From Arachnia propionica (GTDB taxonomy: Bacteria > Actinomycetota > Actinomycetes > Propionibacteriales > Propionibacteriaceae), in contig NZ_RQZG01000007.1 of assembly GCF_003859805.1 (NCBI RefSeq), positions 88,312 through 152,311 on the forward strand: a stretch of 64,000 bases of DNA, given 5' to 3'. Under the pieces are notes generated by a model that saw only the letters and a program-made list of their open reading frames with translations, had not been told where the DNA came from and ran no database searches. Shown piece by piece: positions 1 through 64,000 of the stretch; position 1 is the stretch's first letter; every line of letters starts with the position of its first letter. The translations under genes and the position numbers were made by a program.

Positions 1-69
1 ACGAGTTCACGGCTTCGGGCGTGCAGCCCATCTTCGACTATCACCGCGCAAACGCAGAAAGGATCAACC

Positions 70-1023
70 ATGAGCGTGCTGAAGAACTTGCAGGAGCAGC
101 AGTCGAGTTCGCCGACGTCGAATCCCTCGATGTCGAGGCTCGACGCCATCGAGCAGCAGTTGACCAAGCTGACCACGGCAGTGAGCGAGCTGGCGCAGTA
201 CGTGAAGGTGATGGACGAAGCCCAGACGGGCAAGCTGACCGCGTTGACCTCGCAGCAGCGCGAGCAGCCCTCGAGGCCGCAGCTCGACGACGAGACGAGG
301 AGCAGGATCGCCGAGATCGAAAAGACGCTCGCCGCCGTCGCATCGCAGCTGAGCAGCAGCGAAGCCGTGAAACTGCCCGACGGGTCGTCGGTGCGCAGGT
401 CAGACTTGGATGCGCACTCGATGATGGCGAGGATCGAGAAGCAGCTCGCGACGACGGCCCAGAGTTCGGCTGAGCTCGCGGAGGCTGTGAAGAAGCGGGG
501 TCGGGTGACTATCGACGTCGACAAGGTCAACGCGCACTTCGCCGGTCAGCTCGACGGGCGGCTCCAGAAGGCGCTGGAGCCCTCAGTCGCACGCCTTGAG
601 CAAGCTCTCGACGGATTCGAGGCCCGGGTGGCTAACGTTGGCAGGCAGCGCGCTGTACAGGCCGTCCAGGAGGTCGAGGCAGTCGTTGCCAAGGCCGACG
701 ATGTGGTGGACGCTGTGAAGGCCGCTGAACGGCGTGTGGCCGCATTGGAGAGCAAGGTGACGTGGACTGCCGTCGGGCGCATGGGGCTGGCGCTACTGCC
801 GTTGACCGCCGTGCTCCTCGTGATCGGCGGGCTCGTCGGGGGTGTGGCCTACGCCGCCGGGGTCGGTCCGCTTCTGGGCTGGGCCTGGGGTTCATTCTCG
901 GGAACATCGGTGTGGTGGCAAAAGGCGCTCATCGCCATCGGGACGTTGGGCGGGCTGGCAGGGTTCGGTGCGCTCGTGTGGTGGTTGGCCCAGCGGCTCG
1001 GTGAGGACTTCCGGCACTGGTGA
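70..1023 (+). CDS. Hypothetical coiled-coil protein with two C-terminal transmembrane helices (island cargo)
   Basis: 317-aa ORF with ordinary composition, long Ala/Glu/Gln-rich helical region and a hydrophobic C-terminus (LALLPLTAVLLVIGGLVGGVAYAAG...). The overlapping 21..473 ORF is Arg/Ala-rich and was treated as a frame artefact. Confidence 0.45.
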   Translation: MSVLKNLQEQQSSSPTSNPSMSRLDAIEQQLTKLTTAVSELAQYVKVMDEAQTGKLTALTSQQREQPSRPQLDDETRSRIAEIEKTLAAVASQLSSSEAVKLPDGSSVRRSDLDAHSMMARIEKQLATTAQSSAELAEAVKKRGRVTIDVDKVNAHFAGQLDGRLQKALEPSVARLEQALDGFEARVANVGRQRAVQAVQEVEAVVAKADDVVDAVKAAERRVAALESKVTWTAVGRMGLALLPLTAVLLVIGGLVGGVAYAAGVGPLLGWAWGSFSGTSVWWQKALIAIGTLGGLAGFGALVWWLAQRLGEDFRHW

Positions 1024-1067
1024 TGAAAACAGAACCCCGCAGCCATCGGCTGCGGGGTTCTTGGATG

Positions 1068-1634
1068 TCAGAGGTCACGGAACACGAAAACACCGTACGC
1101 AGGCGCTGGGGCGTTGACGACGCTGAACTCCTGCTGCAGGTCGCGGGTCCATGCGTTCCAGTCGAAGTAGCGTTGGGCTTCCTCGGGCCAGCCGGTAGTC
1201 AGACCGATGTCGTCGGCGAGCTGTTCGGCATACTCGCGGAAGCTGTCCCACAGCCCGCAGTAGCACTCCTCGAAGTCGCTGAGGCACGGGATCTCGCCAG
1301 TACCCTCGGCAACGTACGCGCCTGAGCGCACCCAGGCGCACAGCGCTGGCCAGCGCTCGACCCCCACCTCGGTATAGACGCGCCCCCACTCAGCAGCCTC
1401 CAACAGATCCATCTCATGGTCGACGGGGAGGCAGTCCAGGTCGAGGCACCAGATCTCCTCACACCCCACGTACGGGCCGTCTGCGCCCTCGTGGATGGTC
1501 TCCAGGGTGATCTCGGCGACATCGGTGCATTCGACCCAGCAGCCGACGAGGCGGCCGGCGTTGTAGCAGTTCAAACAGGCGGCCCAGACGCGGGGCGCGA
1601 TGTGAGTGGTGACGGTCATGGTGTTCTCCTCCAA
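1068..1634 (-). CDS. ardA: Antirestriction protein ArdA (DNA-mimic inhibitor of type I RM)
   Basis: Acidic 188-aa protein. The N-terminus PRVWAACLNCYNAGRLVGCWVE matches the ArdA signature (Tn916 ArdA: VYIANLGKYNEGELVGAWF). The C-terminus YFDWNAWTRDL...YGVFVF matches the ArdA YIDYQAYGRDL...GIFEI block. Unusually Cys-rich (11 Cys). Confidence 0.85.
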   Translation of the reverse strand: MEENTMTVTTHIAPRVWAACLNCYNAGRLVGCWVECTDVAEITLETIHEGADGPYVGCEEIWCLDLDCLPVDHEMDLLEAAEWGRVYTEVGVERWPALCAWVRSGAYVAEGTGEIPCLSDFEECYCGLWDSFREYAEQLADDIGLTTGWPEEAQRYFDWNAWTRDLQQEFSVVNAPAPAYGVFVFRDL

Positions 1635-1736
1635 GCAGTTCGGATGAGAACGGGGCCCGACCGGCCGTGCTCGGAGAATCAGCGCTTACACCGGACTCCC
1701 GCTCTCAGGAGGGCTCCCGGCGCCGCGTTGCGGTGC

Positions 1737-1958
1737 CTACTCGTGCAGCGCCAATCGCAGCCCCAGCGAGTCAGCGACCTTAAGCAATGTGGATGAGGAG
1801 ACGGACTTGCCCGCTTCAAGGCGGGTCACCGTGAGGCGTGAAACTCCTGCGTGGGTGGCCAGTTCGGTCTGACTCCACCCGCGTGCCTTTCGAGCCTCGC
1901 GCACCTTCCGTGACAAGGGTGCTGCCCGGCCCCCGGTGTCAACCGTTGAAACAGACAT
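1737..1958 (-). CDS. XRE-family helix-turn-helix transcriptional regulator
   Basis: 73 aa with GWSQTELATHAGVSRLTVTRLEAG, a canonical HTH_XRE. It lies 1 nt downstream of the S-subunit gene and is co-directional with the RM genes. Confidence 0.8.
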   Translation of the reverse strand: MSVSTVDTGGRAAPLSRKVREARKARGWSQTELATHAGVSRLTVTRLEAGKSVSSSTLLKVADSLGLRLALHE

Positions 1959-1959
1959 G

Positions 1960-3432
1960 TCACTCCTCGTCGCCGACGACCCTGATCGAACCGTGGCGCC
2001 CTGTGAGCTGTGAAAGGGCTTGTTCCGCAGCGCTGACTGCCTCAGTTTCGAGGCGGTCGGCTTTGGCGGCCAAGTGGGTCGCCTCGTCGCTCAGATCCGC
2101 GATGGCGTCCTCCTGGGTTCGATCGAACCGCGGAATCGGGACTTGTCGAATGTCCTGGGGGTCCAGATGAGGCACTGAGGTGCCTGACGCGTAGCGGACC
2201 ACACGTGGGCGTCCGTAGTCGACGTGGTTCAGCACGGTCTGGAGGTACCCGGTGCGGACCTTGGTCTGGTCAGGGACGATGCGGATGAGGTCATGGCTGC
2301 CGAAGACGTTGTCGTGATCCCCGGTGAGGACGGTGGTTCGTCCCAAGAGCCCATAGGTCTGCCCAGAGCAGGCCATGATGATCCATCCGGCCTTGAGCAT
2401 GTAGCGCTCGGGATCGGGCAGCAGGGCAGAGTAGATGCGCTTGGTGACGGGCGGGTTCACGTCGAATAGTTCGCTGGCGGAGCGGTACGGGGTGCCGTTT
2501 GGGCCGAAGTATCGCTTGAAGCGGGAGCCCACGGACACCGACTCGACCAGGTCCTCCAGCGCCTCAACCGAGTTCGACGCGAGCTCGACGCGGTGTTCGA
2601 GCCAGACGACGTCAGCGCGATGGAACTGCCCCTCGATGCGGCGACGGCCGGACCAGATGTCTGAGGCTCGGATGGTCACCGTCGGGCTGTCGGGTGCGGG
2701 CGTGCCGCCTGGGTTGACCAGCTCGGCCAACATAGCGTCTGCTTTGGCCTGCAGTCGACGAGACGCCTGGCGCATCTCCAGCGCGTTCTTCGCATCCTGC
2801 CCGATGGCGTTTCGAGCGATGGCATCCGGCATGGCCACCGGCATCGCCAGCACGTGCTCCGGTTCCAGGTGCTTGATCATGTGGCCGTACTGGGAGCTGC
2901 GCGCGATGGCGAAGAACGTCGGCGTCTTCATGTAGGCGTACAGCCAGCCGTAGTCCTGTGGATTGTGGGGCACGATGCGCAGCAGGTCGTGGGTGATGAC
3001 CTTGTTGAGGTGTTCGTCGTAGACAGCGGTCAGGCGACCCACCTCGCCGGAACACGAGAGCAGCAGCCAGTCACGCTCAAGGTAGCGGGTCTCCACAGCG
3101 GGCACCATCGCTTCTGCGAGCCATTTGCGCACTCGATGCTGACTCTCCAGGACCTGGCCGGCCGACAGGAACGGCAGACCCTTGCCCGGGTCGACGGGGT
3201 ATCCCTTGAGCCGGGAGGGTTGCCACACCGCGGCGAGGTCGGACATGGGGACAGTCGACGGCACCGCCTCCAGCCCTTGACGCAGGCCGAAGCCATCGGT
3301 GAGGAAGGTGGATGCTTCCAGCCGTCGATCGCCTCCGGTGAGCATCTTCACGCTCACCGGTGCCCACAGCACGTCGGAGTTTATCGCCGGCCCGGCCGGC
3401 GCGAGGGCCTTGTTCAGAGCGTGCTCAGCCAT
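1960..3432 (-). CDS. Restriction-modification specificity (S) subunit with two target-recognition domains
   Basis: 490 aa with a clear internal duplication (WLLLSCSGEVGRLTAVYDEHLNKVITHDLLRIVP versus WIIMACSGQTYGLLGRTTVLTGDHDNVFGSHDLIRIVP), typical of HsdS/BcgIB-type subunits. Its start overlaps the stop of the upstream nuclease-MTase gene (3414..3432), suggesting an operon. Confidence 0.7.
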   Translation of the reverse strand: MAEHALNKALAPAGPAINSDVLWAPVSVKMLTGGDRRLEASTFLTDGFGLRQGLEAVPSTVPMSDLAAVWQPSRLKGYPVDPGKGLPFLSAGQVLESQHRVRKWLAEAMVPAVETRYLERDWLLLSCSGEVGRLTAVYDEHLNKVITHDLLRIVPHNPQDYGWLYAYMKTPTFFAIARSSQYGHMIKHLEPEHVLAMPVAMPDAIARNAIGQDAKNALEMRQASRRLQAKADAMLAELVNPGGTPAPDSPTVTIRASDIWSGRRRIEGQFHRADVVWLEHRVELASNSVEALEDLVESVSVGSRFKRYFGPNGTPYRSASELFDVNPPVTKRIYSALLPDPERYMLKAGWIIMACSGQTYGLLGRTTVLTGDHDNVFGSHDLIRIVPDQTKVRTGYLQTVLNHVDYGRPRVVRYASGTSVPHLDPQDIRQVPIPRFDRTQEDAIADLSDEATHLAAKADRLETEAVSAAEQALSQLTGRHGSIRVVGDEE

Positions 3433-5378
3433 GCCTTGAACTCCTTGGCGATGTCCTGGGTGTTGTCGTCGACCACGCGCTCCTTGGCGAGGTGCTGCTG
3501 CTCGTCGTCGTCGCCGTCCGCAGCTGTGGTGACCGCGTCGGCGGTCTCACGCACGATCTCGAAGCCCTGGTCGTCCCGCATGTAGACGGCGTTGCCGCGC
3601 TTGTCATGGCCGATCCGGTCACAGATGGCCATGAAGATCTCGTAGTCCTTGATCCTGCCTGCTGCGATCTCATCTCGGATCTGGCGCTCTGACTTGCGCT
3701 GCAGGACCAAGACGGAGGTCTGCACGCTGGTGCCGGGCTGGAAGGTGTCAGGGTGGAGGTCTACCGAGGCAAGGATGGTCGTGTGCGTGAGGATCCACTG
3801 GCGCACGAAGCCGAGGCCGGGGCTGCCCAGGATGCCGTCCGGCAGCACGAGCGCCGCGCGGCCGGTCCCAGACTTGAGAAGCTGCACACATCGCTCGATG
3901 AAGAGGATCTCCGGCGGCCGAGAGGTTGTCTTGGTCGTCTTCATCCAGGTGTCGGTGTCCTCGTCGTAGTCCCACTGGTGGCCGAGGTCGAACTGTTCCA
4001 GGATGGCCGGGTCATCGATGGGAATTTTCGAGCCGAACGGCGGGTTGGTGAGGATCACGTCGACCGCCCCCATCAGGTTGCGGGCACGCAGGTCATCGTT
4101 CCAGCGTGACGATGCGTCCAGTGAGTTGGCCTGGTACAGGCCACCGGAGCCGTCGTTGTTCATGACCATGTTCATCTTCGTGGCGCGCACGAGGTTGGGG
4201 TTGAAGTCCAGCCCCACGAGGTTGTGCTCCAGGAAGTATCGTTTGCGGTCACGGATCGACTCGTCCTGCAGCTGCCGGCTGCGTCCGGAAGCCCGCACCT
4301 CGGTCTTGATCGAGGAAACGACGTGGTTCATAGCGGCGATCAGGAAGCCACCGGTGCCACAGGCGGGGTCGAGGATGAGGTCCTTGTCGCTGGGGTCCAG
4401 CATCTCGACCATCATGTTGCAGACGTTGCGGGGGGTGAAGAACTCGCCTCGGTCCCCGCGCAGGTTGGAGCCCACCACCTCTTCGTAGGCCTTGCCCTTG
4501 ACGTCGACGTCGGAGTCCAGCAGGGAGAACATCTGGAGCTGGGTCACGATGTAGGCCAACACCTTGTCTTCGAGCTCGATGGTCTCGTTGGCCTTGAAGA
4601 TCTGCGAGTACTGACGCTTGACACTGTCGAACAGCTTGCCGATGCGGCTCGCGCATCGCATCAGCCCAGTAATATTCTGGCGCTCCTTGGGGGTGGCGTA
4701 GAACTGGGGGTCACTGGACTCACGCTCGTCCTGGATCTTGCAGAAGATGAGCTTGAGCAGCTCCCAGAAGGCCTCGGGCTTCTGCATGCCCTGGTTGCCC
4801 GCGATGTAACTGTGTGCACGCCGGAAGGCGAACAGCAGCGAGTCGGACGCCGCGGGTCGCAGCTGGTCAAAGCGCGGGGTGCCAGCCTCAGCGGTGTCCC
4901 CGCAGTGCGGGATGTCGGGGATCTCTACCGACACTCGGCTGCCGTTGCCGTCGGTATCGAACGCGAAGGAGGCCATGTCCTCGCCGTTGGTCCACATGCC
5001 AACCTCGACGTTGGGGCACGCAGCCATGTAGCTGAGCATCTGCTCGACCCCGTCCTTCTTCATCGAGGGGCGGATCTTGGCGCTCTTGCACTCGATGATG
5101 AGCCAGGCAGCCGCTTGAGTCTGCTCGGCGGGGCGCAGCCCGGGCGGGAACACGGCGATGTCGACACGGACGCGCTTGCTGCCGAACTTGATCGGGAACT
5201 CCACGCGGATGTCCTGCTTGGCGTAGCCGTACTCGCGCACCAAGGACTTCAGGATCTCTTGGCGGACATACTCCTCGGGAGTGTCCTGCCGAAGGGTGAT
5301 GCCGTCAATGAAGTCGAGCACCTTCCCCGGTGGCACGATGGCCAAGCCACCATGCGGAGCGTCAACCTGGATCGTCAT
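3414..5378 (-). CDS. Fused restriction endonuclease / N6-adenine DNA methyltransferase (BcgI-like type IIB RM subunit, or type I-like HsdM with an HsdR_N nuclease domain)
   Basis: The N-terminal ~130 aa has a PD-(D/E)xK pattern (VDIAVF...LIIECKS) resembling the HsdR N-terminal nuclease fold. Then come gamma-class MTase motifs: FFTPRNVCNMMVEMLDP, DPACGTGGFL (motif I) and ILTNPPFG (motif IV). No separate helicase-type HsdR is in the locus. Confidence 0.8.
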   Translation of the reverse strand: MTIQVDAPHGGLAIVPPGKVLDFIDGITLRQDTPEEYVRQEILKSLVREYGYAKQDIRVEFPIKFGSKRVRVDIAVFPPGLRPAEQTQAAAWLIIECKSAKIRPSMKKDGVEQMLSYMAACPNVEVGMWTNGEDMASFAFDTDGNGSRVSVEIPDIPHCGDTAEAGTPRFDQLRPAASDSLLFAFRRAHSYIAGNQGMQKPEAFWELLKLIFCKIQDERESSDPQFYATPKERQNITGLMRCASRIGKLFDSVKRQYSQIFKANETIELEDKVLAYIVTQLQMFSLLDSDVDVKGKAYEEVVGSNLRGDRGEFFTPRNVCNMMVEMLDPSDKDLILDPACGTGGFLIAAMNHVVSSIKTEVRASGRSRQLQDESIRDRKRYFLEHNLVGLDFNPNLVRATKMNMVMNNDGSGGLYQANSLDASSRWNDDLRARNLMGAVDVILTNPPFGSKIPIDDPAILEQFDLGHQWDYDEDTDTWMKTTKTTSRPPEILFIERCVQLLKSGTGRAALVLPDGILGSPGLGFVRQWILTHTTILASVDLHPDTFQPGTSVQTSVLVLQRKSERQIRDEIAAGRIKDYEIFMAICDRIGHDKRGNAVYMRDDQGFEIVRETADAVTTAADGDDDEQQHLAKERVVDDNTQDIAKEFKAWLSTL

Positions 5379-5494
5379 GGAGCGATTCTCTCTTCCTCAT
5401 CCTGCAGCGGCACCCGACCGGGCAGCAAACCTCAATGTATCAAAACTGTTACATCCTGAGAAGGCGTCAAGGGCGAGCAAACAGCGAAGGCGCT

Positions 5495-7051
5495 TCACAT
5501 CTCGCCAGTCGCAACCGCGCCACCAAAGTCGACGTCGACCGATGCTGGATCGAAGCCCTTGCGCCCGCGGGGCTGCGGGTAGAGTGTCACCGTGGCGAGC
5601 GTGTCGATGACCTGCCGCTGAACCTCGAGAGGTGCCTCGCGGAACGCCGCCGCCGGGTCCTCAGTTCCCAAGATCGGGGCCAGCACCCCGCCCCGACCTC
5701 GCAGCAGGCGCTCAGCCTCAAGCTCCGCGATCCGAGCCTCCGCCGCTTCGCGAATGCGCTTGAGGTCGCGGCCCTCGATCACTTCAGCGTCGTAGTCCCG
5801 CTGCGCCCGAAGGATACGACCGCGTTGCTCAGCGATGGAGGCGCTGATTCCTGAAGTGTCTGGGGCCTTGTCGCTCGTCTTGTGCTTGGCGAGGGCGTCC
5901 GGCTGACCGAGCCGACCAGCGATGACCTCGGTAACGAACTCGTCGATGTGGCTGCCTGTTCGCATCACATGCCCCGCGCAGCGGTATCCGCGTGGCGCTC
6001 CCGTCACCTTGCCGCCACACACAGCGCATCGGTACAGGCCGGAGCCCAGGTGCTTGCGCTTGGTCGAGCCCGAGGTGTTCGTGACCCGCTCGGTGTTGTC
6101 GAGGATGTCCTGGGCACGCCACCAGGTCTCGTCGTCGACGATGGCTTCCCACTGCCCCCGGATGGGCTCGCCTGCGTCGTCACGAAGGATCTGCGCACGC
6201 CAGGAGCGCCGACGACCACCGTCGGCTTGTGCGGTCTTCGGCGTATAGGTGGACATCCGCGCGTACCGGGGGTTCCGCAGGATGCCCAGCACGGTCGAGG
6301 GGCTCCACGGGCCGTCAGGTTCGATGGGGCGGGGCTCCTTGCCCGCGGCGAGCCTTCGCTCAGCCCGCTCGGAGGACACCACGTGGGAGTGCTTGGGCCG
6401 GGGCGAGATCCCTTTGATCTCCTGCGTGCCGCTGAGGGCACGCGCAAGCGAGCGCAGGGACTCCGGGTGTGCGGGCCGCGTGAACAGGGTGTAGATCGCC
6501 TGGACCGCTTGTGCTTCGTCGGGAAGGACATCGCCGTTGGTCGCGTAGCCAAGCGGCCTCATACCCTTGGGAGCGCGGCCTTGCTTAGCGCGTTGCAGCT
6601 GCGCCGCCGACTGGCGCGCGCCCTTGCGCTCCATCTCGGCCCGGGCGACGGCGGCCTTGATGCGGGCGTACATGCGCCCGCCATCCGTGGACAGGTCGGC
6701 GTCGCCGTTAGCGGTGACGAGAGCAAGCCCGTTGAGCTCGGCCGCGTCGATCCAGTCCTCAAGCTGGCGGGGCTGACGAGTTAGCCGGTCGAGGTCATAG
6801 CAGATGATCGCGGTAAACCGACCCGCCTTATAGTCGGCCACCATGCGGTCGTAGTCGGGCCGCGACTTCGTCCTGTCAGTGGCGCTCTTCGACTGGTCGA
6901 CGTAGGTCTCGACGACCTCCCACTGACGATACTTAGCCAGGGCCTCACACTGCTCGCGTTGCCGGTCGATGGCCAAGCCATCCATCTCCCTGTCTTGAGA
7001 GATGCGCAGATAGATGGCCGCCTTGCGGGACGTGGCGAGGGGATGACTCAT
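5495..7051 (-). CDS. Large serine recombinase (serine integrase)
   Basis: The N-terminus AAIYLRISQD is the resolvase catalytic-Ser region. It has a central recombinase domain and a zinc-ribbon YRCAVCGGKVTGAPRGYRCAGH. It has a coiled-coil C-terminus; 518 aa. Confidence 0.9.
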   Translation of the reverse strand: MSHPLATSRKAAIYLRISQDREMDGLAIDRQREQCEALAKYRQWEVVETYVDQSKSATDRTKSRPDYDRMVADYKAGRFTAIICYDLDRLTRQPRQLEDWIDAAELNGLALVTANGDADLSTDGGRMYARIKAAVARAEMERKGARQSAAQLQRAKQGRAPKGMRPLGYATNGDVLPDEAQAVQAIYTLFTRPAHPESLRSLARALSGTQEIKGISPRPKHSHVVSSERAERRLAAGKEPRPIEPDGPWSPSTVLGILRNPRYARMSTYTPKTAQADGGRRRSWRAQILRDDAGEPIRGQWEAIVDDETWWRAQDILDNTERVTNTSGSTKRKHLGSGLYRCAVCGGKVTGAPRGYRCAGHVMRTGSHIDEFVTEVIAGRLGQPDALAKHKTSDKAPDTSGISASIAEQRGRILRAQRDYDAEVIEGRDLKRIREAAEARIAELEAERLLRGRGGVLAPILGTEDPAAAFREAPLEVQRQVIDTLATVTLYPQPRGRKGFDPASVDVDFGGAVATGEM

Positions 7052-7060
7052 GCCACCAGT

Positions 7061-8146
7061 TTACTTCTTAGAAGTTAGTCCTGTCCTGAACTCGACCACG
7101 TCGCCGTCGGCCATGACGTAGTCCTTGCCCTCGAGGCGCAGCTTGCCCGCAGCCTTGGCCGCGGCCTCGGAACCCGCCTCGACGAGGTCGTCGAAGCTCA
7201 CGACCTGGGCCTTGATGAAGCCCTTCTGGAAGTCGGTGTGGATGACGCCCGCCGCCTCGGGTGCCGTCGCCCCCTGCGGGATCGTCCAGGCCCTGGCCTC
7301 CTTCGGCCCCGCTGTGAGGTAGGACTGCAGGCCGAGGGTCGCGTAGCCGACGCGCGCCAGGACGTCGAGGCCCGGCTCCTCCACCCCCATCTCCTCGAGG
7401 AAGGCGCGCCCCTCCTCCTCGTCCATCTCCACCAGCTCCGACTCGAACTTCGCGTCCAGGAAGATGGCCTCCGCCGGGGCCACCACCTCGCGCATCCGTG
7501 CCTTGAGCTCCTCGTCCGCCAACTCGTCCTGGTCGCAGTTGAAGACGTAGATGAACGGCTTGGCGGTCAGGAGGAACAGATCCCTCAGGTGTTCCAGCTC
7601 CAGGCCCGAGCCATGCACCCGCTTCCCGGACTCCAGCACCTGCACCGCCGCCTGCATCGCCTCCAGCTTCGGGCGCGACTCCTTCTTGATCCGCGCCTCC
7701 TTCTCCACGCGCGGCAGCGCCTTCTCCAGGGTCTGCAGATCAGCCAGGATCAGCTCGGTGGTGATGGTGTCGATGTCCCCCGCCGGGTCCACCTTCCCGT
7801 CGACGTGGGTGACGTCCTCATCCTCGAACACCCGGGTCACCTGGCAGATCGCGTCGGCCTCACGGATGTTGGCCAGGAACGCGTTGCCCATGCCCTCACC
7901 CTTCGAGGCCCCCCGCACGATGCCCGCGATGTCCACGAAACTCACCGTCGCAGGCAGGATCCGCGCCGACCCGTAGATCTCGGCCAGCACCGGCAGCCGC
8001 GCATCGGGCACCCCGACGACGCCGACGTTCGGCTCGATCGTCGCGAACGGGTAGTTCGCCGCCAGCACGTTGTTGCGGGTCAGCGCGTTGAACAGGGTCG
8101 ACTTGCCGGCGTTGGGGAGACCGACGATTCCAATGGTGAGAGCCAC
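7061..8146 (-). CDS. ychF: Ribosome-binding ATPase YchF (Obg-family GTPase)
   Basis: [22 protein letters not shown] is the G1 motif, with a TGS-like C-terminus. The likely true start is the GTG at 8146 (VALTIG) rather than the ORF-track start at 8203. C-terminus is noted in findings. Confidence 0.9.
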
Positions 8147-8395
8147 GAGGCGGGATTCTACGGCACACCCCACACGATGACCGCACGAACACCGGCGCGA
8201 CACGATTTACGCTCGACTTGCATAACCGAATTCATCTGGGTTAGGCTCGCCTCAGTGAACGACGTCGGAGACGTGTTCCGCGTCGGGAACAGGTGTTCAG
8301 GACCACCGCACGCGCGCTATGCCACAAGCGCCCCGCAGGCCCGCCGCGCCGCTCTTCTCTCTCCTTGGGGCGGAACGCGGCGGGTCTGCACTGTC

Positions 8396-9658
8396 TCACC
8401 CCGCCAGGTAGACCCGCAGCGCGCGGCTGAGATGATGCGGGTCGTCAGCCCCACACAGCTCCCGGGCCGAGTGCATCGACAACAACCCGATGCCGACGTC
8501 GACGGTGGTGAGCCCGAGCCGGGTCGCGGTGATGGGACCGATGGTCGACCCGCACGGCATCGCGTTGTTGGAGACGAACCTCTGGTGCGGGATCCCCGCC
8601 CGTTCACAGGCCTGCACCCACAGCGCCTCCCCGACGGCGTCCGTCGCGTACCGCTGATTGGCATTGACCTTGAGCATCGGTCCGGCATTCGGGCCGAGCT
8701 CGATGCGCGGATCGTGGTGCTGCGGGTAGTTCGGGTGCACCAGGTGCCCGGCATCCGCCGAGATGCAGGAACCCCGCGCGATCAGCGCCTTGAACCCGTC
8801 GACCCCCAATCCCGCGACGGCGGCGATGCGCTCCAGCACATCCGCCAGGAACGGCCCGGCTGCCCCCGTCGAGGTCTCGGACCCGACCTCCTCGTGGTCG
8901 AAGGTGGCGAAGAGGACCAGATCATCGCCATCCCCGAGGTCCTCGACGGCGGCCAGGCCCGCGTGCGTGCTGGAGAGGTTGTCCAACCGCCCGCTGGCGA
9001 ACAACTCCCCACCCAACCCGATCCGGGCCGGGGCCTGGGAGTCGAAGGTGAACAGGTCATGCCCGACGACCTCCTCGGGCGCGACCCCGGCCTGCTCGGC
9101 CAGCGCCTCCAGCACCCCCACCCCGGTCTCCAGTCCGACGACGGGCTGGGTGTGGGCCTGGCGGTCGAGCTTCAACCCGTCGTTCACGCCACGGTCGAGG
9201 TGGATGGCCAGCTGCGGCACCCGTGCCACACCGGCCAGCCGAACCAGGTGCGTGGCACCGTCGCGGCTGAGCAGACGTCCGGCGATGCCGAGGTCGCGAT
9301 CCAGCCACGAGTTGATCAGCATCCCGCCGTAGATCTCGACGGCCAGCTGCCGCCACCCACACGCGGTGAACTCCACGTCCGGCTTGACCTTGAACGCCGG
9401 GGAGTCGGTGTGGGCGCCGACGACGCGCAGTCCGGTGGTGTCGTCGAACCGCTCCGGCTGCCGCCACGCGATCACCGCTCCCCCACGCACGACGAAGAAC
9501 CGGCCCGCCCCGGCCGGGAAGGCCCCCTTCTCGTCGACCTGCGTGAAACCCGCCGTCGTCAGCCGGGAAGCGACGGTGTGGGCGGCGTGGAAGCTGGTGG
9601 GCGAGTCGAGAACGAACTGGGCGAGATCGTCGAGATGCGATGCGGAATCGGTGAACAT
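8396..9658 (-). CDS. apeB: M18-family aminopeptidase (aspartyl aminopeptidase-like)
   Basis: MFTDSASHLDDLAQFVLDSPTSFHAAHTV...GAHTDSPAFKVKP...FDHEEVGS matches the M18 aminopeptidase pattern. The start was chosen at the internal Met (9658) because the 5' extension is Arg/Trp-rich junk. Confidence 0.85.
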   Translation of the reverse strand: MFTDSASHLDDLAQFVLDSPTSFHAAHTVASRLTTAGFTQVDEKGAFPAGAGRFFVVRGGAVIAWRQPERFDDTTGLRVVGAHTDSPAFKVKPDVEFTACGWRQLAVEIYGGMLINSWLDRDLGIAGRLLSRDGATHLVRLAGVARVPQLAIHLDRGVNDGLKLDRQAHTQPVVGLETGVGVLEALAEQAGVAPEEVVGHDLFTFDSQAPARIGLGGELFASGRLDNLSSTHAGLAAVEDLGDGDDLVLFATFDHEEVGSETSTGAAGPFLADVLERIAAVAGLGVDGFKALIARGSCISADAGHLVHPNYPQHHDPRIELGPNAGPMLKVNANQRYATDAVGEALWVQACERAGIPHQRFVSNNAMPCGSTIGPITATRLGLTTVDVGIGLLSMHSARELCGADDPHHLSRALRVYLAG

Positions 9659-9680
9659 GGCTCCATTCAACCAGCCGCAG

Positions 9681-10901
9681 TCACTGCCACCACCGTCGCA
9701 ACCCATCGAGACGGCACAACATCTCGACGGCCTCCGGGGCACGCCTGTCTCCCGGAACCAGCGCCCCCGGGAGCACCCGGGTGCGCCCCGAATCCTCCAC
9801 GACAACCACCTGCCGACTCCGAAGCATCGTGTGCATGGAGCTCTCGCCCACCCTCGTGAGCTGTCCCCGGCACCACACCGCGAAGCCACGCACCCGGTGC
9901 CAGGGAATGGTCCGACGCCAGAACACCCGCGAGATGTGGACCCCGTCGTCGCCGATGCGGGTCTCCCCGAAGAGGAGGCTGATCAGGAACACCACCACAC
10001 CCAGGCTGCCCCCGGCGACGATCAGGAACCAGATCATGAGGGCGGTGGGAAACCCGGGGAACCCCTTGCCCACGGCGAGGAGGATCCCTGCCATGTGGCC
10101 AAGCACCCCGGCCACCAGGAAGATGACCATCGTGCAGAGCGCCTTGAACCACACAGGTGTCCGGAACACCTGCTCGCTCCCTGCGGACAACGGGATGCGG
10201 TCGGCGTCATGACGACGCACGACCTCACTGACGTCAAGGGGCTGTCCCGACGCGATGCCGAGCACTGCACCGTCGGGCAGCACCGCCACGTGACGTCCTG
10301 GCCTGAGCGGCGCGAACCGGTACCCGAGATGATCGACGGCGCTGCCGTCCGCCGGCCAGCCGCGCCCCCGGTGCACCACGGACTCGTCGATGGCCATGAA
10401 GGCCGTTCCCTGCCCGGTCGAGATCCGCTGGCCGATCACCTGGGCGGCCGCGTACGCCTCCTCCTGTCCCGCCTCGGGCGGCAGGATCAGGGCCAGGGTC
10501 TCGACCTTCTTCGTGAGGTAGTCCAAGGAGTCGATGATGATCCCCAGATCGGCCTGCCACCACAGGGCCCCACCCGCCATGAACTCGGCATGGCTGCGAC
10601 GAACCCGCCTCCGCTGCATGACGGCGGGGACGACGATCCCGAGCAGGCAGCCGACGGCGGTCAAGGAGCTCACCACCGCGATGATCAGCATCGGCGGCGT
10701 CGCGAAGGAGAACCGGCCACCCGCCGCGGAGAGGATCAGGATCACCGGCACCCACATCGCGCCGGCGGCCAGGGAGGACAGCACGAAACCGATCCACAGG
10801 ATCACCAGCCGACCACACGGACGACGCCGGTCCCACGCATTCCTCATGAAGAAACCACGATCCTGCACCTGGGTGTTCAGTTCTCCCGGATTCAACCCCA
10901 T
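9681..10901 (-). CDS. Polytopic membrane protein with a bacterial PH (YdbT/bPH_2-like) C-terminal domain; paralogue of 11544..12806
   Basis: Two TM clusters plus a cytoplasmic region and a C-terminal ...RVFWRRTIPWHRVRGF... motif. It starts MGLNPGELN..., paralleling the paralogue's MGVKNGAMD.... It shares blocks with the paralogue (ALWWQADLGIIIDSLD vs ELCWQADLGIVIDAVD; GQRISTGQGTAFMAI vs GQRIAAARGTSFMAV; HLGYRFAPLRPGRHVAVLPDGAVLGI vs DLGHRFAPMGPGRYVAVLPDGAALGI). Confidence 0.6.
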   Translation of the reverse strand: MGLNPGELNTQVQDRGFFMRNAWDRRRPCGRLVILWIGFVLSSLAAGAMWVPVILILSAAGGRFSFATPPMLIIAVVSSLTAVGCLLGIVVPAVMQRRRVRRSHAEFMAGGALWWQADLGIIIDSLDYLTKKVETLALILPPEAGQEEAYAAAQVIGQRISTGQGTAFMAIDESVVHRGRGWPADGSAVDHLGYRFAPLRPGRHVAVLPDGAVLGIASGQPLDVSEVVRRHDADRIPLSAGSEQVFRTPVWFKALCTMVIFLVAGVLGHMAGILLAVGKGFPGFPTALMIWFLIVAGGSLGVVVFLISLLFGETRIGDDGVHISRVFWRRTIPWHRVRGFAVWCRGQLTRVGESSMHTMLRSRQVVVVEDSGRTRVLPGALVPGDRRAPEAVEMLCRLDGLRRWWQ

Positions 10902-10956
10902 GGCCTCATTCTTCACATGGGTGGGGTCATTCCACGAGACATCTGGGATGCAGCCG

Positions 10957-11448
10957 TCACCTGCGCCCCGTCGCTCTGATGGCGGCAGCAAGGAGCTTCC
11001 GCACCGAATGGGTGTTCACCCAGCGTGGCACCTCACGTCGATACTGCTCGAAGTCGTCCGCGAAGGCCTCGGCCAGTGCCGCTTCCTCCTCCGGGATCTG
11101 GAGACGATCGATGACCAGGCCGAACGCTGCAGCCGGGAGAAGTGCGACGGCCGACCTGCGGAGCAGGGCGTGAGCGACCAGTGCACTCGTCATCCCGACG
11201 TACATCGGATTGCGGGTCACCTGGTTCGGCCCACTGGTCACCAAGGACCTCACAGCGCCGACATCGACCGGATCAACGGTGGTGCGCTGTGCCCGAAACC
11301 TGAGGACGCTGCCGCCGATCAGCCACGCTGCCGCGGCCCACCATGGTGTGCTCGCCGCAGCTGAGCCCCAGGTGCCCTTCTGCCCTCTGCAGATCCCGTG
11401 CTGCACTGTGGCCGCAGCCAGCAGCAGCACCACCGGGGGAATCCTCAC
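10957..11448 (-). CDS. Isoprenylcysteine carboxyl methyltransferase (ICMT/PEMT)-family membrane methyltransferase
   Basis: 163-aa hydrophobic protein with ...TSGPNQVTRNPMYVGM..., resembling the ICMT/phospholipid-methyltransferase H/RNPxY motif. It is sandwiched between the two paralogous membrane proteins on the same strand. Confidence 0.6.
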   Translation of the reverse strand: MRIPPVVLLLAAATVQHGICRGQKGTWGSAAASTPWWAAAAWLIGGSVLRFRAQRTTVDPVDVGAVRSLVTSGPNQVTRNPMYVGMTSALVAHALLRRSAVALLPAAAFGLVIDRLQIPEEEAALAEAFADDFEQYRREVPRWVNTHSVRKLLAAAIRATGRR

Positions 11449-11543
11449 AGTCCACTCCTGTCACCAAGAACCGGTCCACTCTCGCAGAGTATCCACCATC
11501 CCACAAACCCGCGGCATGGGATCGTCGGGTCCGCTGCGGAGGA

Positions 11544-12806
11544 TCACTGCCGCGCACGTCGGAACTCATCGAGCTGGCACAGTCGCTCAACGACCCATTG
11601 AGGCCGCGCCTGTCGTCGGCGACTCCGGTACTCCAGTCCCGACAACCTCCTGGCCCGACCGCTCCGATCGACCACGACGATCTGGTACAGGTAGCCAACG
11701 TTCCCGTGGTGCTCCGAGCCCCAGTTGGACTCATTCGACCGATCACTCGTCCCGCTGCGCATCACGCCGAAACCCCGTACCTGGTTCCACGGCAGCGACC
11801 ATCGATGCAGCGGGCTCATCATGTGGATCCCCTCGGTGGCGACGAGGGTCTTGGCGAACAAGCTGTTCAGCACATACACCAGCAAGGGGATCAGGGCCGC
11901 GGGTATGGTCCAGGAAATGACCCGGAAGAACACGCCGGAGGATGTGCTGAACGAGCGCCACAGGCTGTGGCTGCCAAAGGCCATGAAAGCGATGCAGACC
12001 AGGACCGCCAGCTTGGCCAGGACGGACTGACGGAAGACCATCTCGCCACCGGAGCACCTGAACTGTGGCTTCCTGCCCTGCTCCTGCACGATCCCGCTGA
12101 CGTCCAGCGGCTGTCCCACCCCCGGGTCGATGCCGAGAGCCGCACCGTCGGGCAGCACCGCAACGTAGCGTCCCGGGCCCATCGGGGCGAACCGGTGCCC
12201 GAGGTCGTCAACCCCGACCCCATGCCTCGGCCAGTCCCGTCCGGTCTGCACCAGGGTGCTCTCGACGGCCATGAAGGATGTCCCTCGGGCCGCAGCGATC
12301 CGTTGCCCGATCACCGCTGCCGCCTGCTGTGCCTGATCCTCTGACGCGTCGAGCGGCAGGATCAGTCCCAGCATGGCTACCTGCTTCGACTCGTTGTCCA
12401 CCGCATCGATGACGATCCCGAGATCGGCCTGCCAGCACAGTTCACCCCCTTCCTGGAAGGCAACGTAATCGCCACGCCTCCAGAACAGACGCCCGATGGC
12501 CGGTACCACGAGCACGAGCAGGCAGATGACGGAGACGATGCCAAGGAGCAACATCCCGAACAGCAGCGACACCCCCGTGTCGAAGTACGCATTCCCCTTC
12601 GGTCCCGAGTTGTTCGGAAGGTCCCGCAGCATCAGGTGCAGCGCGACCGCTCCCGAAAGGGACAGCAGGAACAGGACCGCCGACACCACGACGGTGGTTC
12701 GGGAGCGTCTCCGTCTGCCCACGTGCCGCTTGAAGAAGCCGGGATCACGCAGTTGGGTGAGCAGGTGGTCCGCGTTCGGGTCCATGGCCCCATTCTTCAC
12801 ACCCAT
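11544..12806 (-). CDS. Polytopic membrane protein with bacterial PH-like C-terminal domain; paralogue of 9681..10901
   Basis: See the paralogue. The C-terminus has ...WSLPWNQVRGFGV...; same architecture, ~35-40% identity by eye. Confidence 0.6.
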   Translation of the reverse strand: MGVKNGAMDPNADHLLTQLRDPGFFKRHVGRRRRSRTTVVVSAVLFLLSLSGAVALHLMLRDLPNNSGPKGNAYFDTGVSLLFGMLLLGIVSVICLLVLVVPAIGRLFWRRGDYVAFQEGGELCWQADLGIVIDAVDNESKQVAMLGLILPLDASEDQAQQAAAVIGQRIAAARGTSFMAVESTLVQTGRDWPRHGVGVDDLGHRFAPMGPGRYVAVLPDGAALGIDPGVGQPLDVSGIVQEQGRKPQFRCSGGEMVFRQSVLAKLAVLVCIAFMAFGSHSLWRSFSTSSGVFFRVISWTIPAALIPLLVYVLNSLFAKTLVATEGIHMMSPLHRWSLPWNQVRGFGVMRSGTSDRSNESNWGSEHHGNVGYLYQIVVVDRSGRARRLSGLEYRSRRRQARPQWVVERLCQLDEFRRARQ

Positions 12807-12859
12807 GGGTTCACCCCTGTCGTGAAAAAAATGTCAGACCCACCTGCAACCCTTGGACC

Positions 12860-14062
12860 ATGAGCATCACTTCCCTGATCCTGGCCCTGGCAGCCCTCCT
12901 GGTGGGGGCGGCGCTGGGATACCTCGCTGCCCGCTCCGGCCTCCACTCCCGCGCGGTCAGGGCGGAGGCGGAACGCGACGCGGCCCTGCAGCGCGCCGTC
13001 GACATCGCGGAGGACCGCTCCCGGATGGCGCTGGAGTTCCGTTCGATGTCGGCGGATGCATTGGAGAAGCAGACCCGGCTGTCCGACGAGGCCACCGACC
13101 AGCGGCTGGCCCCGGTGAACGAGGCCCTCCGGTTGCTGCAACACCGACTGATGGAGGTGGAGCAGCAGCGCGCCAGCCTGTCGGCCGAACTGCGGACCCA
13201 GGTGGAGGGGGTGCGGCAGTCCTCCGAGGCGGTGCGCAAGGAGGCGCAGTCGTTGGCGACGGCGCTGCGGAATCCTCAGGTGCGGGGCACCTGGGGCGAG
13301 ACCTCACTCAAACGGATCGTGGAGATCTCCGGTCTGGTGGAGCACTGCCACTTCGAGACCCAGACCAGCTACACCACCGAGGACGGCCATCGGTTGCGCC
13401 CGGACATGCGGGTGGATCTCGCCGACGGGCGCGCGGTCTTCGTCGACTCCAAGGTGCCGTTGGCTGCGATCATCGAGGCCTGTCAGGCCGAGACGGAGGA
13501 GGAGCGCAGCGCCCAGCTGCGTCGTTTCTCACGCCACATCCGCACCCACATCGATCAGCTCTCAGGCAAGGAGTACTGGGCCCTGGATGCCGGTAGCCCG
13601 GAATTCGTCGTGCTGTTCCTCGGCAGCGACGAGTTCTACCGGCTGGCCCTCGATCAGGAACCCGGGCTCCACGAGTACGCGGCTGCACGTCGGATCACGC
13701 TGGCCGGGCCGGGGCTGCTCATCCCGTTGCTGCGGACCATCTCCCACGGCTGGCGGCAGTCACGTCTGGCGGAGTCCGCGGCCCAGGTCAGTGCGCTGGG
13801 ACGGGAGTTGCACTCCCGGCTGTCGACTCTGGGAGCCCACTTCGACAAGCTCGGCAGTTCTCTCGGCACGGCGGTACGCAGTTACAACGCAGCCGTGGGT
13901 GCCCTGGAGTCACGGGTGCTGGTGACGGCTCGTCGTCTCGAGGCACTGCAGGTGGCCACCGATGAGTTGCCACAGCCCCGCGCCGTGGAGGAGGGGGTGA
14001 GGCAACCGGTCGCCGCCGAGCTGGTGGGTGAGGCGGCAACCGAGCACAATGGGACACCGTGA
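12860..14062 (+). CDS. rmuC: DNA recombination protein RmuC
   Basis: N-terminal TM helix, long coiled coil, the RGTWGETSLKRIVE block and a C-terminal nuclease-like region, all typical of RmuC. Confidence 0.85.
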   Translation: MSITSLILALAALLVGAALGYLAARSGLHSRAVRAEAERDAALQRAVDIAEDRSRMALEFRSMSADALEKQTRLSDEATDQRLAPVNEALRLLQHRLMEVEQQRASLSAELRTQVEGVRQSSEAVRKEAQSLATALRNPQVRGTWGETSLKRIVEISGLVEHCHFETQTSYTTEDGHRLRPDMRVDLADGRAVFVDSKVPLAAIIEACQAETEEERSAQLRRFSRHIRTHIDQLSGKEYWALDAGSPEFVVLFLGSDEFYRLALDQEPGLHEYAAARRITLAGPGLLIPLLRTISHGWRQSRLAESAAQVSALGRELHSRLSTLGAHFDKLGSSLGTAVRSYNAAVGALESRVLVTARRLEALQVATDELPQPRAVEEGVRQPVAAELVGEAATEHNGTP

Positions 14063-15327
14063 CCACACTGCCCGAACTCGCCGCCCTGGTCCCCGACGCC
14101 CGTCTGAGGCTGACCGGGGTCGCACGCCAGACCCCCGTGGAGATCAACCTGCGCCTGACGGAGGCCACCGGCTCCGAGATCTGGGTCAAGCGGGAGGACC
14201 TGCAGCCGGTGCGTTCCTACAAGCTGCGCGGGGCCTACAACCTCATGGCGCAGCTGAGCGACGAGGCTCACGCGGCCGGGGTGGTGTGCGCCTCGGCGGG
14301 CAACCACGGGCAAGGGGTGGCGTTCGCCGCGGCAGCTCTGGGGATGACGGCCACCGTCGTGGTGCCGACCACGACACCTCGGCAGAAGCGGCAGCGCATC
14401 CAGGCACTGGGCCGGGGCCATGCGGAGCTGCTGCTGGAGGGTTCCACCTACGATCAGGCCTCGGAGGCGGCGGCTCGGCTGGCTGCCGAGCGCGGCAGCA
14501 CCGTCGTGCCGGCCTTCAACGACCCCCGGACGGCCGCCGGTCAGGCCACGGCCATCGCCGAGGCCATCGAGCAGCTGGGGTTCGTCCCGGATGTGGTGGT
14601 CCTGCCGGTGGGTGGCGGTGGTCTCCTGGCCGGAGCCGCATCCTGGCTCAGGACCCACCATCCGGAGGTGCGGATCGTCGGGGTGGAGCCCGACGGCGCC
14701 CCCTGCGTGGCAGCTGCGATCTCGGCGGGGCGCCCGTTCGCCCTGACCACCATCGACACCTTCGTCGACGGTGCCGCGGTCAGCCGGGTGGGCGACTTCA
14801 CCTTCGAGATCATCCGTCAGGCGGATGTCGAACTGACCCGGGTACCGGAGGGCCAGGTGTGCTCCGAGATGCTGGCGATGTACCAGAGTGACGGCATCAT
14901 CGCCGAACCCGCCGGGGCCCTGGCGGCCTCCTGCCTGCCGACCGGCGGGGTCGGTCCGAGGATCCACCTCCCCCACGGCTCGAAGGTGCTCAGCATCGTC
15001 TCCGGTGGCAACAACGACGTCTCCCGCTACGCGGAGGTGGTGGAGCGTTCCCTGGTGCACGAGGGCCGCAAGCACTACTTCCTGGTGGAGTTCCCGCAGG
15101 AGCCGGGGGCACTGCGTCGGTTCCTCGACGACGTGCTCGGCCCCGAGGACGACATCACCTACTTCGAGTACGTGAAACGCTCCAGCCGTGAGGTGGGCCC
15201 GGCCCTGGTGGGGGTGGAGCTGAGCAACCCGGGCGACTACCGCTTCCTCATGGATCGCATCGCCGAGTGCGGCATGCAGGTCTCCGAGGTCGACTCCACC
15301 AGCCCGTACTTCCGCTTCCTGGTCTGA
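14059..15327 (+). CDS. ilvA: Threonine ammonia-lyase (threonine dehydratase), short biosynthetic form with one C-terminal regulatory domain
   Basis: PLP-fold motifs: SYKLRGAYN (Lys) and GVVCASAGNHGQGVAFAA. It has a C-terminal ACT-like domain; 422 aa. It overlaps the rmuC stop by 4 nt. Confidence 0.9.
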   Translation: MTTLPELAALVPDARLRLTGVARQTPVEINLRLTEATGSEIWVKREDLQPVRSYKLRGAYNLMAQLSDEAHAAGVVCASAGNHGQGVAFAAAALGMTATVVVPTTTPRQKRQRIQALGRGHAELLLEGSTYDQASEAAARLAAERGSTVVPAFNDPRTAAGQATAIAEAIEQLGFVPDVVVLPVGGGGLLAGAASWLRTHHPEVRIVGVEPDGAPCVAAAISAGRPFALTTIDTFVDGAAVSRVGDFTFEIIRQADVELTRVPEGQVCSEMLAMYQSDGIIAEPAGALAASCLPTGGVGPRIHLPHGSKVLSIVSGGNNDVSRYAEVVERSLVHEGRKHYFLVEFPQEPGALRRFLDDVLGPEDDITYFEYVKRSSREVGPALVGVELSNPGDYRFLMDRIAECGMQVSEVDSTSPYFRFLV

Positions 15328-15734
15328 CAGGATCACGAGCCGCGGCGCGCCCCGCCCTGCGCCACGAGGTCGAGCACCCGCACGTCGCCCTTGGGAAGGA
15401 CCGATCATGGCGTACACGAACCGCCGCTCTGCTTCCCTGAGCCCGCCGATGACAACGCTGCCATGGAAGCAGGACGGCGGTTCGCGACCCTGGCAGTTTC
15501 GCCTGTCTCGTCCTGGCGTCAGCCACCCTGACCCACGAGGCCCGTTCCAGCAACAGCGGAGCAACCTACCCAGATCCGCTGTTACCGCCTGCCAGAACAC
15601 GCCTCCGCTTCTTCTCCGTTGGCCGAACCAGAGCGTGAGCACCAGCGAGCCATCCGAGACCAGACCTCTGCCCACGCTGCAGGACCTCGACTTGAGGGGG
15701 AATCCCACGGTGTCTCGGCACGGGCCTCCGCAAG

Positions 15735-16697
15735 CTACGTCAGGTCGTGCTTCTTGATGGCGCGGCGCAGTTCGGGTGGCAGCGCGAAGGTGAGGTTCTC
15801 CTCCGTCAGGCGCTCCTCCTCCGCCTTCGGGAAGCCCCGTTCCTCCAGGTGGTCGAGCACCCCCTGGACCAGTTCATCGGGCACCGAGGCACCGGAGGTG
15901 ACACCGACGGTCTCCACCCCGTCGAGCCACTCGGGCCGGATCTCTGAGGCGTAGTCGATGCGCTCGGAGCGCTTCGCCCCGGCCTCGAGCGCGACCTCCA
16001 CGAGCCGCACCGAGTTCGACGAGTTGCGCGAACCCACCACGATCATGAGATCCACCTTCGGCGCGATCTGCTTGACCGCCAGCTGCCGGTTCTGGGTGGC
16101 GTAGCAGATGTCGTCCGACGGCGGGTCCTGCAACAACGGGAACCGGGTCCGCAGCCGGGAGACGGTCTCCATGGTCTCGTCGACGCTCAGCGTGGTCTGC
16201 GACAGCCACACCAGGGGCTTGTCGGTGGGCATGTCGAGGTGGTCCACGTCGTCGGGATGCTCCACCAGGGTGGTCCGCTCCGGGGCCTCCCCCATCGTGC
16301 CCTCGACCTCCTCGTGTCCCGCGTGACCGATGAGCAGGATGTCGGTGTCCTGGCTGGCGAACCGCTTGGCCTCCCGGTGCACCTTGGTCACCAGCGGGCA
16401 GGTGGCATCGATGGTGCGCAGCTCCCGCCGGGCGGCCTCCTCGTGCACCGCCGGAGAGACCCCGTGGGCGGAGAAGACCACCAGGGCATCGGTGGGCACC
16501 TCGTCGAGCTCGTCGACGAAGATCGCCCCGCGCTGCTCCAGCGTCGAGACCACGTGCTTGTTGTGCACGATCTGCTTGCGCACGTACACGGGCGGGCCGT
16601 AGGTCTCCAGCGCCTTCTCGACGGTGACGACGGCGCGGTCGACCCCCGCGCAGTAGCCCCGGGGGGCCGCGACGATGACCCGCTTGGTGTTGCTCAT
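15735..16697 (-). CDS. ispH: 4-hydroxy-3-methylbut-2-enyl diphosphate reductase
   Basis: [19 protein letters not shown] is the N-terminal Cys ligand region, followed by further conserved IspH/LytB blocks. Start set at MSNTKR (16697). Confidence 0.9.
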
Positions 16698-16738
16698 GCG
16701 TGACAGTGTACGAGAGGTGACGAACCTGACCGCGTCGC

Positions 16739-17728
16739 TCAGCCGTCGTGACGGCGCATGAAGTCCAGCGCGGCGGCCCCGACCTCGTCGGGCTGCTCCA
16801 TGGGCAGCGAATGCGATGCGCCCGGCCACACCGTCGCCTCACCCACGGGAAGCAGGTCCGCACGGGCCGCTGCGACCACCGGGTCGGTCAGCACGGCGCT
16901 GTCCCCGGCCAGCGACACGTGGAGGGGCACCGGGTAGCCACGGAGCTGTTCGTCGCTGAACAGCTCGGGCAGGGACCGTGCGGAGGAGTACCCCTTGGTC
17001 CCGGCGTCGATGAGTTGAACCATCGTGTCATCGGGGTCGATGGGCCCTCCGCCGATCCGTTCTAGGGCCGCGTCCCGCCAGGACTGTGGCAGGAAGGGCA
17101 GCGCGGCGGGCAGGGCCTCGAACAGGACCTCCGGGCGCAACCCCGAGAGCACCTGCGCCGGGTCGAGAAGGGTCACCGACGCCACCCGCCCCGGCTCGTG
17201 ATACCCGAGGTTGGCAGCCAGCCAGCCACCGAACGAGTGCCCGACGACGTGGGCCCGGGACACACCGATCCCGTCGAGGGTCTGGCTGATCCACCGGGCC
17301 TGGTCCTGGCTCGAGACGATGGGAACGCTCTGATGACTCAGCCCCGCATCGCCCAGGGCGTCGAGGGCGTAGACGGGGCGATCGGCGGCGAGGACGGGCA
17401 GCAGTTCCCGCCACATGGGGATACCGGAGCCCCAGCCCGGGAGCAGCAGGATGGGAGTGGGGTCGCCGGTTCGGGGCCCGGGGAAGCGGACGATGTGGAC
17501 CATTCCCCAGTCGGTCGGCACATCCCAGGTCCGGTCCACCGGGGGCAGTTCAGCCATCAGTTTCTCGTAGGCGGCGACGTAGGCGTCGCGGCTGGAACGG
17601 CTGCGCCACCGTCCGATCTGCGGTCCGCGCGGCCACAGCAGCACCACGTTCAACAGCACGGACAGCACCAGAACCGTGACCATCCAACGGCGGCGACGCC
17701 GCGACTTGGTTTCTCGCTCCACAGCCAT
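16739..17728 (-). CDS. Alpha/beta-fold hydrolase
   Basis: N-terminal TM anchor and a nucleophile elbow VVGHSFGGW. Start set at MAVERE... Confidence 0.75.
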
Positions 17729-17780
17729 GACAATACAATTGCACTGTAACCGTTGCAGTGCAAGTGCATTGGAGGCACCC

Positions 17781-18338
17781 ATGCCGAGAATCGTCGACAC
17801 TGACGCCCGTCGCGACGAGATCTGCCGGGCCGTCTGGGCAGTCATCGCCCGCAACGGCATCGAGGCCGTCACGCTGCGCGCGGTGGCCCGTGCCGCCGGA
17901 GTCTCCGTGGGACGGATCCAGCACTACTACCCCAGCCGCGAGGAGATGCTGCACGACAGCTGCCGTCGGATTCTCGACCTCGCCGCCACCGTCGCCGACG
18001 ACACCCGGGGCACCGTCGCCGCACGACTCAGCCGCTGCCTCCACGCCCAGATCCCCACCACCCCACAGTTCGCCACAGGGGTCACCGTGTGGCTGAGCTT
18101 CGTCGCCCAGGGAGCCAGCGACCCGGGGATCGCTGAGCTTGTCCGCCACGGCCACGAGGCAGGGGTGGCGACGATCGCCGACCTTCTGCGCGACCTCGGG
18201 GCACCTCACCCCGAGCAGACGGCCCTGCACCTCCAGGCCCTTACCGAGGGTTTGGCCCTCCGCGTCACCTCGGGCAGCCTCAGCCCCGACGCGGCCATCT
18301 CGGCCCTGGATGAGGCCCTGGCCGCACTCACCCGATGA
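17781..18338 (+). CDS. TetR-family transcriptional regulator (divergent from the hydrolase gene)
   Basis: N-terminal HTH ICRAVWAVIARNGIEAVTLRAVARAAGVSVGRIQHYY, which is a TetR_N signature. Confidence 0.8.
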   Translation: MPRIVDTDARRDEICRAVWAVIARNGIEAVTLRAVARAAGVSVGRIQHYYPSREEMLHDSCRRILDLAATVADDTRGTVAARLSRCLHAQIPTTPQFATGVTVWLSFVAQGASDPGIAELVRHGHEAGVATIADLLRDLGAPHPEQTALHLQALTEGLALRVTSGSLSPDAAISALDEALAALTR

Positions 18339-19092
18339 CTGCCGGGACCAGGATGGCCGCCAGAATGAGTGTCGTGACGATCTCCCACCTCCCCAGGGCC
18401 TTGGCCGTCACCGGTCGGCCACGCATCGCCCCGAGCCAGGGCACGAGCCAGGCCCTGAGCGTCGTCGCCGCGAAGAAGGCGACCAGCCACCAGCGTCCCA
18501 GTCCGACGTCCCAGACGGCGAACAGCACCGTGAACGCCAGGTGCCAGGCCACGGAGTAGACGATGAAGTCGACGCGCCCCCGCTCCCGGATGTTGGTCTT
18601 GACGTAGAACACGGTGCCGAAGAAGTAGCCGAAGCACACCAGCGCCACCCCGTACAGCGTCGGACTCACCACCAGCGGCAGCAGACAGGCCGCGGCGACG
18701 GTGACCAGATCGGACAGCAGCGAACGTTCGTCGCGTCGCCACGAGAACCACAGTCCCGCTGCCGTGAGCGGGCCGAAGACCAGCCCCCAGACCCACCACT
18801 GGGGCTGCAGCGCCAGCAGCACGATCCCCAGTGCTGCGGTGATGCCGCCGTAGGTGGCGACGGCGTTGCGGTAGCGCGGCTTGAAGCGCGACTTCAGCCA
18901 CAGCCCGGCTGCGAAGAAGGCGAAGTAGCCGAGCAGCCAGGTCGGCCCCAGCACCGCGACGGCGGGGTGGAACTCACTCGAACCACCGGCCCAGATCAGC
19001 GCCAAAACGTAGGGCAGGAGGACCATCGCCCACGCCCCGTGGTGATTCGGGACCCACCCCTGGGAGCGCCCCCGGCCCTGTGCTCGCACCAT
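18328..19092 (-). CDS. Integral membrane protein (YwiC-like family)
   Basis: ~8 predicted TM helices, Trp/Leu-rich, no soluble domain. Confidence 0.5.
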   Translation of the reverse strand: MVRAQGRGRSQGWVPNHHGAWAMVLLPYVLALIWAGGSSEFHPAVAVLGPTWLLGYFAFFAAGLWLKSRFKPRYRNAVATYGGITAALGIVLLALQPQWWVWGLVFGPLTAAGLWFSWRRDERSLLSDLVTVAAACLLPLVVSPTLYGVALVCFGYFFGTVFYVKTNIRERGRVDFIVYSVAWHLAFTVLFAVWDVGLGRWWLVAFFAATTLRAWLVPWLGAMRGRPVTAKALGRWEIVTTLILAAILVPAVIG

Positions 19093-19153
19093 GCCCCGAT
19101 ACTAGGGACCCTGCGGTGAGCGGGGGGTTGCGGGGCAGGTCGTCGCGAAAACG

Positions 19154-20851
19154 TCACCGGTGGATGGCCAGCAGGATGCGCCATCCCCCCTTGGAGTTGT
19201 CCGCCCACTTCAGCAGCGTGGCTCCGCCGTCCCGGGTGCGGATGGTGTCCATGATGCTCCAGGACCCGGAGCTGTAGGACTCCCCCTCCGGGGTGGGGAG
19301 CGGAATCGGGGGAGCCAAGGGTTCGCCATCGCTTCTGGTAAGGGTCAGCTCCTCAGTGCCGAACAGACCCGGAACCCATGCATTCTCGGCCAGTGGATCA
19401 TTGCCCACACCCTTGCTCGCCTCGGGGGGTTCCCACGCCTGTCCGCTCCACGAATCCAGCATCTGCCCTGACTCGGAGGAGACGTAAACCGTCGGGAATC
19501 CGGTGAACGAGCCCCCGATCTCCGGATCGCCAGCAGGGGCCTGCAGCGTCTCCTGGGTCTCGATGTTGGTCCATCGGTTCGTCCCATCCGAGGGGTCGTG
19601 GACCAGGGTCCATCCCCGATACAGCTTCACTTGCTGCTCCGGCGGGTTCTTGACTCCTCGGTCCAGCTGGGCGACGACCTTTGTCGGCTCCTGATCCGAG
19701 ACCACATCCATCGGCCTCACAATGCAGTCCCCACACCCCGGCACTGGATCGTCAGCCGCCGAGATGTCAGGCAGCACCACCAGCCGGGACGAGCTGTTGG
19801 TCCCGGGCAGGAATTCCTGAGACCTCTTGGCCTCCCACTTCTGCTCCCCGGTGTGGATGTCGTAGGCGATCCGATCCACCACCACAACATGATCGGTCAC
19901 CGACACCCTCTCCTTGTCACAGGAAAAAGGAAGAACGAAACGCACCTGACCGGTGAGCCCATCCAGCACCGTGAGCACCCCCTGTTTCCCACCACAGGTG
20001 GCGAAGACCACGGTGGTACCGTCAGGGGACAGCACCAGCCGATCATCCCACCCCTCTGCGAGGAGGTACCCAGCCAACGGAAAATAGGCCTTCCGGCGCT
20101 GGAGCTGGTACTGCCACAGTTGCTCCCCCGTCTCACCGTCAACCCCGACGACGGTGTCATCGTCACTCAGGATCGGACCCCGAGCCCCCGGAACAACCTG
20201 CGTCCCATCCATCAGCTCCAAGGAGGTGAAGGTCGCCACCAACTCCCCCTTCACCGTGTCGTTCGGAAGCCGCCCCGGCATCCTCGGCACCTCTGCAGAA
20301 GCCTCAGCCGTGATGGAGAGCACCGGCGACAGATCAGCCGTGACCTTCTGCACCCCGAACCCAGCACCCGCCACCGCCAGCATCACGCCAGCCGCCACGG
20401 GCAACACCACCACACGCCCCCGCAGCCGCTCCTTCTCCGCCACCGGAATCATCACGAACAGCAGAACAACTCCAGCCCCCACCAAACAGCTGAACCCCAT
20501 CGCAGCCGCCGGATCAGGCCCCGCCCAGGTCAACGCTGTGGTGACGATGCGCCACGCCTGCACCGTCGCCGCGATCATCAGCCCCAGCCCCACCACACAG
20601 GCCACCCGCATCACACGAGAACGCAGGAACACCAGCGCCACCACCAACACCGCGACCCCGGACCCGAACAACGCCCACAACAACGCCGACAACTGACTCG
20701 GCCCAGACACCTCAGGGAATGCAGCTGCAAGCAGGAACCACAGACCAGCAGCCCCCAATCCCAGGCACACACCCACCAGACACGACCGCACCCACCGCCA
20801 CACCGCGCTGGCCCCGTCCCTCACTGTCTGCTTCGTCTCCATGCGGCCCAT
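19154..20851 (-). CDS. Membrane-anchored protein with PQQ-like beta-propeller repeats
   Basis: Several N-terminal TM helices, then repeated ...DG..LW.. beta-propeller-like segments (GEQLWQYQL, GEQKWEAK). Confidence 0.55.
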   Translation of the reverse strand: MGRMETKQTVRDGASAVWRWVRSCLVGVCLGLGAAGLWFLLAAAFPEVSGPSQLSALLWALFGSGVAVLVVALVFLRSRVMRVACVVGLGLMIAATVQAWRIVTTALTWAGPDPAAAMGFSCLVGAGVVLLFVMIPVAEKERLRGRVVVLPVAAGVMLAVAGAGFGVQKVTADLSPVLSITAEASAEVPRMPGRLPNDTVKGELVATFTSLELMDGTQVVPGARGPILSDDDTVVGVDGETGEQLWQYQLQRRKAYFPLAGYLLAEGWDDRLVLSPDGTTVVFATCGGKQGVLTVLDGLTGQVRFVLPFSCDKERVSVTDHVVVVDRIAYDIHTGEQKWEAKRSQEFLPGTNSSSRLVVLPDISAADDPVPGCGDCIVRPMDVVSDQEPTKVVAQLDRGVKNPPEQQVKLYRGWTLVHDPSDGTNRWTNIETQETLQAPAGDPEIGGSFTGFPTVYVSSESGQMLDSWSGQAWEPPEASKGVGNDPLAENAWVPGLFGTEELTLTRSDGEPLAPPIPLPTPEGESYSSGSWSIMDTIRTRDGGATLLKWADNSKGGWRILLAIHR

Positions 20852-20884
20852 TCTGCTTCACACAAGGGGCACCCCGAGCGTGCA

Positions 20885-20995
20885 CCAACTGGCGGGTTGC
20901 TTGCGCGAGGTCGCGATGTCAACGCTGCCAACAAAGCAGAACGGCGATTCGTGCTCGAGGGGACGGCGCGGACCGGCGGGCGGTTCGATGAGCGA
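20885..20995. repeat. Interspersed ~100-nt intergenic element, copy A
   Basis: AACTGGCGGGTTGCTTGCGCGAGGTCGCGATGTCAACGCTGCCAACAAAGCAGAACGGCGATTCGTGCTCGAGGGGACGG...; compare copies B and C. Confidence 0.8.
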
Positions 20996-21026
20996 GCGGG
21001 CCGACGGGGACAGGGCGCGGGGGCGG

Positions 21027-21398
21027 TCAGTCGCCGCGACGGTTGTTCAGGGCCGCGGCGAAGTTCACCATCACGATCCCGACCCACGCCAGCGCGCCCG
21101 CGAAGAAACCGCCCGTCGAGAAGGCGATGGCGGTCAGCGGGATCGCCAGGGCCAAGGAGATGACCGCCAGTATCGTGCTCTGCGTCTTCTCGGCCTTTCG
21201 CTGACGTCCGGGAACCACACCGAACTGCTGCTCGTGGGCGCGGGTCAGCGGCCCGGTGGTCTGGCCCTGCTGCCTGCGGACCTCCGCCAGCACCTTCTCG
21301 GCGAACGAGTCCACCAGTGCCGGCTCCATCTCAGGGCCCAGATCCTGGCGGGCCTTCAGCACGGCTTCGAACTCGGACTTGTCCAGTGGCTCCGTCAT
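21027..21398 (-). CDS. Small membrane protein (hypothetical)
   Basis: 123 aa, with a soluble N-terminal half and two C-terminal TM helices. Confidence 0.5.
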   Translation of the reverse strand: MTEPLDKSEFEAVLKARQDLGPEMEPALVDSFAEKVLAEVRRQQGQTTGPLTRAHEQQFGVVPGRQRKAEKTQSTILAVISLALAIPLTAIAFSTGGFFAGALAWVGIVMVNFAAALNNRRGD

Positions 21399-21454
21399 GG
21401 GTCAAGTCTAGATCCGGGGTCCCAAGAGCCGCCTCGGGCCCCTTCCAACCCGTG

Positions 21455-21550
21455 CAGGAACCGCCGGTCTGCCTGCACGAGACGTCGATGTCAACGCTGC
21501 CAAACAAGCAGAACGGCGATTCGTGCTCGGATGGGACGGTGGGCGGTTTC
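21455..21550. repeat. Interspersed ~100-nt intergenic element, copy B (more diverged)
   Basis: ...GCCTGCACGAGACGTCGATGTCAACGCTGCCAAACAAGCAGAACGGCGATTCGTGCTCGGATGGGACGGTGGGCGG... Confidence 0.8.
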
Positions 21551-21641
21551 AGAACCTCAGAAACAGGTGGTGGCGTCGGAACGCCGGGGAACCGACGGTT
21601 CGTGCCCCCTGATCGTCGGGTCCTCGGGATAGGCTCAGGTC

Positions 21642-22853
21642 ATGGCGATGTCCAGTTCCCCCGAGAGTCCCCAGGCCCTGTCCCGGGTCGTGGGGGCCGT
21701 CGCCGACTGGGTCGGTCGGCTCGGTGAGATCTGGGTCAGCGCCCAGGTCATCGAGATCAAACGCCGCAGCTACGCCACCCAGTTCCTCACCCTGCGTGAC
21801 CGCACCGTCGACATCTCCTGCTCCGTCACCACGACGGCGTTCGTGCTGGACGCCGCCGGTCCGATCCCCGAGGGCTCCGAGGTGATCGCCCGGTTGAGGC
21901 CCAGGGTGTGGGAGCGCAGCGGTTCCCTCAACTTCGAGTGCCTGGAGCTGCAGGTCGCAGGCACGGGCCGTCTCCTGGCAGAGCTCGACCACCGTCGCCG
22001 CGCACTCCAGGCCGAGGGCCTGTTCGACCCGCACCGCAAACGCCCCGTGCCCTTCCTGCCCCGCCGCATCGGGCTCATCACCGGCAAGGGCTCCGACGCC
22101 GAACGCGACGTGCTGCGCAACACCCGCCGTCGCTGGCCCGCCGTCTTCGAGATCGAGCACACCCTCGTCCAGGGCCCGCAGGCCGCCACCCAGATCATCA
22201 CCTCCCTGCGGCACCTCGACGAGCACCCCGAGGTGGATGTCATCGTCATCGCCCGCGGCGGCGGCTCCCTGGAGGACCTGCTGCCGTTCTCCGACGAGGG
22301 CCTGGTCCGGGCCGTCGCCGCCTGCCGCACCCCGGTCGTCTCCGCGATCGGACACGAATCCGACGCCCCCTTGATCGACTTCGCCGCCGATCTGCGTGCC
22401 TCCACCCCCACCGATGCCGCAGCCAGGATCGTGCCGGAGCTCGACGCCGAGGAACAGTTCCTCACCCAGGCCCGGCAGCGGCTGCAGGGTGCCGTCGAGA
22501 CCTTCCTGCAGCGCTGCGAACAGGAGCTGGCCGGGCTGCGTGCCCGACCCGTGCTGGCCTCCCCGCTGGCGGCCCTGAGCGGACACACCGACCGCCTGGC
22601 GCTGCTCCGACTTCAGCTGCGTGCCGCCGTCGAGCGCCGTCTGGCCGCTGAGCAGAGCCAACTGGACGCCCACCTGCAGGTGGTGCGGGCGCTGTCCCCG
22701 CAGGCGACGCTGCAACGCGGCTACTCCCTGCTGACCGCCGGCACCACCCCCGTCACCGCCGCCACCGCCCGGGTGGGTGAGACGATCACCGCTCATCTCG
22801 CCGACGGCGAACTGGACCTGAAGGTCACCGCGACAAGGAGCACCGATGAGTGA
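21642..22853 (+). CDS. xseA: Exodeoxyribonuclease VII large subunit
   Basis: OB-fold N-terminus followed by catalytic-domain blocks (GLITGKGSDAERDV, VIVIARGGGSLEDL). 403 aa. Confidence 0.9.
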   Translation: MAMSSSPESPQALSRVVGAVADWVGRLGEIWVSAQVIEIKRRSYATQFLTLRDRTVDISCSVTTTAFVLDAAGPIPEGSEVIARLRPRVWERSGSLNFECLELQVAGTGRLLAELDHRRRALQAEGLFDPHRKRPVPFLPRRIGLITGKGSDAERDVLRNTRRRWPAVFEIEHTLVQGPQAATQIITSLRHLDEHPEVDVIVIARGGGSLEDLLPFSDEGLVRAVAACRTPVVSAIGHESDAPLIDFAADLRASTPTDAAARIVPELDAEEQFLTQARQRLQGAVETFLQRCEQELAGLRARPVLASPLAALSGHTDRLALLRLQLRAAVERRLAAEQSQLDAHLQVVRALSPQATLQRGYSLLTAGTTPVTAATARVGETITAHLADGELDLKVTATRSTDE

Positions 22854-23034
22854 TACCCCGAGCTACGAGACCGCCCGCGACGAACTGGCCACCACCGTCG
22901 CCACCCTCGAATCCGGCGGGATCAGCCTGGCCGAGACGATGGCACTGTGGAAGCGGGGCGAGGAGCTGGCCGCCATCTGCCAGGCCCACCTGGATGCCGC
23001 CCGGGCCGCCGTCGCCGAGAAGGAGGAGTCATGA
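22846..23034 (+). CDS. xseB: Exodeoxyribonuclease VII small subunit
   Basis: 62 aa, SYETARDELATTVATLESGGISLAETMALWKRGEEL. Its start overlaps the xseA stop (ATGAGTGA). Confidence 0.85.
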   Translation: MSDTPSYETARDELATTVATLESGGISLAETMALWKRGEELAAICQAHLDAARAAVAEKEES

Positions 23035-23210
23035 AACCGAAACGACCACGCCACGTGCGTGTCCTGTTGCTGATGCTGTGCATCCTCATCGGCTTCGTTG
23101 TCATCGACGCGGTCTTCCGCCCATCGATCGAGGCAATGCGCTGGGTGCTCGGTTGTGTCGTGGCCTACCTGATCGCGGATGCCTGCACCAAGCGGGACGA
23201 GCAGGACTGA
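23031..23210 (+). CDS. Small membrane protein (hypothetical), translationally coupled to xseB
   Basis: ATG overlaps the xseB TGA (ATGA). One TM helix (VLLLMLCILIGFVVIDAV). Confidence 0.4.
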   Translation: MKPKRPRHVRVLLLMLCILIGFVVIDAVFRPSIEAMRWVLGCVVAYLIADACTKRDEQD

Positions 23211-23222
23211 GGGCTTGTCCTC

Positions 23223-24023
23223 TCACTTCCCGAAGCGGCGCTCCCGCTGGGCGTAGCTGCGCAGCGCCCGCACGAAGTCGACCTTCCGGAAGTCCGGCCA
23301 CAGGGCCTCGCAGAAGTAGTACTCGCTGTGCGCGGACTGCCACAGCAGGAAACCGGACAGCCGCTGCTCCCCGGAGGTGCGGATGATGAGGTCCGGGTCC
23401 GGCTGGCCCGCGGTGTAGAGATGCTCGGAGATCTCGTCGATCTCCAGGCTGCCCGCGACCTCCTCCAGACTCCGTCCCTGCGCGGCACGCTCCGCCAGCA
23501 GCGACCGGAAGGCGTCCCGCAGTTCGTGCCTGCCCCCGTAGGAGACCGCGACGTTGATGTGCATGCCCGTCACGTCCCGGGTGCGCTCCGCCGAGGCCCG
23601 GAGGCTCTCGGCCCGCTGCGTCGGCAACAGGTCCAGGGCCCCGACCGCCTGCACCCGCCACCGGTTCGTCGCGGCCAGTGCCGCCACCAACTCGTCGATG
23701 ACGTCGAGCAACGGCTCCAGCTCATCGGAGGCGGAACGGGTCAGGTTGTCGGTGCTCAGCACCCACAACGTGATGACGGGGATACCGGCGTCGTCACACC
23801 AGTCGCAGAACTGCTGCAGCTTCGCCGCCCCGGCCCGATAGCCGGCGACGAGCGGCTGCCCGGGAGCGTTCAACCGCGCCCAGCGTCGGTTCCCATCCGC
23901 CAGCACGGCGACGTGCTGGGGCAGGCTCCGCGGGTCGAGCCGCTTCAGGACCCCGGACTCATACGTGGAGTAGAGCCACGCCGGGGGCCAGATGCGATCC
24001 AGGAGCCGCGATAGGGCAGACAT
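23223..24023 (-). CDS. uppS: Isoprenyl transferase, cis-prenyltransferase (UppS family)
   Basis: HVAVLADGNRRWA and the C-terminal RTSGEQRLSGFLLWQSAHSEYYF are hallmark UppS motifs. Confidence 0.9.
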   Translation of the reverse strand: MSALSRLLDRIWPPAWLYSTYESGVLKRLDPRSLPQHVAVLADGNRRWARLNAPGQPLVAGYRAGAAKLQQFCDWCDDAGIPVITLWVLSTDNLTRSASDELEPLLDVIDELVAALAATNRWRVQAVGALDLLPTQRAESLRASAERTRDVTGMHINVAVSYGGRHELRDAFRSLLAERAAQGRSLEEVAGSLEIDEISEHLYTAGQPDPDLIIRTSGEQRLSGFLLWQSAHSEYYFCEALWPDFRKVDFVRALRSYAQRERRFGK

Positions 24024-24082
24024 GGTCCAAGGGTATCGGGCGCGAACGCCCTTTGAGGACCGTGCGGGGTTCCGGGTCCGTC

Positions 24083-24195
24083 ACGAACTGGCGGGTTGCT
24101 TGCTCGGGACCGCGATGTCAACGCTGCCAGACAAGCAGAACGGCGATTCGTGCCCGGGAGAAGGACGTGCGGACTCGCGAGGACAGCGGGAGGAC
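24083..24195. repeat. Interspersed ~100-nt intergenic element, copy C
   Basis: AACTGGCGGGTTGCTTGCTCGGGACCGCGATGTCAACGCTGCCAGACAAGCAGAACGGCGATTCGTGCCCGGGAGAAGGACGTGCGGAC... Confidence 0.8.
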
Positions 24196-24240
24196 CCGAA
24201 CCCGCCTTAGCCTTACCCCAGGACCAAAGCGGGAGCACAG

Positions 24241-24544
24241 CATGAACCCATGGAAGGACATCTGGATCTGGATCGACGCACTGCCGCGCGGCAGGCGGAT
24301 CATCGTCACGGCCGCCGCCACGGTGACCCTCTGGTTTGCCGTCGTCCTGATGCTGCAGCTGAGGATCGACGCGTTCGACTGGATCCACATGACGCTGTTG
24401 TCGCTGGCGGTCGCCTTCGGCGCGGAGGAAGGACGCAGGATGCGCCGAGAGCTCACCCGGGGCAGGACTCACCCGGCCCCGGAAGAATCCCCAGCGTCAG
24501 ATATCGTGCCACCGCCCGCTCGACGCACGGATCGCGACGATTGA
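24241..24544 (+). CDS. Small membrane protein (hypothetical)
   Basis: ~100 aa with one or two TM helices. It overlaps convergently with the 3' end of the hydrolase gene, which lowers confidence. Confidence 0.35.
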
Positions 24545-26036
24545 GGGAGACGTGCCCGATGCCGTCGACGGTCAGCAGCTGTGCCGACTCCAGCCGCTCA
24601 CTCAACCGGGCCGAGTTCTCCAGCGGCGTCACCGGATCACCCGTACGACCGATGACGAGGATCGGAGGTGCCCCCTCACCCCGCAGCTGCAACGGTGGCT
24701 GCACCCACGCGGTCCAGAACTCGCACATCGGCTGGGTACCCAACGAGGCCGCGAACACCGGGGCCTCCGCACGCACCCCCACCAACTCCTCCAGGGCGGC
24801 CAGGAACCCCCGATCCGGCCGATCCGCACACACCACCGCCGGCAGGGCCGAGGCCGCCTGCAGCCACCCGTCGTCGTAGTCCGTGTTGAGGTCCGAGGCG
24901 AACAGCAGCCCGGCACCGTCCCCATCGATGGCCTGCATGATGTCCGTCGCCAACCCCGGGTAGTGGTGCTCACCCCAGTACAGACTCCCCGCCACTCCCC
25001 GCGCCGCCAGGCCCTGCGTGAGCGTGCGTGACCCGACGGACAACGGTGCCCGGTCGAGGCGCTGCAACAACCCGGAGATCCGCTCCACCACCTCGGCCCC
25101 ACTGTCACCCAGAGGACACGACGACTCGGTCCCGCACCAGTTCGCGAAGTGCCCGAGCGCCCGCTCCAGCCCTGCCAGGCTGACCAACGGCCGCTCACCC
25201 GTCACCTCGACCGCACCGTCGAGCACCATCCGCCCCACCCGCTCCGGGAACAGCTCCGCGTAGGTCGCCCCCAGCAGACTTCCGTAGGAGATCCCGAGAT
25301 AGGAGGTGCGTGGCACCTTGAACAGGTGACGCAACAGATCCAGGTCACGGGCCACCTCGACGGTGGAGACGTGCTCCAGCAGCACCCCGGACAGTTCCCG
25401 GCAGGACTCCGCCAGGCTCTGCCAGGCCTGACGCAGCATCACCCGCTCGGCCTCGTCATCCGGGCTCCCGTCCGCCTCGTAGGCCGCGGTCAGTGCCTCG
25501 GGCGCGCACCTGACCGCCGTCGACTCCCCCACCCCGCGCGGATCCCACCCCACCAGGTCGAACCCCGGCAGCAGATCCGGCTCCATGCCGCGGATCACCG
25601 GGCCCGCCGCGCCGCCGGGACCCCCGGGATTGAAGAACAACGGACCGAGGATCCCGGTCCTGGACCGCAACCGGGTCACCGAGATCTCCAGCGCCGCCAG
25701 CCCCGGGTTCTCCCAGTCCAACGGCACCAGCACCGTCGCACACTGGGCAGGCGCACAGTCCCGCCAGACCAGCTCCTGGTCCCAGTACGCCGCCAGGTCC
25801 TCCCCAGGCGCCACGGGCAGCCCGGAGACGTCATCACCGCGCACCACCGGACGATCCGGGCTGTCCACCCCCGGCAGCACGGGTGCCAGGTGCTCCGCCA
25901 CGGGCCGGGTCGGCACCCCCGGCTTCGCCGGCATCACCGGTGACGGTGATGGCGACGGCGTCACGGGCTCATCCGGTGTCGGGGCAGCGGTGCAGGCCGC
26001 CATCGTCACCGCGACGACGACGGCCACCAGCATCCC
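24453..26036 (-). CDS. Secreted alpha/beta hydrolase of the TAP (tripeptidyl aminopeptidase, S33) family; lipoprotein
   Basis: Lipobox-type signal (VAVTMAAC), nucleophile elbow GISYGS, and a C-terminal TAP-like region. Paralogue of the next gene. Confidence 0.75.
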   Translation of the reverse strand, partial: GMLVAVVVAVTMAACTAAPTPDEPVTPSPSPSPVMPAKPGVPTRPVAEHLAPVLPGVDSPDRPVVRGDDVSGLPVAPGEDLAAYWDQELVWRDCAPAQCATVLVPLDWENPGLAALEISVTRLRSRTGILGPLFFNPGGPGGAAGPVIRGMEPDLLPGFDLVGWDPRGVGESTAVRCAPEALTAAYEADGSPDDEAERVMLRQAWQSLAESCRELSGVLLEHVSTVEVARDLDLLRHLFKVPRTSYLGISYGSLLGATYAELFPERVGRMVLDGAVEVTGERPLVSLAGLERALGHFANWCGTESSCPLGDSGAEVVERISGLLQRLDRAPLSVGSRTLTQGLAARGVAGSLYWGEHHYPGLATDIMQAIDGDGAGLLFASDLNTDYDDGWLQAASALPAVVCADRPDRGFLAALEELVGVRAEAPVFAASLGTQPMCEFWTAWVQPPLQLRGEGAPPILVIGRTGDPVTPLENSARLSERLESAQLLTVDGIGHVSLNRRDPCVERAVARYLTLGILPGPGESCPG

Positions 26037-26052
26037 TCGGCCCCTCACCACC

Positions 26053-27720
26053 TCACGCCTTGCACGTGGTGCCCTCCGCCGGGATCGTACCCTCGAGGAG
26101 GTAGGCCGCGACGGCCTCGTCGACGCAGGCGTTGCCCGCCGTGACCGCCCCGTGCCCGGGACCGTCATAGGTCAGCAGGTTCCCCGACTCCAGCTGCTGC
26201 GCCATCGTCACCGCATGCTGGTACGGGGTGGCGGAGTCCCCGGTGGAACCCACCACGAGGATCGGGGCCGCCCCCGTACCCGTCAGCTTCAGGTGCGGGG
26301 CGGAGTCCGCCGTCCACAGCTCACAGGTGTAGTCCACACCCATGTTCGCCGCGAACAACGGTGACTTCGGCAGGAGCTCCTGCCACTGTTCCTGCAGCAC
26401 GGTGATGCCGAGATCCGCATCGTCGACGCACCGGGTCGCGGGGAACGCGTAGGCCACCGTCTCCCAGCCCTGCTGGCCACGCCCGTTGAGCAGGTCGGAG
26501 GCCTGCAGCAGCATCGCGCCGTCCCCCGCCCTCGCCTTCACGATGGCCTGCGTCAGCACCGGGTACTGCTCGGCGCCCGAGTACAGGAACAGCGCGATGC
26601 CGGTCGCCCCCATCGCCTGGGTGAGCGTGCGGTTCCCGACGGTGAGCGGGGTGGCGTCCAGTCCCTTGATGAACTCCGAGGTGCTGGCGACGATCTCGTC
26701 GGTGCTGCCGCCCAGCGCACAGTTGCCCTGCGCCACGCACCAGTCCGCGTAGTTGCGGAACGCCAGCTCGAACCCCTCCGACTGCGCGACGGCCTCGTCG
26801 TTGGTGATGTCCACCGCCGAGTCCAGCACCAGGCGCCCCGTGTTCTCGGGGAACAGCTCCGCGTAGACGGCACCGACGTAGGTGCCGTAGGAGACCCCGA
26901 CGTAGTTGAGCTTCTCCGCGCCCAGCAGGAAACGCACCAGGTCCAGGTCCCGGACGTTCTCGATGGTGGTCAGGTGGTCCAGCAGCTCCCCCGAGGCGTC
27001 CCGGCACTGCTGGGCGAACCCGGACCACGCCTCACGCAGCGCGACCTGCTCGGCCTCGTCGTCTGGTGTGGTGTCGGCGGTGAAGGCGGCATCGGTCTGC
27101 TCGGTGGTCCCGCACTGCACCCGCGTGGAGTCCCCGGTGCCGCGCGGATCCCAGGAGACGATGTCGTAGCCCTCCCACGACCCCTGCAGTTCCGAGCCCA
27201 GGGTCTGGGCGAACTCCTTGCCGCCGAACCCCGGCCCACCGGGGTTGACGAACAGCGGACCACGCGACGACTCCTTGGCCGGGATCCTGAGCAGGGAGAT
27301 CTCCAGCGCAGCCTTCCCCGGGTTCTCCCAGTCCAGCGGCACCTTCACCACCGCACACTGACCACCCTGGCAGTCGGTCCACTCCAGGGTCTGCTCCCAG
27401 TACGGCTGCAACGTGTCACCGAGTGCAGCGGGCAGGGTCACGCTCGGGGCACCCGCACCCTCGTAGGTGACCTGCCGATCCGGGTTCAACCCCGACGGGT
27501 CGTCCCACGTCTCGTGCTCCGCCACCGGCACGCTCGGCACGCCCGGCTGCTGGGTGCCGACGGCAGGGGGCGTCTGGACCGACGGTTCGGCCTCCCCCGG
27601 TGTCGGCGACGACTCGGGTTGCTGCCGTGGCAGCACCATGCCCCCGACGAAGAAGGACACCACCAACCCGATGGCGATGAGGATCAGCAGCCGCTGCACC
27701 CAGGAGACCCAGTCGCGCAT
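26053..27720 (-). CDS. Secreted/membrane-anchored alpha/beta hydrolase of the TAP (S33) family; tandem paralogue
   Basis: N-terminal TM anchor, GVSYGT elbow, and shared blocks (VPLDWENPG, LFxNPGGPG, ENVRDLDL). Confidence 0.75.
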   Translation of the reverse strand: MRDWVSWVQRLLILIAIGLVVSFFVGGMVLPRQQPESSPTPGEAEPSVQTPPAVGTQQPGVPSVPVAEHETWDDPSGLNPDRQVTYEGAGAPSVTLPAALGDTLQPYWEQTLEWTDCQGGQCAVVKVPLDWENPGKAALEISLLRIPAKESSRGPLFVNPGGPGFGGKEFAQTLGSELQGSWEGYDIVSWDPRGTGDSTRVQCGTTEQTDAAFTADTTPDDEAEQVALREAWSGFAQQCRDASGELLDHLTTIENVRDLDLVRFLLGAEKLNYVGVSYGTYVGAVYAELFPENTGRLVLDSAVDITNDEAVAQSEGFELAFRNYADWCVAQGNCALGGSTDEIVASTSEFIKGLDATPLTVGNRTLTQAMGATGIALFLYSGAEQYPVLTQAIVKARAGDGAMLLQASDLLNGRGQQGWETVAYAFPATRCVDDADLGITVLQEQWQELLPKSPLFAANMGVDYTCELWTADSAPHLKLTGTGAAPILVVGSTGDSATPYQHAVTMAQQLESGNLLTYDGPGHGAVTAGNACVDEAVAAYLLEGTIPAEGTTCKA

Positions 27721-28550
27721 CAACAATCCTTTCCGAGGGCCGGGTCGCGCTCCGCCCGCGCCGTGAAACCAGAACACACCGAGGTCAGTGGGCACCGTCC
27801 GACCCCGTCAGGGCCACGCACCGAGACCTCGTCGGTGGGAACATGATGCGCCACGACGGTGCCACCGGCCACCCGCTCCCCGATGGCAGGGGCCCGCTTG
27901 AGGAAGTCCACGTAGAGCGGATGCTCGTAGGCCAGGCAGCACATCAGCTTCCCGCAGGCCCCCTGGATCCGGAGCGGGTTCGCCGCCATGTGCTGACTGC
28001 GTGCCAACCTCATCGAGACCGGCTCCACCTCGTCGAGGAACAGGGTGCAGCACAGTTCCCGCCCGCACATGCCCACCCCACCGGTCAGCCGTGCCACGTC
28101 CCGGGAGGCCACCTGCCTGAGATCCACACGAGCACCCAGGGCCCGGGCCAGGTCACCCACCAGCGCCCGGAAGTCCACCCTGCCGGGAGCGGTGTAGTAG
28201 ACCACCGCCACCTTGTCGTGCCCACCACCGGCATCCACGCAGTCCGTGGCCACCACCTTCATCGGCAACCCGTGGGCGGTGATCCGTTCGACGGCGACCC
28301 GCTGGATCTCCGCCCGACGCTCCCGCCGGGCCTCGTCCCGACGCAGGTCGGCCTCGACGGCCCGCCCCACGCAGCGCGGCAACGGCGCATCGGTGCTCGC
28401 CACCTCCGGGGCCCACACCACACGCGCCACCTCCGGGCCGTCATCGGTGGGGTACAGCACCCAGTCCCCGACGGCGTAGTCATCGCCGCCGGGGTCGAGG
28501 TAGTGCAGCCGCCCGTGCTCCTCGAAGGTGACCGCCATGACTTTCGACAT
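27720..28550 (-). CDS. PSP1 domain protein (RicT/YaaT-like regulatory Fe-S protein)
   Basis: PSP1 C-terminal Cys-rich signature GMCGRELCC...GACGKLMCCLAYE. It is adjacent to holB/tmk, the conserved synteny. Confidence 0.8.
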   Translation of the reverse strand: MSKVMAVTFEEHGRLHYLDPGGDDYAVGDWVLYPTDDGPEVARVVWAPEVASTDAPLPRCVGRAVEADLRRDEARRERRAEIQRVAVERITAHGLPMKVVATDCVDAGGGHDKVAVVYYTAPGRVDFRALVGDLARALGARVDLRQVASRDVARLTGGVGMCGRELCCTLFLDEVEPVSMRLARSQHMAANPLRIQGACGKLMCCLAYEHPLYVDFLKRAPAIGERVAGGTVVAHHVPTDEVSVRGPDGVGRCPLTSVCSGFTARAERDPALGKDC

Positions 28551-28588
28551 GGGTCAAGCGTAGTGGCGGTCCCTGACAGGAACGTGAA

Positions 28589-29910
28589 TCAGGAGGTGCG
28601 TTCCTCCTTCGCGCGGGCACGGCCACGACGGAAGGCACCGTCGATGCCCCAACCACCACCACCGACGGCCACGAACAACAGCCCCACCGCGCCGAGCAGC
28701 AGGTCCCGGTCACCCGAGAAGCCCTCGACGCCGGGCAGGAACGGGCTGAACGCACCCCATCGGTAGAGCGCGAGCGACCCGATGGACAGCACCAGCATCA
28801 GCAGACCGACGACCCGCACCATCAGGCCGATCACCAGGAACAGCGCGATCCCGCCCAGCGTGAAACCGAGCACCCAGGTCATGAGCTGCGGCTGCGGCAC
28901 CACCGTGGTGGCCAACCGCTCCGCCGTCGCCTCCGGGGCCGTGAGGATCTGGTAGCCGATCACCCCGAGGATCCCGGCCACCACCAGCCGCAGGAACATC
29001 AGCCCGAGCGAGGGCAGGAACTTGTCCGTCACCCGGGTCGGGACGGCCTGCGGGGCACGCACCTCGTCCTGCTGCGAGGTCGCGACGACCCCGAGGCGTT
29101 CATTGCGGGCCGCACGCTCCGCCGCGACCTGCTCCTCCAGGCGACGCTCCGCGTCCAGCTCCTCCTCCGGCACCACCGCCATGGCCGCCGTCGGTTCCGG
29201 CACCGGCTCACCGATCACCTCGGTCCGGGCCTCTGCCCCGTCCCGGAACACGTCTGCGGGCACCGCCGTCGTGGTCTCCTCGGCCTCCGGCACGATCGGA
29301 CGTGGCCGGACCCGCTCCTCCACCACCGGCTCGGCAGCCGACGTCCCGGGCTCTGAGAACAGTGGCACCTCCTGCGTGGTGGTGACCTCGTCCTCGACCG
29401 GGATCGCTGCCTGTGGCTCCGGCTGGTCGACGACCTCGGGGGTCGCGGACTCGGCGGCAGGGGCCGGGGCCTCCGGCTCGATGGGGCTCGGGGCCTGCGG
29501 CATCCTCCTGGCAGCGGGGCCCTCCGCCTCGACGGGGGCCGGAGCCGTCAGGTTGTCCGGCACCTCGGGGGAACCGGGGGTCTGCGCGGCACGTGCCGGG
29601 GCCGCCCGCTCGGCGCCCTGCGGGGCCGGCATCGGTGTGAGCACCGACGTGTCCTCGGCCCCCGGCCCTCCCTCAGGGTAGGCGTGGGCCGCCCTCGGGT
29701 CACTCAGCACCACCCGGGTGGTCGGCTCCTCCTCGGCCTCCTCGACACGTGGTCTGGCGTTCGGGGGTGTCACCTGGACGGACTGCTCCGGGGTGTAGTC
29801 GTTCCACTCGGCCGGGCTGACCGCGGTGCCGTACTCACTCTGCTCGTCATCCCAGTCGGCGTCCCGGGGCGTGCCCTGACGCACCCACTCGCCGTCATTG
29901 CCTGAAGACA
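28589..29910 (-). CDS. Membrane protein with a long Pro/Glu/Ala-rich disordered N-terminal region and a C-terminal 4-TM (DoxX-like) domain
   Basis: Start set at MSSGNDGEW, preceded by GGAGGA. The N-terminal ~330 aa are low-complexity (PEPTAAMAVVPEE...), and the C-terminal ~150 aa are hydrophobic. Confidence 0.55.
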
Positions 29911-30026
29911 TGGATCCTCCTGAAGCCGTCAACAGTTGCGAGACCCCCACCGCGAGGTGAGACCTCGTTTCCATCATGGCATCGACGGCATGGCCCGGGG
30001 CCAAGGCGCGCCCGCTTCCTGGACGT

Positions 30027-31169
30027 TCAGGAACGGGAGGCCCGGCCCAGCTCGACCAGCATCGCCTCCAACGCCAACACCGGGGCGACGTTGCGCTCCA
30101 GTGCCTCCCGGGCCGCCAGCAACGCGTCCAGGGCACGAATGGTCTGCTCCGGACGGGTCGCAGCCGCGAAGGGCAGGATCTGATCCGCCAGGTCCGCGTT
30201 GACCAGCGGCACCTCCTCGGCCGTCTGCGCGGCCAACACGTCCCGGTACCACCCCGTCAGCTCGGTCAACGCCCCGTCGATGGCGTCCCGCTGGAACCGC
30301 TTCACCCGGATCTTCTGCTGCTCCTCCAGGTCCTTGACCGCTCCCTGGGTGCCACGCGCCCTCACCCCCTTGACCCCCATCCCGAGTGCGGCCTGCAGCT
30401 CCGCCATCTCCTTGGCGTCCAGGTCCGCGGTCAACGCCGTCGCCTCGGCACTGGCGTCCTCGACGAGCCGCGCCGCCGCATCCAGGCACCCCGACAACGA
30501 CGTCAACCGCAACGGCAGCTCCAGCACCGCACGACGGCGCGAACGCACCTCCTCGTTCAGCGCCAACGCCCGGGCCCGCCCGATGTGCCCCTGCGCGGCC
30601 TGCGCGCTGTGTCGGGCGAGGTTCTCGTCCACCTTGTCGCGTTCCACCAGCAGCCGTGCCACCTCCTCGACCGGCGGGGTGACCAGCCGCAGCTCCCGGC
30701 ACCGGGAACGGATGGTGACGATCACGTCGTCGGCCGACGGCGCACACAGCAGCCACACCGTCCTCGGTGCCGGCTCCTCGATGGACTTGAGCAGGGCATC
30801 GGCCCCCCGCTCGGTGACCCGGTCCGCATCCTCCACCACGACGACCTGCCAACGACCCCCGACCGGTGAGACGTTGGCCCTGGAGACCAGGTCACGTACC
30901 TCGTCGACCCCGATGCTGAGTTTCTCCGTGCGCAACAGGGTGACATCCGGATGGGCACCCGACAAGGCAGTACGGCAGTCGTTGCAGACCCCGCAGCCGC
31001 CGTCTCGGCACTGCAGGGCCGCCGCGAAGGCACGAGCGGCATTGGAACGCCCCGACCCCGGCGGACCGACGAACAGCCAGGCGTGCGTCATCGCGTGCCG
31101 ACCTCCCTCGACGGCGCGCCGCAGGGTGTCGACCGCCCGGTGCTGCCCCACCAACTCGTCCCACACACT
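30027..31169 (-). CDS. holB: DNA polymerase III subunit delta'
   Basis: AAA+ motif WLFVGPPGSGRSNAARAFAAAL and the Zn-module CRDGGCGVCNDC. The GTG start overlaps the tmk TGA (GTGA) at 31169. Confidence 0.85.
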   Translation of the reverse strand, partial: SVWDELVGQHRAVDTLRRAVEGGRHAMTHAWLFVGPPGSGRSNAARAFAAALQCRDGGCGVCNDCRTALSGAHPDVTLLRTEKLSIGVDEVRDLVSRANVSPVGGRWQVVVVEDADRVTERGADALLKSIEEPAPRTVWLLCAPSADDVIVTIRSRCRELRLVTPPVEEVARLLVERDKVDENLARHSAQAAQGHIGRARALALNEEVRSRRRAVLELPLRLTSLSGCLDAAARLVEDASAEATALTADLDAKEMAELQAALGMGVKGVRARGTQGAVKDLEEQQKIRVKRFQRDAIDGALTELTGWYRDVLAAQTAEEVPLVNADLADQILPFAAATRPEQTIRALDALLAAREALERNVAPVLALEAMLVELGRASRS

Positions 31170-31795
31170 CACGACGACAATCCTGCCAGCAGCCGTTCCA
31201 CCCTCGCCGTGACACCCGCCCCGATCTGCTCGCGCGAGTTGCGGGCGTGGAGGACCAGGTACCTCTTCGGGGCGCGCCGGGCCAGATGCAGGAAGTGCTC
31301 CCGGGCGCGACGGTGGAAGTCCAGCCCCGCCGCCTCCAGCCGGTCCTGCTCCCGGATCCGCGCCACCGCCTGCCTGGGATCGGCGTCCAGCAGCACCGTC
31401 AGGTCGGGTGTGAGCCCACCGGTCGCCCAGGCCGCGACGCGCTCCACCTCCGCGAAGTCCAGCACCCGACCCGCCCCCTGGTAGGCGATCATCGAGTCCA
31501 CGTACCGGTCGCACAGCACCACCTGGCCCCGCTCCAGTGCGGGACGGATCACCTCCTCGACGTGCTGCGCCTTGTCAGCAGCGTAGACGAGGGCCTCCGT
31601 GCGCGCGTGGAGCTCCTGGTGCCCCGGATCCAGCAGGATCTGTCTCAGCTTCGCCCCGATCCGGGTCCCACCGGGTTGCCGGGTCACCAGATGGGGCAGT
31701 CCTCGCTCCTCCAGCCACGCCGTGAGACGTCTGACCTGGGTCGACTTGCCCACCCCGTCGCCCCCCTCGAAGACGATGAACAATCCCCTGCTCAT
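31169..31795 (-). CDS. tmk: Thymidylate kinase
   Basis: GLFIVFEGGDGVGKSTQ is the P-loop, followed by the DRY-like DRYVDS block. Start at MSRGLF. Confidence 0.9.
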   Translation of the reverse strand: MSRGLFIVFEGGDGVGKSTQVRRLTAWLEERGLPHLVTRQPGGTRIGAKLRQILLDPGHQELHARTEALVYAADKAQHVEEVIRPALERGQVVLCDRYVDSMIAYQGAGRVLDFAEVERVAAWATGGLTPDLTVLLDADPRQAVARIREQDRLEAAGLDFHRRAREHFLHLARRAPKRYLVLHARNSREQIGAGVTARVERLLAGLSS

Positions 31796-33108
31796 CGTCG
31801 GGCCTTCGTCAGCAGGCGTGTGACCTCGCTCACGTGATCCGGCCACTGTGTGACGAAGGCCTCCCGCTCGGCGACGGCGCGCTGCCGACACCGCTCCACC
31901 CGGCGCCCCAGCTCGAACGCCTCCGGGGCGCCCAGCCCGTCCAGCGAGTCCACCGTCGTCACGTCGGCGCACCGCCCCAACGCCCGGGTGATCCCGGTGA
32001 GCCGCTTCATCACCCGTCGTCCGGCCTTGCCGTGCAGGTGGGCCGCGACGGCCCCGCTGGCGCACAGCTGCTCGGCCGCCGCATGGGCGGCCCCCCAGTC
32101 CCGGTCCGGCGAGTCCGGGGACAGCATCCGGCACCGCTCGGCCAGGATCCGGGCCCCGTGCTCGGCACGACGCAGCAGCAGCCGTGCCGCCGGTTCCCGG
32201 GACGCATCACCCAGCCGCGGGGCCCGCACCGCCCCGACCAGGACGTCGATCACCTCCAGCACCCGGCTCCCCGGCTCCCCGAGCAGCAGCTCGTCCAGCT
32301 CCCGCAGCCACGCGGGGTCCAGCACACTGGCCAGGCCACGCGCATGCCCGCGGATGTCGCTGAACAGCGTCACCAGGGTGTCCGGGGCGGACAGCACCGC
32401 CGCGACCAGGGCCCGGAGATCCGTGGCGAACAGCCAGGTCACGAAGGCTTCCAAGGTCACCTCGCGACGACGTCCCCTGATCGGCTCCGGGAAGTCCGTG
32501 AAACCCGAGGCGGGTGGTCCGAGCCGCTGCTGCAGGGTGGGGAACCGCATGACCCGGGCCCCCGCCACCTGAGCCATCGCCGTCGTCACGGCCTCGCACC
32601 GCTCAGGTGTGGGATGCTCCAGGGTGAACGTGGCCTCACGGTACCGGGCGACGGTGACGCCACCGCGCAGCACCGTCACCTGCTCGTCACGGATCGTCCC
32701 GAGTTCCCCGTCCTCGCCCCGCATCACGTAGTCACGACGCTCACACTCGAGTCCCGCGACGGGACCGACGGTGGCACGTCGGATGAACGGCCGGATCCAG
32801 GCGACGAACTGGGCGGGCAGCTCGGCGGTCGCATCGATGTCCATGCTCCGCTCGGCGGGAAGGTGTGGCTGCCAGCCGGGAGCCGACAGGTACCAACCCC
32901 CCACGCCACCCTGCACCCGGTGGGCCAGCACGATCCCGGCCCGCAGCAGCCGGTCGTCGGAGGTGTCCAGCACGGTGACGTCGATGTGGTGGCTGGTGGA
33001 GCGGCGTTCCACCAGGGAGGTGATGTCGGCTCCCGCGAAGGTCAGTGGCGGCGGCCCCGCGTGGAAGGGCAGGTCGAACCGCATCACCTCAGCCGTGGAC
33101 TTCCCCAT
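31792..33108 (-). CDS. CYTH domain + CHAD domain protein
   Basis: N-terminal CYTH-like beta-barrel region (ExE-type motif), with a helical CHAD-like C-terminus rich in R/H pairs. Start set at MGKSTAEVMRFDL. The ORF-track 5' extension is an Arg/Pro artefact. Confidence 0.65.
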   Translation of the reverse strand: MGKSTAEVMRFDLPFHAGPPPLTFAGADITSLVERRSTSHHIDVTVLDTSDDRLLRAGIVLAHRVQGGVGGWYLSAPGWQPHLPAERSMDIDATAELPAQFVAWIRPFIRRATVGPVAGLECERRDYVMRGEDGELGTIRDEQVTVLRGGVTVARYREATFTLEHPTPERCEAVTTAMAQVAGARVMRFPTLQQRLGPPASGFTDFPEPIRGRRREVTLEAFVTWLFATDLRALVAAVLSAPDTLVTLFSDIRGHARGLASVLDPAWLRELDELLLGEPGSRVLEVIDVLVGAVRAPRLGDASREPAARLLLRRAEHGARILAERCRMLSPDSPDRDWGAAHAAAEQLCASGAVAAHLHGKAGRRVMKRLTGITRALGRCADVTTVDSLDGLGAPEAFELGRRVERCRQRAVAEREAFVTQWPDHVSEVTRLLTKARR

Positions 33109-33142
33109 GTCCTCACTCTCCCACACGCCCCCGACCCGTGGC

Positions 33143-35812
33143 CTACTTGGTGGTCTTCTTCGTCGTGGTCTTCTTCGTCGTGGTCCTCTTGGCGGTGGAT
33201 CGGCGGGCCGGTTTCCTCGCCGGTCCCTTGGCCCGCTTCTCCGCCAGCAGTTCGAAGGCCCGCTCGGCGGTGATCTCCTCCGGGGAGTCGTCACGTCGCA
33301 GCGTCGCATTGGTCTCGCCGTCGGTGACGTAGGGCCCGAAACGTCCGGACTTCAGCACCACCGGTCTCCCGGTGGCCGGATCGGCCCCGAACTCCTTCAG
33401 CGGGGCCGCGGCCGCCGCCCGTCCCCGGGTCTTCGGGGCCGCGTAGATGGCGAGCGCCTCCTCCAGGGTGATGTCGAAGATCTGCTCCTCAGAGGTGAGC
33501 GACCTCGAATCGGTCCCCTTCTTCAGGTAGGGCCCGTAGCGGCCGTTCTGCGCGGTGATCTCCACACCGTCGGGATCCTTGCCGACGATGCGGGGCAGGG
33601 ACATCAACCTCAGCGCCGTCGCCAGGTCCACCGTCTCGAGCGACATCGACGTGAACAGCGAGGCGCTGCGGGGTTTCGCGGACTTCGGGGATCCCTCGGG
33701 CAGCACCTCGGTGACGTAGGGCCCGAAACGACCGTTCTTCGCCACGACGAGGTTCCCGGAGTCGGGATCGGTGCCGAGCTCGCGTTCCTCGTCGAGCGGG
33801 CGCGACAGCAGCTCCTCGGCCACCTCGACGGTGAGCGCATCGGGGGCCATGTCGTCGGGGACGTTGGCGCGCTTGCCGTCGGCGGCCTCCACGTAGGTGC
33901 CGTAGCGCCCCACCCGCACGTCGATGCCGGAGTCGCGCAGCGGGAAGGTGGACAGTCCCTTGGCGTCGATGTCACCCAGCTCGGTGACGAGCTTCTCCAA
34001 CCCCTTCGCGGCGTCCCCCTCGGGGCCGTGGTAGAAGTCGGAGAGCACCTGGAGCCGCTCGGCCTTGCCCCCGGCGATCTCGTCGAGCAGGTCCTCCAGG
34101 TGCGCGGTGAAGTCGTAGTCCACCAGCTCGGAGAAGTGCTCCTCCAGCAGCCGGGTCACCGCGAAGGCCAACCAGGTCGGCACCAGGGCGGACCCCTTCT
34201 TGAACACGTAGTCCCTGGCGGTGATGGTGCGGATGATCGACGCGTAGGTGGACGGGCGGCCGATCTCCAGCTCCTCCAGTTTCGCCACGAGGGAGGGTTC
34301 GGTGTAGCGGGCCGGGGGTTTCGTCTCGTGCCCGGCGGCCCTGACCTGCTCGGCGACGAGCTCGGTCCCCTTCGTCAGCTGCGGCAGTCGCGACTGCGTG
34401 TCGTCGCTCGTCTGGTCGTCGTCGGTGCCCGCGACATAGGCCTTGAGGAACCCGTGGAAGGAGATGGTGCGTCCTGACGCGGTGAGTTCCGCCCGGGTGA
34501 ACCCGGCTGCGGCGACCGGGGCGTGGATGTGCACCGAGATCTGCTCGCCCCGGGCGTCGGCCATCTGGGAGGCCAGGGTGCGCATCCAGATCAGCCGGTA
34601 CAGCCGCTGGGTGTCACCGACCAGCCCGGTCTCGTCGGGGTGCCGGAAGACGTCCCCGGCGGGCCGGATGGCCTCGTGGGCCTCCTGCGCGTTCTTGACC
34701 TTGGAGGCGTAGATGCGGGGCTTCGCAGGCAGGTAGCGCTCGCCGAACAGCTCGGCCACCTGGGCGCGGGCCGCCGCGATGGCGGCGCTGGACAGGGTCA
34801 CCGAGTCCGTTCGCATGTAGGTGATGAAGCCCTTCTCGTAGAGCTCCTGGGCCACGGACATGGTGCGCTGCGAGGTGAACCCGAGTTTGCGTCCCGCCTC
34901 CTGCTGGAGGGTGGTGGTGCGGAACGGTTCGTAGGGGCGGCGCGTGTAGGGCTTGGCCTCCACCTCGTCGACGGTGAACCGCGCATCCTGCAGGGCCTCG
35001 GCCAGGGCCTCGGCTGCCTCCTGGTCGAGGATCACGGCCTGCTGGTTCGTCGCCTCGCCGGTGGCGTCGAAGTCACGGCCCTGGGCCACCCGGGCCCCGT
35101 CCAGCCCGGTGAGCCGGGCGGGGAAGGTGCGGGGATCGGCCTGCTCACCGGCGTCGAGGACCGCGTCGAGATCCCAGTAGGAGGCGGGCACGAAGGCGAT
35201 GCGTTCCCGTTCCCGGTCCACCACCAGCCGGGTGGCCACGGACTGCACCCGGCCCGCCGAGAGTTTCGGCATCACCTTCTTCCACAGCACGGGGGAGACC
35301 TCGTAGCCGTAGAGTCGGTCGAGGATGCGGCGGGTCTCCTGCGCATCCACCAGGTCGGCGTCGAGTTCCCTCGGGTTGGCGACGGCCTCGGCGATGGCGC
35401 TGGGGGTGATCTCGTGGAACACCATGCGCCGGGCCGGGACCTTCGGCTTGAGTTCCTCCAGCAGGTGCCATGCGATGGCCTCACCCTCGCGGTCACCATC
35501 GGTGGCGAGCAGGAGTTCGTCGGCCTCCTTGAGCCTGGCCTTCAGGTCACGCAGCGTGCTCTTCTTGTCGGCCGCGACGACGTAGAGCGGGGCGAAGTCA
35601 TCGGCGATGTTCACCCCGGTGCGGGCCCACTTGGCGCCCTTGTACTTCTCCGGGACCTCGGCGGCCCCGGTCGGGAGGTCGCGGATGTGTCCACGGCTGG
35701 ACTCCACGATGTAACCGTCGCCCAGGTACCCGGCGATCTTGGTTGCCTTCGTGGGCGACTCCACGATCACGAGCCGCTTCAGCTTCTCAGCCATGCTTCC
35801 TCCCTGATTCAC
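33143..35812 (-). CDS. topA: DNA topoisomerase I
   Basis: TOPRIM N-terminus (LVIVESPTKA), catalytic Tyr region, and a C-terminal Lys/Thr-rich basic tail (KRTTTKKTTTKKTTK) as in actinobacterial TopA. Confidence 0.95.
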   Translation of the reverse strand: MNQGGSMAEKLKRLVIVESPTKATKIAGYLGDGYIVESSRGHIRDLPTGAAEVPEKYKGAKWARTGVNIADDFAPLYVVAADKKSTLRDLKARLKEADELLLATDGDREGEAIAWHLLEELKPKVPARRMVFHEITPSAIAEAVANPRELDADLVDAQETRRILDRLYGYEVSPVLWKKVMPKLSAGRVQSVATRLVVDRERERIAFVPASYWDLDAVLDAGEQADPRTFPARLTGLDGARVAQGRDFDATGEATNQQAVILDQEAAEALAEALQDARFTVDEVEAKPYTRRPYEPFRTTTLQQEAGRKLGFTSQRTMSVAQELYEKGFITYMRTDSVTLSSAAIAAARAQVAELFGERYLPAKPRIYASKVKNAQEAHEAIRPAGDVFRHPDETGLVGDTQRLYRLIWMRTLASQMADARGEQISVHIHAPVAAAGFTRAELTASGRTISFHGFLKAYVAGTDDDQTSDDTQSRLPQLTKGTELVAEQVRAAGHETKPPARYTEPSLVAKLEELEIGRPSTYASIIRTITARDYVFKKGSALVPTWLAFAVTRLLEEHFSELVDYDFTAHLEDLLDEIAGGKAERLQVLSDFYHGPEGDAAKGLEKLVTELGDIDAKGLSTFPLRDSGIDVRVGRYGTYVEAADGKRANVPDDMAPDALTVEVAEELLSRPLDEERELGTDPDSGNLVVAKNGRFGPYVTEVLPEGSPKSAKPRSASLFTSMSLETVDLATALRLMSLPRIVGKDPDGVEITAQNGRYGPYLKKGTDSRSLTSEEQIFDITLEEALAIYAAPKTRGRAAAAAPLKEFGADPATGRPVVLKSGRFGPYVTDGETNATLRRDDSPEEITAERAFELLAEKRAKGPARKPARRSTAKRTTTKKTTTKKTTK

Positions 35813-37305
35813 TGCATGGGAACAATAGCCGACACCCCAGCCGTGGGGCGCAGGTACTGCTCCCTGAGTGCCTGACGCACCACCGGCAGGGCCTCCCGGG
35901 CGACCTCGGTGACGGGCTGCTCCAGCAGGTGGGCGACGGCGGCGACGGTCTGCCCCACGGCCAGTTCGCCGTCGAGGGCACCCAGCACCGCCCCGGTCGT
36001 GGTGGCGAGCCGGAGCCCACGCAGCAGGCCGGTGCGCTGCCGCAGCACCAGGTGTTCGGGGTCCTCGGCCCCGGGCTGTCCAGTGGTCTCGACCACGACC
36101 CGGTCCAGGGCAGGGGTGAGCCGCAGCAGCTGTTCGTCAGGCAGTTCGGCGGCGCTGACGGCCTCGGCGTGGGCGGCGAACACCGCACCGACCGGTTGGG
36201 CGACGGCGTGTGGCCAGGACTCGCAGCGGATGTCGGGGGTGATGCGTCCCGAGTTGGTGACCAGCACCCAGCCCAACCCCACCTCGTCGATGCCGAGCCG
36301 GTCGAAGTAGGCCAGCCAGCGCCGGTAGGTGGGCTCCCACAGCTCGGTTCCCGCCAGCCCGGCGTCGGTGAGCCACATCTCGACGTAGGCGAACCGGTCC
36401 AGGCGTTCCCGTTCCAGGACCAGCAGGTCACAGCCGGAGCCCGCCACCCAGGATGCGAGCCTCTCCTGCCACGGTTGCCCGGCGACGACGGCCCAGTTGG
36501 TCAGCAGCTGCAGGCTGCCGCCGGGGTTGAGGTGAGCGGGGGCCTGCCGGATGACCGCCTCGACCAGGCCGTCGCCGGTGAACCCCGATTCCCGGTAGGT
36601 GAGGCGCTCACCGTCGGGAGGACTCATCACATAGGGCGGGTTGGAGACGATGAGGTCGAAGCCGTCGTCCGCCACCGGATCGAACAGGGAGCCCTCGCGG
36701 AAGTCGATGTCCATCCCGCTGAGGGCCGCCCCGAGCCGGGCGAGCCGGAGGGCCCGCGGGTTGACGTCGGTGGCCACCACCTGCTGGCAGTGCCTGCTCA
36801 GGTGGAAGCTCTGCACCCCGCACCCGGTACCGAGATCCAGGGCACGCCCGACGGGGGTGCGCATGGTGATCTGGGCCAGGGTCTGTGAGGCCGGGGAGGC
36901 TCCCAGCACGTAGTCGGGGCGTGGTGGGGTGACGGTCCCGTCGAGGCCGGGGGTGAGGTCGCTGACCAACCACCCGGAGGCCCCGTCGTCGGGGGAGCCG
37001 TAGGGTCTGAGATCCACCACGGCGCGCACCTCGTCGCCACACCGGCTGAGCACCTCCGCCTCGAGCAGGTCGGCCAGGTGTGCCCCGAAGGTCTCCTCGA
37101 CCGGTGCCGAGGCCACGGTCTGCTGGAGCAGGAACAGGCGGATCAGCACCGCCTGCGGGTCCAGCCCCCCGGCCAGCCCGACATCGGCGGGAACGGTGGA
37201 GTTGCGACCGAGCCCGGCCTGGCCGGTCCCGCCGATCCGTTCCAGCACGGCATCGGTGGTGTAGTCGTGGGTGAGCAGCGTCTCGCTGAGGCCGGTGAAG
37301 TCCAT
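35809..37305 (-). CDS. Class I SAM-dependent methyltransferase (HemK-like, NPPY motif)
   Basis: LDLGTGCGV (motif I) and IVSNPPYV (motif IV), with an extended C-terminal domain. 498 aa. Confidence 0.7.
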   Translation of the reverse strand: MDFTGLSETLLTHDYTTDAVLERIGGTGQAGLGRNSTVPADVGLAGGLDPQAVLIRLFLLQQTVASAPVEETFGAHLADLLEAEVLSRCGDEVRAVVDLRPYGSPDDGASGWLVSDLTPGLDGTVTPPRPDYVLGASPASQTLAQITMRTPVGRALDLGTGCGVQSFHLSRHCQQVVATDVNPRALRLARLGAALSGMDIDFREGSLFDPVADDGFDLIVSNPPYVMSPPDGERLTYRESGFTGDGLVEAVIRQAPAHLNPGGSLQLLTNWAVVAGQPWQERLASWVAGSGCDLLVLERERLDRFAYVEMWLTDAGLAGTELWEPTYRRWLAYFDRLGIDEVGLGWVLVTNSGRITPDIRCESWPHAVAQPVGAVFAAHAEAVSAAELPDEQLLRLTPALDRVVVETTGQPGAEDPEHLVLRQRTGLLRGLRLATTTGAVLGALDGELAVGQTVAAVAHLLEQPVTEVAREALPVVRQALREQYLRPTAGVSAIVPMQ

Positions 37306-37513
37306 GGCCCAACTGTGTCATCCCTCCTCCTTCCTCGCCGCATCACATCAGCCCACACCACGGTGCGGGCCGTGTGACGATGGCCGCGTCGTACTGCGTC
37401 GCGCCGCGTGTTCCGGCCCCATCCCACCCCAGCCCCTCGTGCACGAACCACGGGGCCGCGTGACCTGAAACCGCCGTGTCTCGCGTGGACGGTTGGGAGG
37501 CGTGGCCCGGACA

Positions 37514-37870
37514 TCACCCCGTCCCGGCGGTGGCGGTGCGGGTCACGGCCAGACCGGTTCGGCCGAGCCCGGCACCCAGCGGCACCCGGATGCTGACCTC
37601 GACGACGAAGCTGCGGGGTTCACCGAAGACCTGGCAGGTCTCCAGGTCCGCCTCGTTGGCCTCGGCGGTGCGGGTGGCGATGGCACAGCCGTCCTGCCCC
37701 TGCGCCACCGCCTCCGCCGCGGCGAGTGCCGTCAGGTCGGCGGCACCGCCAGCCCTGGTCGCAGCACCGAGCCAGCCCACCAGCACCAACGCCCCCGTGA
37801 CGACGGCGACCAGGGCCAGGCAGACCGCGGCCACCATCAGCGTTCCCGCGCCACGTTCGTCTGGTCTCAT
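37514..37870 (-). CDS. TadE-like pilus-assembly protein (Rv3654c family, helicase/secretion neighbourhood)
   Basis: Short protein with an N-terminal hydrophobic helix (GTLMVAAVCLALVAVVTGALVLVGW) and an Ala-rich body. Confidence 0.55.
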   Translation of the reverse strand: MRPDERGAGTLMVAAVCLALVAVVTGALVLVGWLGAATRAGGAADLTALAAAEAVAQGQDGCAIATRTAEANEADLETCQVFGEPRSFVVEVSIRVPLGAGLGRTGLAVTRTATAGTG

Positions 37871-38187
37871 GGCCCCTCCCCCGGCTCCCAGGGGGTGAAG
37901 GCGTGGGCCGTGAGCGGCACCACCCCCAACCCGGGCACCTCCACCTCTGCGGTCAGGGTCACCGCCACCCCCTCACGGGTGGTGTCGATGCTGGCCGTGG
38001 CCCCGGCCGGGGCCCGCTCGGTGGCGGCATCCGCCGCCGTGGTGTCCCCGCGGGCCAGGTACCGGGCGGTCTCGGCGGCCGCGGTGTGCAGCCCTGCCTG
38101 GGTCACCCCGAGCAGCACCACGGCGGTGAGGGTGCCGAGCAGCATCACCACGACGATGAGCCCGATGGCCAGTTCCACCGTCACCAT
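37867..38187 (-). CDS. TadE-family protein
   Basis: MVTVELAIGLIVVVMLLGTL is the TadE N-terminal signature. It overlaps the downstream gene by 4 nt. Confidence 0.6.
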   Translation of the reverse strand: MVTVELAIGLIVVVMLLGTLTAVVLLGVTQAGLHTAAAETARYLARGDTTAADAATERAPAGATASIDTTREGVAVTLTAEVEVPGLGVVPLTAHAFTPWEPGEGP

Positions 38188-38267
38188 CCCTCGTTGACCG
38201 CACCCACGCCCCGTGGTCCAGACCTTGGGGCGTGGGACGGCCGGAGCCGTCCCACGCATGAGGGTCA

Positions 38268-38483
38268 GTCGTGGGCCGCGGCCTGGACGAAGATGTCGGT
38301 GACCCACTTCATCATGGCGTCGAAGATGGAGTTGTCGTTGAAGATGCGCAGCAGCAACAGGGCTGCTGCGGCGGCCCCCAGCAGACCGATCGCGTACTCG
38401 ACGGTGGTGAGTCCCCGTTCGGCGTGCCGACGGGCCGGCCGGGAGGAACGGGTGCTGCGGCGGACAGGGATCAGGGCGGACAT
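38268..38483 (-). CDS. Flp/pilin-like small protein (DUF4244-like)
   Basis: LTTVEYAIGLLGAAAAALLLL... (ERGxxTxEYAIG motif). Start set at MSALIPV. Confidence 0.5.
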
Positions 38484-38658
38484 GGCTTCTCCTTTGAACT
38501 CATCCCGGTCGGCTCTCGACCGGTGATACTCCCACCATGGACACAGGAGCTGCGCCAGGACGTTTTCCCACATCCCCTCCTCGAGGTGACAACACCTCAG
38601 GCCCTGGTGACAACACCCGGGCCGGACTGCCGGTCCACCGTCGTGCGCAGGTGACCGC

Positions 38659-40968
38659 GTGTCAGCGGGCCATGGACGACACGCGGCTCGGGGTGGGACC
38701 GGGCCGCAGGATGGCAGAGTAGGGGGCGTGGACTGGGACTGGGTGACCTCGGGTGACGAGGTGGTGGCGCTGCGTCGTCTCCCGGAGTCCCCCGGCGAAC
38801 ACGTGGCGTGGCCCGCCTGGCTCCCCGACGACGTGGTGGCCGCCATCCGGGCCGCAGGGGTGGAGCGGCCCTACCGGCACCAGGTGTCCTTCGCCGAGTT
38901 CGGCCACGCCGGGGTCCACGCGGCGATCTGCACCCCCACCGGCTCCGGCAAGTCACTGGCCTACCTCATGCCCATCCTCGCCTCCCTCGACACCCCCACC
39001 ACCTCGGCGCGGGGTTTCGTCCACCGTCGCCCCACCGCCTTGTACCTGGCCCCCACCAAGGCCCTGGCCCACGACCAGGCCCGGGCCGCCACGGCACTCG
39101 CACCGAACCGGGTGCGCATCACCACCCTGGACGGCGACTCCGACGAGGCAGAGCGTCGCTTCGCACAAGAACACGCCCACCTGGTGCTGACCAATCCCGA
39201 CATGCTCCACCACTCGGTGCTGCCCCGCCATCACCGGTGGGCCACGTTGCTCGGTGGGCTGCGCCACATCGTCGTCGACGAGGCCCACCACTACCAGGGC
39301 GTCTTCGGTGCCCACGTCGCCCAGGTGCTGCGACGCCTCCGCCGGATCGCCCACCACCACGGTGCCGACCCCACCGTGCTGCTCAGCTCCGCGACCACCC
39401 CGAACGCCGCCACCTTCGGTGGTGCCCTCATCGGGGAGGACGACGTCCAGGTGGTGGAGCACTCCACCGCTCCTGCCCCCGCCCGCACCGTCGCCCTGTG
39501 GCGGCCCGCGACCACCGTGCACCACGACACCGCACGATTGCTCGCCGGGCTCAGCGACGGCGGCACCCAGACCCTGGCCTTCGTCACCTCCCGGGCCGGG
39601 GCGGAGCTGACCTCCCGGACCGCAGCCGAACTGGCCCGGGAGCCGGAACGGATCGCCTCCTACCGGGGCGGCTACCTGGCGATGGAGCGTCGCGAGCTGG
39701 AGGCGGCCCTGCAGGACGGCACCATCAGCGGCCTGGCCACCACCAGCGCACTCGAACTGGGCATCGACGTCTCCGGGGTGGACTCCGTGCTCATCGCCGG
39801 CTTCCCGGGACGGTTGTCGTCGTTCTGGCAACGGGCCGGACGTGCGGGACGTGCCGGACAGGACAGCCTGGTGGTGCTGCTGGCCAGCGAGAATCCCCTG
39901 GATGCCTACCTGCTGGAGCATCCCGAGCTGGTGCTCGACTCCCCCGTCGAGCAGGCCGTCTGCCACCCCGAGAACCCCCATGTGCTGGGGCCACACCTGG
40001 CCGCGGCGGCCCAGGAACTGCCACTGAGCGCCGACGACGAACGCTGGTTCGGCCCGACGACCCTTCCGCTCGCCTCCCACCTGGCTGCATCCAAGGTGCT
40101 GCGGGACCGAGGAGGCCGCTGGTTCTGGACCCGCCCCGACCGGGCCGTCGACCACATCGACCTGCGCACCTCAGGGGCCAGGCCGGTCGAGATCATCGAA
40201 CGTGCCACCGGCGTGGTGATCGGCACCGTGGACCCCGAGTCCGCGGACCGCATCGTCCACGTCGGGGCGGTCTACCTGCACCGGGGCCAGAGCTTCGTCG
40301 TCACCCGACTGGACCTCGAGGAACGCCAGGCCCTGGTGGTGGCCTCGCACCCCACCTGGTACACGGTGGCCGAGACCACCCGCGACATCGAGATCGTGCG
40401 GGAGCTGCGCCGCAGGACCCTCGGGAACACCGAGGTCTGCTTCGGGGAGGTCAGGCTGACCTGGCAGGTCACCGGGTACCTCCGCCGCGACGAGGTGAGT
40501 CACGACGTGCTCGATGCCACCCCGCTGGAGTGCCCGCAGCACACCATGGTCACCCAGGCCGTGTGGTACACCGTCCCCGACGAGGTGGCCCGACGCATCG
40601 CCACCGGCGGGGCCGAGCTGGTCCTCGGGGCCGCGGCACATGCCGCCGAGCACACCGCCATCGGGCTGCTGCCCGCCTTCGCACCCTGCGACCGCTGGGA
40701 CATCGGTGGCGTGTCCACCGCACTCCATCCCGACACGGGCCTGGCCACGGTCTTCGTCCACGACGGCCTGGAGGGAGGCGCCGGGTTCGCCGCCCAGGGC
40801 TTCGAGCAGGCCGAGGCGTGGCTGGGCGCGACCCTGGAGCGACTGCAGGACTGCCGCTGCGACGACGGCTGTCCCGCCTGCGTGGTCTCCCCGAAGTGCG
40901 GCAATGCCAACCACCTGCTGGACAAGGCCGCGGCCACCACACTGCTGAGGCTCATCCTGGACCGATGA
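38659..40968 (+). CDS. DEAD/DEAH-box helicase with C-terminal DUF1998 (MrfA/Lhr-like) zinc-binding domain
   Basis: Motif I ICTPTGSGKSLAY, motif II VVDEAHHY, and helicase-C motifs. The C-terminus has CRCDDGCPACV Cys cluster. The true start may be an internal GTG (VDWDWV) shortly downstream of 38659. Confidence 0.85.
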   Translation: MSAGHGRHAARGGTGPQDGRVGGVDWDWVTSGDEVVALRRLPESPGEHVAWPAWLPDDVVAAIRAAGVERPYRHQVSFAEFGHAGVHAAICTPTGSGKSLAYLMPILASLDTPTTSARGFVHRRPTALYLAPTKALAHDQARAATALAPNRVRITTLDGDSDEAERRFAQEHAHLVLTNPDMLHHSVLPRHHRWATLLGGLRHIVVDEAHHYQGVFGAHVAQVLRRLRRIAHHHGADPTVLLSSATTPNAATFGGALIGEDDVQVVEHSTAPAPARTVALWRPATTVHHDTARLLAGLSDGGTQTLAFVTSRAGAELTSRTAAELAREPERIASYRGGYLAMERRELEAALQDGTISGLATTSALELGIDVSGVDSVLIAGFPGRLSSFWQRAGRAGRAGQDSLVVLLASENPLDAYLLEHPELVLDSPVEQAVCHPENPHVLGPHLAAAAQELPLSADDERWFGPTTLPLASHLAASKVLRDRGGRWFWTRPDRAVDHIDLRTSGARPVEIIERATGVVIGTVDPESADRIVHVGAVYLHRGQSFVVTRLDLEERQALVVASHPTWYTVAETTRDIEIVRELRRRTLGNTEVCFGEVRLTWQVTGYLRRDEVSHDVLDATPLECPQHTMVTQAVWYTVPDEVARRIATGGAELVLGAAAHAAEHTAIGLLPAFAPCDRWDIGGVSTALHPDTGLATVFVHDGLEGGAGFAAQGFEQAEAWLGATLERLQDCRCDDGCPACVVSPKCGNANHLLDKAAATTLLRLILDR

Positions 40969-41557
40969 GCCTGCCCACCAGGGAGGCCACCAACGGCACC
41001 ACACCCAGCAGCACGAAGGCGGGCAGGAAGCAGGCCATCAGTGGCTGCACCGATTTGACCCCGACGGCCCGGGCCGCACGCATCGCGGCCTCACGGCGAC
41101 GTCGCCTGACCTCCTCCGCGTGGACCCGCAGACTCTCCGCCATCCCCGTCCCACTGCGCAGCGCGCGCGCCAGGTCCCGGGCCGGTGGCCCCCACGCAGG
41201 ATGCTCCGCCAGCGTCAGCCACGCCTTCGTCGGGTCACGCCCGACGTGCAGGGCCGCCACCACCCCACCCAGCACCTCGGCGGTCGCCGGTGGACTGAGT
41301 TCACGCAGCGTCGTCACGGCCCCCGTCAGCGTCGCCCCGGACTCCAGGCAGACCGCCATCAGCTCCAGGGTCTGGGGCAGTTCCGCAGCCACCGACGCGG
41401 ATGAGCGGTCCTTGTCGCCTCGCCCCCGCCGCCACCACGACCCCCGACTCCCGGATGACAGCGGCACCGGGGACTCCCGCAACCGGGTCATTGGATCAGG
41501 AGGCCACAGCAGCAGCACCGCAACCCCGAGACAGATTCCGACGAGCACCTCGGTCAT
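40952..41557 (-). CDS. TadC-like (type II secretion system F family) membrane protein
   Basis: Start set at MTEVLVGICLGVAVLLLW. T2SSF-like helical membrane protein in the tad neighbourhood. Confidence 0.5.
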   Translation of the reverse strand: MTEVLVGICLGVAVLLLWPPDPMTRLRESPVPLSSGSRGSWWRRGRGDKDRSSASVAAELPQTLELMAVCLESGATLTGAVTTLRELSPPATAEVLGGVVAALHVGRDPTKAWLTLAEHPAWGPPARDLARALRSGTGMAESLRVHAEEVRRRRREAAMRAARAVGVKSVQPLMACFLPAFVLLGVVPLVASLVGRLIGPG

Positions 41558-42327
41558 ACCTGCCCTCCCATCCGTTCCGTCCACACCAGTCCGGTGGCGG
41601 CCAACCCCACAGCCAGGAGCACCACCCAGCACCCCAGCGGGTTCCCGATCAGGAAGGCCACCGGGTTCGCCCCGGCCAGGAATCCCAGACCCAGGGCACC
41701 GAAGGGCAGCACCGCGAGCACCCGGGCGCTGCCCTTCGCCATCGCCAGCTCAGCCCCCACCACGCCCTGCAGCTCCTGCTCCGCCCTGAGGGCCTCCGCC
41801 ACCTGGGTCAGCACCGAGGCCACCGGCGCACCGAGCCGCTCCGCGATCCGCCAGGCCGCGGCCACCTGCCCGAACCCCTCCCGACCCGGCGCTGCGGCCA
41901 CCGCCGTCAGGGCCTGCGGAACATCACCCCCGAGGTGGGCCGTGGCGACGACAGGGGCCAACGCGGGACAGTCCTCGGCCGCCTCCGCCAGGGCCACCGT
42001 CGGGATCTTCCCGGAACGCAGCAGCAGGGCGAGTCCCAGGATGGACCGGGCCGTCTCCTCACGGCCACGCCTGACCCGTCGTGCCAGCCGGACCCGACGG
42101 GCCAGCCAGCCCCCGGTGCCCACCACGATGGTGGCCGAGGCCGTCCAGGCCAGTCCCTGGACGCCGCCGAGCAGCAGCCCCAGCAGCAGCGGCCCCGCCC
42201 ACAGCAACCGCACCGAGGTCCTCCCGACACGCGACGGCGCGGACTCCTGCAACCGACCCAACGACTGCCGCGGCCCCAGCCACACCAGGATCGCCAGCCC
42301 ACTCAGCAGACCCACCACGGCCGTCAC
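41554..42327 (-). CDS. TadB-like (type II secretion system F family) membrane protein
   Basis: T2SSF-like. Start set to the internal GTG overlapping the tadA stop. Confidence 0.5.
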   Translation of the reverse strand: MTAVVGLLSGLAILVWLGPRQSLGRLQESAPSRVGRTSVRLLWAGPLLLGLLLGGVQGLAWTASATIVVGTGGWLARRVRLARRVRRGREETARSILGLALLLRSGKIPTVALAEAAEDCPALAPVVATAHLGGDVPQALTAVAAAPGREGFGQVAAAWRIAERLGAPVASVLTQVAEALRAEQELQGVVGAELAMAKGSARVLAVLPFGALGLGFLAGANPVAFLIGNPLGCWVVLLAVGLAATGLVWTERMGGQV

Positions 42328-43463
42328 GGCCCCCACCCCATCACACAGCGCAGCTCCGCCTCGCCCGGGCCGGGGTGGTCCTGCCCGGCCTCGAAGTGCC
42401 ATGCAGGAACCACCGTCACCAGTCCGCTCGGGGTGCGCCGCACCACCCCCACCTCGGCCAGCCGACGTGAGCCGTCGCTCTCCCGACGCAGGTGCAGCAC
42501 CACTCGAAGTGCCGAGGCCACCTGGGCGTGGCAGGCGTCACGGTGCAGCCCGCCAAGTGCCGCGAGGGCCTCCAGCCGGGCCGGGACGTCATCGGCGGAG
42601 TTGGCGTGGAGGGTGCCGCAGCCGCCCTCATGACCGGTGTTGAGGGCGGTGAGCAGATCCACCACCTCCGCGCCCCGCACCTCTCCCAGCACCAACCGGT
42701 CGGGTCGCATCCTGAGTGCCTGCCGCACCAGCGTGGTCAAGGTGATGGCCCCACTGCCCTCGCTGTTGGCCGGGCGGGCCTCGAGCCGGACGCAGTGCGG
42801 ATGGTTCGGCACCAGCTCCCGGGAGTCCTCCACCAGCACGATCCGTTCATCGTCGGGCACCTCCGCCAACAACCCCGCCAGCAGTGTCGTCTTGCCCGTT
42901 CCCGTGCCACCGGAGACCAGGTACGGCACCCGTGAGGCCACCAGGGCCCGGCACAGCCGAAGTGCCAGCGGGGTGAGGGAACCCAGCTCCAGCAACCGCT
43001 CCAGGCCGAGGGTCCGTGCGCCCGGGATGCGCAACGAGATGCAGGTCCCCGGACTCGCCGTCGGGGCCAGGACGGCATGCAGCCGCACCCCACCGGGCAG
43101 TCGCGCATCGACGAACGGCTGCGCGTCGTCGAGGCGACGTCCCACGTTCGCCGCCAACCGGATCGCCAGGCGCCGCACCTCCTCGTCGTCGGTGAAGGTG
43201 ATGCCCGTGCTCTCCAGGCCTGCTCCGCGGTCCACCACCACCTGGTCCGGGCCGTTGACCAGCACGTCGGTGACCCCCGGCTCGACCAGCAGTTCCTCCA
43301 GCGGCCCAGCCCCCACCGAGTGGCGACGCACCTGGTCCAGGGCCTCCCGCAGGGATCGGTCCGTGACCACCAGACCCATGGCCCGCATCGCGACGGCGAC
43401 ATCCGCGGCGGTGTGGGGCCGCCCCAGCCTTCCCAGCCGTTGCTGCAGCTCGTCCAGCATCAC
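42324..43463 (-). CDS. TadA/CpaF-family secretion ATPase
   Basis: Walker A SGGTGTGKTTLLAGL, an Asp-box and His-box, typical of CpaF/VirB11-like ATPases. Confidence 0.85.
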   Translation of the reverse strand: MMLDELQQRLGRLGRPHTAADVAVAMRAMGLVVTDRSLREALDQVRRHSVGAGPLEELLVEPGVTDVLVNGPDQVVVDRGAGLESTGITFTDDEEVRRLAIRLAANVGRRLDDAQPFVDARLPGGVRLHAVLAPTASPGTCISLRIPGARTLGLERLLELGSLTPLALRLCRALVASRVPYLVSGGTGTGKTTLLAGLLAEVPDDERIVLVEDSRELVPNHPHCVRLEARPANSEGSGAITLTTLVRQALRMRPDRLVLGEVRGAEVVDLLTALNTGHEGGCGTLHANSADDVPARLEALAALGGLHRDACHAQVASALRVVLHLRRESDGSRRLAEVGVVRRTPSGLVTVVPAWHFEAGQDHPGPGEAELRCVMGWGP

Positions 43464-44464
43464 CGCACCTGCCCCAGCAGCCGCCTCGCGTCCTTCGCCA
43501 GCCGCCTGGCCAGCCGGGACCCGACGCTGGTCCCCTCCGCCGCGAGTCGCGGCACCCGCACGTCCTCCCGGAGCTGCCCCAGCAACGGCAACCCGAGCGC
43601 CTCCGCGACGGCGGGGCCGGGCAGTCGACGCCCTCTCCCGGAACGCACCACCACCCCGGCACCCCGGATCTCACCCGCCCGTGCCGCGGCGACGGAGGAG
43701 ACGTCCGCGCCGACCAGCAGCACCGTGGTGGCCTGCCTGCCCAGCCAGCCGACCCGCTCCCCCGTCCCGGCGTCCACCACCACCATGTCATGACTGCGCC
43801 GCAGCGCCCGCAGCACCGACTCGACGGCCGCTCTGTCGGGAAGCCGCCCCGGCCTGCGGCCGCGGGGCAGCACCTGGACCTGGTCCACCGTCGCCAGATG
43901 CCCGGTGAGATCCCCGATCTCCCCGCGCGCCGCGTGGAGGTCGTCCCAGCTCATCCCACCCACGCCTTCCGCACCGAACAGCAGGTCCAGGCCGCCACCG
44001 GGGGTCAGCTCCACCGTCACCGTCCGCGACCCGGTCTCGGCTGCCCGGGTCGCCAGCGCCACGCACAGCGAACTGACCCCCAACCCGCCACTGGCCCCGA
44101 CCAGTGCGACCACGAGGGCCTCACTGCGGACCACCCCACCGGTGCTCAGGACCTCCGCCAGCCGCGGCGTGTGGTCCGGCAACAGGATCGCGGGGACGCA
44201 CAGCTCCGCCGAGATGCGCAGCAGCTCCGGCGAGTCGAAACCGACCAGCCACGTCCCCGGTGTGGCCTCCAATCCGGCGGTCCGTGTCGCCTGGTCCGCC
44301 CCGACGAGACGCAGCGGGGTCGTCTCCCACACCTCCCTCAGCTGCTCCCGCCCCTTGACCAGGCGCAGTTCGACGCCGAGCGCGAGTGCGGTCGCCTCGA
44401 TCGTCTCGATGAGGGTCGGGTCCCGGGAGACCAGGACCGGTGGCGTGTTCTGTTCACCGTTCAC
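43460..44464 (-). CDS. Ssd/CpaE-like (MinD/ParA-superfamily-like) septum-site/secretion-neighbourhood protein
   Basis: Degenerate P-loop region (ALVGASGGLGVSSLCVALA). The position and architecture match the Rv3660c/CpaE-like gene of the tad locus. Confidence 0.6.
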   Translation of the reverse strand: MNGEQNTPPVLVSRDPTLIETIEATALALGVELRLVKGREQLREVWETTPLRLVGADQATRTAGLEATPGTWLVGFDSPELLRISAELCVPAILLPDHTPRLAEVLSTGGVVRSEALVVALVGASGGLGVSSLCVALATRAAETGSRTVTVELTPGGGLDLLFGAEGVGGMSWDDLHAARGEIGDLTGHLATVDQVQVLPRGRRPGRLPDRAAVESVLRALRRSHDMVVVDAGTGERVGWLGRQATTVLLVGADVSSVAAARAGEIRGAGVVVRSGRGRRLPGPAVAEALGLPLLGQLREDVRVPRLAAEGTSVGSRLARRLAKDARRLLGQVR

Positions 44465-44560
44465 ACATACACTTTGGGCAACCCTCGGTCCGAATGGTCA
44501 TCGAACCCCGAATCTGTGGATAACCTGATCCTCACAACTTCCCCTACCCCACGAGAAAAG

Positions 44561-45304
44561 ATGCCGAAGATCAACCCCCTGCCCCCCGAGGCGCTCACCT
44601 GGCTGGCCGTGTGGCCCGGTGTGCGTGGCCTCACGATCGGCGCTGCCCAGTTGGCTCGTCGCCTGCAGGAGGACGGGCACACCATGTTCGCGATGGCCCA
44701 CGAGGAGCACGCCATCGATCGGCTGCGCCACCGTGAGGGCATCACCCCCATCTGGGCCCGCCCGGAGGCCATGCCCATCGACCCCTGCCAGTTCGACGTG
44801 GTGTTCTGCCACCAGAGCTTCCACCACTTCGACGCCCCCCGCACCCTGTCCGAGGTCGCACGGGTGCTGCGCCCCGGTGGCTGCTTCTCCGCCTCCTACG
44901 TGGTTCGCGACGACTCGGTGCCGTGGGTCAGGCGACTGACCGCCCTGCTGCGCCACTACGACCCGATGGCGATGCGGGGCGAGTACGGCCACGACTCGTT
45001 GGAGGCCATCGACGCCTGCAAGTACTTCCCGGAGGTGGAGCACCGGGCGTTCCGGATCTGGCAGACCATCTCGCTGCCGGACCTGCAGCAGCTGGTCGCC
45101 TCCCAGCCGTTGTCCCGCAACCTCACCGAGTCCCAGGCCGCGAGGCTCCGCGACGAGGTGCGTGACCTCTTCGAGCACGCGGTCAGGCCCGGCGAGAACC
45201 TGAAACTGCCGTTCCAGCTGCTGGCCTGGCGGGCCTGGGTGAACCACGACGAGCTGACCGCCCCCGTCGCTCCACCGGAGACCGGCATCAGCATCGATGT
45301 CTGA
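44561..45304 (+). CDS. Class I SAM-dependent methyltransferase (Methyltransf_11-like)
   Basis: VLRPGGCF and a motif-I-like region. ~247 aa. Confidence 0.75.
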   Translation: MPKINPLPPEALTWLAVWPGVRGLTIGAAQLARRLQEDGHTMFAMAHEEHAIDRLRHREGITPIWARPEAMPIDPCQFDVVFCHQSFHHFDAPRTLSEVARVLRPGGCFSASYVVRDDSVPWVRRLTALLRHYDPMAMRGEYGHDSLEAIDACKYFPEVEHRAFRIWQTISLPDLQQLVASQPLSRNLTESQAARLRDEVRDLFEHAVRPGENLKLPFQLLAWRAWVNHDELTAPVAPPETGISIDV

Positions 45305-45322
45305 GGAGGTCGGCGAGTAGAG

Positions 45323-45826
45323 TTGGGCACCAGTCGGGAAAGGATGATGATGGCCAGCACCCCCACCACGTTCCAGAAACTGCGGGACTCACTCACCGAG
45401 TTCGTCGCGCGTGAGTCCGAACTGGCGAAGGCGGAGCTCATCCCTGCCGCCAAGCATGCGGGGATCGGTTCCGGTCTGGCCGCAGGGGCGGCCGCCTTCC
45501 TGTTCCATGCCGCCTGGATGCTGGTCATCACGCTGGGATTCGGCATCGGGTGGCTGTTCAACGCGCTGGCGGGGGTCTCCCTGATGGGGTCGCTGACCCT
45601 GGGCTTCCTGATCTCGATGGTGCTGTCGCTGATCGTCGCGGCGGTGCTGGCACTGCTCGCCCGGGGCCGGTTCCTGAGGGTCGAGGCCCCCCATGCCACC
45701 ATCGAGGAGGCCAGGGCCACCTTCACCGCCCTCACCGACTCGCTCGGTGGGCAGCCGAGCCCTGCCGTCACGACCCACCACGGCATCGAACTCGACGGCG
45801 TTCCCCTGGACGACTCAGTCGCGTAG
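45323..45826 (+). CDS. Holin-X-like (phage holin family III) membrane protein
   Basis: The ELAKAEL motif followed by two TM helices is typical of actinobacterial 'phage holin family protein'. Confidence 0.55.
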   Translation: MGTSRERMMMASTPTTFQKLRDSLTEFVARESELAKAELIPAAKHAGIGSGLAAGAAAFLFHAAWMLVITLGFGIGWLFNALAGVSLMGSLTLGFLISMVLSLIVAAVLALLARGRFLRVEAPHATIEEARATFTALTDSLGGQPSPAVTTHHGIELDGVPLDDSVA

Positions 45827-46453
45827 GAAACGGCCCGGAACCGACCGTACCCTGTCCCGGTCCCAGGGCAGGCCCCATCCCCCGAGGCTGAGGATGACGT
45901 CCAGCAGGTGAGCGGTGAAGCCCCAGATGAACCACTCCCCCGACTCGAAGGCCGGTCCCCGGTACCCTCCCGGAAGACTCGCGGTCACCCTGGAGGCCGG
46001 GTCGGCCAGCCGGTCGAGGGGGAGCCGCATCACCCCGGCCACCTCACCGGGATCGTTCGGGACCAGTTCCACCGGGTCCCGCCAGGAGGCGACGACGGGG
46101 GTCACCTCGTAGCCGCTGACCGGTACCCACGCCGTCGGGAGGCAGCCGATGGGCTCCACCAGCCCAGCCGGCAGCCCCACCTCCTCCTCGGCCTCCCGCA
46201 GTGCCCCTGCGACGGCGGTCTCGCCCACCTCCAGACCACCCCCGGGGAAGGAGATCTGCCCGGCGTGGGAACGCAGCCCCTGGCTCCGTTCGGTGAGCAG
46301 CACCGTCGGTGAGGACTCATCGCTCAGCAGCACCAGCACGGACGCCTGCCGGGCCCCCGCCGGGGCGGCACCGAACTGCCCCAGTCGTTCGGGACGTCCG
46401 GCCGCCAGGGCGGCTCTCAGGCTCGTGAGGCCGGGCACAGGTCCTCCAACGCG
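45815..46453 (-). CDS. NUDIX hydrolase (CoA pyrophosphatase-like)
   Basis: Nudix box GGGLEVGETAVAGALREAEEEVGL. The start is uncertain: the ORF-track start at 46531 would overlap nth by >100 nt. Confidence 0.7.
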   Translation of the reverse strand, partial: RVGGPVPGLTSLRAALAAGRPERLGQFGAAPAGARQASVLVLLSDESSPTVLLTERSQGLRSHAGQISFPGGGLEVGETAVAGALREAEEEVGLPAGLVEPIGCLPTAWVPVSGYEVTPVVASWRDPVELVPNDPGEVAGVMRLPLDRLADPASRVTASLPGGYRGPAFESGEWFIWGFTAHLLDVILSLGGWGLPWDRDRVRSVPGRFLRD

Positions 46454-47034
46454 CACTCGGTGCAGGTGGGGCGACGGGCATGGCAGCAGCGACGGCCGTG
46501 CCAGATCATCCGGTGACACAGCATCACCCACTCCTTCGGTGGGAACAACGCCCCGACCGCCCGTTCCACGTCATCGGGTCGGGTGGAGTCCACCCAGCCC
46601 AGCCGGTTGGCCAACCGGATGACATGGGTGTCCGGGGTGATGCCGGGGATGTCGAAGGCGTTGCCGAGCACCACGTTCGCGGTCTTGCGGCCCACCCCGG
46701 GCAGCTTCACCAGCTCGGCGAGGGTGGCCGGGACCTGCCCGTCGTGGTCCCTGAGCAGGGCAGCCGACAGCGCCACCAGGGAGCGGGCCTTGCTGCGGAA
46801 CAGTCCCAGTGAGGAGATCACCTGCTCCACGTCCTCGACCTCGGCCTCCGCCAGGGCCCGGGGATCGGGCCAGCGGGTGAACAGCTGCGGGGTCACCTGG
46901 TTGACCCGCGCGTCGGTGGTCTGAGCGGACAGCACGGTGGCCACCAGCAGCTGGAACGGCGAGTCGTGGTCGAGCTCGCAGTGGGCGTCCGGGTGGGCCA
47001 GGGCCAGCCTGGCCCCGACCTCGGCCGCGGTCAC
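46417..47034 (-). CDS. nth: Endonuclease III
   Basis: HhH-GPD LPGVGRKTANVV, a catalytic Lys/Asp, and the C-terminal [4Fe-4S] cluster C-x6-C-x2-C-x5-C (CHARRPTCTECALEDLC). GTG start, with a GTGA overlap with ridA. Confidence 0.9.
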   Translation of the reverse strand: MTAAEVGARLALAHPDAHCELDHDSPFQLLVATVLSAQTTDARVNQVTPQLFTRWPDPRALAEAEVEDVEQVISSLGLFRSKARSLVALSAALLRDHDGQVPATLAELVKLPGVGRKTANVVLGNAFDIPGITPDTHVIRLANRLGWVDSTRPDDVERAVGALFPPKEWVMLCHRMIWHGRRCCHARRPTCTECALEDLCPASRA

Positions 47035-47492
47035 GGGGTGTTCAGCTCAACGACGATCTCGACCTCGACGGGGGCGTCCAACGGCAGCACGGCCACCCCG
47101 ACGGCGCTGCGGGCGTGCGCGGTGCCGAACACCTCACCGATGAGCTCGGAGGCCCCGTTGGCCACCTGCGGCTGCGCGGTGAAGGACGGGTCGGAGGCGA
47201 CGAAGACCACGACCTTGAGCACCCTGGCGATGTTGTCCAGACCGCCTGCGGTCTCCGCCGCGGCGGCCAGTGCGTTGAGGGCGCACTGCCTGGCGGCGGC
47301 CGCCCCGTCGGCGATCTCCACCCCGGCCCCCAGTTTCCCGGTGACACCCAGGTGTCCGTCGCGCATCGGCAGCTGGCCGGAGGTCCACACCTGGTCGCCC
47401 ACCCGCAGGGCGGGCGTGTACGCGGCCAGCGGCGTCACGACGGCGGGCAGTTCCAGCCCCAGGGCGGCGAGCCGCGTCGACGGGCTGGTCAT
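47031..47492 (-). CDS. ridA: RidA/YjgF-family reactive-intermediate deaminase
   Basis: YjgF-fold blocks. Start set at MTSPSTRL. Confidence 0.8.
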   Translation of the reverse strand: MTSPSTRLAALGLELPAVVTPLAAYTPALRVGDQVWTSGQLPMRDGHLGVTGKLGAGVEIADGAAAARQCALNALAAAAETAGGLDNIARVLKVVVFVASDPSFTAQPQVANGASELIGEVFGTAHARSAVGVAVLPLDAPVEVEIVVELNTP

Positions 47493-47650
47493 CACTGGTC
47501 CAGCGGACGCTTGAAGTAGCCCACCAGCGTGTCCGGGTTGGGCCCGGGGGCCAGGGTCACGAGCTCCCAGCCCTCGGAACCGAAGTTGTTGAGGATCTGC
47601 TGCGAGACGTGGCTGAGGATCGGAGCGGTCAGGTATTCCCACTTGGTCAT
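47492..47650 (-). CDS. DUF4177 domain small protein
   Basis: MTKWEYLTAPIL...GWELVTL matches the DUF4177 pattern. Confidence 0.55.
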   Translation of the reverse strand: MTKWEYLTAPILSHVSQQILNNFGSEGWELVTLAPGPNPDTLVGYFKRPLDQ

Positions 47651-47691
47651 GCCCCCAAGCTTGCCACCGACCATCGACCGTTGTCGATGGC

Positions 47692-47976
47692 TCACCCGGC
47701 CTTCGGCAACTGCCCGTAGGTCAGCAACAGGTCCCGCCAGGACGTGATGTCCGGACGGGTGCGGAGCAGGTGCCGTCGTTCACGTTCGGTCATGCCACCC
47801 CACACCCCCCATTCGATCCGGTTGTCCAGTGCTTCTGCCAAGCACTCCATCCTGACCGGGCACCCGATGCACACGTTGCGCGCCCGCTTCTGCTCCTTCC
47901 CTTCGGGGAACAGTGCGTCCGCCATGTCCCGACACCTGGCCCTCAGTGTCCACTCACTTGCCTCTGCCCAAGACAT
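47692..47976 (-). CDS. whiB: WhiB-family (Wbl) Fe-S transcriptional regulator
   Basis: Four-Cys pattern C-x(n)-CIGCPVRMEC and the GVWGG turn. 94 aa. Confidence 0.85.
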   Translation of the reverse strand: MSWAEASEWTLRARCRDMADALFPEGKEQKRARNVCIGCPVRMECLAEALDNRIEWGVWGGMTERERRHLLRTRPDITSWRDLLLTYGQLPKAG

Positions 47977-48224
47977 CCATGCCCTCCCTCGCGCATCGAC
48001 ACCGTCGTTTTCTTGACGCTAGCGCATTCCCGGGAAAAGCAAAAGTGGTAGTGGATTCAACCTCAACCGTCGCTGCAGGGCGGCCGCTCGACCTGAGTAC
48101 CACGCTTCAGGGACGGTTCGAGACACCCCGACCCGCGCTCGACGCTGACGTGCGCCTTCACCCGATAGGCCGACATCATTTCTGCTGAATGCCTAGTCAG
48201 CCGCAGGTTGACGATGTTTTTCCA

Positions 48225-48242
48225 CTGAGTACGGATACTCAG
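48225..48242. promoter_or_regulatory. Perfect inverted repeat CTGAGTAcggaTACTCAG in the AT-rich divergent intergenic region between the two WhiB-like genes
   Basis: 7-bp arms with a 4-nt spacer. The surrounding ~120 nt is distinctly AT-rich for this genome and contains the TTGACG hexamer. Confidence 0.4.
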
Positions 48243-48382
48243 ACGGCGCCGTCCCCAGTACCTAGCCAAGACGGGTAGTACCCACTAGCGAAAACGCTGT
48301 TCAGGCCGAGCCGGATCCGCCACTGTAGATGTCACAGGAACGAAACAGTGGCCCCCACATGATGGGGCGAGGAGGAACAACG

Positions 48383-48934
48383 ATGACCATCGCGCTCGAT
48401 GCCAACACCCCCTGCGTGAAGTTCGCCCACCTCTTCCAGAACCCACTCCTCGAGGACGGGGAGACCAAGCGGGAGAGCGCCGCCGAGCGTCGCCAGCGGG
48501 CCGCGCTGATGTCCCGCGCCGTCTCGTTGTGCGCCGGGTGCCCGTTCCAGGCGCAGTGCCTCACCGACGCCGTCGTCCACCACGACGTCGCCGGCGTCGT
48601 CGCAGGCACCACCGAGGAGCAGCGCCTCGAGATCCGTGAGCTGCTCGGCGTGAGCATCGACCCGGTGGACAACGACCCCTTCGCCGGGGTCAACTCCGGG
48701 CGGGCCTTCAACCAGGAGGAGATCCAGCGGCTTCGCGCGGCCAATCCCACCCAGCCGCTGTCGGCCATCGCAGCCAGGCTCGGCTGCTCCATCTCGACGG
48801 TGAAGCGTCACCTCCGCAAGGCTGCGGCCCGGACCGAACCCCGGGCCTCCGTCCGGCGCCTCACCCCGTCGAGGGCCCAGGTGATGGCGGCTGCCGCCGA
48901 GGTGCTGGGTGACGCCGACGACATGGTGGCCTGA
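48383..48934 (+). CDS. WhiB-like domain protein fused to a C-terminal helix-turn-helix
   Basis: Strong RBS GAGGAGG before ATG at 48383. Cys pattern C11, CAGCPFQAQC with GVVAG replacing GVWGG. The C-terminus LSAIAARLGCSISTVKRHL is HTH-like. Confidence 0.65.
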   Translation: MTIALDANTPCVKFAHLFQNPLLEDGETKRESAAERRQRAALMSRAVSLCAGCPFQAQCLTDAVVHHDVAGVVAGTTEEQRLEIRELLGVSIDPVDNDPFAGVNSGRAFNQEEIQRLRAANPTQPLSAIAARLGCSISTVKRHLRKAAARTEPRASVRRLTPSRAQVMAAAAEVLGDADDMVA

Positions 48935-48938
48935 GGGC

Positions 48939-49730
48939 TCAGCCCGGGAACCAGCGGTCGAGCTCGATCACGGTGCCGCCGGCCGAGAAGTCGGCGGCGA
49001 CATGGTCGGCCACCGCCTTCACCTCGTCAGGGGCATTGCCCATCGCGACACCCCGTCCCGCCCAGGTCAGCATCTCGACGTCATTGCGGCCGTCCCCGAT
49101 GGCCAGCACGTCATCCGCCACCACCCCGAGGTCCGCCGCGACGCGGGCCAGGGCGTTGGCCTTGTCGACCCCGAGCGGGGAGATGTCCATCCAGGCGGAC
49201 CAGCCCACGAAGTAGGACACCTCGTGCAGCCCGAGCGACTCCGCCATCTCCACGAACATCTCGTCGGAGCTGTCGGGGTCGCAGATCACGACACGGGTGA
49301 CGGGGCGCGAGGCCAGGTCCTCCAGTGGTTCGATGACCACCTCCTCGCCGCTCAGCTCGCCGGGCGGGAACCCCTTGGAGACCCGCCAGTGGGCACGGTC
49401 CGGCACGGCGATCGCGACCTGGGGTGCCAGACGCGCCACCTTGGCGATGGTGTCGGCCGGGTCGAAGAGTTCCTCGTGCAGGACCCTCCCGGACGGGTGG
49501 GCGAGGATCTGTGCCCCGTTGGCGCAGATCGCCACCCCGGGCGGCAGCCCCAGCTGGGCCACGACCCGCTCGGTGGAGATCCAGGACCGTCCGGTGGCGA
49601 GCACCACGGGAACATCGGCCGCGACGATGCGGCGCACGGCGTCGCGAACGGCGTCGGGCAGCTGCCCGTCGGCATCCACCAGGGTGCCGTCGATGTCGAG
49701 GGCCACCAGGCGGGGGTGAAAGGTCATCGT
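48939..49730 (-). CDS. Cof-type HAD-IIB family hydrolase
   Basis: LVALDIDGTLV is HAD motif I, and IGDGRNDVEML is motif IV. Confidence 0.8.
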   Translation of the reverse strand, partial: TMTFHPRLVALDIDGTLVDADGQLPDAVRDAVRRIVAADVPVVLATGRSWISTERVVAQLGLPPGVAICANGAQILAHPSGRVLHEELFDPADTIAKVARLAPQVAIAVPDRAHWRVSKGFPPGELSGEEVVIEPLEDLASRPVTRVVICDPDSSDEMFVEMAESLGLHEVSYFVGWSAWMDISPLGVDKANALARVAADLGVVADDVLAIGDGRNDVEMLTWAGRGVAMGNAPDEVKAVADHVAADFSAGGTVIELDRWFPG

Positions 49731-49815
49731 CGCTTCTCCTGGCTGTTCGTGGGTTCCCACCGCGGCAGGGTCTCGCCTCCCCAAATACTAGAGTCATCCT
49801 CGGAAGGAGATACCG

Positions 49816-50841
49816 ATGTCCACCCCGCAGTACCCCAATGTCCCCCAACGGGGCATCCAACAACCTCCGCAGATGCCGTACCCGGCCGCGCCGACGGGAC
49901 AGCCGCCACGCATCACGGGCAACCCGGTGGGGATCACCGGGAGCCGGGTGCGGGTGCAGGAGAAGTCCACCTTCGCGTTCCCGGGCCTGCTGGCCATACC
50001 GCTCATCGCGGCCGTGGCGCTCGGGCTGGCCATGCTGCTGTCCCAGGTCCTGCCGATCGGCCCCACCTCCGGGCTCGACTTCCCACTCAACCTCGGCATC
50101 TTCGGCATGGGTGCGGCGGCCCTGGGTTTCCTGGTGCTCAGCACGGGGCTGGTGCTGATCAGCCCCGGTGAGGCGAAGGTGCTGGAGTTCCTCGGATCCT
50201 ACATCGGCACCATCAAGAAGCCCGGGCTGTGGTTCGTCACGCCGTTCACGACGAAGCGTCGGATCTCGGTCAAGGTCCACAACTTCGAGACCAACGAGCT
50301 GAAGGTCAACGACGCCGACGGCAACCCCATCAACATCGCGGCCATCGTGGTGTGGCAGGTGGCGGACACGGCCAAGGCCATCTACGCCGTCGAGGGGCAC
50401 GAGTACTTCATCCGGGTCCAGGCGGAGGCCGCGCTGCGCCACATCGCGATGAGTCACCCGTATGACAACGACGCGGTGGAGGTGACCCTTCGGGGCGACA
50501 CCGAGGTGATCGCCTCCGAGATGGCCGCCGAGGTCGCGGCACGCATCGGCCTGGCCGGGCTGGAGGTCATCGAGACCCGTATCTCGTCGCTGGCCTACGC
50601 CTCCGAGATCGCCCAGGCGATGCTGCAGCGCCAGCAGGCCAGCGCCATCATCGCGGCCCGCGAGAAGATCGTCGAGGGCGCGGTCTCGATGGTCGAGGAT
50701 GCCCTGGGGAAGCTGGAGAGCTCCGAGATCGTCTCACTCACCCCGGAGCACCGCGCCACGATGGTCTCGAACCTGCTCGTGGTGCTGTGTGGCGACTCCC
50801 GGGCCACCCCGGTGGTCAACACCGGGTTGATGCAGCACTGA
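49816..50841 (+). CDS. SPFH/band-7 (stomatin/prohibitin-like) domain membrane protein
   Basis: Pro-rich N-terminus, TM helices, then an SPFH domain (…ISVKVHNFETNELKVNDADGNPINIAAIVVWQV…). Confidence 0.8.
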   Translation: MSTPQYPNVPQRGIQQPPQMPYPAAPTGQPPRITGNPVGITGSRVRVQEKSTFAFPGLLAIPLIAAVALGLAMLLSQVLPIGPTSGLDFPLNLGIFGMGAAALGFLVLSTGLVLISPGEAKVLEFLGSYIGTIKKPGLWFVTPFTTKRRISVKVHNFETNELKVNDADGNPINIAAIVVWQVADTAKAIYAVEGHEYFIRVQAEAALRHIAMSHPYDNDAVEVTLRGDTEVIASEMAAEVAARIGLAGLEVIETRISSLAYASEIAQAMLQRQQASAIIAAREKIVEGAVSMVEDALGKLESSEIVSLTPEHRATMVSNLLVVLCGDSRATPVVNTGLMQH

Positions 50842-50978
50842 ACCCCGCCACCGGGAAGGTCCCGCACCGTCACCGGTCGACGGTGCGGGACCTTCCTGTC
50901 CGCTGTCGCCCAGGCGTTCCCCAGGACCCACGGCCCCTTCGTCGGGACGTCGCCCCCGGCGATTCCGGTCCGCAGGGC

Positions 50979-52244
50979 TCAGCGGAGCGCGTCCACGCCT
51001 CCCAGGAAGGGGCGCAACGCCTCGGGGACCCGGACGGAGCCGTCGGCCTGCTGATGATTCTCCAGCAGCATGATGATGATGCGGGTCATGGCGCACAGCG
51101 TGCCGTTGAGCGTCGCGACGTGCTCCGTGCCGCCCTCGGTGCGGTACCGGATGCCCAGCCGCCGCGCCTGGAACTGGGTGCAGTTCGAGGTGGAGGTCAC
51201 CTCGCGGTACCGCTGCTGCGTCGGCAACCACGCGTAGCAGTCGTACTTGCGGGCCGCCGACAGCCCGAGGTCCCCGGAGGCGACGTCGAGCACCTGGAAC
51301 GGGATCTCCAACGCGGTGAGGAAGTCCTTCTCGAAGGCCAGCAGTCTGTCATGCCAGGCGACGGCCTCCTCCGGGCGGCAGTGGACGAACATCTCCACCT
51401 TGTCGAACCAGTGGACCCGGAAGATGCCGCGGGTGTCCTTGCCGTAGGACCCGGCCTCACGACGGAAGCACGGCGAGAACGCGACGTAACGGCGCGGCAG
51501 CGTCTCCGCGTCGAGGATCTCGTCGCTGTGGTAGGCGGCCAGCGCCACCTCGGAGGTACCGACCAGGTACAGGTCGTCGTCGGGCAGGTGGTAGACGTCC
51601 CTCTCGGCCTGGCCGAGGAAACCGGTGCCGGCCATCGCCTGCGGCTTGACCAGGGCCGGCGGGATCATCGGGGTGAAGCCCCACTCCGCGGCCTTCGACA
51701 TCGCGAGGTTGAGCAGCGCCACCTCCAGCTGCGCCCCCACCCCGGTCAGCACGTAGAACCTGGAGCCGGAGATCTTGGCCCCTCGCTCCATGTCGATGGC
51801 CCCGAGCGCCTCACCCAGTTCCAGGTGATCCCTCGGTGTGAAACCCTCCGCCGCGAAGTCCCGAGGGGTCCCGACGGTCTCGAGCACCACGCCGTCGTCC
51901 TCACCGCCGTGCGGCACCCCGTCGAGGACGAGGTTGCCGAGCTGCATCACCAGCTCGTCGAAACGGGCCGCCGCCAGGGCCTCGGCCTCCTTCGCCGCCT
52001 TCACCTCGCCCGAGAGCTCCTTGGTGCGGGTCAGCAGCCGGGTCTTCTCGTCGCCCTGTGCCCTCGCGACCTGCTTGCCCAACGCGTTCTGCTCGGCCCG
52101 CAGCTGCTCGTACCGGGCGATCCCGGAGCGACGCGACTCGTCGGCGGCGAGGATCTCGTCGACGATGGCCACGGACTCACCACGCGCGGCCTGCGAGGCA
52201 CGCACGGCATCGGGATTGCTGCGGATGAACTTCGGGTCGATCAT
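50979..52244 (-). CDS. serS: Serine--tRNA ligase
   Basis: N-terminal coiled-coil arm ([12 protein letters not shown]…) and class II aaRS motifs. Confidence 0.95.
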
Positions 52245-52253
52245 GGCACCAGC

Positions 52254-53246
52254 CTACGCTTCGGGCTCCCGACGGAGCACCTCCAACCAGCGGCTGGCCT
52301 CCTCGAAGGCCTCGTCGTCGAATCCGCGCCGCACCGTCGACGGCTGCTCGTCGGCCCTGGGGTAGGAGCCGAGGAACACCACCTCGCGACAGATCCGGTG
52401 CAGCCCGAGCATCGCCTCGGCCAGCCGACGGTCCGCGAGATGTCCCTCGGCGTCGATGGCGAAGCAGTAGCTGCCGAGCAGGGTCTTCGTCGGGCGCGAC
52501 TCGATGCGGCACAGGTTGACCCCGCGCACCGCGAACTGCTGCAGGATCTCCAGCAGCGCACCGGGGTGGTCCTCCTGCATGTAGGCCACCAGGGTGGTCT
52601 TGTCGGCCCCGGTGCGCTCCGGGAGTGCGCCGGGCCGGGAGACGACGATGAAGCGGGTCACCGCCCCCGGGTTGTCCTCGATGGAGTGGGCCAGCTCCTG
52701 CAGCCCGTACAGCTGCCCGGCCACGCGCGCGCAGATCGCCGCGTCGTGGCGCGAGGTGGGATCCGCGACCTCCTGGGCGGCGCCCGCCGTCGACCCGGCC
52801 TCGGTGACGTGGGCCTCGGGGATCATCGTGGCCAACCAGTCGCGGCACTGTGCGGCGGCATGGCCGTGGGTGAGGACGGCCCGGACCTGGTCCAGTGTGG
52901 TGCCGGGCCGCACGTAGAGCCCGAACTCGACGGGGATCACCACCTCGGCCCGGATCACCAGCGGATCACCGTCGACGAGCTTGTCGAGCGTGGCGGAGAC
53001 CCCACCCTCGACGGAGTTCTCGATGGGGACCACCGCCTCGGCCACGTGTCCCTCGCGGACCGCGTCGAGCGCCTCCCCGACACTGACGAACGGGATGGCC
53101 TCCTCGTCGCTGATGGCGAGGAGGGCCTGATGGGTGAAAGTCCCTGCGGGACCGAAATAGCCGATCACCGCTTCAGCGTATCGACTACCGGATGACCCGT
53201 GTCCGTCATAAGGTCGGCATGGAGGGGGTTCACTCAAGACAGACAA
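52254..53246 (-). CDS. pheA: Prephenate dehydratase
   Basis: VIGYFGPAGTFTHQA is the PDT N-terminus, with a C-terminal ACT domain. Exact start uncertain. Confidence 0.85.
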   Translation of the reverse strand: MSVLSEPPPCRPYDGHGSSGSRYAEAVIGYFGPAGTFTHQALLAISDEEAIPFVSVGEALDAVREGHVAEAVVPIENSVEGGVSATLDKLVDGDPLVIRAEVVIPVEFGLYVRPGTTLDQVRAVLTHGHAAAQCRDWLATMIPEAHVTEAGSTAGAAQEVADPTSRHDAAICARVAGQLYGLQELAHSIEDNPGAVTRFIVVSRPGALPERTGADKTTLVAYMQEDHPGALLEILQQFAVRGVNLCRIESRPTKTLLGSYCFAIDAEGHLADRRLAEAMLGLHRICREVVFLGSYPRADEQPSTVRRGFDDEAFEEASRWLEVLRREPEA

Positions 53247-53257
53247 GGAAGAGGACC

Positions 53258-53767
53258 ATGGCAGTGGAGCAGGCGGATCAGGGGGCGATGATCCGTGCCG
53301 CGGGACAGGTGGAAGCCAGCCACCAGCAGATCCACGAGCTGCAGAGGCGGCTCCAGGACGACCTCCCGCGGTTGGCGACGGTCCTGGACGGGAACCGATT
53401 CGTCGCCTTCCAACGTGACTACAGTCACTTCGACTCCCAGATCGAACGGGTGAAACAGGGGCTCGACCTGGTGCACTCCTCCCTCACCGGGCAGGGGCAG
53501 CCACGTGTCGTCGTCGAGATGGAGCTGGAGTCCGATCCACCACCCAGTCCCGACTTCCCGGCCGGGCTGCCCGACGGCGCATCGGAGCTGGCCGGGGCGA
53601 ACGCCGAGCTCAACTCGCTGTTGAGCAGCCTGAACACCGAGCTGGTGGAGTCCATGCCGCAGTGGGCCCCGGAGGCCCGTGAGGCCTGGCAGGAGGCGCG
53701 CCGTTCCTGGGCGGAGGCCAACCGTCGTCAGTCCGAGATCCTCACCCAGCTGGAGGGTCGGGGCTGA
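53258..53767 (+). CDS. Hypothetical helical protein (possibly WXG100-like)
   Basis: RBS AGGAAGAGGA before ATG 53258. 169 aa, helical. Its 3' end overlaps the aat 3' end convergently by ~25 nt. Confidence 0.45.
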   Translation: MAVEQADQGAMIRAAGQVEASHQQIHELQRRLQDDLPRLATVLDGNRFVAFQRDYSHFDSQIERVKQGLDLVHSSLTGQGQPRVVVEMELESDPPPSPDFPAGLPDGASELAGANAELNSLLSSLNTELVESMPQWAPEAREAWQEARRSWAEANRRQSEILTQLEGRG

Positions 53768-54457
53768 GCCTGCGGACCAGGTCACGACCACTCAGGCGTG
53801 GCGGTTCCCCCTGCCACAGCGTGCCGTGGTCCCGGTTCAGGGCACCGACGAGACGTTGCAGGTAGATCTCGCGTGGCCACTCCACCACCCCGAGTGAGGC
53901 CAGGTGCGGGGTCTGCCACTGCACGTCGAGGAGGGTGACACCTGCGTGGCGGAGATCGGCGACGAGCCGCATCAGCGCCACCTTCGAGGCGTCCCGCCCG
54001 AGCTCGGGGTGGTGGAACATCGACTCCCCGGCGAACAGACCGGCGATGAGGATGCCGTAGAGGCCCCCGACGAGCCGACCCTGGTCGTCCCAGGTCTCGA
54101 CGCTGTGCGCGAAACCCATGTGGTGGAGGGTGGTGTAGACGGCGGTGATGCGTTCGTCGATCCAGCCGCCCGGGCGTCTCGGGTCGGCGCAGGAGCCCAG
54201 CACCCGGTCGAAGGCCCGGTCCACGGTGGTGGTGTGGCGAGCGGCTGACCTGCGCAGGGAGCGGGTGACGCGCAGGGCGTCGAGGGGCAGCACGGCCCGG
54301 GACATGGGCGACCACCAGCCCATCCGCTGATCGAGGGGCATCGGGAACACGCCGCTGCAGTAGGCGGCGAGGGCCAGTCGGGGATCGAACTCGTCGGTGT
54401 AGCCGATGAGGTCGGCCCGGGGCCAGCTGCGCGGGGATCCGAAGACGCTGTCGAGCA
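53742..54457 (-). CDS. aat: Leucyl/phenylalanyl-tRNA--protein transferase
   Basis: GIFPMPL...WWSP and C-terminal GNAT-like L/F-transferase blocks. The start was set to an internal GTG because the ORF-track 5' extension is Gly/Arg/His-rich junk. Confidence 0.8.
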
Positions 54458-54494
54458 CGTTCCCAGTGTCGCAGGCATTGGGTATCGGGCGCCG

Positions 54495-55193
54495 GTGTGC
54501 CACTCTGGAGGGGTGAGCGGGAACAAGGATGCGGTGGCCGTGGCGGAGGGGCTGACGGCGGATGCCTTCCATCAGGTGCTGGAGATCGCCATCGAGGGGC
54601 GCGGCCGGTTGCCGGGTGCGAGGAAGGCGGCCAGGAGCGCCCTGGAGCGGGTCCGGGACCCGGAGGCCGCCGTCGCCTGGGTGGCCAACCAGCACATCGT
54701 CATGGCCGGGGGTCAGGGTTTCGCCACGAACTGGGGTGGATTCCTGCTGGCCTTCGTCACCATCCCCGCCAACCTCGCCGCCAGCCTGTTCGTGCAGGCT
54801 CGTGCCGTTGCCGCGATCGCTCACCTGCGCGGCTACGAGCTGGCCGATCCACGTGTGCGCACCGCGATCCTCATGGTGATGCTGGGGCCGCGTGCCGCCG
54901 AGCGGTTGATCCACTCGGGCGACCTGCCCAGCTCGCCCGCCGCCGTCGCGACGGCACCGGCCTTCGACGCGGGGCTGGATGAGCGGGTCTCGCGGGCCCT
55001 GTTCGAGAATGCGATGAACCAGGTGAGCGGGAAACGGCTGGGGGTGTTCCTGGGCAAGCGGATCCCGTTCGTCGGGGGCGGGGTCGGGGCCGTGGTCGAC
55101 GGCTGGTCCACCAATGCCATCGTGCGGCACGCGATGCGGGAGTTCGTCTCACGTCGTCCCCGGATCGCACCCTACGCGGAGGTCGTGGAGTGA
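54495..55193 (+). CDS. EcsC-family protein
   Basis: ~230 aa, helical and Ala-rich, with internal hydrophobic segments. Start (GTG/ATG within the first 40 nt) uncertain. Confidence 0.55.
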   Translation: MCHSGGVSGNKDAVAVAEGLTADAFHQVLEIAIEGRGRLPGARKAARSALERVRDPEAAVAWVANQHIVMAGGQGFATNWGGFLLAFVTIPANLAASLFVQARAVAAIAHLRGYELADPRVRTAILMVMLGPRAAERLIHSGDLPSSPAAVATAPAFDAGLDERVSRALFENAMNQVSGKRLGVFLGKRIPFVGGGVGAVVDGWSTNAIVRHAMREFVSRRPRIAPYAEVVE

Positions 55194-55300
55194 CGAGGCC
55201 TCCCGTGGCCTGACGGAGGGGCGGGTTCCGGCACCGGATGCCAGCGGTCTCGACGGCTGCTTCCCGTCACGGCTCGGGCTGCGGCGGCGTGAGGTACCGG

Positions 55301-56413
<1,113 letters not shown>

Positions 56414-56480
56414 GCCTCCCATCCTTGCGCACTTCACGGAGGTTCGAGACTGGACTGCCACAGATGGCAGAATGTGACCC

Positions 56481-57263
56481 ATGTCCAACAACCAGTGGAA
56501 CGGCGCCCAGGATTGGAACGCCCAGCCCCAGCACAACAACCCCCAGGAATGGGGCGCCCAGCCGGCCCAGGATTGGAACGCCCAGCAGCCCCAGCAGCAC
56601 GACTGGGGTCAGTCCTCCCAGGACTGGAGTGCCCAGCCCGCCCAGCAGCAGGACTGGAGCGCCCAGCCCGCCACCCATCAGCCAACCTCCGACGACTGGA
56701 CCACGATCTCCGCCGGGCAGAGCCAGCAGTCGGCCTCCCAGGCCGCCTCCCCGCAGAGCGCCTCCAGCGAGTGGAGCCTCGACCAGTCCGTGCCCGCCAC
56801 CGAGCAGACCACCTGGACCGGTGCCCCGCCCGCCGCGGCCGCTCCTGAGCAGCCCGCCCAGGCCTGGGGCCAGCCTGCCCAGCAGCAGGACTGGAACGCC
56901 CAGCAGGCCCCGCAGCAGCAGTGGGGGCAGCAGGCCGCCTACGGTGCCCCGCAGCAGCAGTGGGGTGGCCAGCCCGCCCAGGCCCAGCCGAACCTGTTCT
57001 CGGCCCTGTTCGACTTCAAGTTCAGCCAGAAGGTGGCCAAGGCCGCCCCGGGCGTGGCCTACATGATCATCCTGATCGTGCTGGCCGTCGAGGCCCTGTT
57101 CAGGATCATCGGGGTGTTCAGCCCCTACGCGACCGGGACGAGCATCGTCTCCGGCCTGTTCGTCGCCCTGGCGCAGTTCGTGCTGTGGGCCATCGTCTGG
57201 CGTGTCGTCATCGAAGGTGTCGTGGCGCTGGTGAAGATCGCCGACAAGGACGACCAGTCCTGA
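56481..57263 (+). CDS. DUF4282-like membrane protein with a Gln/Trp-rich low-complexity N-terminal region
   Basis: Repeated QDW(N/S)AQP units over ~170 aa, then 3 TM helices. Confidence 0.55.
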   Translation: MSNNQWNGAQDWNAQPQHNNPQEWGAQPAQDWNAQQPQQHDWGQSSQDWSAQPAQQQDWSAQPATHQPTSDDWTTISAGQSQQSASQAASPQSASSEWSLDQSVPATEQTTWTGAPPAAAAPEQPAQAWGQPAQQQDWNAQQAPQQQWGQQAAYGAPQQQWGGQPAQAQPNLFSALFDFKFSQKVAKAAPGVAYMIILIVLAVEALFRIIGVFSPYATGTSIVSGLFVALAQFVLWAIVWRVVIEGVVALVKIADKDDQS

Positions 57264-57373
57264 CCCGCTGACCCCGACCCGGCAAGGCCCCGAGATGATC
57301 TCGGGGCCTTGTCCGTGCTCACCGACGCCCTGGTGTCCTTTCCCGCGATCCGCGCAGGGACCGGTCAACAGGG

Positions 57374-58795
57374 TCAGAACAGCAGCGCCAGGGCCGGTTC
57401 GGCCAGGATCTCCGCCACGTCGTGGAGGAAGCGGGAGCCCTGCTCGCCGTCGATGATCCGGTGGTCGAAGGCGATGGACAAGGTGGTCACCCAGCGCGGC
57501 ACCACCTGTTCCCTCCCGCCCTCGACGACCACCCAGGGGCGACGCTGGATGGCCCCCATGCAGAAGATGGCCGACTCGTCGCCGTTGATGATCGGGGTGC
57601 CGCCGTCGATGCCGAAGACCCCGACGTTGGTGATGGTGAAGGTGCCACCCGAGTAGTCGGCGGGCTGCAGCCTGCCCTCCCGGGAGACCGCGACGAGCTG
57701 GTTGATCGCCCGGCACAGCTCCAGCAGGCTCAGTTCCTGCGCGGCCTTGATGTTCGGCACCATGAGGCCACGCGGTGTGGCGGCGGCGATGCCGAGGTTC
57801 ACGTCGCCGTGGAAGACGATCTCCTGCGCGTCGTCGTCCCACGAGGTGTTGAGCTCGGGGTTGCGGCCGAGCGCCAGGCAGATGGCCTTGGCGTAGATGA
57901 GCAGCGGCGAGATGCGCAGTCCCGCGAATTCGCGGCGCGTCTTGAGGGTCTCGACGAAGTCCATCGTGCCGGTGACGTCGACGGTGATCCACTCGGTGAC
58001 GTGGACGTGGGTGTTCACCGAACGCACCATCGCCTCCGCCGTGACCTTCCGCACCCCCTTGATGGGGACGCGGCGCTCCCCCCTGCCCCTGGGGCGACGT
58101 CCCCCGAGGTCGCTCGGCCCGGTGGGGCCGTTGCTCGCGGCGTCGTTGAGCACGGTGCCGGTGGCGGGTTCCTGCTGGAACGCCCAGGCCGCCTTGACGT
58201 CCTCGCGCGTGACGGTGCCGCCGATCCCGGTGCCGACGACGGTGCGCAGGTCCACCCCCAGGTCCTTCGCGAACTGCCTCACGGGGGGTTTCGCCCGCAC
58301 CCCGTCGGGGTCGCTGGCCAGGACCAGGCTGGACTCGACGGGGGCCTCCCCGGCCTCGGGCAGTGGTTCGCCGACGGGTTCGGCCACCACCGGTTCGGCC
58401 GGGGCCACGTCGTCGGCGCGCCGGGAGGGTTCCCGGGGTTCGTAGGCTGCCTCGACGGCCTCACGGAGCCGGGTGGTGTCCCGGCTGGGCGCGGAGGAGC
58501 GACGTCGACGGCGTGGGGTCTCCTCGGCGGGGCCGTAGCCCACCAGGGTGGCCTCGGTGCCGTCGTCGATCTCGACGATGCCGGAACCCACCTCCACGGT
58601 GGTGCCCTCGGCCACGAGCAGCGCCGTGATGGTCCCGGCCCAGGGTGAGGGCAGCTCCACGAGGGATTTCGCGGTCTCGATCTCGACCAGCACGTCGTTG
58701 ACCTCGATCACCTGGCCGACGGTGACCCGCCAGGCGACGATCTCGGCCTCGGTGAGGCCCTCGCCGGGGTCGGGGAGCAGGAAGGTGCGTTTCAT
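57374..58795 (-). CDS. 2-oxoacid dehydrogenase E2 component (dihydrolipoamide acyltransferase)
   Basis: Lipoyl domain (EIETAKSLVELPSPWAG), an E3-binding region, and a catalytic domain with DHRIIDG. Confidence 0.9.
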   Translation of the reverse strand: MKRTFLLPDPGEGLTEAEIVAWRVTVGQVIEVNDVLVEIETAKSLVELPSPWAGTITALLVAEGTTVEVGSGIVEIDDGTEATLVGYGPAEETPRRRRRSSAPSRDTTRLREAVEAAYEPREPSRRADDVAPAEPVVAEPVGEPLPEAGEAPVESSLVLASDPDGVRAKPPVRQFAKDLGVDLRTVVGTGIGGTVTREDVKAAWAFQQEPATGTVLNDAASNGPTGPSDLGGRRPRGRGERRVPIKGVRKVTAEAMVRSVNTHVHVTEWITVDVTGTMDFVETLKTRREFAGLRISPLLIYAKAICLALGRNPELNTSWDDDAQEIVFHGDVNLGIAAATPRGLMVPNIKAAQELSLLELCRAINQLVAVSREGRLQPADYSGGTFTITNVGVFGIDGGTPIINGDESAIFCMGAIQRRPWVVVEGGREQVVPRWVTTLSIAFDHRIIDGEQGSRFLHDVAEILAEPALALLF

Positions 58796-58814
58796 CGGGG
58801 CTCCTTGGTGTTCT

Positions 58815-59792
58815 CTAGTACTGCAGGGACTGGTCGACGGCGTCGAGGATGCGGTCGATGCCGGGCAGGAATTCCTGCTCGACCCGGGCGGGCGGGTAGG
58901 GCATGTCGTAGCCGGTGACCCGCTTCACGGGGGCCTCCATCTGGTAGAAGAGGTCCTCGTGGAGGCGGGCCGCGATCTCGGCGCCCAGCCCCAGGGTGCG
59001 GGGGGCCTCGTGCACGACGACGGCGCGGCGGGTGCGTCGTACGGAGGCGGTGAGGCTCACCCAGTCGACGGGGGCGAGGGTGCGCAGGTCCACCACCTCC
59101 AGGCTGGTGCCCTCCTGCTCCGCGACGGCGGCCGCGTCGAGGCAGGTGCGCACCATCGGTCCCCACGCCAGCAGCGTGACGTCCTGGCCGGAGCGCACCA
59201 CCTCCGCCTGGTGGAGGGGTGCGGGACGGCGTTCGGCGGCGACGGTGCCCTTGGTGTGGTAGCGACGTTTCGGTTCGAGGAAGATCACCGGGTCGGGGCT
59301 GGCGATGGCCTGTTGGATCATCCAGTAGCCGTCGTGCGGGGTGGCGGGTGAGACCACCTTCAGCCCGGGGGTGTGGCAGAAGTAGGCCTCGGGGGATTCG
59401 GAGTGGTGCTCGACGGCACCGATGCCACCGCCGTAGGGGATGCGGATCACCATGGGCACGGGTTGTCTGCCGGCGGTTCGGGCGTGGAGTTTCGCCACCT
59501 GGGTGACGATCTGGTCGAAGGCGGGGAAGACGAAGCCGTCGAACTGGATCTCGACGACGGGGCGGTAGCCGCGCATCGCCAGGCCGACGGCGGTGCCGAC
59601 GATGCCGGACTCGGCCAGCGGGGAGTCGATGACGCGGTTGGGGCCGAATTCAGCCTGGAGGCCTTCGGTGACGCGGAACACCCCGCCGAGCTGGCCGATG
59701 TCCTCCCCGGCCAGCAGCACCTTGGGGTCGGCCTGGAGGGCGCGGCGCAGTCCTGCGTTGATGGCCCTCGCCAAGCTCAGTTGCTGGCTCAT
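58815..59792 (-). CDS. 2-oxoacid dehydrogenase E1 component beta subunit
   Basis: Transketolase-like pyrimidine-binding and C-terminal domains. RBS GAGGAGGAG before ATG. Start overlaps the E1alpha stop. Confidence 0.9.
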   Translation of the reverse strand: MSQQLSLARAINAGLRRALQADPKVLLAGEDIGQLGGVFRVTEGLQAEFGPNRVIDSPLAESGIVGTAVGLAMRGYRPVVEIQFDGFVFPAFDQIVTQVAKLHARTAGRQPVPMVIRIPYGGGIGAVEHHSESPEAYFCHTPGLKVVSPATPHDGYWMIQQAIASPDPVIFLEPKRRYHTKGTVAAERRPAPLHQAEVVRSGQDVTLLAWGPMVRTCLDAAAVAEQEGTSLEVVDLRTLAPVDWVSLTASVRRTRRAVVVHEAPRTLGLGAEIAARLHEDLFYQMEAPVKRVTGYDMPYPPARVEQEFLPGIDRILDAVDQSLQY

Positions 59793-60883
59793 TACTCCTC
59801 CTCGGCCGCCCAAGCGGCGTGTTCTCGGCGCTGTGCCTCCAGCGCGACGGTGTTCTCGGCGTGGACGTTGTCGAAGAGTTCGTCCATGGTCAGGTCCCGC
59901 AACGTCGGGATGGCGGCGCGGATGTCGGCCCCGAACTGGCGGGCCTCCTCGTCGAGTCCGGCCAGCCAGGCGTCGTCGATGAGTCCTGCGGTGCGCAGGT
60001 GGGTGGTCAGCCGGGTGATGGGGTCGCGTCCCGCCCAGCTGCGGGTCTCCTCGTCGGCCCGGTACTTGGTGGGGTCGTCGGAGGTGGTGTGGGCGCCCAT
60101 GCGGTAGGTGAAGGCCTCGATGAAGGTGGGGCCCTCCCCTCGGTGGGCACGCTCCAGGGCCCAGCGGGTGACGGCGTGGACGGCGAGCACGTCGTTGCCG
60201 TCGACGCGGACGCCGGGGAAGCCGAAGCCGTGGGCACGCTGGTAGAGGGGGATGCGGGACTGCAGGGCGATGGGTTCGGAGATGGCCCACTGGTTGTTCT
60301 GGCAGAAGAACACGACAGGGGCGTTGTAGCTGGCGGCGAAGACGTAAGCCTCGTTGACGTCGCCCTGGGAGCTGGCGCCGTCGCCGTGGTAGGCGATGGT
60401 CGCGGCGTTGGGGCCGTCCTGGTTGCCGACGAGACCGTCGAGCTGGAGCCCCATGGCGTAGCCGGTGGCGTGGAGGGTCTGGGAGCCGATGATGATCTGG
60501 TAGTTGCGGAACCGGTCGAGGTGGTCCCAGGCCCCGGCGTCGGAGCCGCGGAACAGGGCGAGGAGTTGCTGGAAGGGAAGCCCCAGGGTGAGGAAGACGG
60601 CGTGTTCCCGGTAGGTGGGGAAGACGACGTCGAGGTCGCCGAGGGCGTGGGCCGATCCCACCTGGGCGGCTTCCTGGCCGAGAACCGGGGGCCAGAGGCC
60701 CAGTTCGCCGTGGCGTTGCAGGGCGGTCGCCTCGGTGTCGAAACGTCTGGCCAGCACCATGTCCCGCAGCCAGGCGGGCAGGTCCTCGTCGGGGCGTTCG
60801 AAGGTGAACTCGTCGTGCTCGCGTCGCTCGCCCTCGGGGGTGAGCAGCTGCACCATCTCGGTGGACATCGCCGCTTCGGTCAT
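59792..60883 (-). CDS. 2-oxoacid dehydrogenase E1 component alpha subunit (TPP-dependent)
   Basis: TPP-binding GDGASSQGDVNEA...NN. RBS GGGAGG before the MTEAAM start. Confidence 0.9.
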   Translation of the reverse strand: MTEAAMSTEMVQLLTPEGERREHDEFTFERPDEDLPAWLRDMVLARRFDTEATALQRHGELGLWPPVLGQEAAQVGSAHALGDLDVVFPTYREHAVFLTLGLPFQQLLALFRGSDAGAWDHLDRFRNYQIIIGSQTLHATGYAMGLQLDGLVGNQDGPNAATIAYHGDGASSQGDVNEAYVFAASYNAPVVFFCQNNQWAISEPIALQSRIPLYQRAHGFGFPGVRVDGNDVLAVHAVTRWALERAHRGEGPTFIEAFTYRMGAHTTSDDPTKYRADEETRSWAGRDPITRLTTHLRTAGLIDDAWLAGLDEEARQFGADIRAAIPTLRDLTMDELFDNVHAENTVALEAQRREHAAWAAEEE

Positions 60884-61108
60884 TCGGCCTCCCATCACAA
60901 ACCTACGCTTCCGTAGCCTACGCTCCCGTAGGTTGACGCCGGGGGTGGGCGCCCCACAACATCCCGGCTCTCTTTTGTGGGATTCCACCATCCCAGCGCC
61001 CACCCGGGGCGCCTCGGCGTCATCCTTTTGGTCGTCGCACTGGGTGGGGGTGGTGGTTCACGTTTAGGGTGTCGGGGTCACGGCTTCGCGGCGAGAGGGG
61101 TCCTGAGG

Positions 61109-61504
61109 ATGACACAGTGGCAGATTGATCCTGCTGGGGTGCAGGGTGTGCTGGAGCGCGCCAGGGTGGCTCAGGAGGAGTTGGGCACGGCGTTGGACCC
61201 GGGGAGTTTCGACGCCCCGGTGGCGGCGTTGTCATGGTGCCCGGAGTTGACCGGTGGGATTCCGGAGGCGTTGGGGCTGGTGCTGGAGTCCCGGCTCGGG
61301 GAGTTCAAGGCGATCGTGAACCATGTCTCGGCCGGGATCGTGGGGGTGACCGCGGCGTCGAACACGTACCTGGACGCGCAGACCGAGATGGACGCCTCGG
61401 TGCGTGCGACGCAGGCGTCGCAGGTGGAGGAGGAGATGATGCGGGCGGCCGAGACGGGGAACTTCTCGTTCTTCGAGAAGATGGCCACCGGGGAGTCGTC
61501 GTGA
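61109..61504 (+). CDS. Small helical protein (DUF6507-like?), upstream partner of the large effector-like gene
   Basis: RBS GAGGA before ATG 61109. 132 aa, MTQWQIDPAGVQGVL.... Its stop TGA overlaps the GTG start of the next ORF (GTGA). Confidence 0.55.
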   Translation: MTQWQIDPAGVQGVLERARVAQEELGTALDPGSFDAPVAALSWCPELTGGIPEALGLVLESRLGEFKAIVNHVSAGIVGVTAASNTYLDAQTEMDASVRATQASQVEEEMMRAAETGNFSFFEKMATGESS

Positions 61505-64000
61505 GTGATGGGCTGATCGATCCTGATGCCTTCGTGTGCCGGGCCGAGGGGTTGGATCCGGATGCGATCTTCGAGGCCGGTTCCCAGATCTGGGCCGTCG
61601 GCTCGAACATCTCGGACAAGGTGCATGCGGTTGACGGGGTGTGGCAGGAGCTGCGTGGGGTGTACCGCTCACCGGATGAGGAGATGGTCTACGGGGTGAT
61701 GAAGCGTGCGACCTGGCCTGCGGCGTTGATCCGTGCGGACCTGGTCGCGGCCGCGAAGGCGATCCGGGACTTCGCCGAGGAGTTGCGGGCGATCAAGCCC
61801 GCGTTGGAGCAGGTTGAGCAGGAGGCCCGTGCGTTCCGTGCTGAGGCGCTGGAAGGGTATCTGGAGCTTGTCGGGAACATCTACGACAGCCGGAATGCTG
61901 CTGATCATGATCCGGCGGAGTTGGCCCAGATGGGGTTGTTCGAGGGGCCGCTGCGGCAGCAGAAGACACACTGGAAACGGCATCAGCACGCGGTGGACAC
62001 CAACAATGAGCTGTTGGCCCGTTACAACCAGTTGTTCGAGCAGGTGCTCAACGCCGCGCGGAGCTGTGAGAACGCGATCCGTCGTTTGGGTTCTCACCAT
62101 GAGACCTGTCTGGCCCCGGCACCGGGTTTGGATGAGGGGTTCCACGAGTTGGGGGAGTATCCGTGGGGCACGAAGGTCGAACGCACGTCCCGTCATGCTG
62201 GTGAGTCGATCATGCGTGGCGCCGGAAACGTCATCAAGGGTGGGTTCTATGGATTCATGGCTCACCTCGGGATGGACCAGGAGGGCAGGTTCTCCTTGGA
62301 CACCATGGGGCAGACGTGGCATGCCACCGGGCATTTCTGGTGGCTGACCGGCGAGGTGGTGATCCGGGGTTTCGGGGTTCAGAGGATCGGTGAGGAGGAT
62401 CCGGAGTACACGGCGAAACTCAATGAGGCCGCAACCTTGTGGGGCGACATGATCAAGTGGGACCACCAGGCCCACCTCGCTGGGGAGAATGGTTGGCACG
62501 CCTATGAGGAGGATCCGGTCCAGGCCTGGACCGAGACCATTCTGGGCGCCGGTGTGGTGGGTGCCGGGTCCAAGCTCCTGCTTCGCGGTGCCAGGGTTCC
62601 CCGCGGCCTGCCCTCACACCTGGCCCCCGGGATCGAGCACGTCGCGAAGACCGTGGACACCCTCACCCAACCACTGCACCGTTTCCGGCAAGGGGTCACG
62701 CGTTTCGGTGTCGACCACGTGATCACCCCCTTGGAGGAACGGCTGCGCCACGTGGCCAGCCAGGCCAAGCATGGTCTGGAGAACCTCACCGACCCCTGGC
62801 GCAACACCGTCCCGGCCGGGGCACACACACGTGGCGGAGGCGGGGCGTGGAACGACCACACCACCTTCAATCAGGCCCACAATCACCACGGCGGTGGCCA
62901 TCACACCCCGGACCTCGATCAACCCACGCCCAGACGAGCCGCACCACCCATCGACATCGACACCCCGGACGCCGAACCACCGAGGCGGACCGACCGCTAC
63001 GGCAACGACCTCTCCGTGGACCACAAGGGCGATCCCGTCATCCAGGACCGAGGCGACGGCCGACTCCACTACGCCAGCGACCCAGAAGGCACCTTCCGGG
63101 ACACCGACAACCCGGACAACCTCCGCAACCCGGGCGGGAAGTTCAACGAGAACCCCTACGCCCCACCACCGGGAGAGATCACACACCCCGCCACCTGGCA
63201 AGGAGAACTCACCGACCAACCACTCAGCAACATCTATGACAACGCACACCAGCTCACCGAATCGTGGGACGCCGCCCGCGACGCCGCAGCCAAAGCCCGC
63301 GACGCAGCAGCAGGCACCCCCCAAGCTGTCAAACGATGGATCCCAGAAGCCGAAAACCTCACAAACAAAGAACTGATACAGGAGCTAACAAACAGAATTG
63401 ATGAGGGAGATTTAGATCCTTCGACACAAGCCCACCTCGAGACCCAGCGAGACATACTTAGGCATACAACCGAAAAAGATAGCCTTCTACGTAAAATCTC
63501 AGAATGGGCAGGCGACTATGGAGGCCAGAGGCATCTCGAGTCGCAGGGGCGTCAGGTAATCTCCGGACGCGCCGGGGAATCCCCCGATACGCATGTCTCT
63601 CCTGGGAGGGACGAGTTGGACCAGACCGGGATCAGCGGCCCGGACATCACGCCCCCAGAGGCCGGGAAAGACACCCCACGGCCAAAACGCTACGAGATCA
63701 CCTTCCAGGAGAACAAGGGCGGCAACATCAGCAAGACCCAACTCGGTACCCGAGGCGGCGCACAACAAGGCTCACTACCCTACCTCACATCCATCCTCGA
63801 AGCCCAGAACCCCAACGGCCGCTTCCTGGGCGACCTCAAGCGCCTCAAGACCTCAGGACAGTACCCAGGCTTCTTCAAAGCCCTCGAACGCGGAGAGGTC
63901 ATCGTCCGCTACCAGTACACCAACACCCGCACCAACGGCACCCTCCGCACCGGAGAATTCAACCTCGGACCAGAGGTACGGCTACACTGGGACGGCAACA
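61501..64000 (+). CDS. Large (>830 aa, 3'-truncated by window) secreted/polymorphic-toxin-like protein
   Basis: Manual translation from the GTG at 61501 runs without any stop to the window end (VSDGLIDPDAFVCRAEGLDPDAIFEAGSQIWAVGS...). GC3 is high as in bona fide genes, except for an AT-rich patch at ~63340..63520. It is missing from the ORF track, presumably because no stop codon occurs in the window. Confidence 0.6.
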   Translation, partial: MSDGLIDPDAFVCRAEGLDPDAIFEAGSQIWAVGSNISDKVHAVDGVWQELRGVYRSPDEEMVYGVMKRATWPAALIRADLVAAAKAIRDFAEELRAIKPALEQVEQEARAFRAEALEGYLELVGNIYDSRNAADHDPAELAQMGLFEGPLRQQKTHWKRHQHAVDTNNELLARYNQLFEQVLNAARSCENAIRRLGSHHETCLAPAPGLDEGFHELGEYPWGTKVERTSRHAGESIMRGAGNVIKGGFYGFMAHLGMDQEGRFSLDTMGQTWHATGHFWWLTGEVVIRGFGVQRIGEEDPEYTAKLNEAATLWGDMIKWDHQAHLAGENGWHAYEEDPVQAWTETILGAGVVGAGSKLLLRGARVPRGLPSHLAPGIEHVAKTVDTLTQPLHRFRQGVTRFGVDHVITPLEERLRHVASQAKHGLENLTDPWRNTVPAGAHTRGGGGAWNDHTTFNQAHNHHGGGHHTPDLDQPTPRRAAPPIDIDTPDAEPPRRTDRYGNDLSVDHKGDPVIQDRGDGRLHYASDPEGTFRDTDNPDNLRNPGGKFNENPYAPPPGEITHPATWQGELTDQPLSNIYDNAHQLTESWDAARDAAAKARDAAAGTPQAVKRWIPEAENLTNKELIQELTNRIDEGDLDPSTQAHLETQRDILRHTTEKDSLLRKISEWAGDYGGQRHLESQGRQVISGRAGESPDTHVSPGRDELDQTGISGPDITPPEAGKDTPRPKRYEITFQENKGGNISKTQLGTRGGAQQGSLPYLTSILEAQNPNGRFLGDLKRLKTSGQYPGFFKALERGEVIVRYQYTNTRTNGTLRTGEFNLGPEVRLHWDGN

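What the first reader, a model, noticed from the sequence alone, without database searches (positions are those of the whole stretch)
61109..64000. Large effector/polymorphic-toxin-like ORF, untracked and running off the window, with a GC-anomalous module
From the GTG at 61501 the +1 frame stays open for ~830 codons to the end of the window. Codon third positions are G/C throughout, so the gene is real, yet the six-frame track omitted it. The probable reason is that it has no in-window stop. It is translationally coupled (GTGA overlap) to a 132-aa helical protein at 61109..61504. The arrangement is reminiscent of WXG100/DUF-helper + secreted-toxin pairs in Actinobacteria. Inside the ORF, ~63340..63520 switches abruptly to AT-rich sequence with codons that are rare in a 70% GC genome (ATA, CTA, ACA, AGA, TTA, GGA: ...KELIQELTNRIDEGDLDPST...). 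High-GC sequence resumes afterwards. This is the signature expected for a recently swapped or horizontally acquired C-terminal module, as in polymorphic toxin tip exchange. An immunity gene would be expected just beyond the window.
Basis: seen in the sequence. Interest (0 to 1): 0.8.

Follow-up and report, generated by a model that had tools for sequence, protein, structure and literature searches.

The report
Actinobacterial polymorphic toxin with hypervariable patch
The open frame is a real gene for a large, probably secreted, bacteria-killing toxin of the oral bacterium Arachnia propionica. Its odd AT-rich patch is a short stretch that differs completely between otherwise identical strains and probably decides which antidote protein can neutralise the toxin.

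Summary
The window comes from Arachnia propionica and ends at a contig end. A 131-aa DUF6507 gene (61109-61504) overlaps by GTGA an open frame of 833 codons (61501 to beyond 64000). The AT-rich patch is the lowest-GC stretch of the whole 64 kb.

- The gene stops only 11 codons past the window (844 aa in a syntenic ortholog).
- Its first ~350 aa form a secretion-type helical domain with no Pfam model. It is shared by more than 900 actinobacterial protein clusters. In the relatives sampled, this domain carries interchangeable known toxin domains.
I predict it is a PD-(D/E)xK nuclease.
- The AT-rich patch is not the toxin tip. It is an internal cassette of about 52 residues just before the catalytic core. 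Three A. propionica strains are 98-100% identical on both sides of it but only about 35% identical (protein, window versus L002) inside it.
- Downstream, in orthologs, lie AT-rich, highly divergent DUF6301 genes. These are candidate immunity genes. They alternate with orphan copies of the toxin's 3' end, and this repeat explains why assemblies break here.

Export by a type VII (ESX) system, the nuclease activity and the specificity role of the patch are all inferred.

The parts
61094..61101 (+). Shine-Dalgarno-like GAGAGGGG, 8 nt upstream of the DUF6507 start codon
   Evidence: Read directly in the sequence.
61109..61504 (+). DUF6507 gene (131 aa). It is a small helical protein and the predicted secretion partner or targeting factor of the toxin.
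   Evidence: Pfam PF20117 DUF6507, E 2.4e-10, 41.4 bits against a cut-off of 25. A homolog lies directly upstream of the toxin gene in L004/L006, L005, L008, L012, L013, L015, L016, L017, L018, L019 and L021.
61501..64000 (+). Polymorphic-toxin gene, partial: 833 of 844 codons. The start GTG overlaps the stop of the DUF6507 gene (GTGA).
   Evidence: Open frame. 100% identical to A. propionica EII34_07930, which is annotated as partial. Full-length homologs are 835-861 aa. The syntenic ortholog in L016 is 844 aa.
61501..62550 (+). N-terminal domain of about 350 aa (residues 1-350). It is a helical, secretion or trafficking type domain with an invariant W48 at the WxG-like position. It ends in the conserved WDHQAHLAGENGWHAYEEDP block (62458-62517).
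   Evidence: A profile search found 926 cluster representatives. Nearly all of the 150 listed match only profile positions ~3-325. No Pfam or NCBIfam model matches. AF2 model has pLDDT 69 and is mostly long helices. The best meaningful Foldseek match is PPE41 (probability 0.98, E 0.4).
62551..62985 (+). Linker, residues 351-495. It is rich in Gly, His and Pro and poorly conserved. The composition of the gene flips at its start.
   Evidence: Alignment A1. GC skew at four-fold sites goes from +0.22 to -0.27 and then to -0.6.
62986..63375 (+). Start of the C-terminal module, residues 496-625. It holds the conserved RYGN...DRGDGRLHYASDPEGTFRD block (63067-63102) and then helices.
   Evidence: This block co-occurs with the C-terminal domain in proteins whose N-terminal region matches the N-domain profile only partly or not at all (P0012, P0047). 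It is the stretch best conserved at DNA level between clades.
63376..63531 (+). Hypervariable AT-rich cassette, residues 626-677. It is a helical hairpin that includes the conserved SEWxGD (63499-63516). DNA divergence between strains spans about 63355-63560.
   Evidence: Window versus L002: 40-51% nt identity here and 97-100% upstream. The 5' edge (63295-63384) is 90%. Identity recovers from 88-92% to 98-99% downstream. There are no indels. Window versus L016: 53-58% here, with flanks mostly 95-100% (two windows at 0.88). GC is 0.37-0.49 in all five alleles. The segment maps to helices 127-140 and 145-186 of the AF2 model.
63490..64000 (+). Predicted PD-(D/E)xK-type nuclease core, residues ~664-833, with the last 11 codons missing. 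Candidate catalytic codons are D707 (63619-63621), E737 (63709-63711) and K739 (63715-63717). Also conserved are Q756/G757 (63766-63771) and Y761 (63781-63783).
63493..64000 (+). Segment that is repeated downstream as orphan 3' fragments. This is the probable cause of the contig break.
   Evidence: In L016 this stretch recurs at 10709-11216 (92.5%), and 63737-64000 recurs at 11711-11974 (95%). Each copy is followed by a DUF6301 gene. The same assembly holds an orphan fragment, EII34_15675, on a 2,384-nt contig (94% identical). L001, L002, L004 and L006 also end inside or just after the gene.

Best explanation
The window ends inside a polymorphic toxin-immunity island of Arachnia propionica.

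Shown:
- A two-gene unit, DUF6507 plus an 844-aa protein, is conserved across Actinomycetota.
- The large protein's first ~350 residues are a widespread domain. In the relatives sampled, this domain carries interchangeable known toxin domains.
- Its own C-terminal domain is conserved and always followed by one or more DUF6301 genes.
- Those genes form arrays that alternate with orphan copies of the toxin's 3' end.
- The AT-rich patch is an internal segment of about 52 residues. It is replaced between strains that are otherwise nearly identical.

Inferred:
- DUF6507 pairs with the helical N-terminal domain, as PE pairs with PPE or Lap proteins pair with LXG toxins. This makes a substrate for an ESX (type VII) secretion system. 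The conserved neighbours TY-Chap3, DUF6177 and a 109-aa protein may help.
- The C-terminal domain is a PD-(D/E)xK nuclease that kills neighbouring cells.
- DUF6301 proteins are the immunity proteins.
- The hypervariable helical hairpin, which packs against the nuclease core, is the surface that the cognate immunity protein recognises. Toxin and immunity specificity would then diversify together while the catalytic core stays constant.
- Old 3' ends with their immunity genes are displaced downstream when a new cassette recombines in. The cell keeps them as protection against neighbours that still carry the older toxin variants.
For: Gene pair:
- Pfam DUF6507 on the small gene.
- The pair is present in 11 of 12 independent loci, from Propionibacteriaceae, a Streptomyces plasmid and metagenomes.

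Modularity:
- 926 cluster representatives match, almost all through the N-terminal ~325 positions only.
- Their C-termini carry Tox-REase-5, Endonuclea_NS_2 (EssD-like), GH-E, Ntox15 or TNT.

Immunity:
- A DUF6301 homolog starts within a few bases of the toxin stop in all 10 loci with downstream sequence.
- Arrays are seen in L008 (four units of ~815 nt, each made of a 300-nt toxin 3' end plus a DUF6301 gene), L016, L009 and L011.

Nuclease:
- AF2 model with pLDDT 86.
- Conserved D...ExK on strands 2 and 3, plus QG...Y.
- The orphan family P0011 has lost exactly D, E and K (D to G, E to V, K to E).

Hypervariable cassette:
- Three A. propionica alleles with 98-100% identical flanks.
- In the other clade it is the most variable of the C-terminal segments for close pairs. 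Between L008 and L009 it is 0.71 identical, against 0.92 and 0.94 for its flanks and 0.66 for the first immunity gene.
- Both the cassette and the immunity genes are AT-rich in the window's clade and in no other part of the locus.
- Orphan 1 of L016 keeps the last ~12 residues of a cassette.

Secretion:
- W48 is invariant at a WxG-like position.
- PPE41 is the top meaningful fold match.
- The paralog in L009 lies 3-10 kb from a subtilase (mycosin-like), two WXG100 genes and a weak EccD-like gene.
- In oral Schaalia, candidate Esx substrates are likewise encoded next to a small WXG100-like hairpin gene (PMC13622651).
Against: - No experiment exists. Toxicity, immunity and secretion are all unmeasured.
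- There is no Pfam, NCBIfam or PDB sequence match for the N-domain or the C-domain.
- Foldseek against the PDB gave nothing significant for either model.
- The N-domain model is only moderately confident (pLDDT 69).
- This protein has Glu, not Gly, at the WxG position.
- A YxxxD/E export motif is not clearly conserved in DUF6507.
- tblastn with the four L009 ESX proteins (EccD-like, subtilase, two WXG100) found no match in L018 or L021. The window itself was not searched for ESX genes. The one ESX-linked paralog (L009) is also the only locus without DUF6507.
- Covariation between the cassette and the immunity gene is shown for only a handful of phylogenetically related pairs.
- The immunity gene of the window's own allele lies beyond the contig end.
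Confidence: 0.7

Rival explanations
1. The AT-rich patch is a recently imported foreign toxin tip from a low-GC donor.
For: The patch is compositionally extreme. It is replaced between near-identical strains. The downstream immunity genes are also AT-rich.
Against: The patch lies upstream of the catalytic domain, not at the tip. The domain after it is the most conserved part of the protein and returns to high GC. All five alleles examined are AT-rich, of equal length, and keep the same helical pattern and the embedded SEWxGD motif. They are therefore old homologous alleles of one segment, not unrelated foreign domains.
Confidence: 0.12
2. The protein is a non-toxic ESX-type surface or secreted protein, like many PPE proteins or AesB. 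The conserved C-terminal domain would bind something rather than cleave nucleic acid, and DUF6301 would be a chaperone or partner rather than an immunity protein.
For: There is no sequence match to any nuclease family. Foldseek is not significant. An Esx effector of oral Actinomycetaceae with no enzymatic domain has been described (PMC13622651).
Confidence: 0.12
3. The hypervariability is produced by a diversity-generating retroelement or another targeted hypermutation mechanism acting on the patch.
For: The patch is a short, sharply bounded and A-rich variable region within a conserved gene.
Against: There is no template-repeat copy of the patch anywhere in the 64-kb window or in the fetched loci. 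Identity between alleles is 40-58%, with changes at all four bases, and several invariant columns are A. This does not fit adenine-specific mutagenesis. No reverse transcriptase was seen among the called genes of the orthologous locus.
Confidence: 0.03
4. The system is an intracellular defence or abortive-infection nuclease, or a toxin-antitoxin module, and not a secreted effector.
For: PD-(D/E)xK nucleases such as HamA are defence effectors. tblastn with the four L009 ESX proteins found no match in L018 or L021.
Against: There are no PADLOC matches. A long N-terminal helical domain shared with EssD-like, TNT and Ntox15 toxins, together with a small helical partner, is the architecture of exported toxins. 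Orphan cassette arrays are typical of interbacterial toxins.
Confidence: 0.08

Closest known systems
LXG toxins with Lap targeting factors, and EsaD-EsaG with small partner proteins (type VIIb secretion, Bacillota)
   Same: A helical N-terminal delivery domain carries a variable C-terminal toxin. One or more small helical partner genes sit immediately upstream. The immunity gene lies directly downstream. Immunity genes form tandem strings of non-identical paralogs that evolve by recombination (PMC9484751, PMC10653861, 10.1101/2022.07.06.499029).
   Different: There is no Pfam LXG or WXG100 match. The host phylum is Actinomycetota, whose secretion system is ESX (T7SSa). The partner is DUF6507. 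The arrays here carry copies of the toxin's 3' end between the immunity genes.
PE25-PPE41-EspG5 of mycobacterial ESX-5
   Same: PPE41 is the best meaningful structural match of the N-domain (4w4k_B, probability 0.98, TM 0.51 normalised to the target). In both cases a small helical partner is encoded directly upstream and a chaperone-like gene lies nearby (TY-Chap3 here).
   Different: The Foldseek E-value is only 0.4 and the model pLDDT is 69. There is no sequence similarity. PPE proteins are not polymorphic toxins with immunity genes.
AesA-AesB and other candidate Esx substrates of oral Schaalia odontolytica (PMC13622651, preprint 2026)
   Same: Both come from oral Actinomycetota. Both have an N-terminal helical-bundle domain and are encoded next to a small WXG100-like hairpin gene. 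The ecological setting is the same, since A. propionica also hosts Saccharibacteria (PMC7651992).
   Different: AesB ends in a disordered Gly-rich region with no enzymatic domain and no immunity gene. The present protein ends in a folded, nuclease-like domain followed by immunity-like arrays. Homology between the two was not tested.
Rhs and CdiA orphan toxin-immunity cassettes (displacement model). This comparison rests on general knowledge of those systems.
   Same: Downstream of the main gene lie 5'-truncated copies of the toxin's 3' end, each with its own immunity gene, interspersed with IS elements.
   Different: In Rhs and CdiA the whole toxin domain differs between cassettes. Here the catalytic core of the orphans is 92-95% identical to the main gene, and variation is concentrated in a segment of about 52 residues and in the immunity genes.
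Colicin E-type DNase and Im immunity pairs. This comparison rests on general knowledge.
   Same: A conserved nuclease core carries a small hypervariable surface patch that would set immunity specificity.
   Different: The fold family is different (HNH versus predicted PD-(D/E)xK). Binding of the immunity protein to the patch is not demonstrated here.
Tox-REase-5 (PF15648) and other restriction-endonuclease-fold toxin domains
   Same: Both have a predicted PD-(D/E)xK fold with an ExK strand. Tox-REase-5 occurs on paralogous toxins that carry the same N-domain.
   Different: There is no Pfam match for this protein or for 10 relatives with the same C-domain. hhalign between the two groups gives probability 0.45% and aligns only the ExK strand.

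Membership tests
Polymorphic toxin system | A conserved N-terminal trafficking region is joined to alternative, unrelated C-terminal toxin domains in different proteins | tested here: met
   926 representatives share only the N-terminal ~325 positions. Their C-termini fall into at least 6 multi-member clusters plus 12 singletons. These include Tox-REase-5, Endonuclea_NS_2, GH-E, Ntox15 and TNT.
Polymorphic toxin system | A small immunity gene lies immediately downstream of the toxin gene | tested here: met
   This cannot be seen in the window because the contig ends. In the syntenic ortholog L016 and in 9 other loci a DUF6301 gene overlaps or abuts the toxin stop. The immunity function itself is inferred.
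Polymorphic toxin system | Orphan toxin-fragment and immunity cassettes lie downstream | tested here: met
   L008 has four units of ~815 nt. L016 has orphans 1 and 2, each with a DUF6301 gene. The window's own assembly has the orphan EII34_15675.
Type VII (ESX) secretion substrate | N-terminal helical bundle with a WxG-type turn | tested here: inconclusive
   The AF2 model has long helices 20-50, 71-118 and 162-202 (pLDDT 69). W48 is invariant, and most relatives have W-x-G, but this protein has W-Q-E. PPE41 is the top meaningful Foldseek match, but its E-value is 0.4.
Type VII (ESX) secretion substrate | A small helical partner gene is adjacent | tested here: met
   A DUF6507 gene lies directly upstream in 11 of 12 loci. 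Its helical nature and its pairing with the toxin are not verified structurally.
Type VII (ESX) secretion substrate | Genomic linkage to EccC, EccD, MycP or EsxAB, and secretion that depends on them | tested here: inconclusive
   Only paralog L009 lies near a Peptidase_S8 gene (mycosin-like), two WXG100 genes and a weak EccD-like gene whose score of 29.4 bits is below the Pfam cut-off of 30. tblastn with these four L009 proteins found no match in L018 or L021. The window itself was not searched for ESX genes. Secretion is not testable with these tools.
Type VII (ESX) secretion substrate | C-terminal YxxxD/E export motif on one partner | tested here: inconclusive
   DUF6507 has an invariant Y87. 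The residue at +4 is Q, D or Q in different homologs.
WXG100 (PF06013) and LXG (PF04740) | Match to the family profile | tested here: not met
   Neither the DUF6507 protein nor the large protein matches at E <= 1. The relative P0012 has only a weak WXG100 match, E 0.028.
PD-(D/E)xK nuclease superfamily | An alpha-beta-beta-beta-alpha-beta core, with the acidic residue on strand 2 and (D/E)xK on strand 3 | tested here: met
PD-(D/E)xK nuclease superfamily | Metal-dependent nuclease activity | not testable with these tools
   This needs biochemistry.
Tox-REase-5 (PF15648) | Profile match or detectable homology | tested here: not met
   No Pfam match. hhalign probability is 0.45%.
Diversity-generating retroelement target | A template repeat and a reverse transcriptase nearby, with variation limited to template adenines | tested here: not met
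   There is no second copy of the patch in the window or the loci. The substitution pattern is not A-specific.

The most novel reading that the evidence does not exclude
The 52-residue AT-rich helical hairpin is a self-contained immunity-specificity cassette. By exchanging only this hairpin together with the matching DUF6301 gene, Arachnia and its relatives would re-key a constant nuclease warhead. This would be a mode of toxin diversification distinct from whole-domain swapping. The AT-richness of the cassette and of the immunity genes would mark sequences that turn over too fast, or are too divergent, to be homogenised towards the genome's high GC. The whole DUF6177 / 109-aa / DUF6507 / toxin / TY-Chap3 set would be an undescribed family of ESX-exported antibacterial effectors, widespread in Actinomycetota. 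In oral species it might be aimed at Saccharibacteria epibionts.
Probability: 0.3. Interest if true: 0.72.

Novelty: new variant of a known kind. Interest (0 to 1): 0.58.

Why it matters
Antibacterial toxins exported by the actinobacterial ESX system are almost unexplored experimentally. This locus defines a candidate family of them:
- a delivery domain with no Pfam model, present in more than 900 protein clusters;
- a dedicated small partner (DUF6507);
- conserved accessory genes (DUF6177, a 109-aa protein and TY-Chap3);
- a new nuclease-like warhead;
- a candidate immunity family (DUF6301).

No paper in the searched library mentions DUF6507, DUF6301 or DUF6177.

The three natural alleles differ essentially only in a 52-residue cassette. 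They form a ready-made experiment for mapping how toxin-immunity specificity is encoded. The organism is an oral commensal that hosts Saccharibacteria, where ESX effectors have just been implicated in defence (PMC13622651, PMC7651992).

Tried and rejected
Searches that found nothing:
- Pfam, NCBIfam and PADLOC scans of the large protein gave only noise.
- Sequence-profile searches of the PDB with the whole protein, with the C-module and with DUF6177 found nothing significant.
- Foldseek against the PDB was not significant for either model. The afdb50 library was unavailable.
- hhalign of the C-domain against Tox-REase-5-bearing relatives showed no homology.
- The third word-indexed protein search, using the N-domain profile, returned only P0003.
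- A metagenome DNA pattern search for more patch alleles found nothing.
- No paper mentions DUF6507, DUF6301 or DUF6177.

Ideas rejected:
- A diversity-generating retroelement, because there is no template copy of the patch.
- A structured leader RNA in 60895-61115, because the fold z-score is -0.45 and there are no Rfam matches in 60500-64000.
- An assembly artefact. The patch is identical in an independent assembly of the same strain (L001), and it is AT-rich in L002, L013, L014 and L016.
- A YxxxD/E export motif in DUF6507, which is not clearly conserved.


Full report
**1. The observation**

- The frame starting at GTG 61501 stays open for 833 codons to base 63999.
- The upstream ATG at 61109 opens a 131-codon gene. 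Its TGA (61502-61504) overlaps the GTG, giving GTGA.
- GC3 is 0.63-0.93 along the large frame but drops to 0.40-0.47 between 63301 and 63525.
- In 180-nt windows the patch has GC 0.44-0.45, against 0.690 +/- 0.042 for the whole window (z = -5.7). It is the only stretch of the 64 kb below 0.50.
- The protein is 100% identical to 'hypothetical protein EII34_07930, partial' of Arachnia propionica, on a 152,311-nt contig. The frame therefore runs off a contig end.

**2. Where the gene really ends, and what lies beyond**

Seven homologs were found by the word-indexed search. The complete ones are 835-861 aa and align end to end with the window protein.

A member of the same 90% cluster led to locus L016. 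This is a contig of another A. propionica genome, 98.2% identical to window 56471-64000 and with the same upstream genes. Its layout is:
- The toxin is 844 aa and ends NNTLTLTPQEPS*. The window gene therefore stops 11 codons after base 64000.
- A coupled 149-aa DUF6301 gene follows.
- Next come an IS630-like transposase gene and an IS3-like fragment.
- Next comes an orphan copy of the toxin's last ~540 nt (92.5% identical to window 63493-64000) with its own DUF6301 gene.
- Next comes a second, shorter orphan (95% identical to 63737-64000) with a degenerate DUF6301 gene.
- Last come TY-Chap3, DUF6177 and a 109-aa gene.

The window's own assembly holds an orphan fragment, EII34_15675, on a 2,384-nt contig. 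It is 94% identical to residues 707-830. These repeats explain why five independent assemblies break inside or just after the gene.

**3. The small gene**

- It matches Pfam DUF6507 (E 2.4e-10).
- A homolog lies directly upstream of the large gene in 11 of 12 independent loci:
  - A. propionica paralogs;
  - two related Propionibacteriaceae genomes;
  - [Pseudopropionibacterium] massiliense;
  - a Streptomyces yangpuensis plasmid, where the large gene is annotated 'YwqJ-related putative deaminase';
  - four metagenome contigs.
- The exception is L009.

**4. The large protein is modular**

A profile of the seven homologs was searched against 1.84 billion cluster representatives.
- It found 926 proteins at E <= 0.001. 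Nearly all of the 150 listed match only profile positions ~3-325, inside proteins of 500-1,400 aa.
- In 58 of these the N-terminal domain has no Pfam model. The C-termini carry Tox-REase-5 (10), Endonuclea_NS_2 (6), GH-E (6), Ntox15 (5) or TNT (1).
- Source names include 'Type VII secretion system protein EssD-like domain-containing protein' and 'polymorphic toxin type 15 domain-containing protein'. They come from Pseudoclavibacter and Leucobacter.

This is the defining architecture of polymorphic toxins.

The N-domain has these features:
- The consensus has W-x-G with an invariant Trp. This protein reads W48-Q-E.
- The AF2 model (pLDDT 69) consists of long helices.
- Its best meaningful Foldseek match is PPE41, which pairs with the small PE25 protein. 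The probability is 0.98 but the E-value is 0.4.

I treat the PE/PPE or Lap/LXG analogy as a lead and not as a demonstration.

**5. The C-terminal module**

- Residues ~496-844 recur in about 30 of the 154 proteins retrieved to that point. In some the N-terminal region matches the N-domain profile only partly or not at all.
- Across 15 distant members E737, K739, Q756, G757, Y761, R774, Y804, G813 and F820 are invariant, and D707 nearly so.
- The AF2 model is confident (pLDDT 86, pTM 0.77). Its layout is a poorly predicted beta-rich start, a helical hairpin, and then an alpha-beta-beta-beta-alpha-beta core. D707 opens strand 2 and E737-x-K739 lies on strand 3.
- Foldseek, Pfam, PDB profile searches and hhalign against Tox-REase-5 relatives are all negative.
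- An orphan family (P0011) that keeps 63% identity has replaced exactly D, E and K.

I conclude, with moderate confidence, that this is a new family of restriction-endonuclease-fold toxin domains.

**6. The AT-rich patch**

The patch is not the toxin tip. It covers residues 626-677, the helical hairpin that leads into the core and includes the conserved SEWxGD.

Comparison of strains:
- Window versus L002, another A. propionica sample:
  - 97-100% nucleotide identity upstream of the patch;
  - 90% at the 5' edge (63295-63384);
  - 40-51% between 63355 and 63504, with no indels;
  - recovery from 88-92% to 98-99% downstream.
- Window versus L016: flanks mostly 95-100% (two windows at 0.88), patch 53-58%.
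- At protein level, window versus L002 is 1.00 / 1.00 / 0.98 / 0.35 / 0.96 for N-domain / linker / pre-segment / patch / core.

Other properties:
- All five alleles of this clade are AT-rich (GC 0.37-0.49), of equal length, and show the same helical pattern.
- In the other clade the patch is the most variable of the C-terminal segments for close pairs. Between L008 and L009 it is 0.71 identical, against 0.92 and 0.94 for its flanks.
- The downstream DUF6301 genes diverge similarly:
  - 33-53% identity within the window's clade, and 0.66 between L008 and L009;
  - in the window's clade they are AT-rich too, with GC 0.42-0.50.
- Orphan 1 of L016 still carries the last ~12 residues of a patch allele before an IS junction. 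The P0011 orphans carry a whole patch. Displaced 3' ends therefore originally included the patch.

The simplest reading is that the patch and the immunity gene diversify together while the catalytic core between them is conserved. The patch would then be the immunity-recognition surface. This is inferred, not shown.

It is wrong about what is swapped.

**7. Secretion route**

The evidence for ESX dependence is indirect.
- In favour:
  - the helical N-domain and the small upstream partner;
  - EssD-like and TNT relatives;
  - one paralog (L009) that lies 3-10 kb from a subtilase (mycosin-like), two WXG100 genes and a weak EccD-like gene;
  - the recent finding that candidate Esx substrates of oral Schaalia sit next to small WXG100-like genes (PMC13622651).
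- Against:
  - tblastn with the four L009 ESX proteins found no match in L018 or L021;
  - the window itself was not searched for ESX genes;
  - L009 is the locus that lacks DUF6507.

A conserved accessory set accompanies the toxin in Streptomyces, Propionibacteriaceae and metagenome loci. Its order is DUF6177, then the 109-aa protein, then DUF6507, then the toxin, with TY-Chap3 nearby. TY-Chap3 belongs to a predicted peptide-binding chaperone superfamily (PMC9503650).

**8. Comparison with known systems, and novelty**

The locus works like a polymorphic toxin-immunity system. It passes that membership test on architecture, downstream gene and orphan cassettes.

Its closest known analogues are:
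- LXG/Lap and EsaD/EsaG of Bacillota, including tandem immunity strings (PMC9484751);
- PE/PPE pairs;
- Rhs and CdiA orphan arrays;
- colicin DNase-Im specificity patches.

It differs from these in four ways:
- the delivery domain has no Pfam or NCBIfam model;
- the warhead has no Pfam or NCBIfam model;
- the partner, accessory and immunity families have never been mentioned in the searched literature;
- variation is concentrated in a short internal cassette rather than in the whole toxin domain.

I rate it a new variant of a known kind.

**9. Verdict**

The finding is real and interesting, but less exotic than a novel effector with a freshly imported tip. My confidence in each claim is:

| Claim | Confidence |
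|---|---|
| Polymorphic toxin-immunity system | ~0.85 |
| Exported by ESX | ~0.6 |
| PD-(D/E)xK nuclease | ~0.6 |
| Patch sets immunity specificity | ~0.45 |

Noticed in passing
window 61109-64000, junction near 62550: The gene is a compositional mosaic. GC skew at four-fold degenerate sites is +0.55 in the DUF6507 gene and +0.22 in the N-domain. It is -0.27 in the linker and -0.63 to -0.66 in the C-module. Background genes show -0.05 +/- 0.21 (range -0.50 to +0.40). The flip coincides with the end of the shared N-domain. It is also present in L013, weaker in L005 and absent in the L008 clade. It may record the joining of modules with different strand histories.
   Followed up: partly
P0011, P0198 and P0207 (232-aa orphan fragments on several metagenome contigs): This orphan toxin fragment keeps a complete hypervariable hairpin and 63% identity. 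All three predicted catalytic residues are substituted: D707 to G, E737 to V and K739 to E.
   Followed up: partly
L016 13822-15671; L014 3866-5715; L005 13521-15364; L008 15710-16992; L015 5875-7293; L018 and L021 8194-9548: A conserved accessory gene set accompanies the toxin genes from Propionibacteriaceae to Streptomyces. It consists of DUF6177, a 109-aa protein and, except in L008, L015 and L018, TY-Chap3. In L018 and L021 the order is DUF6177, 109-aa protein, DUF6507, toxin. DUF6177 has no PDB sequence relative.
   Followed up: partly
L009 10001-22634: This is the only toxin paralog without a DUF6507 gene upstream. It is also the only one close to ESX-type genes: Peptidase_S8 at 15665-16876, two WXG100 genes at 19768-20391 and an EccD-like gene at 21294-22634.
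   Followed up: partly
L008 12220-15700: A tandem array of four units of ~815 nt lies here. Each unit is the last 300 nt of the toxin gene (87-92% identical) plus a DUF6301 gene (71-83% identical). The array ends in a further partial toxin fragment covering residues 686-783.
   Followed up: yes
L011 1349-7594: At least five DUF6301 homologs lie within about 6 kb downstream of a truncated toxin gene. This looks like an immunity-gene island.
   Followed up: no
L016 8142-10596: An IS630-like (DDE_3) transposase gene and IS3-like fragments are inserted between the first immunity gene and the orphan cassettes of the A. propionica ortholog.
   Followed up: no
window 60902-60931: Two tandem, internally palindromic 15-mers (CCTACGCTTCCGTAG and CCTACGCTCCCGTAG) lie in the divergent intergenic region between the branched-chain keto-acid dehydrogenase operon and the DUF6507 gene. 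They look like an operator. No sigma-70-like promoter was found, and no RNA family or significant fold.
   Followed up: partly
window 61109-61135 and 61501-61530: The DUF6507 protein (MTQWQIDPAGV) and the toxin (MSDGLIDPDAF) begin with a similar conserved motif, (W/L)xI(D/N)P. It is invariant or nearly so in both families.
   Followed up: no
window 5495-7051 (- strand), and 1-6000 generally: An ORF of 518 aa begins ...AAIYLRISQDREMDGLAIDR, which resembles a large serine recombinase. The first ~6 kb of the window have a lower GC (0.63-0.65) than the rest, so this may be an integrated element. It was not checked against any family library.
   Followed up: no
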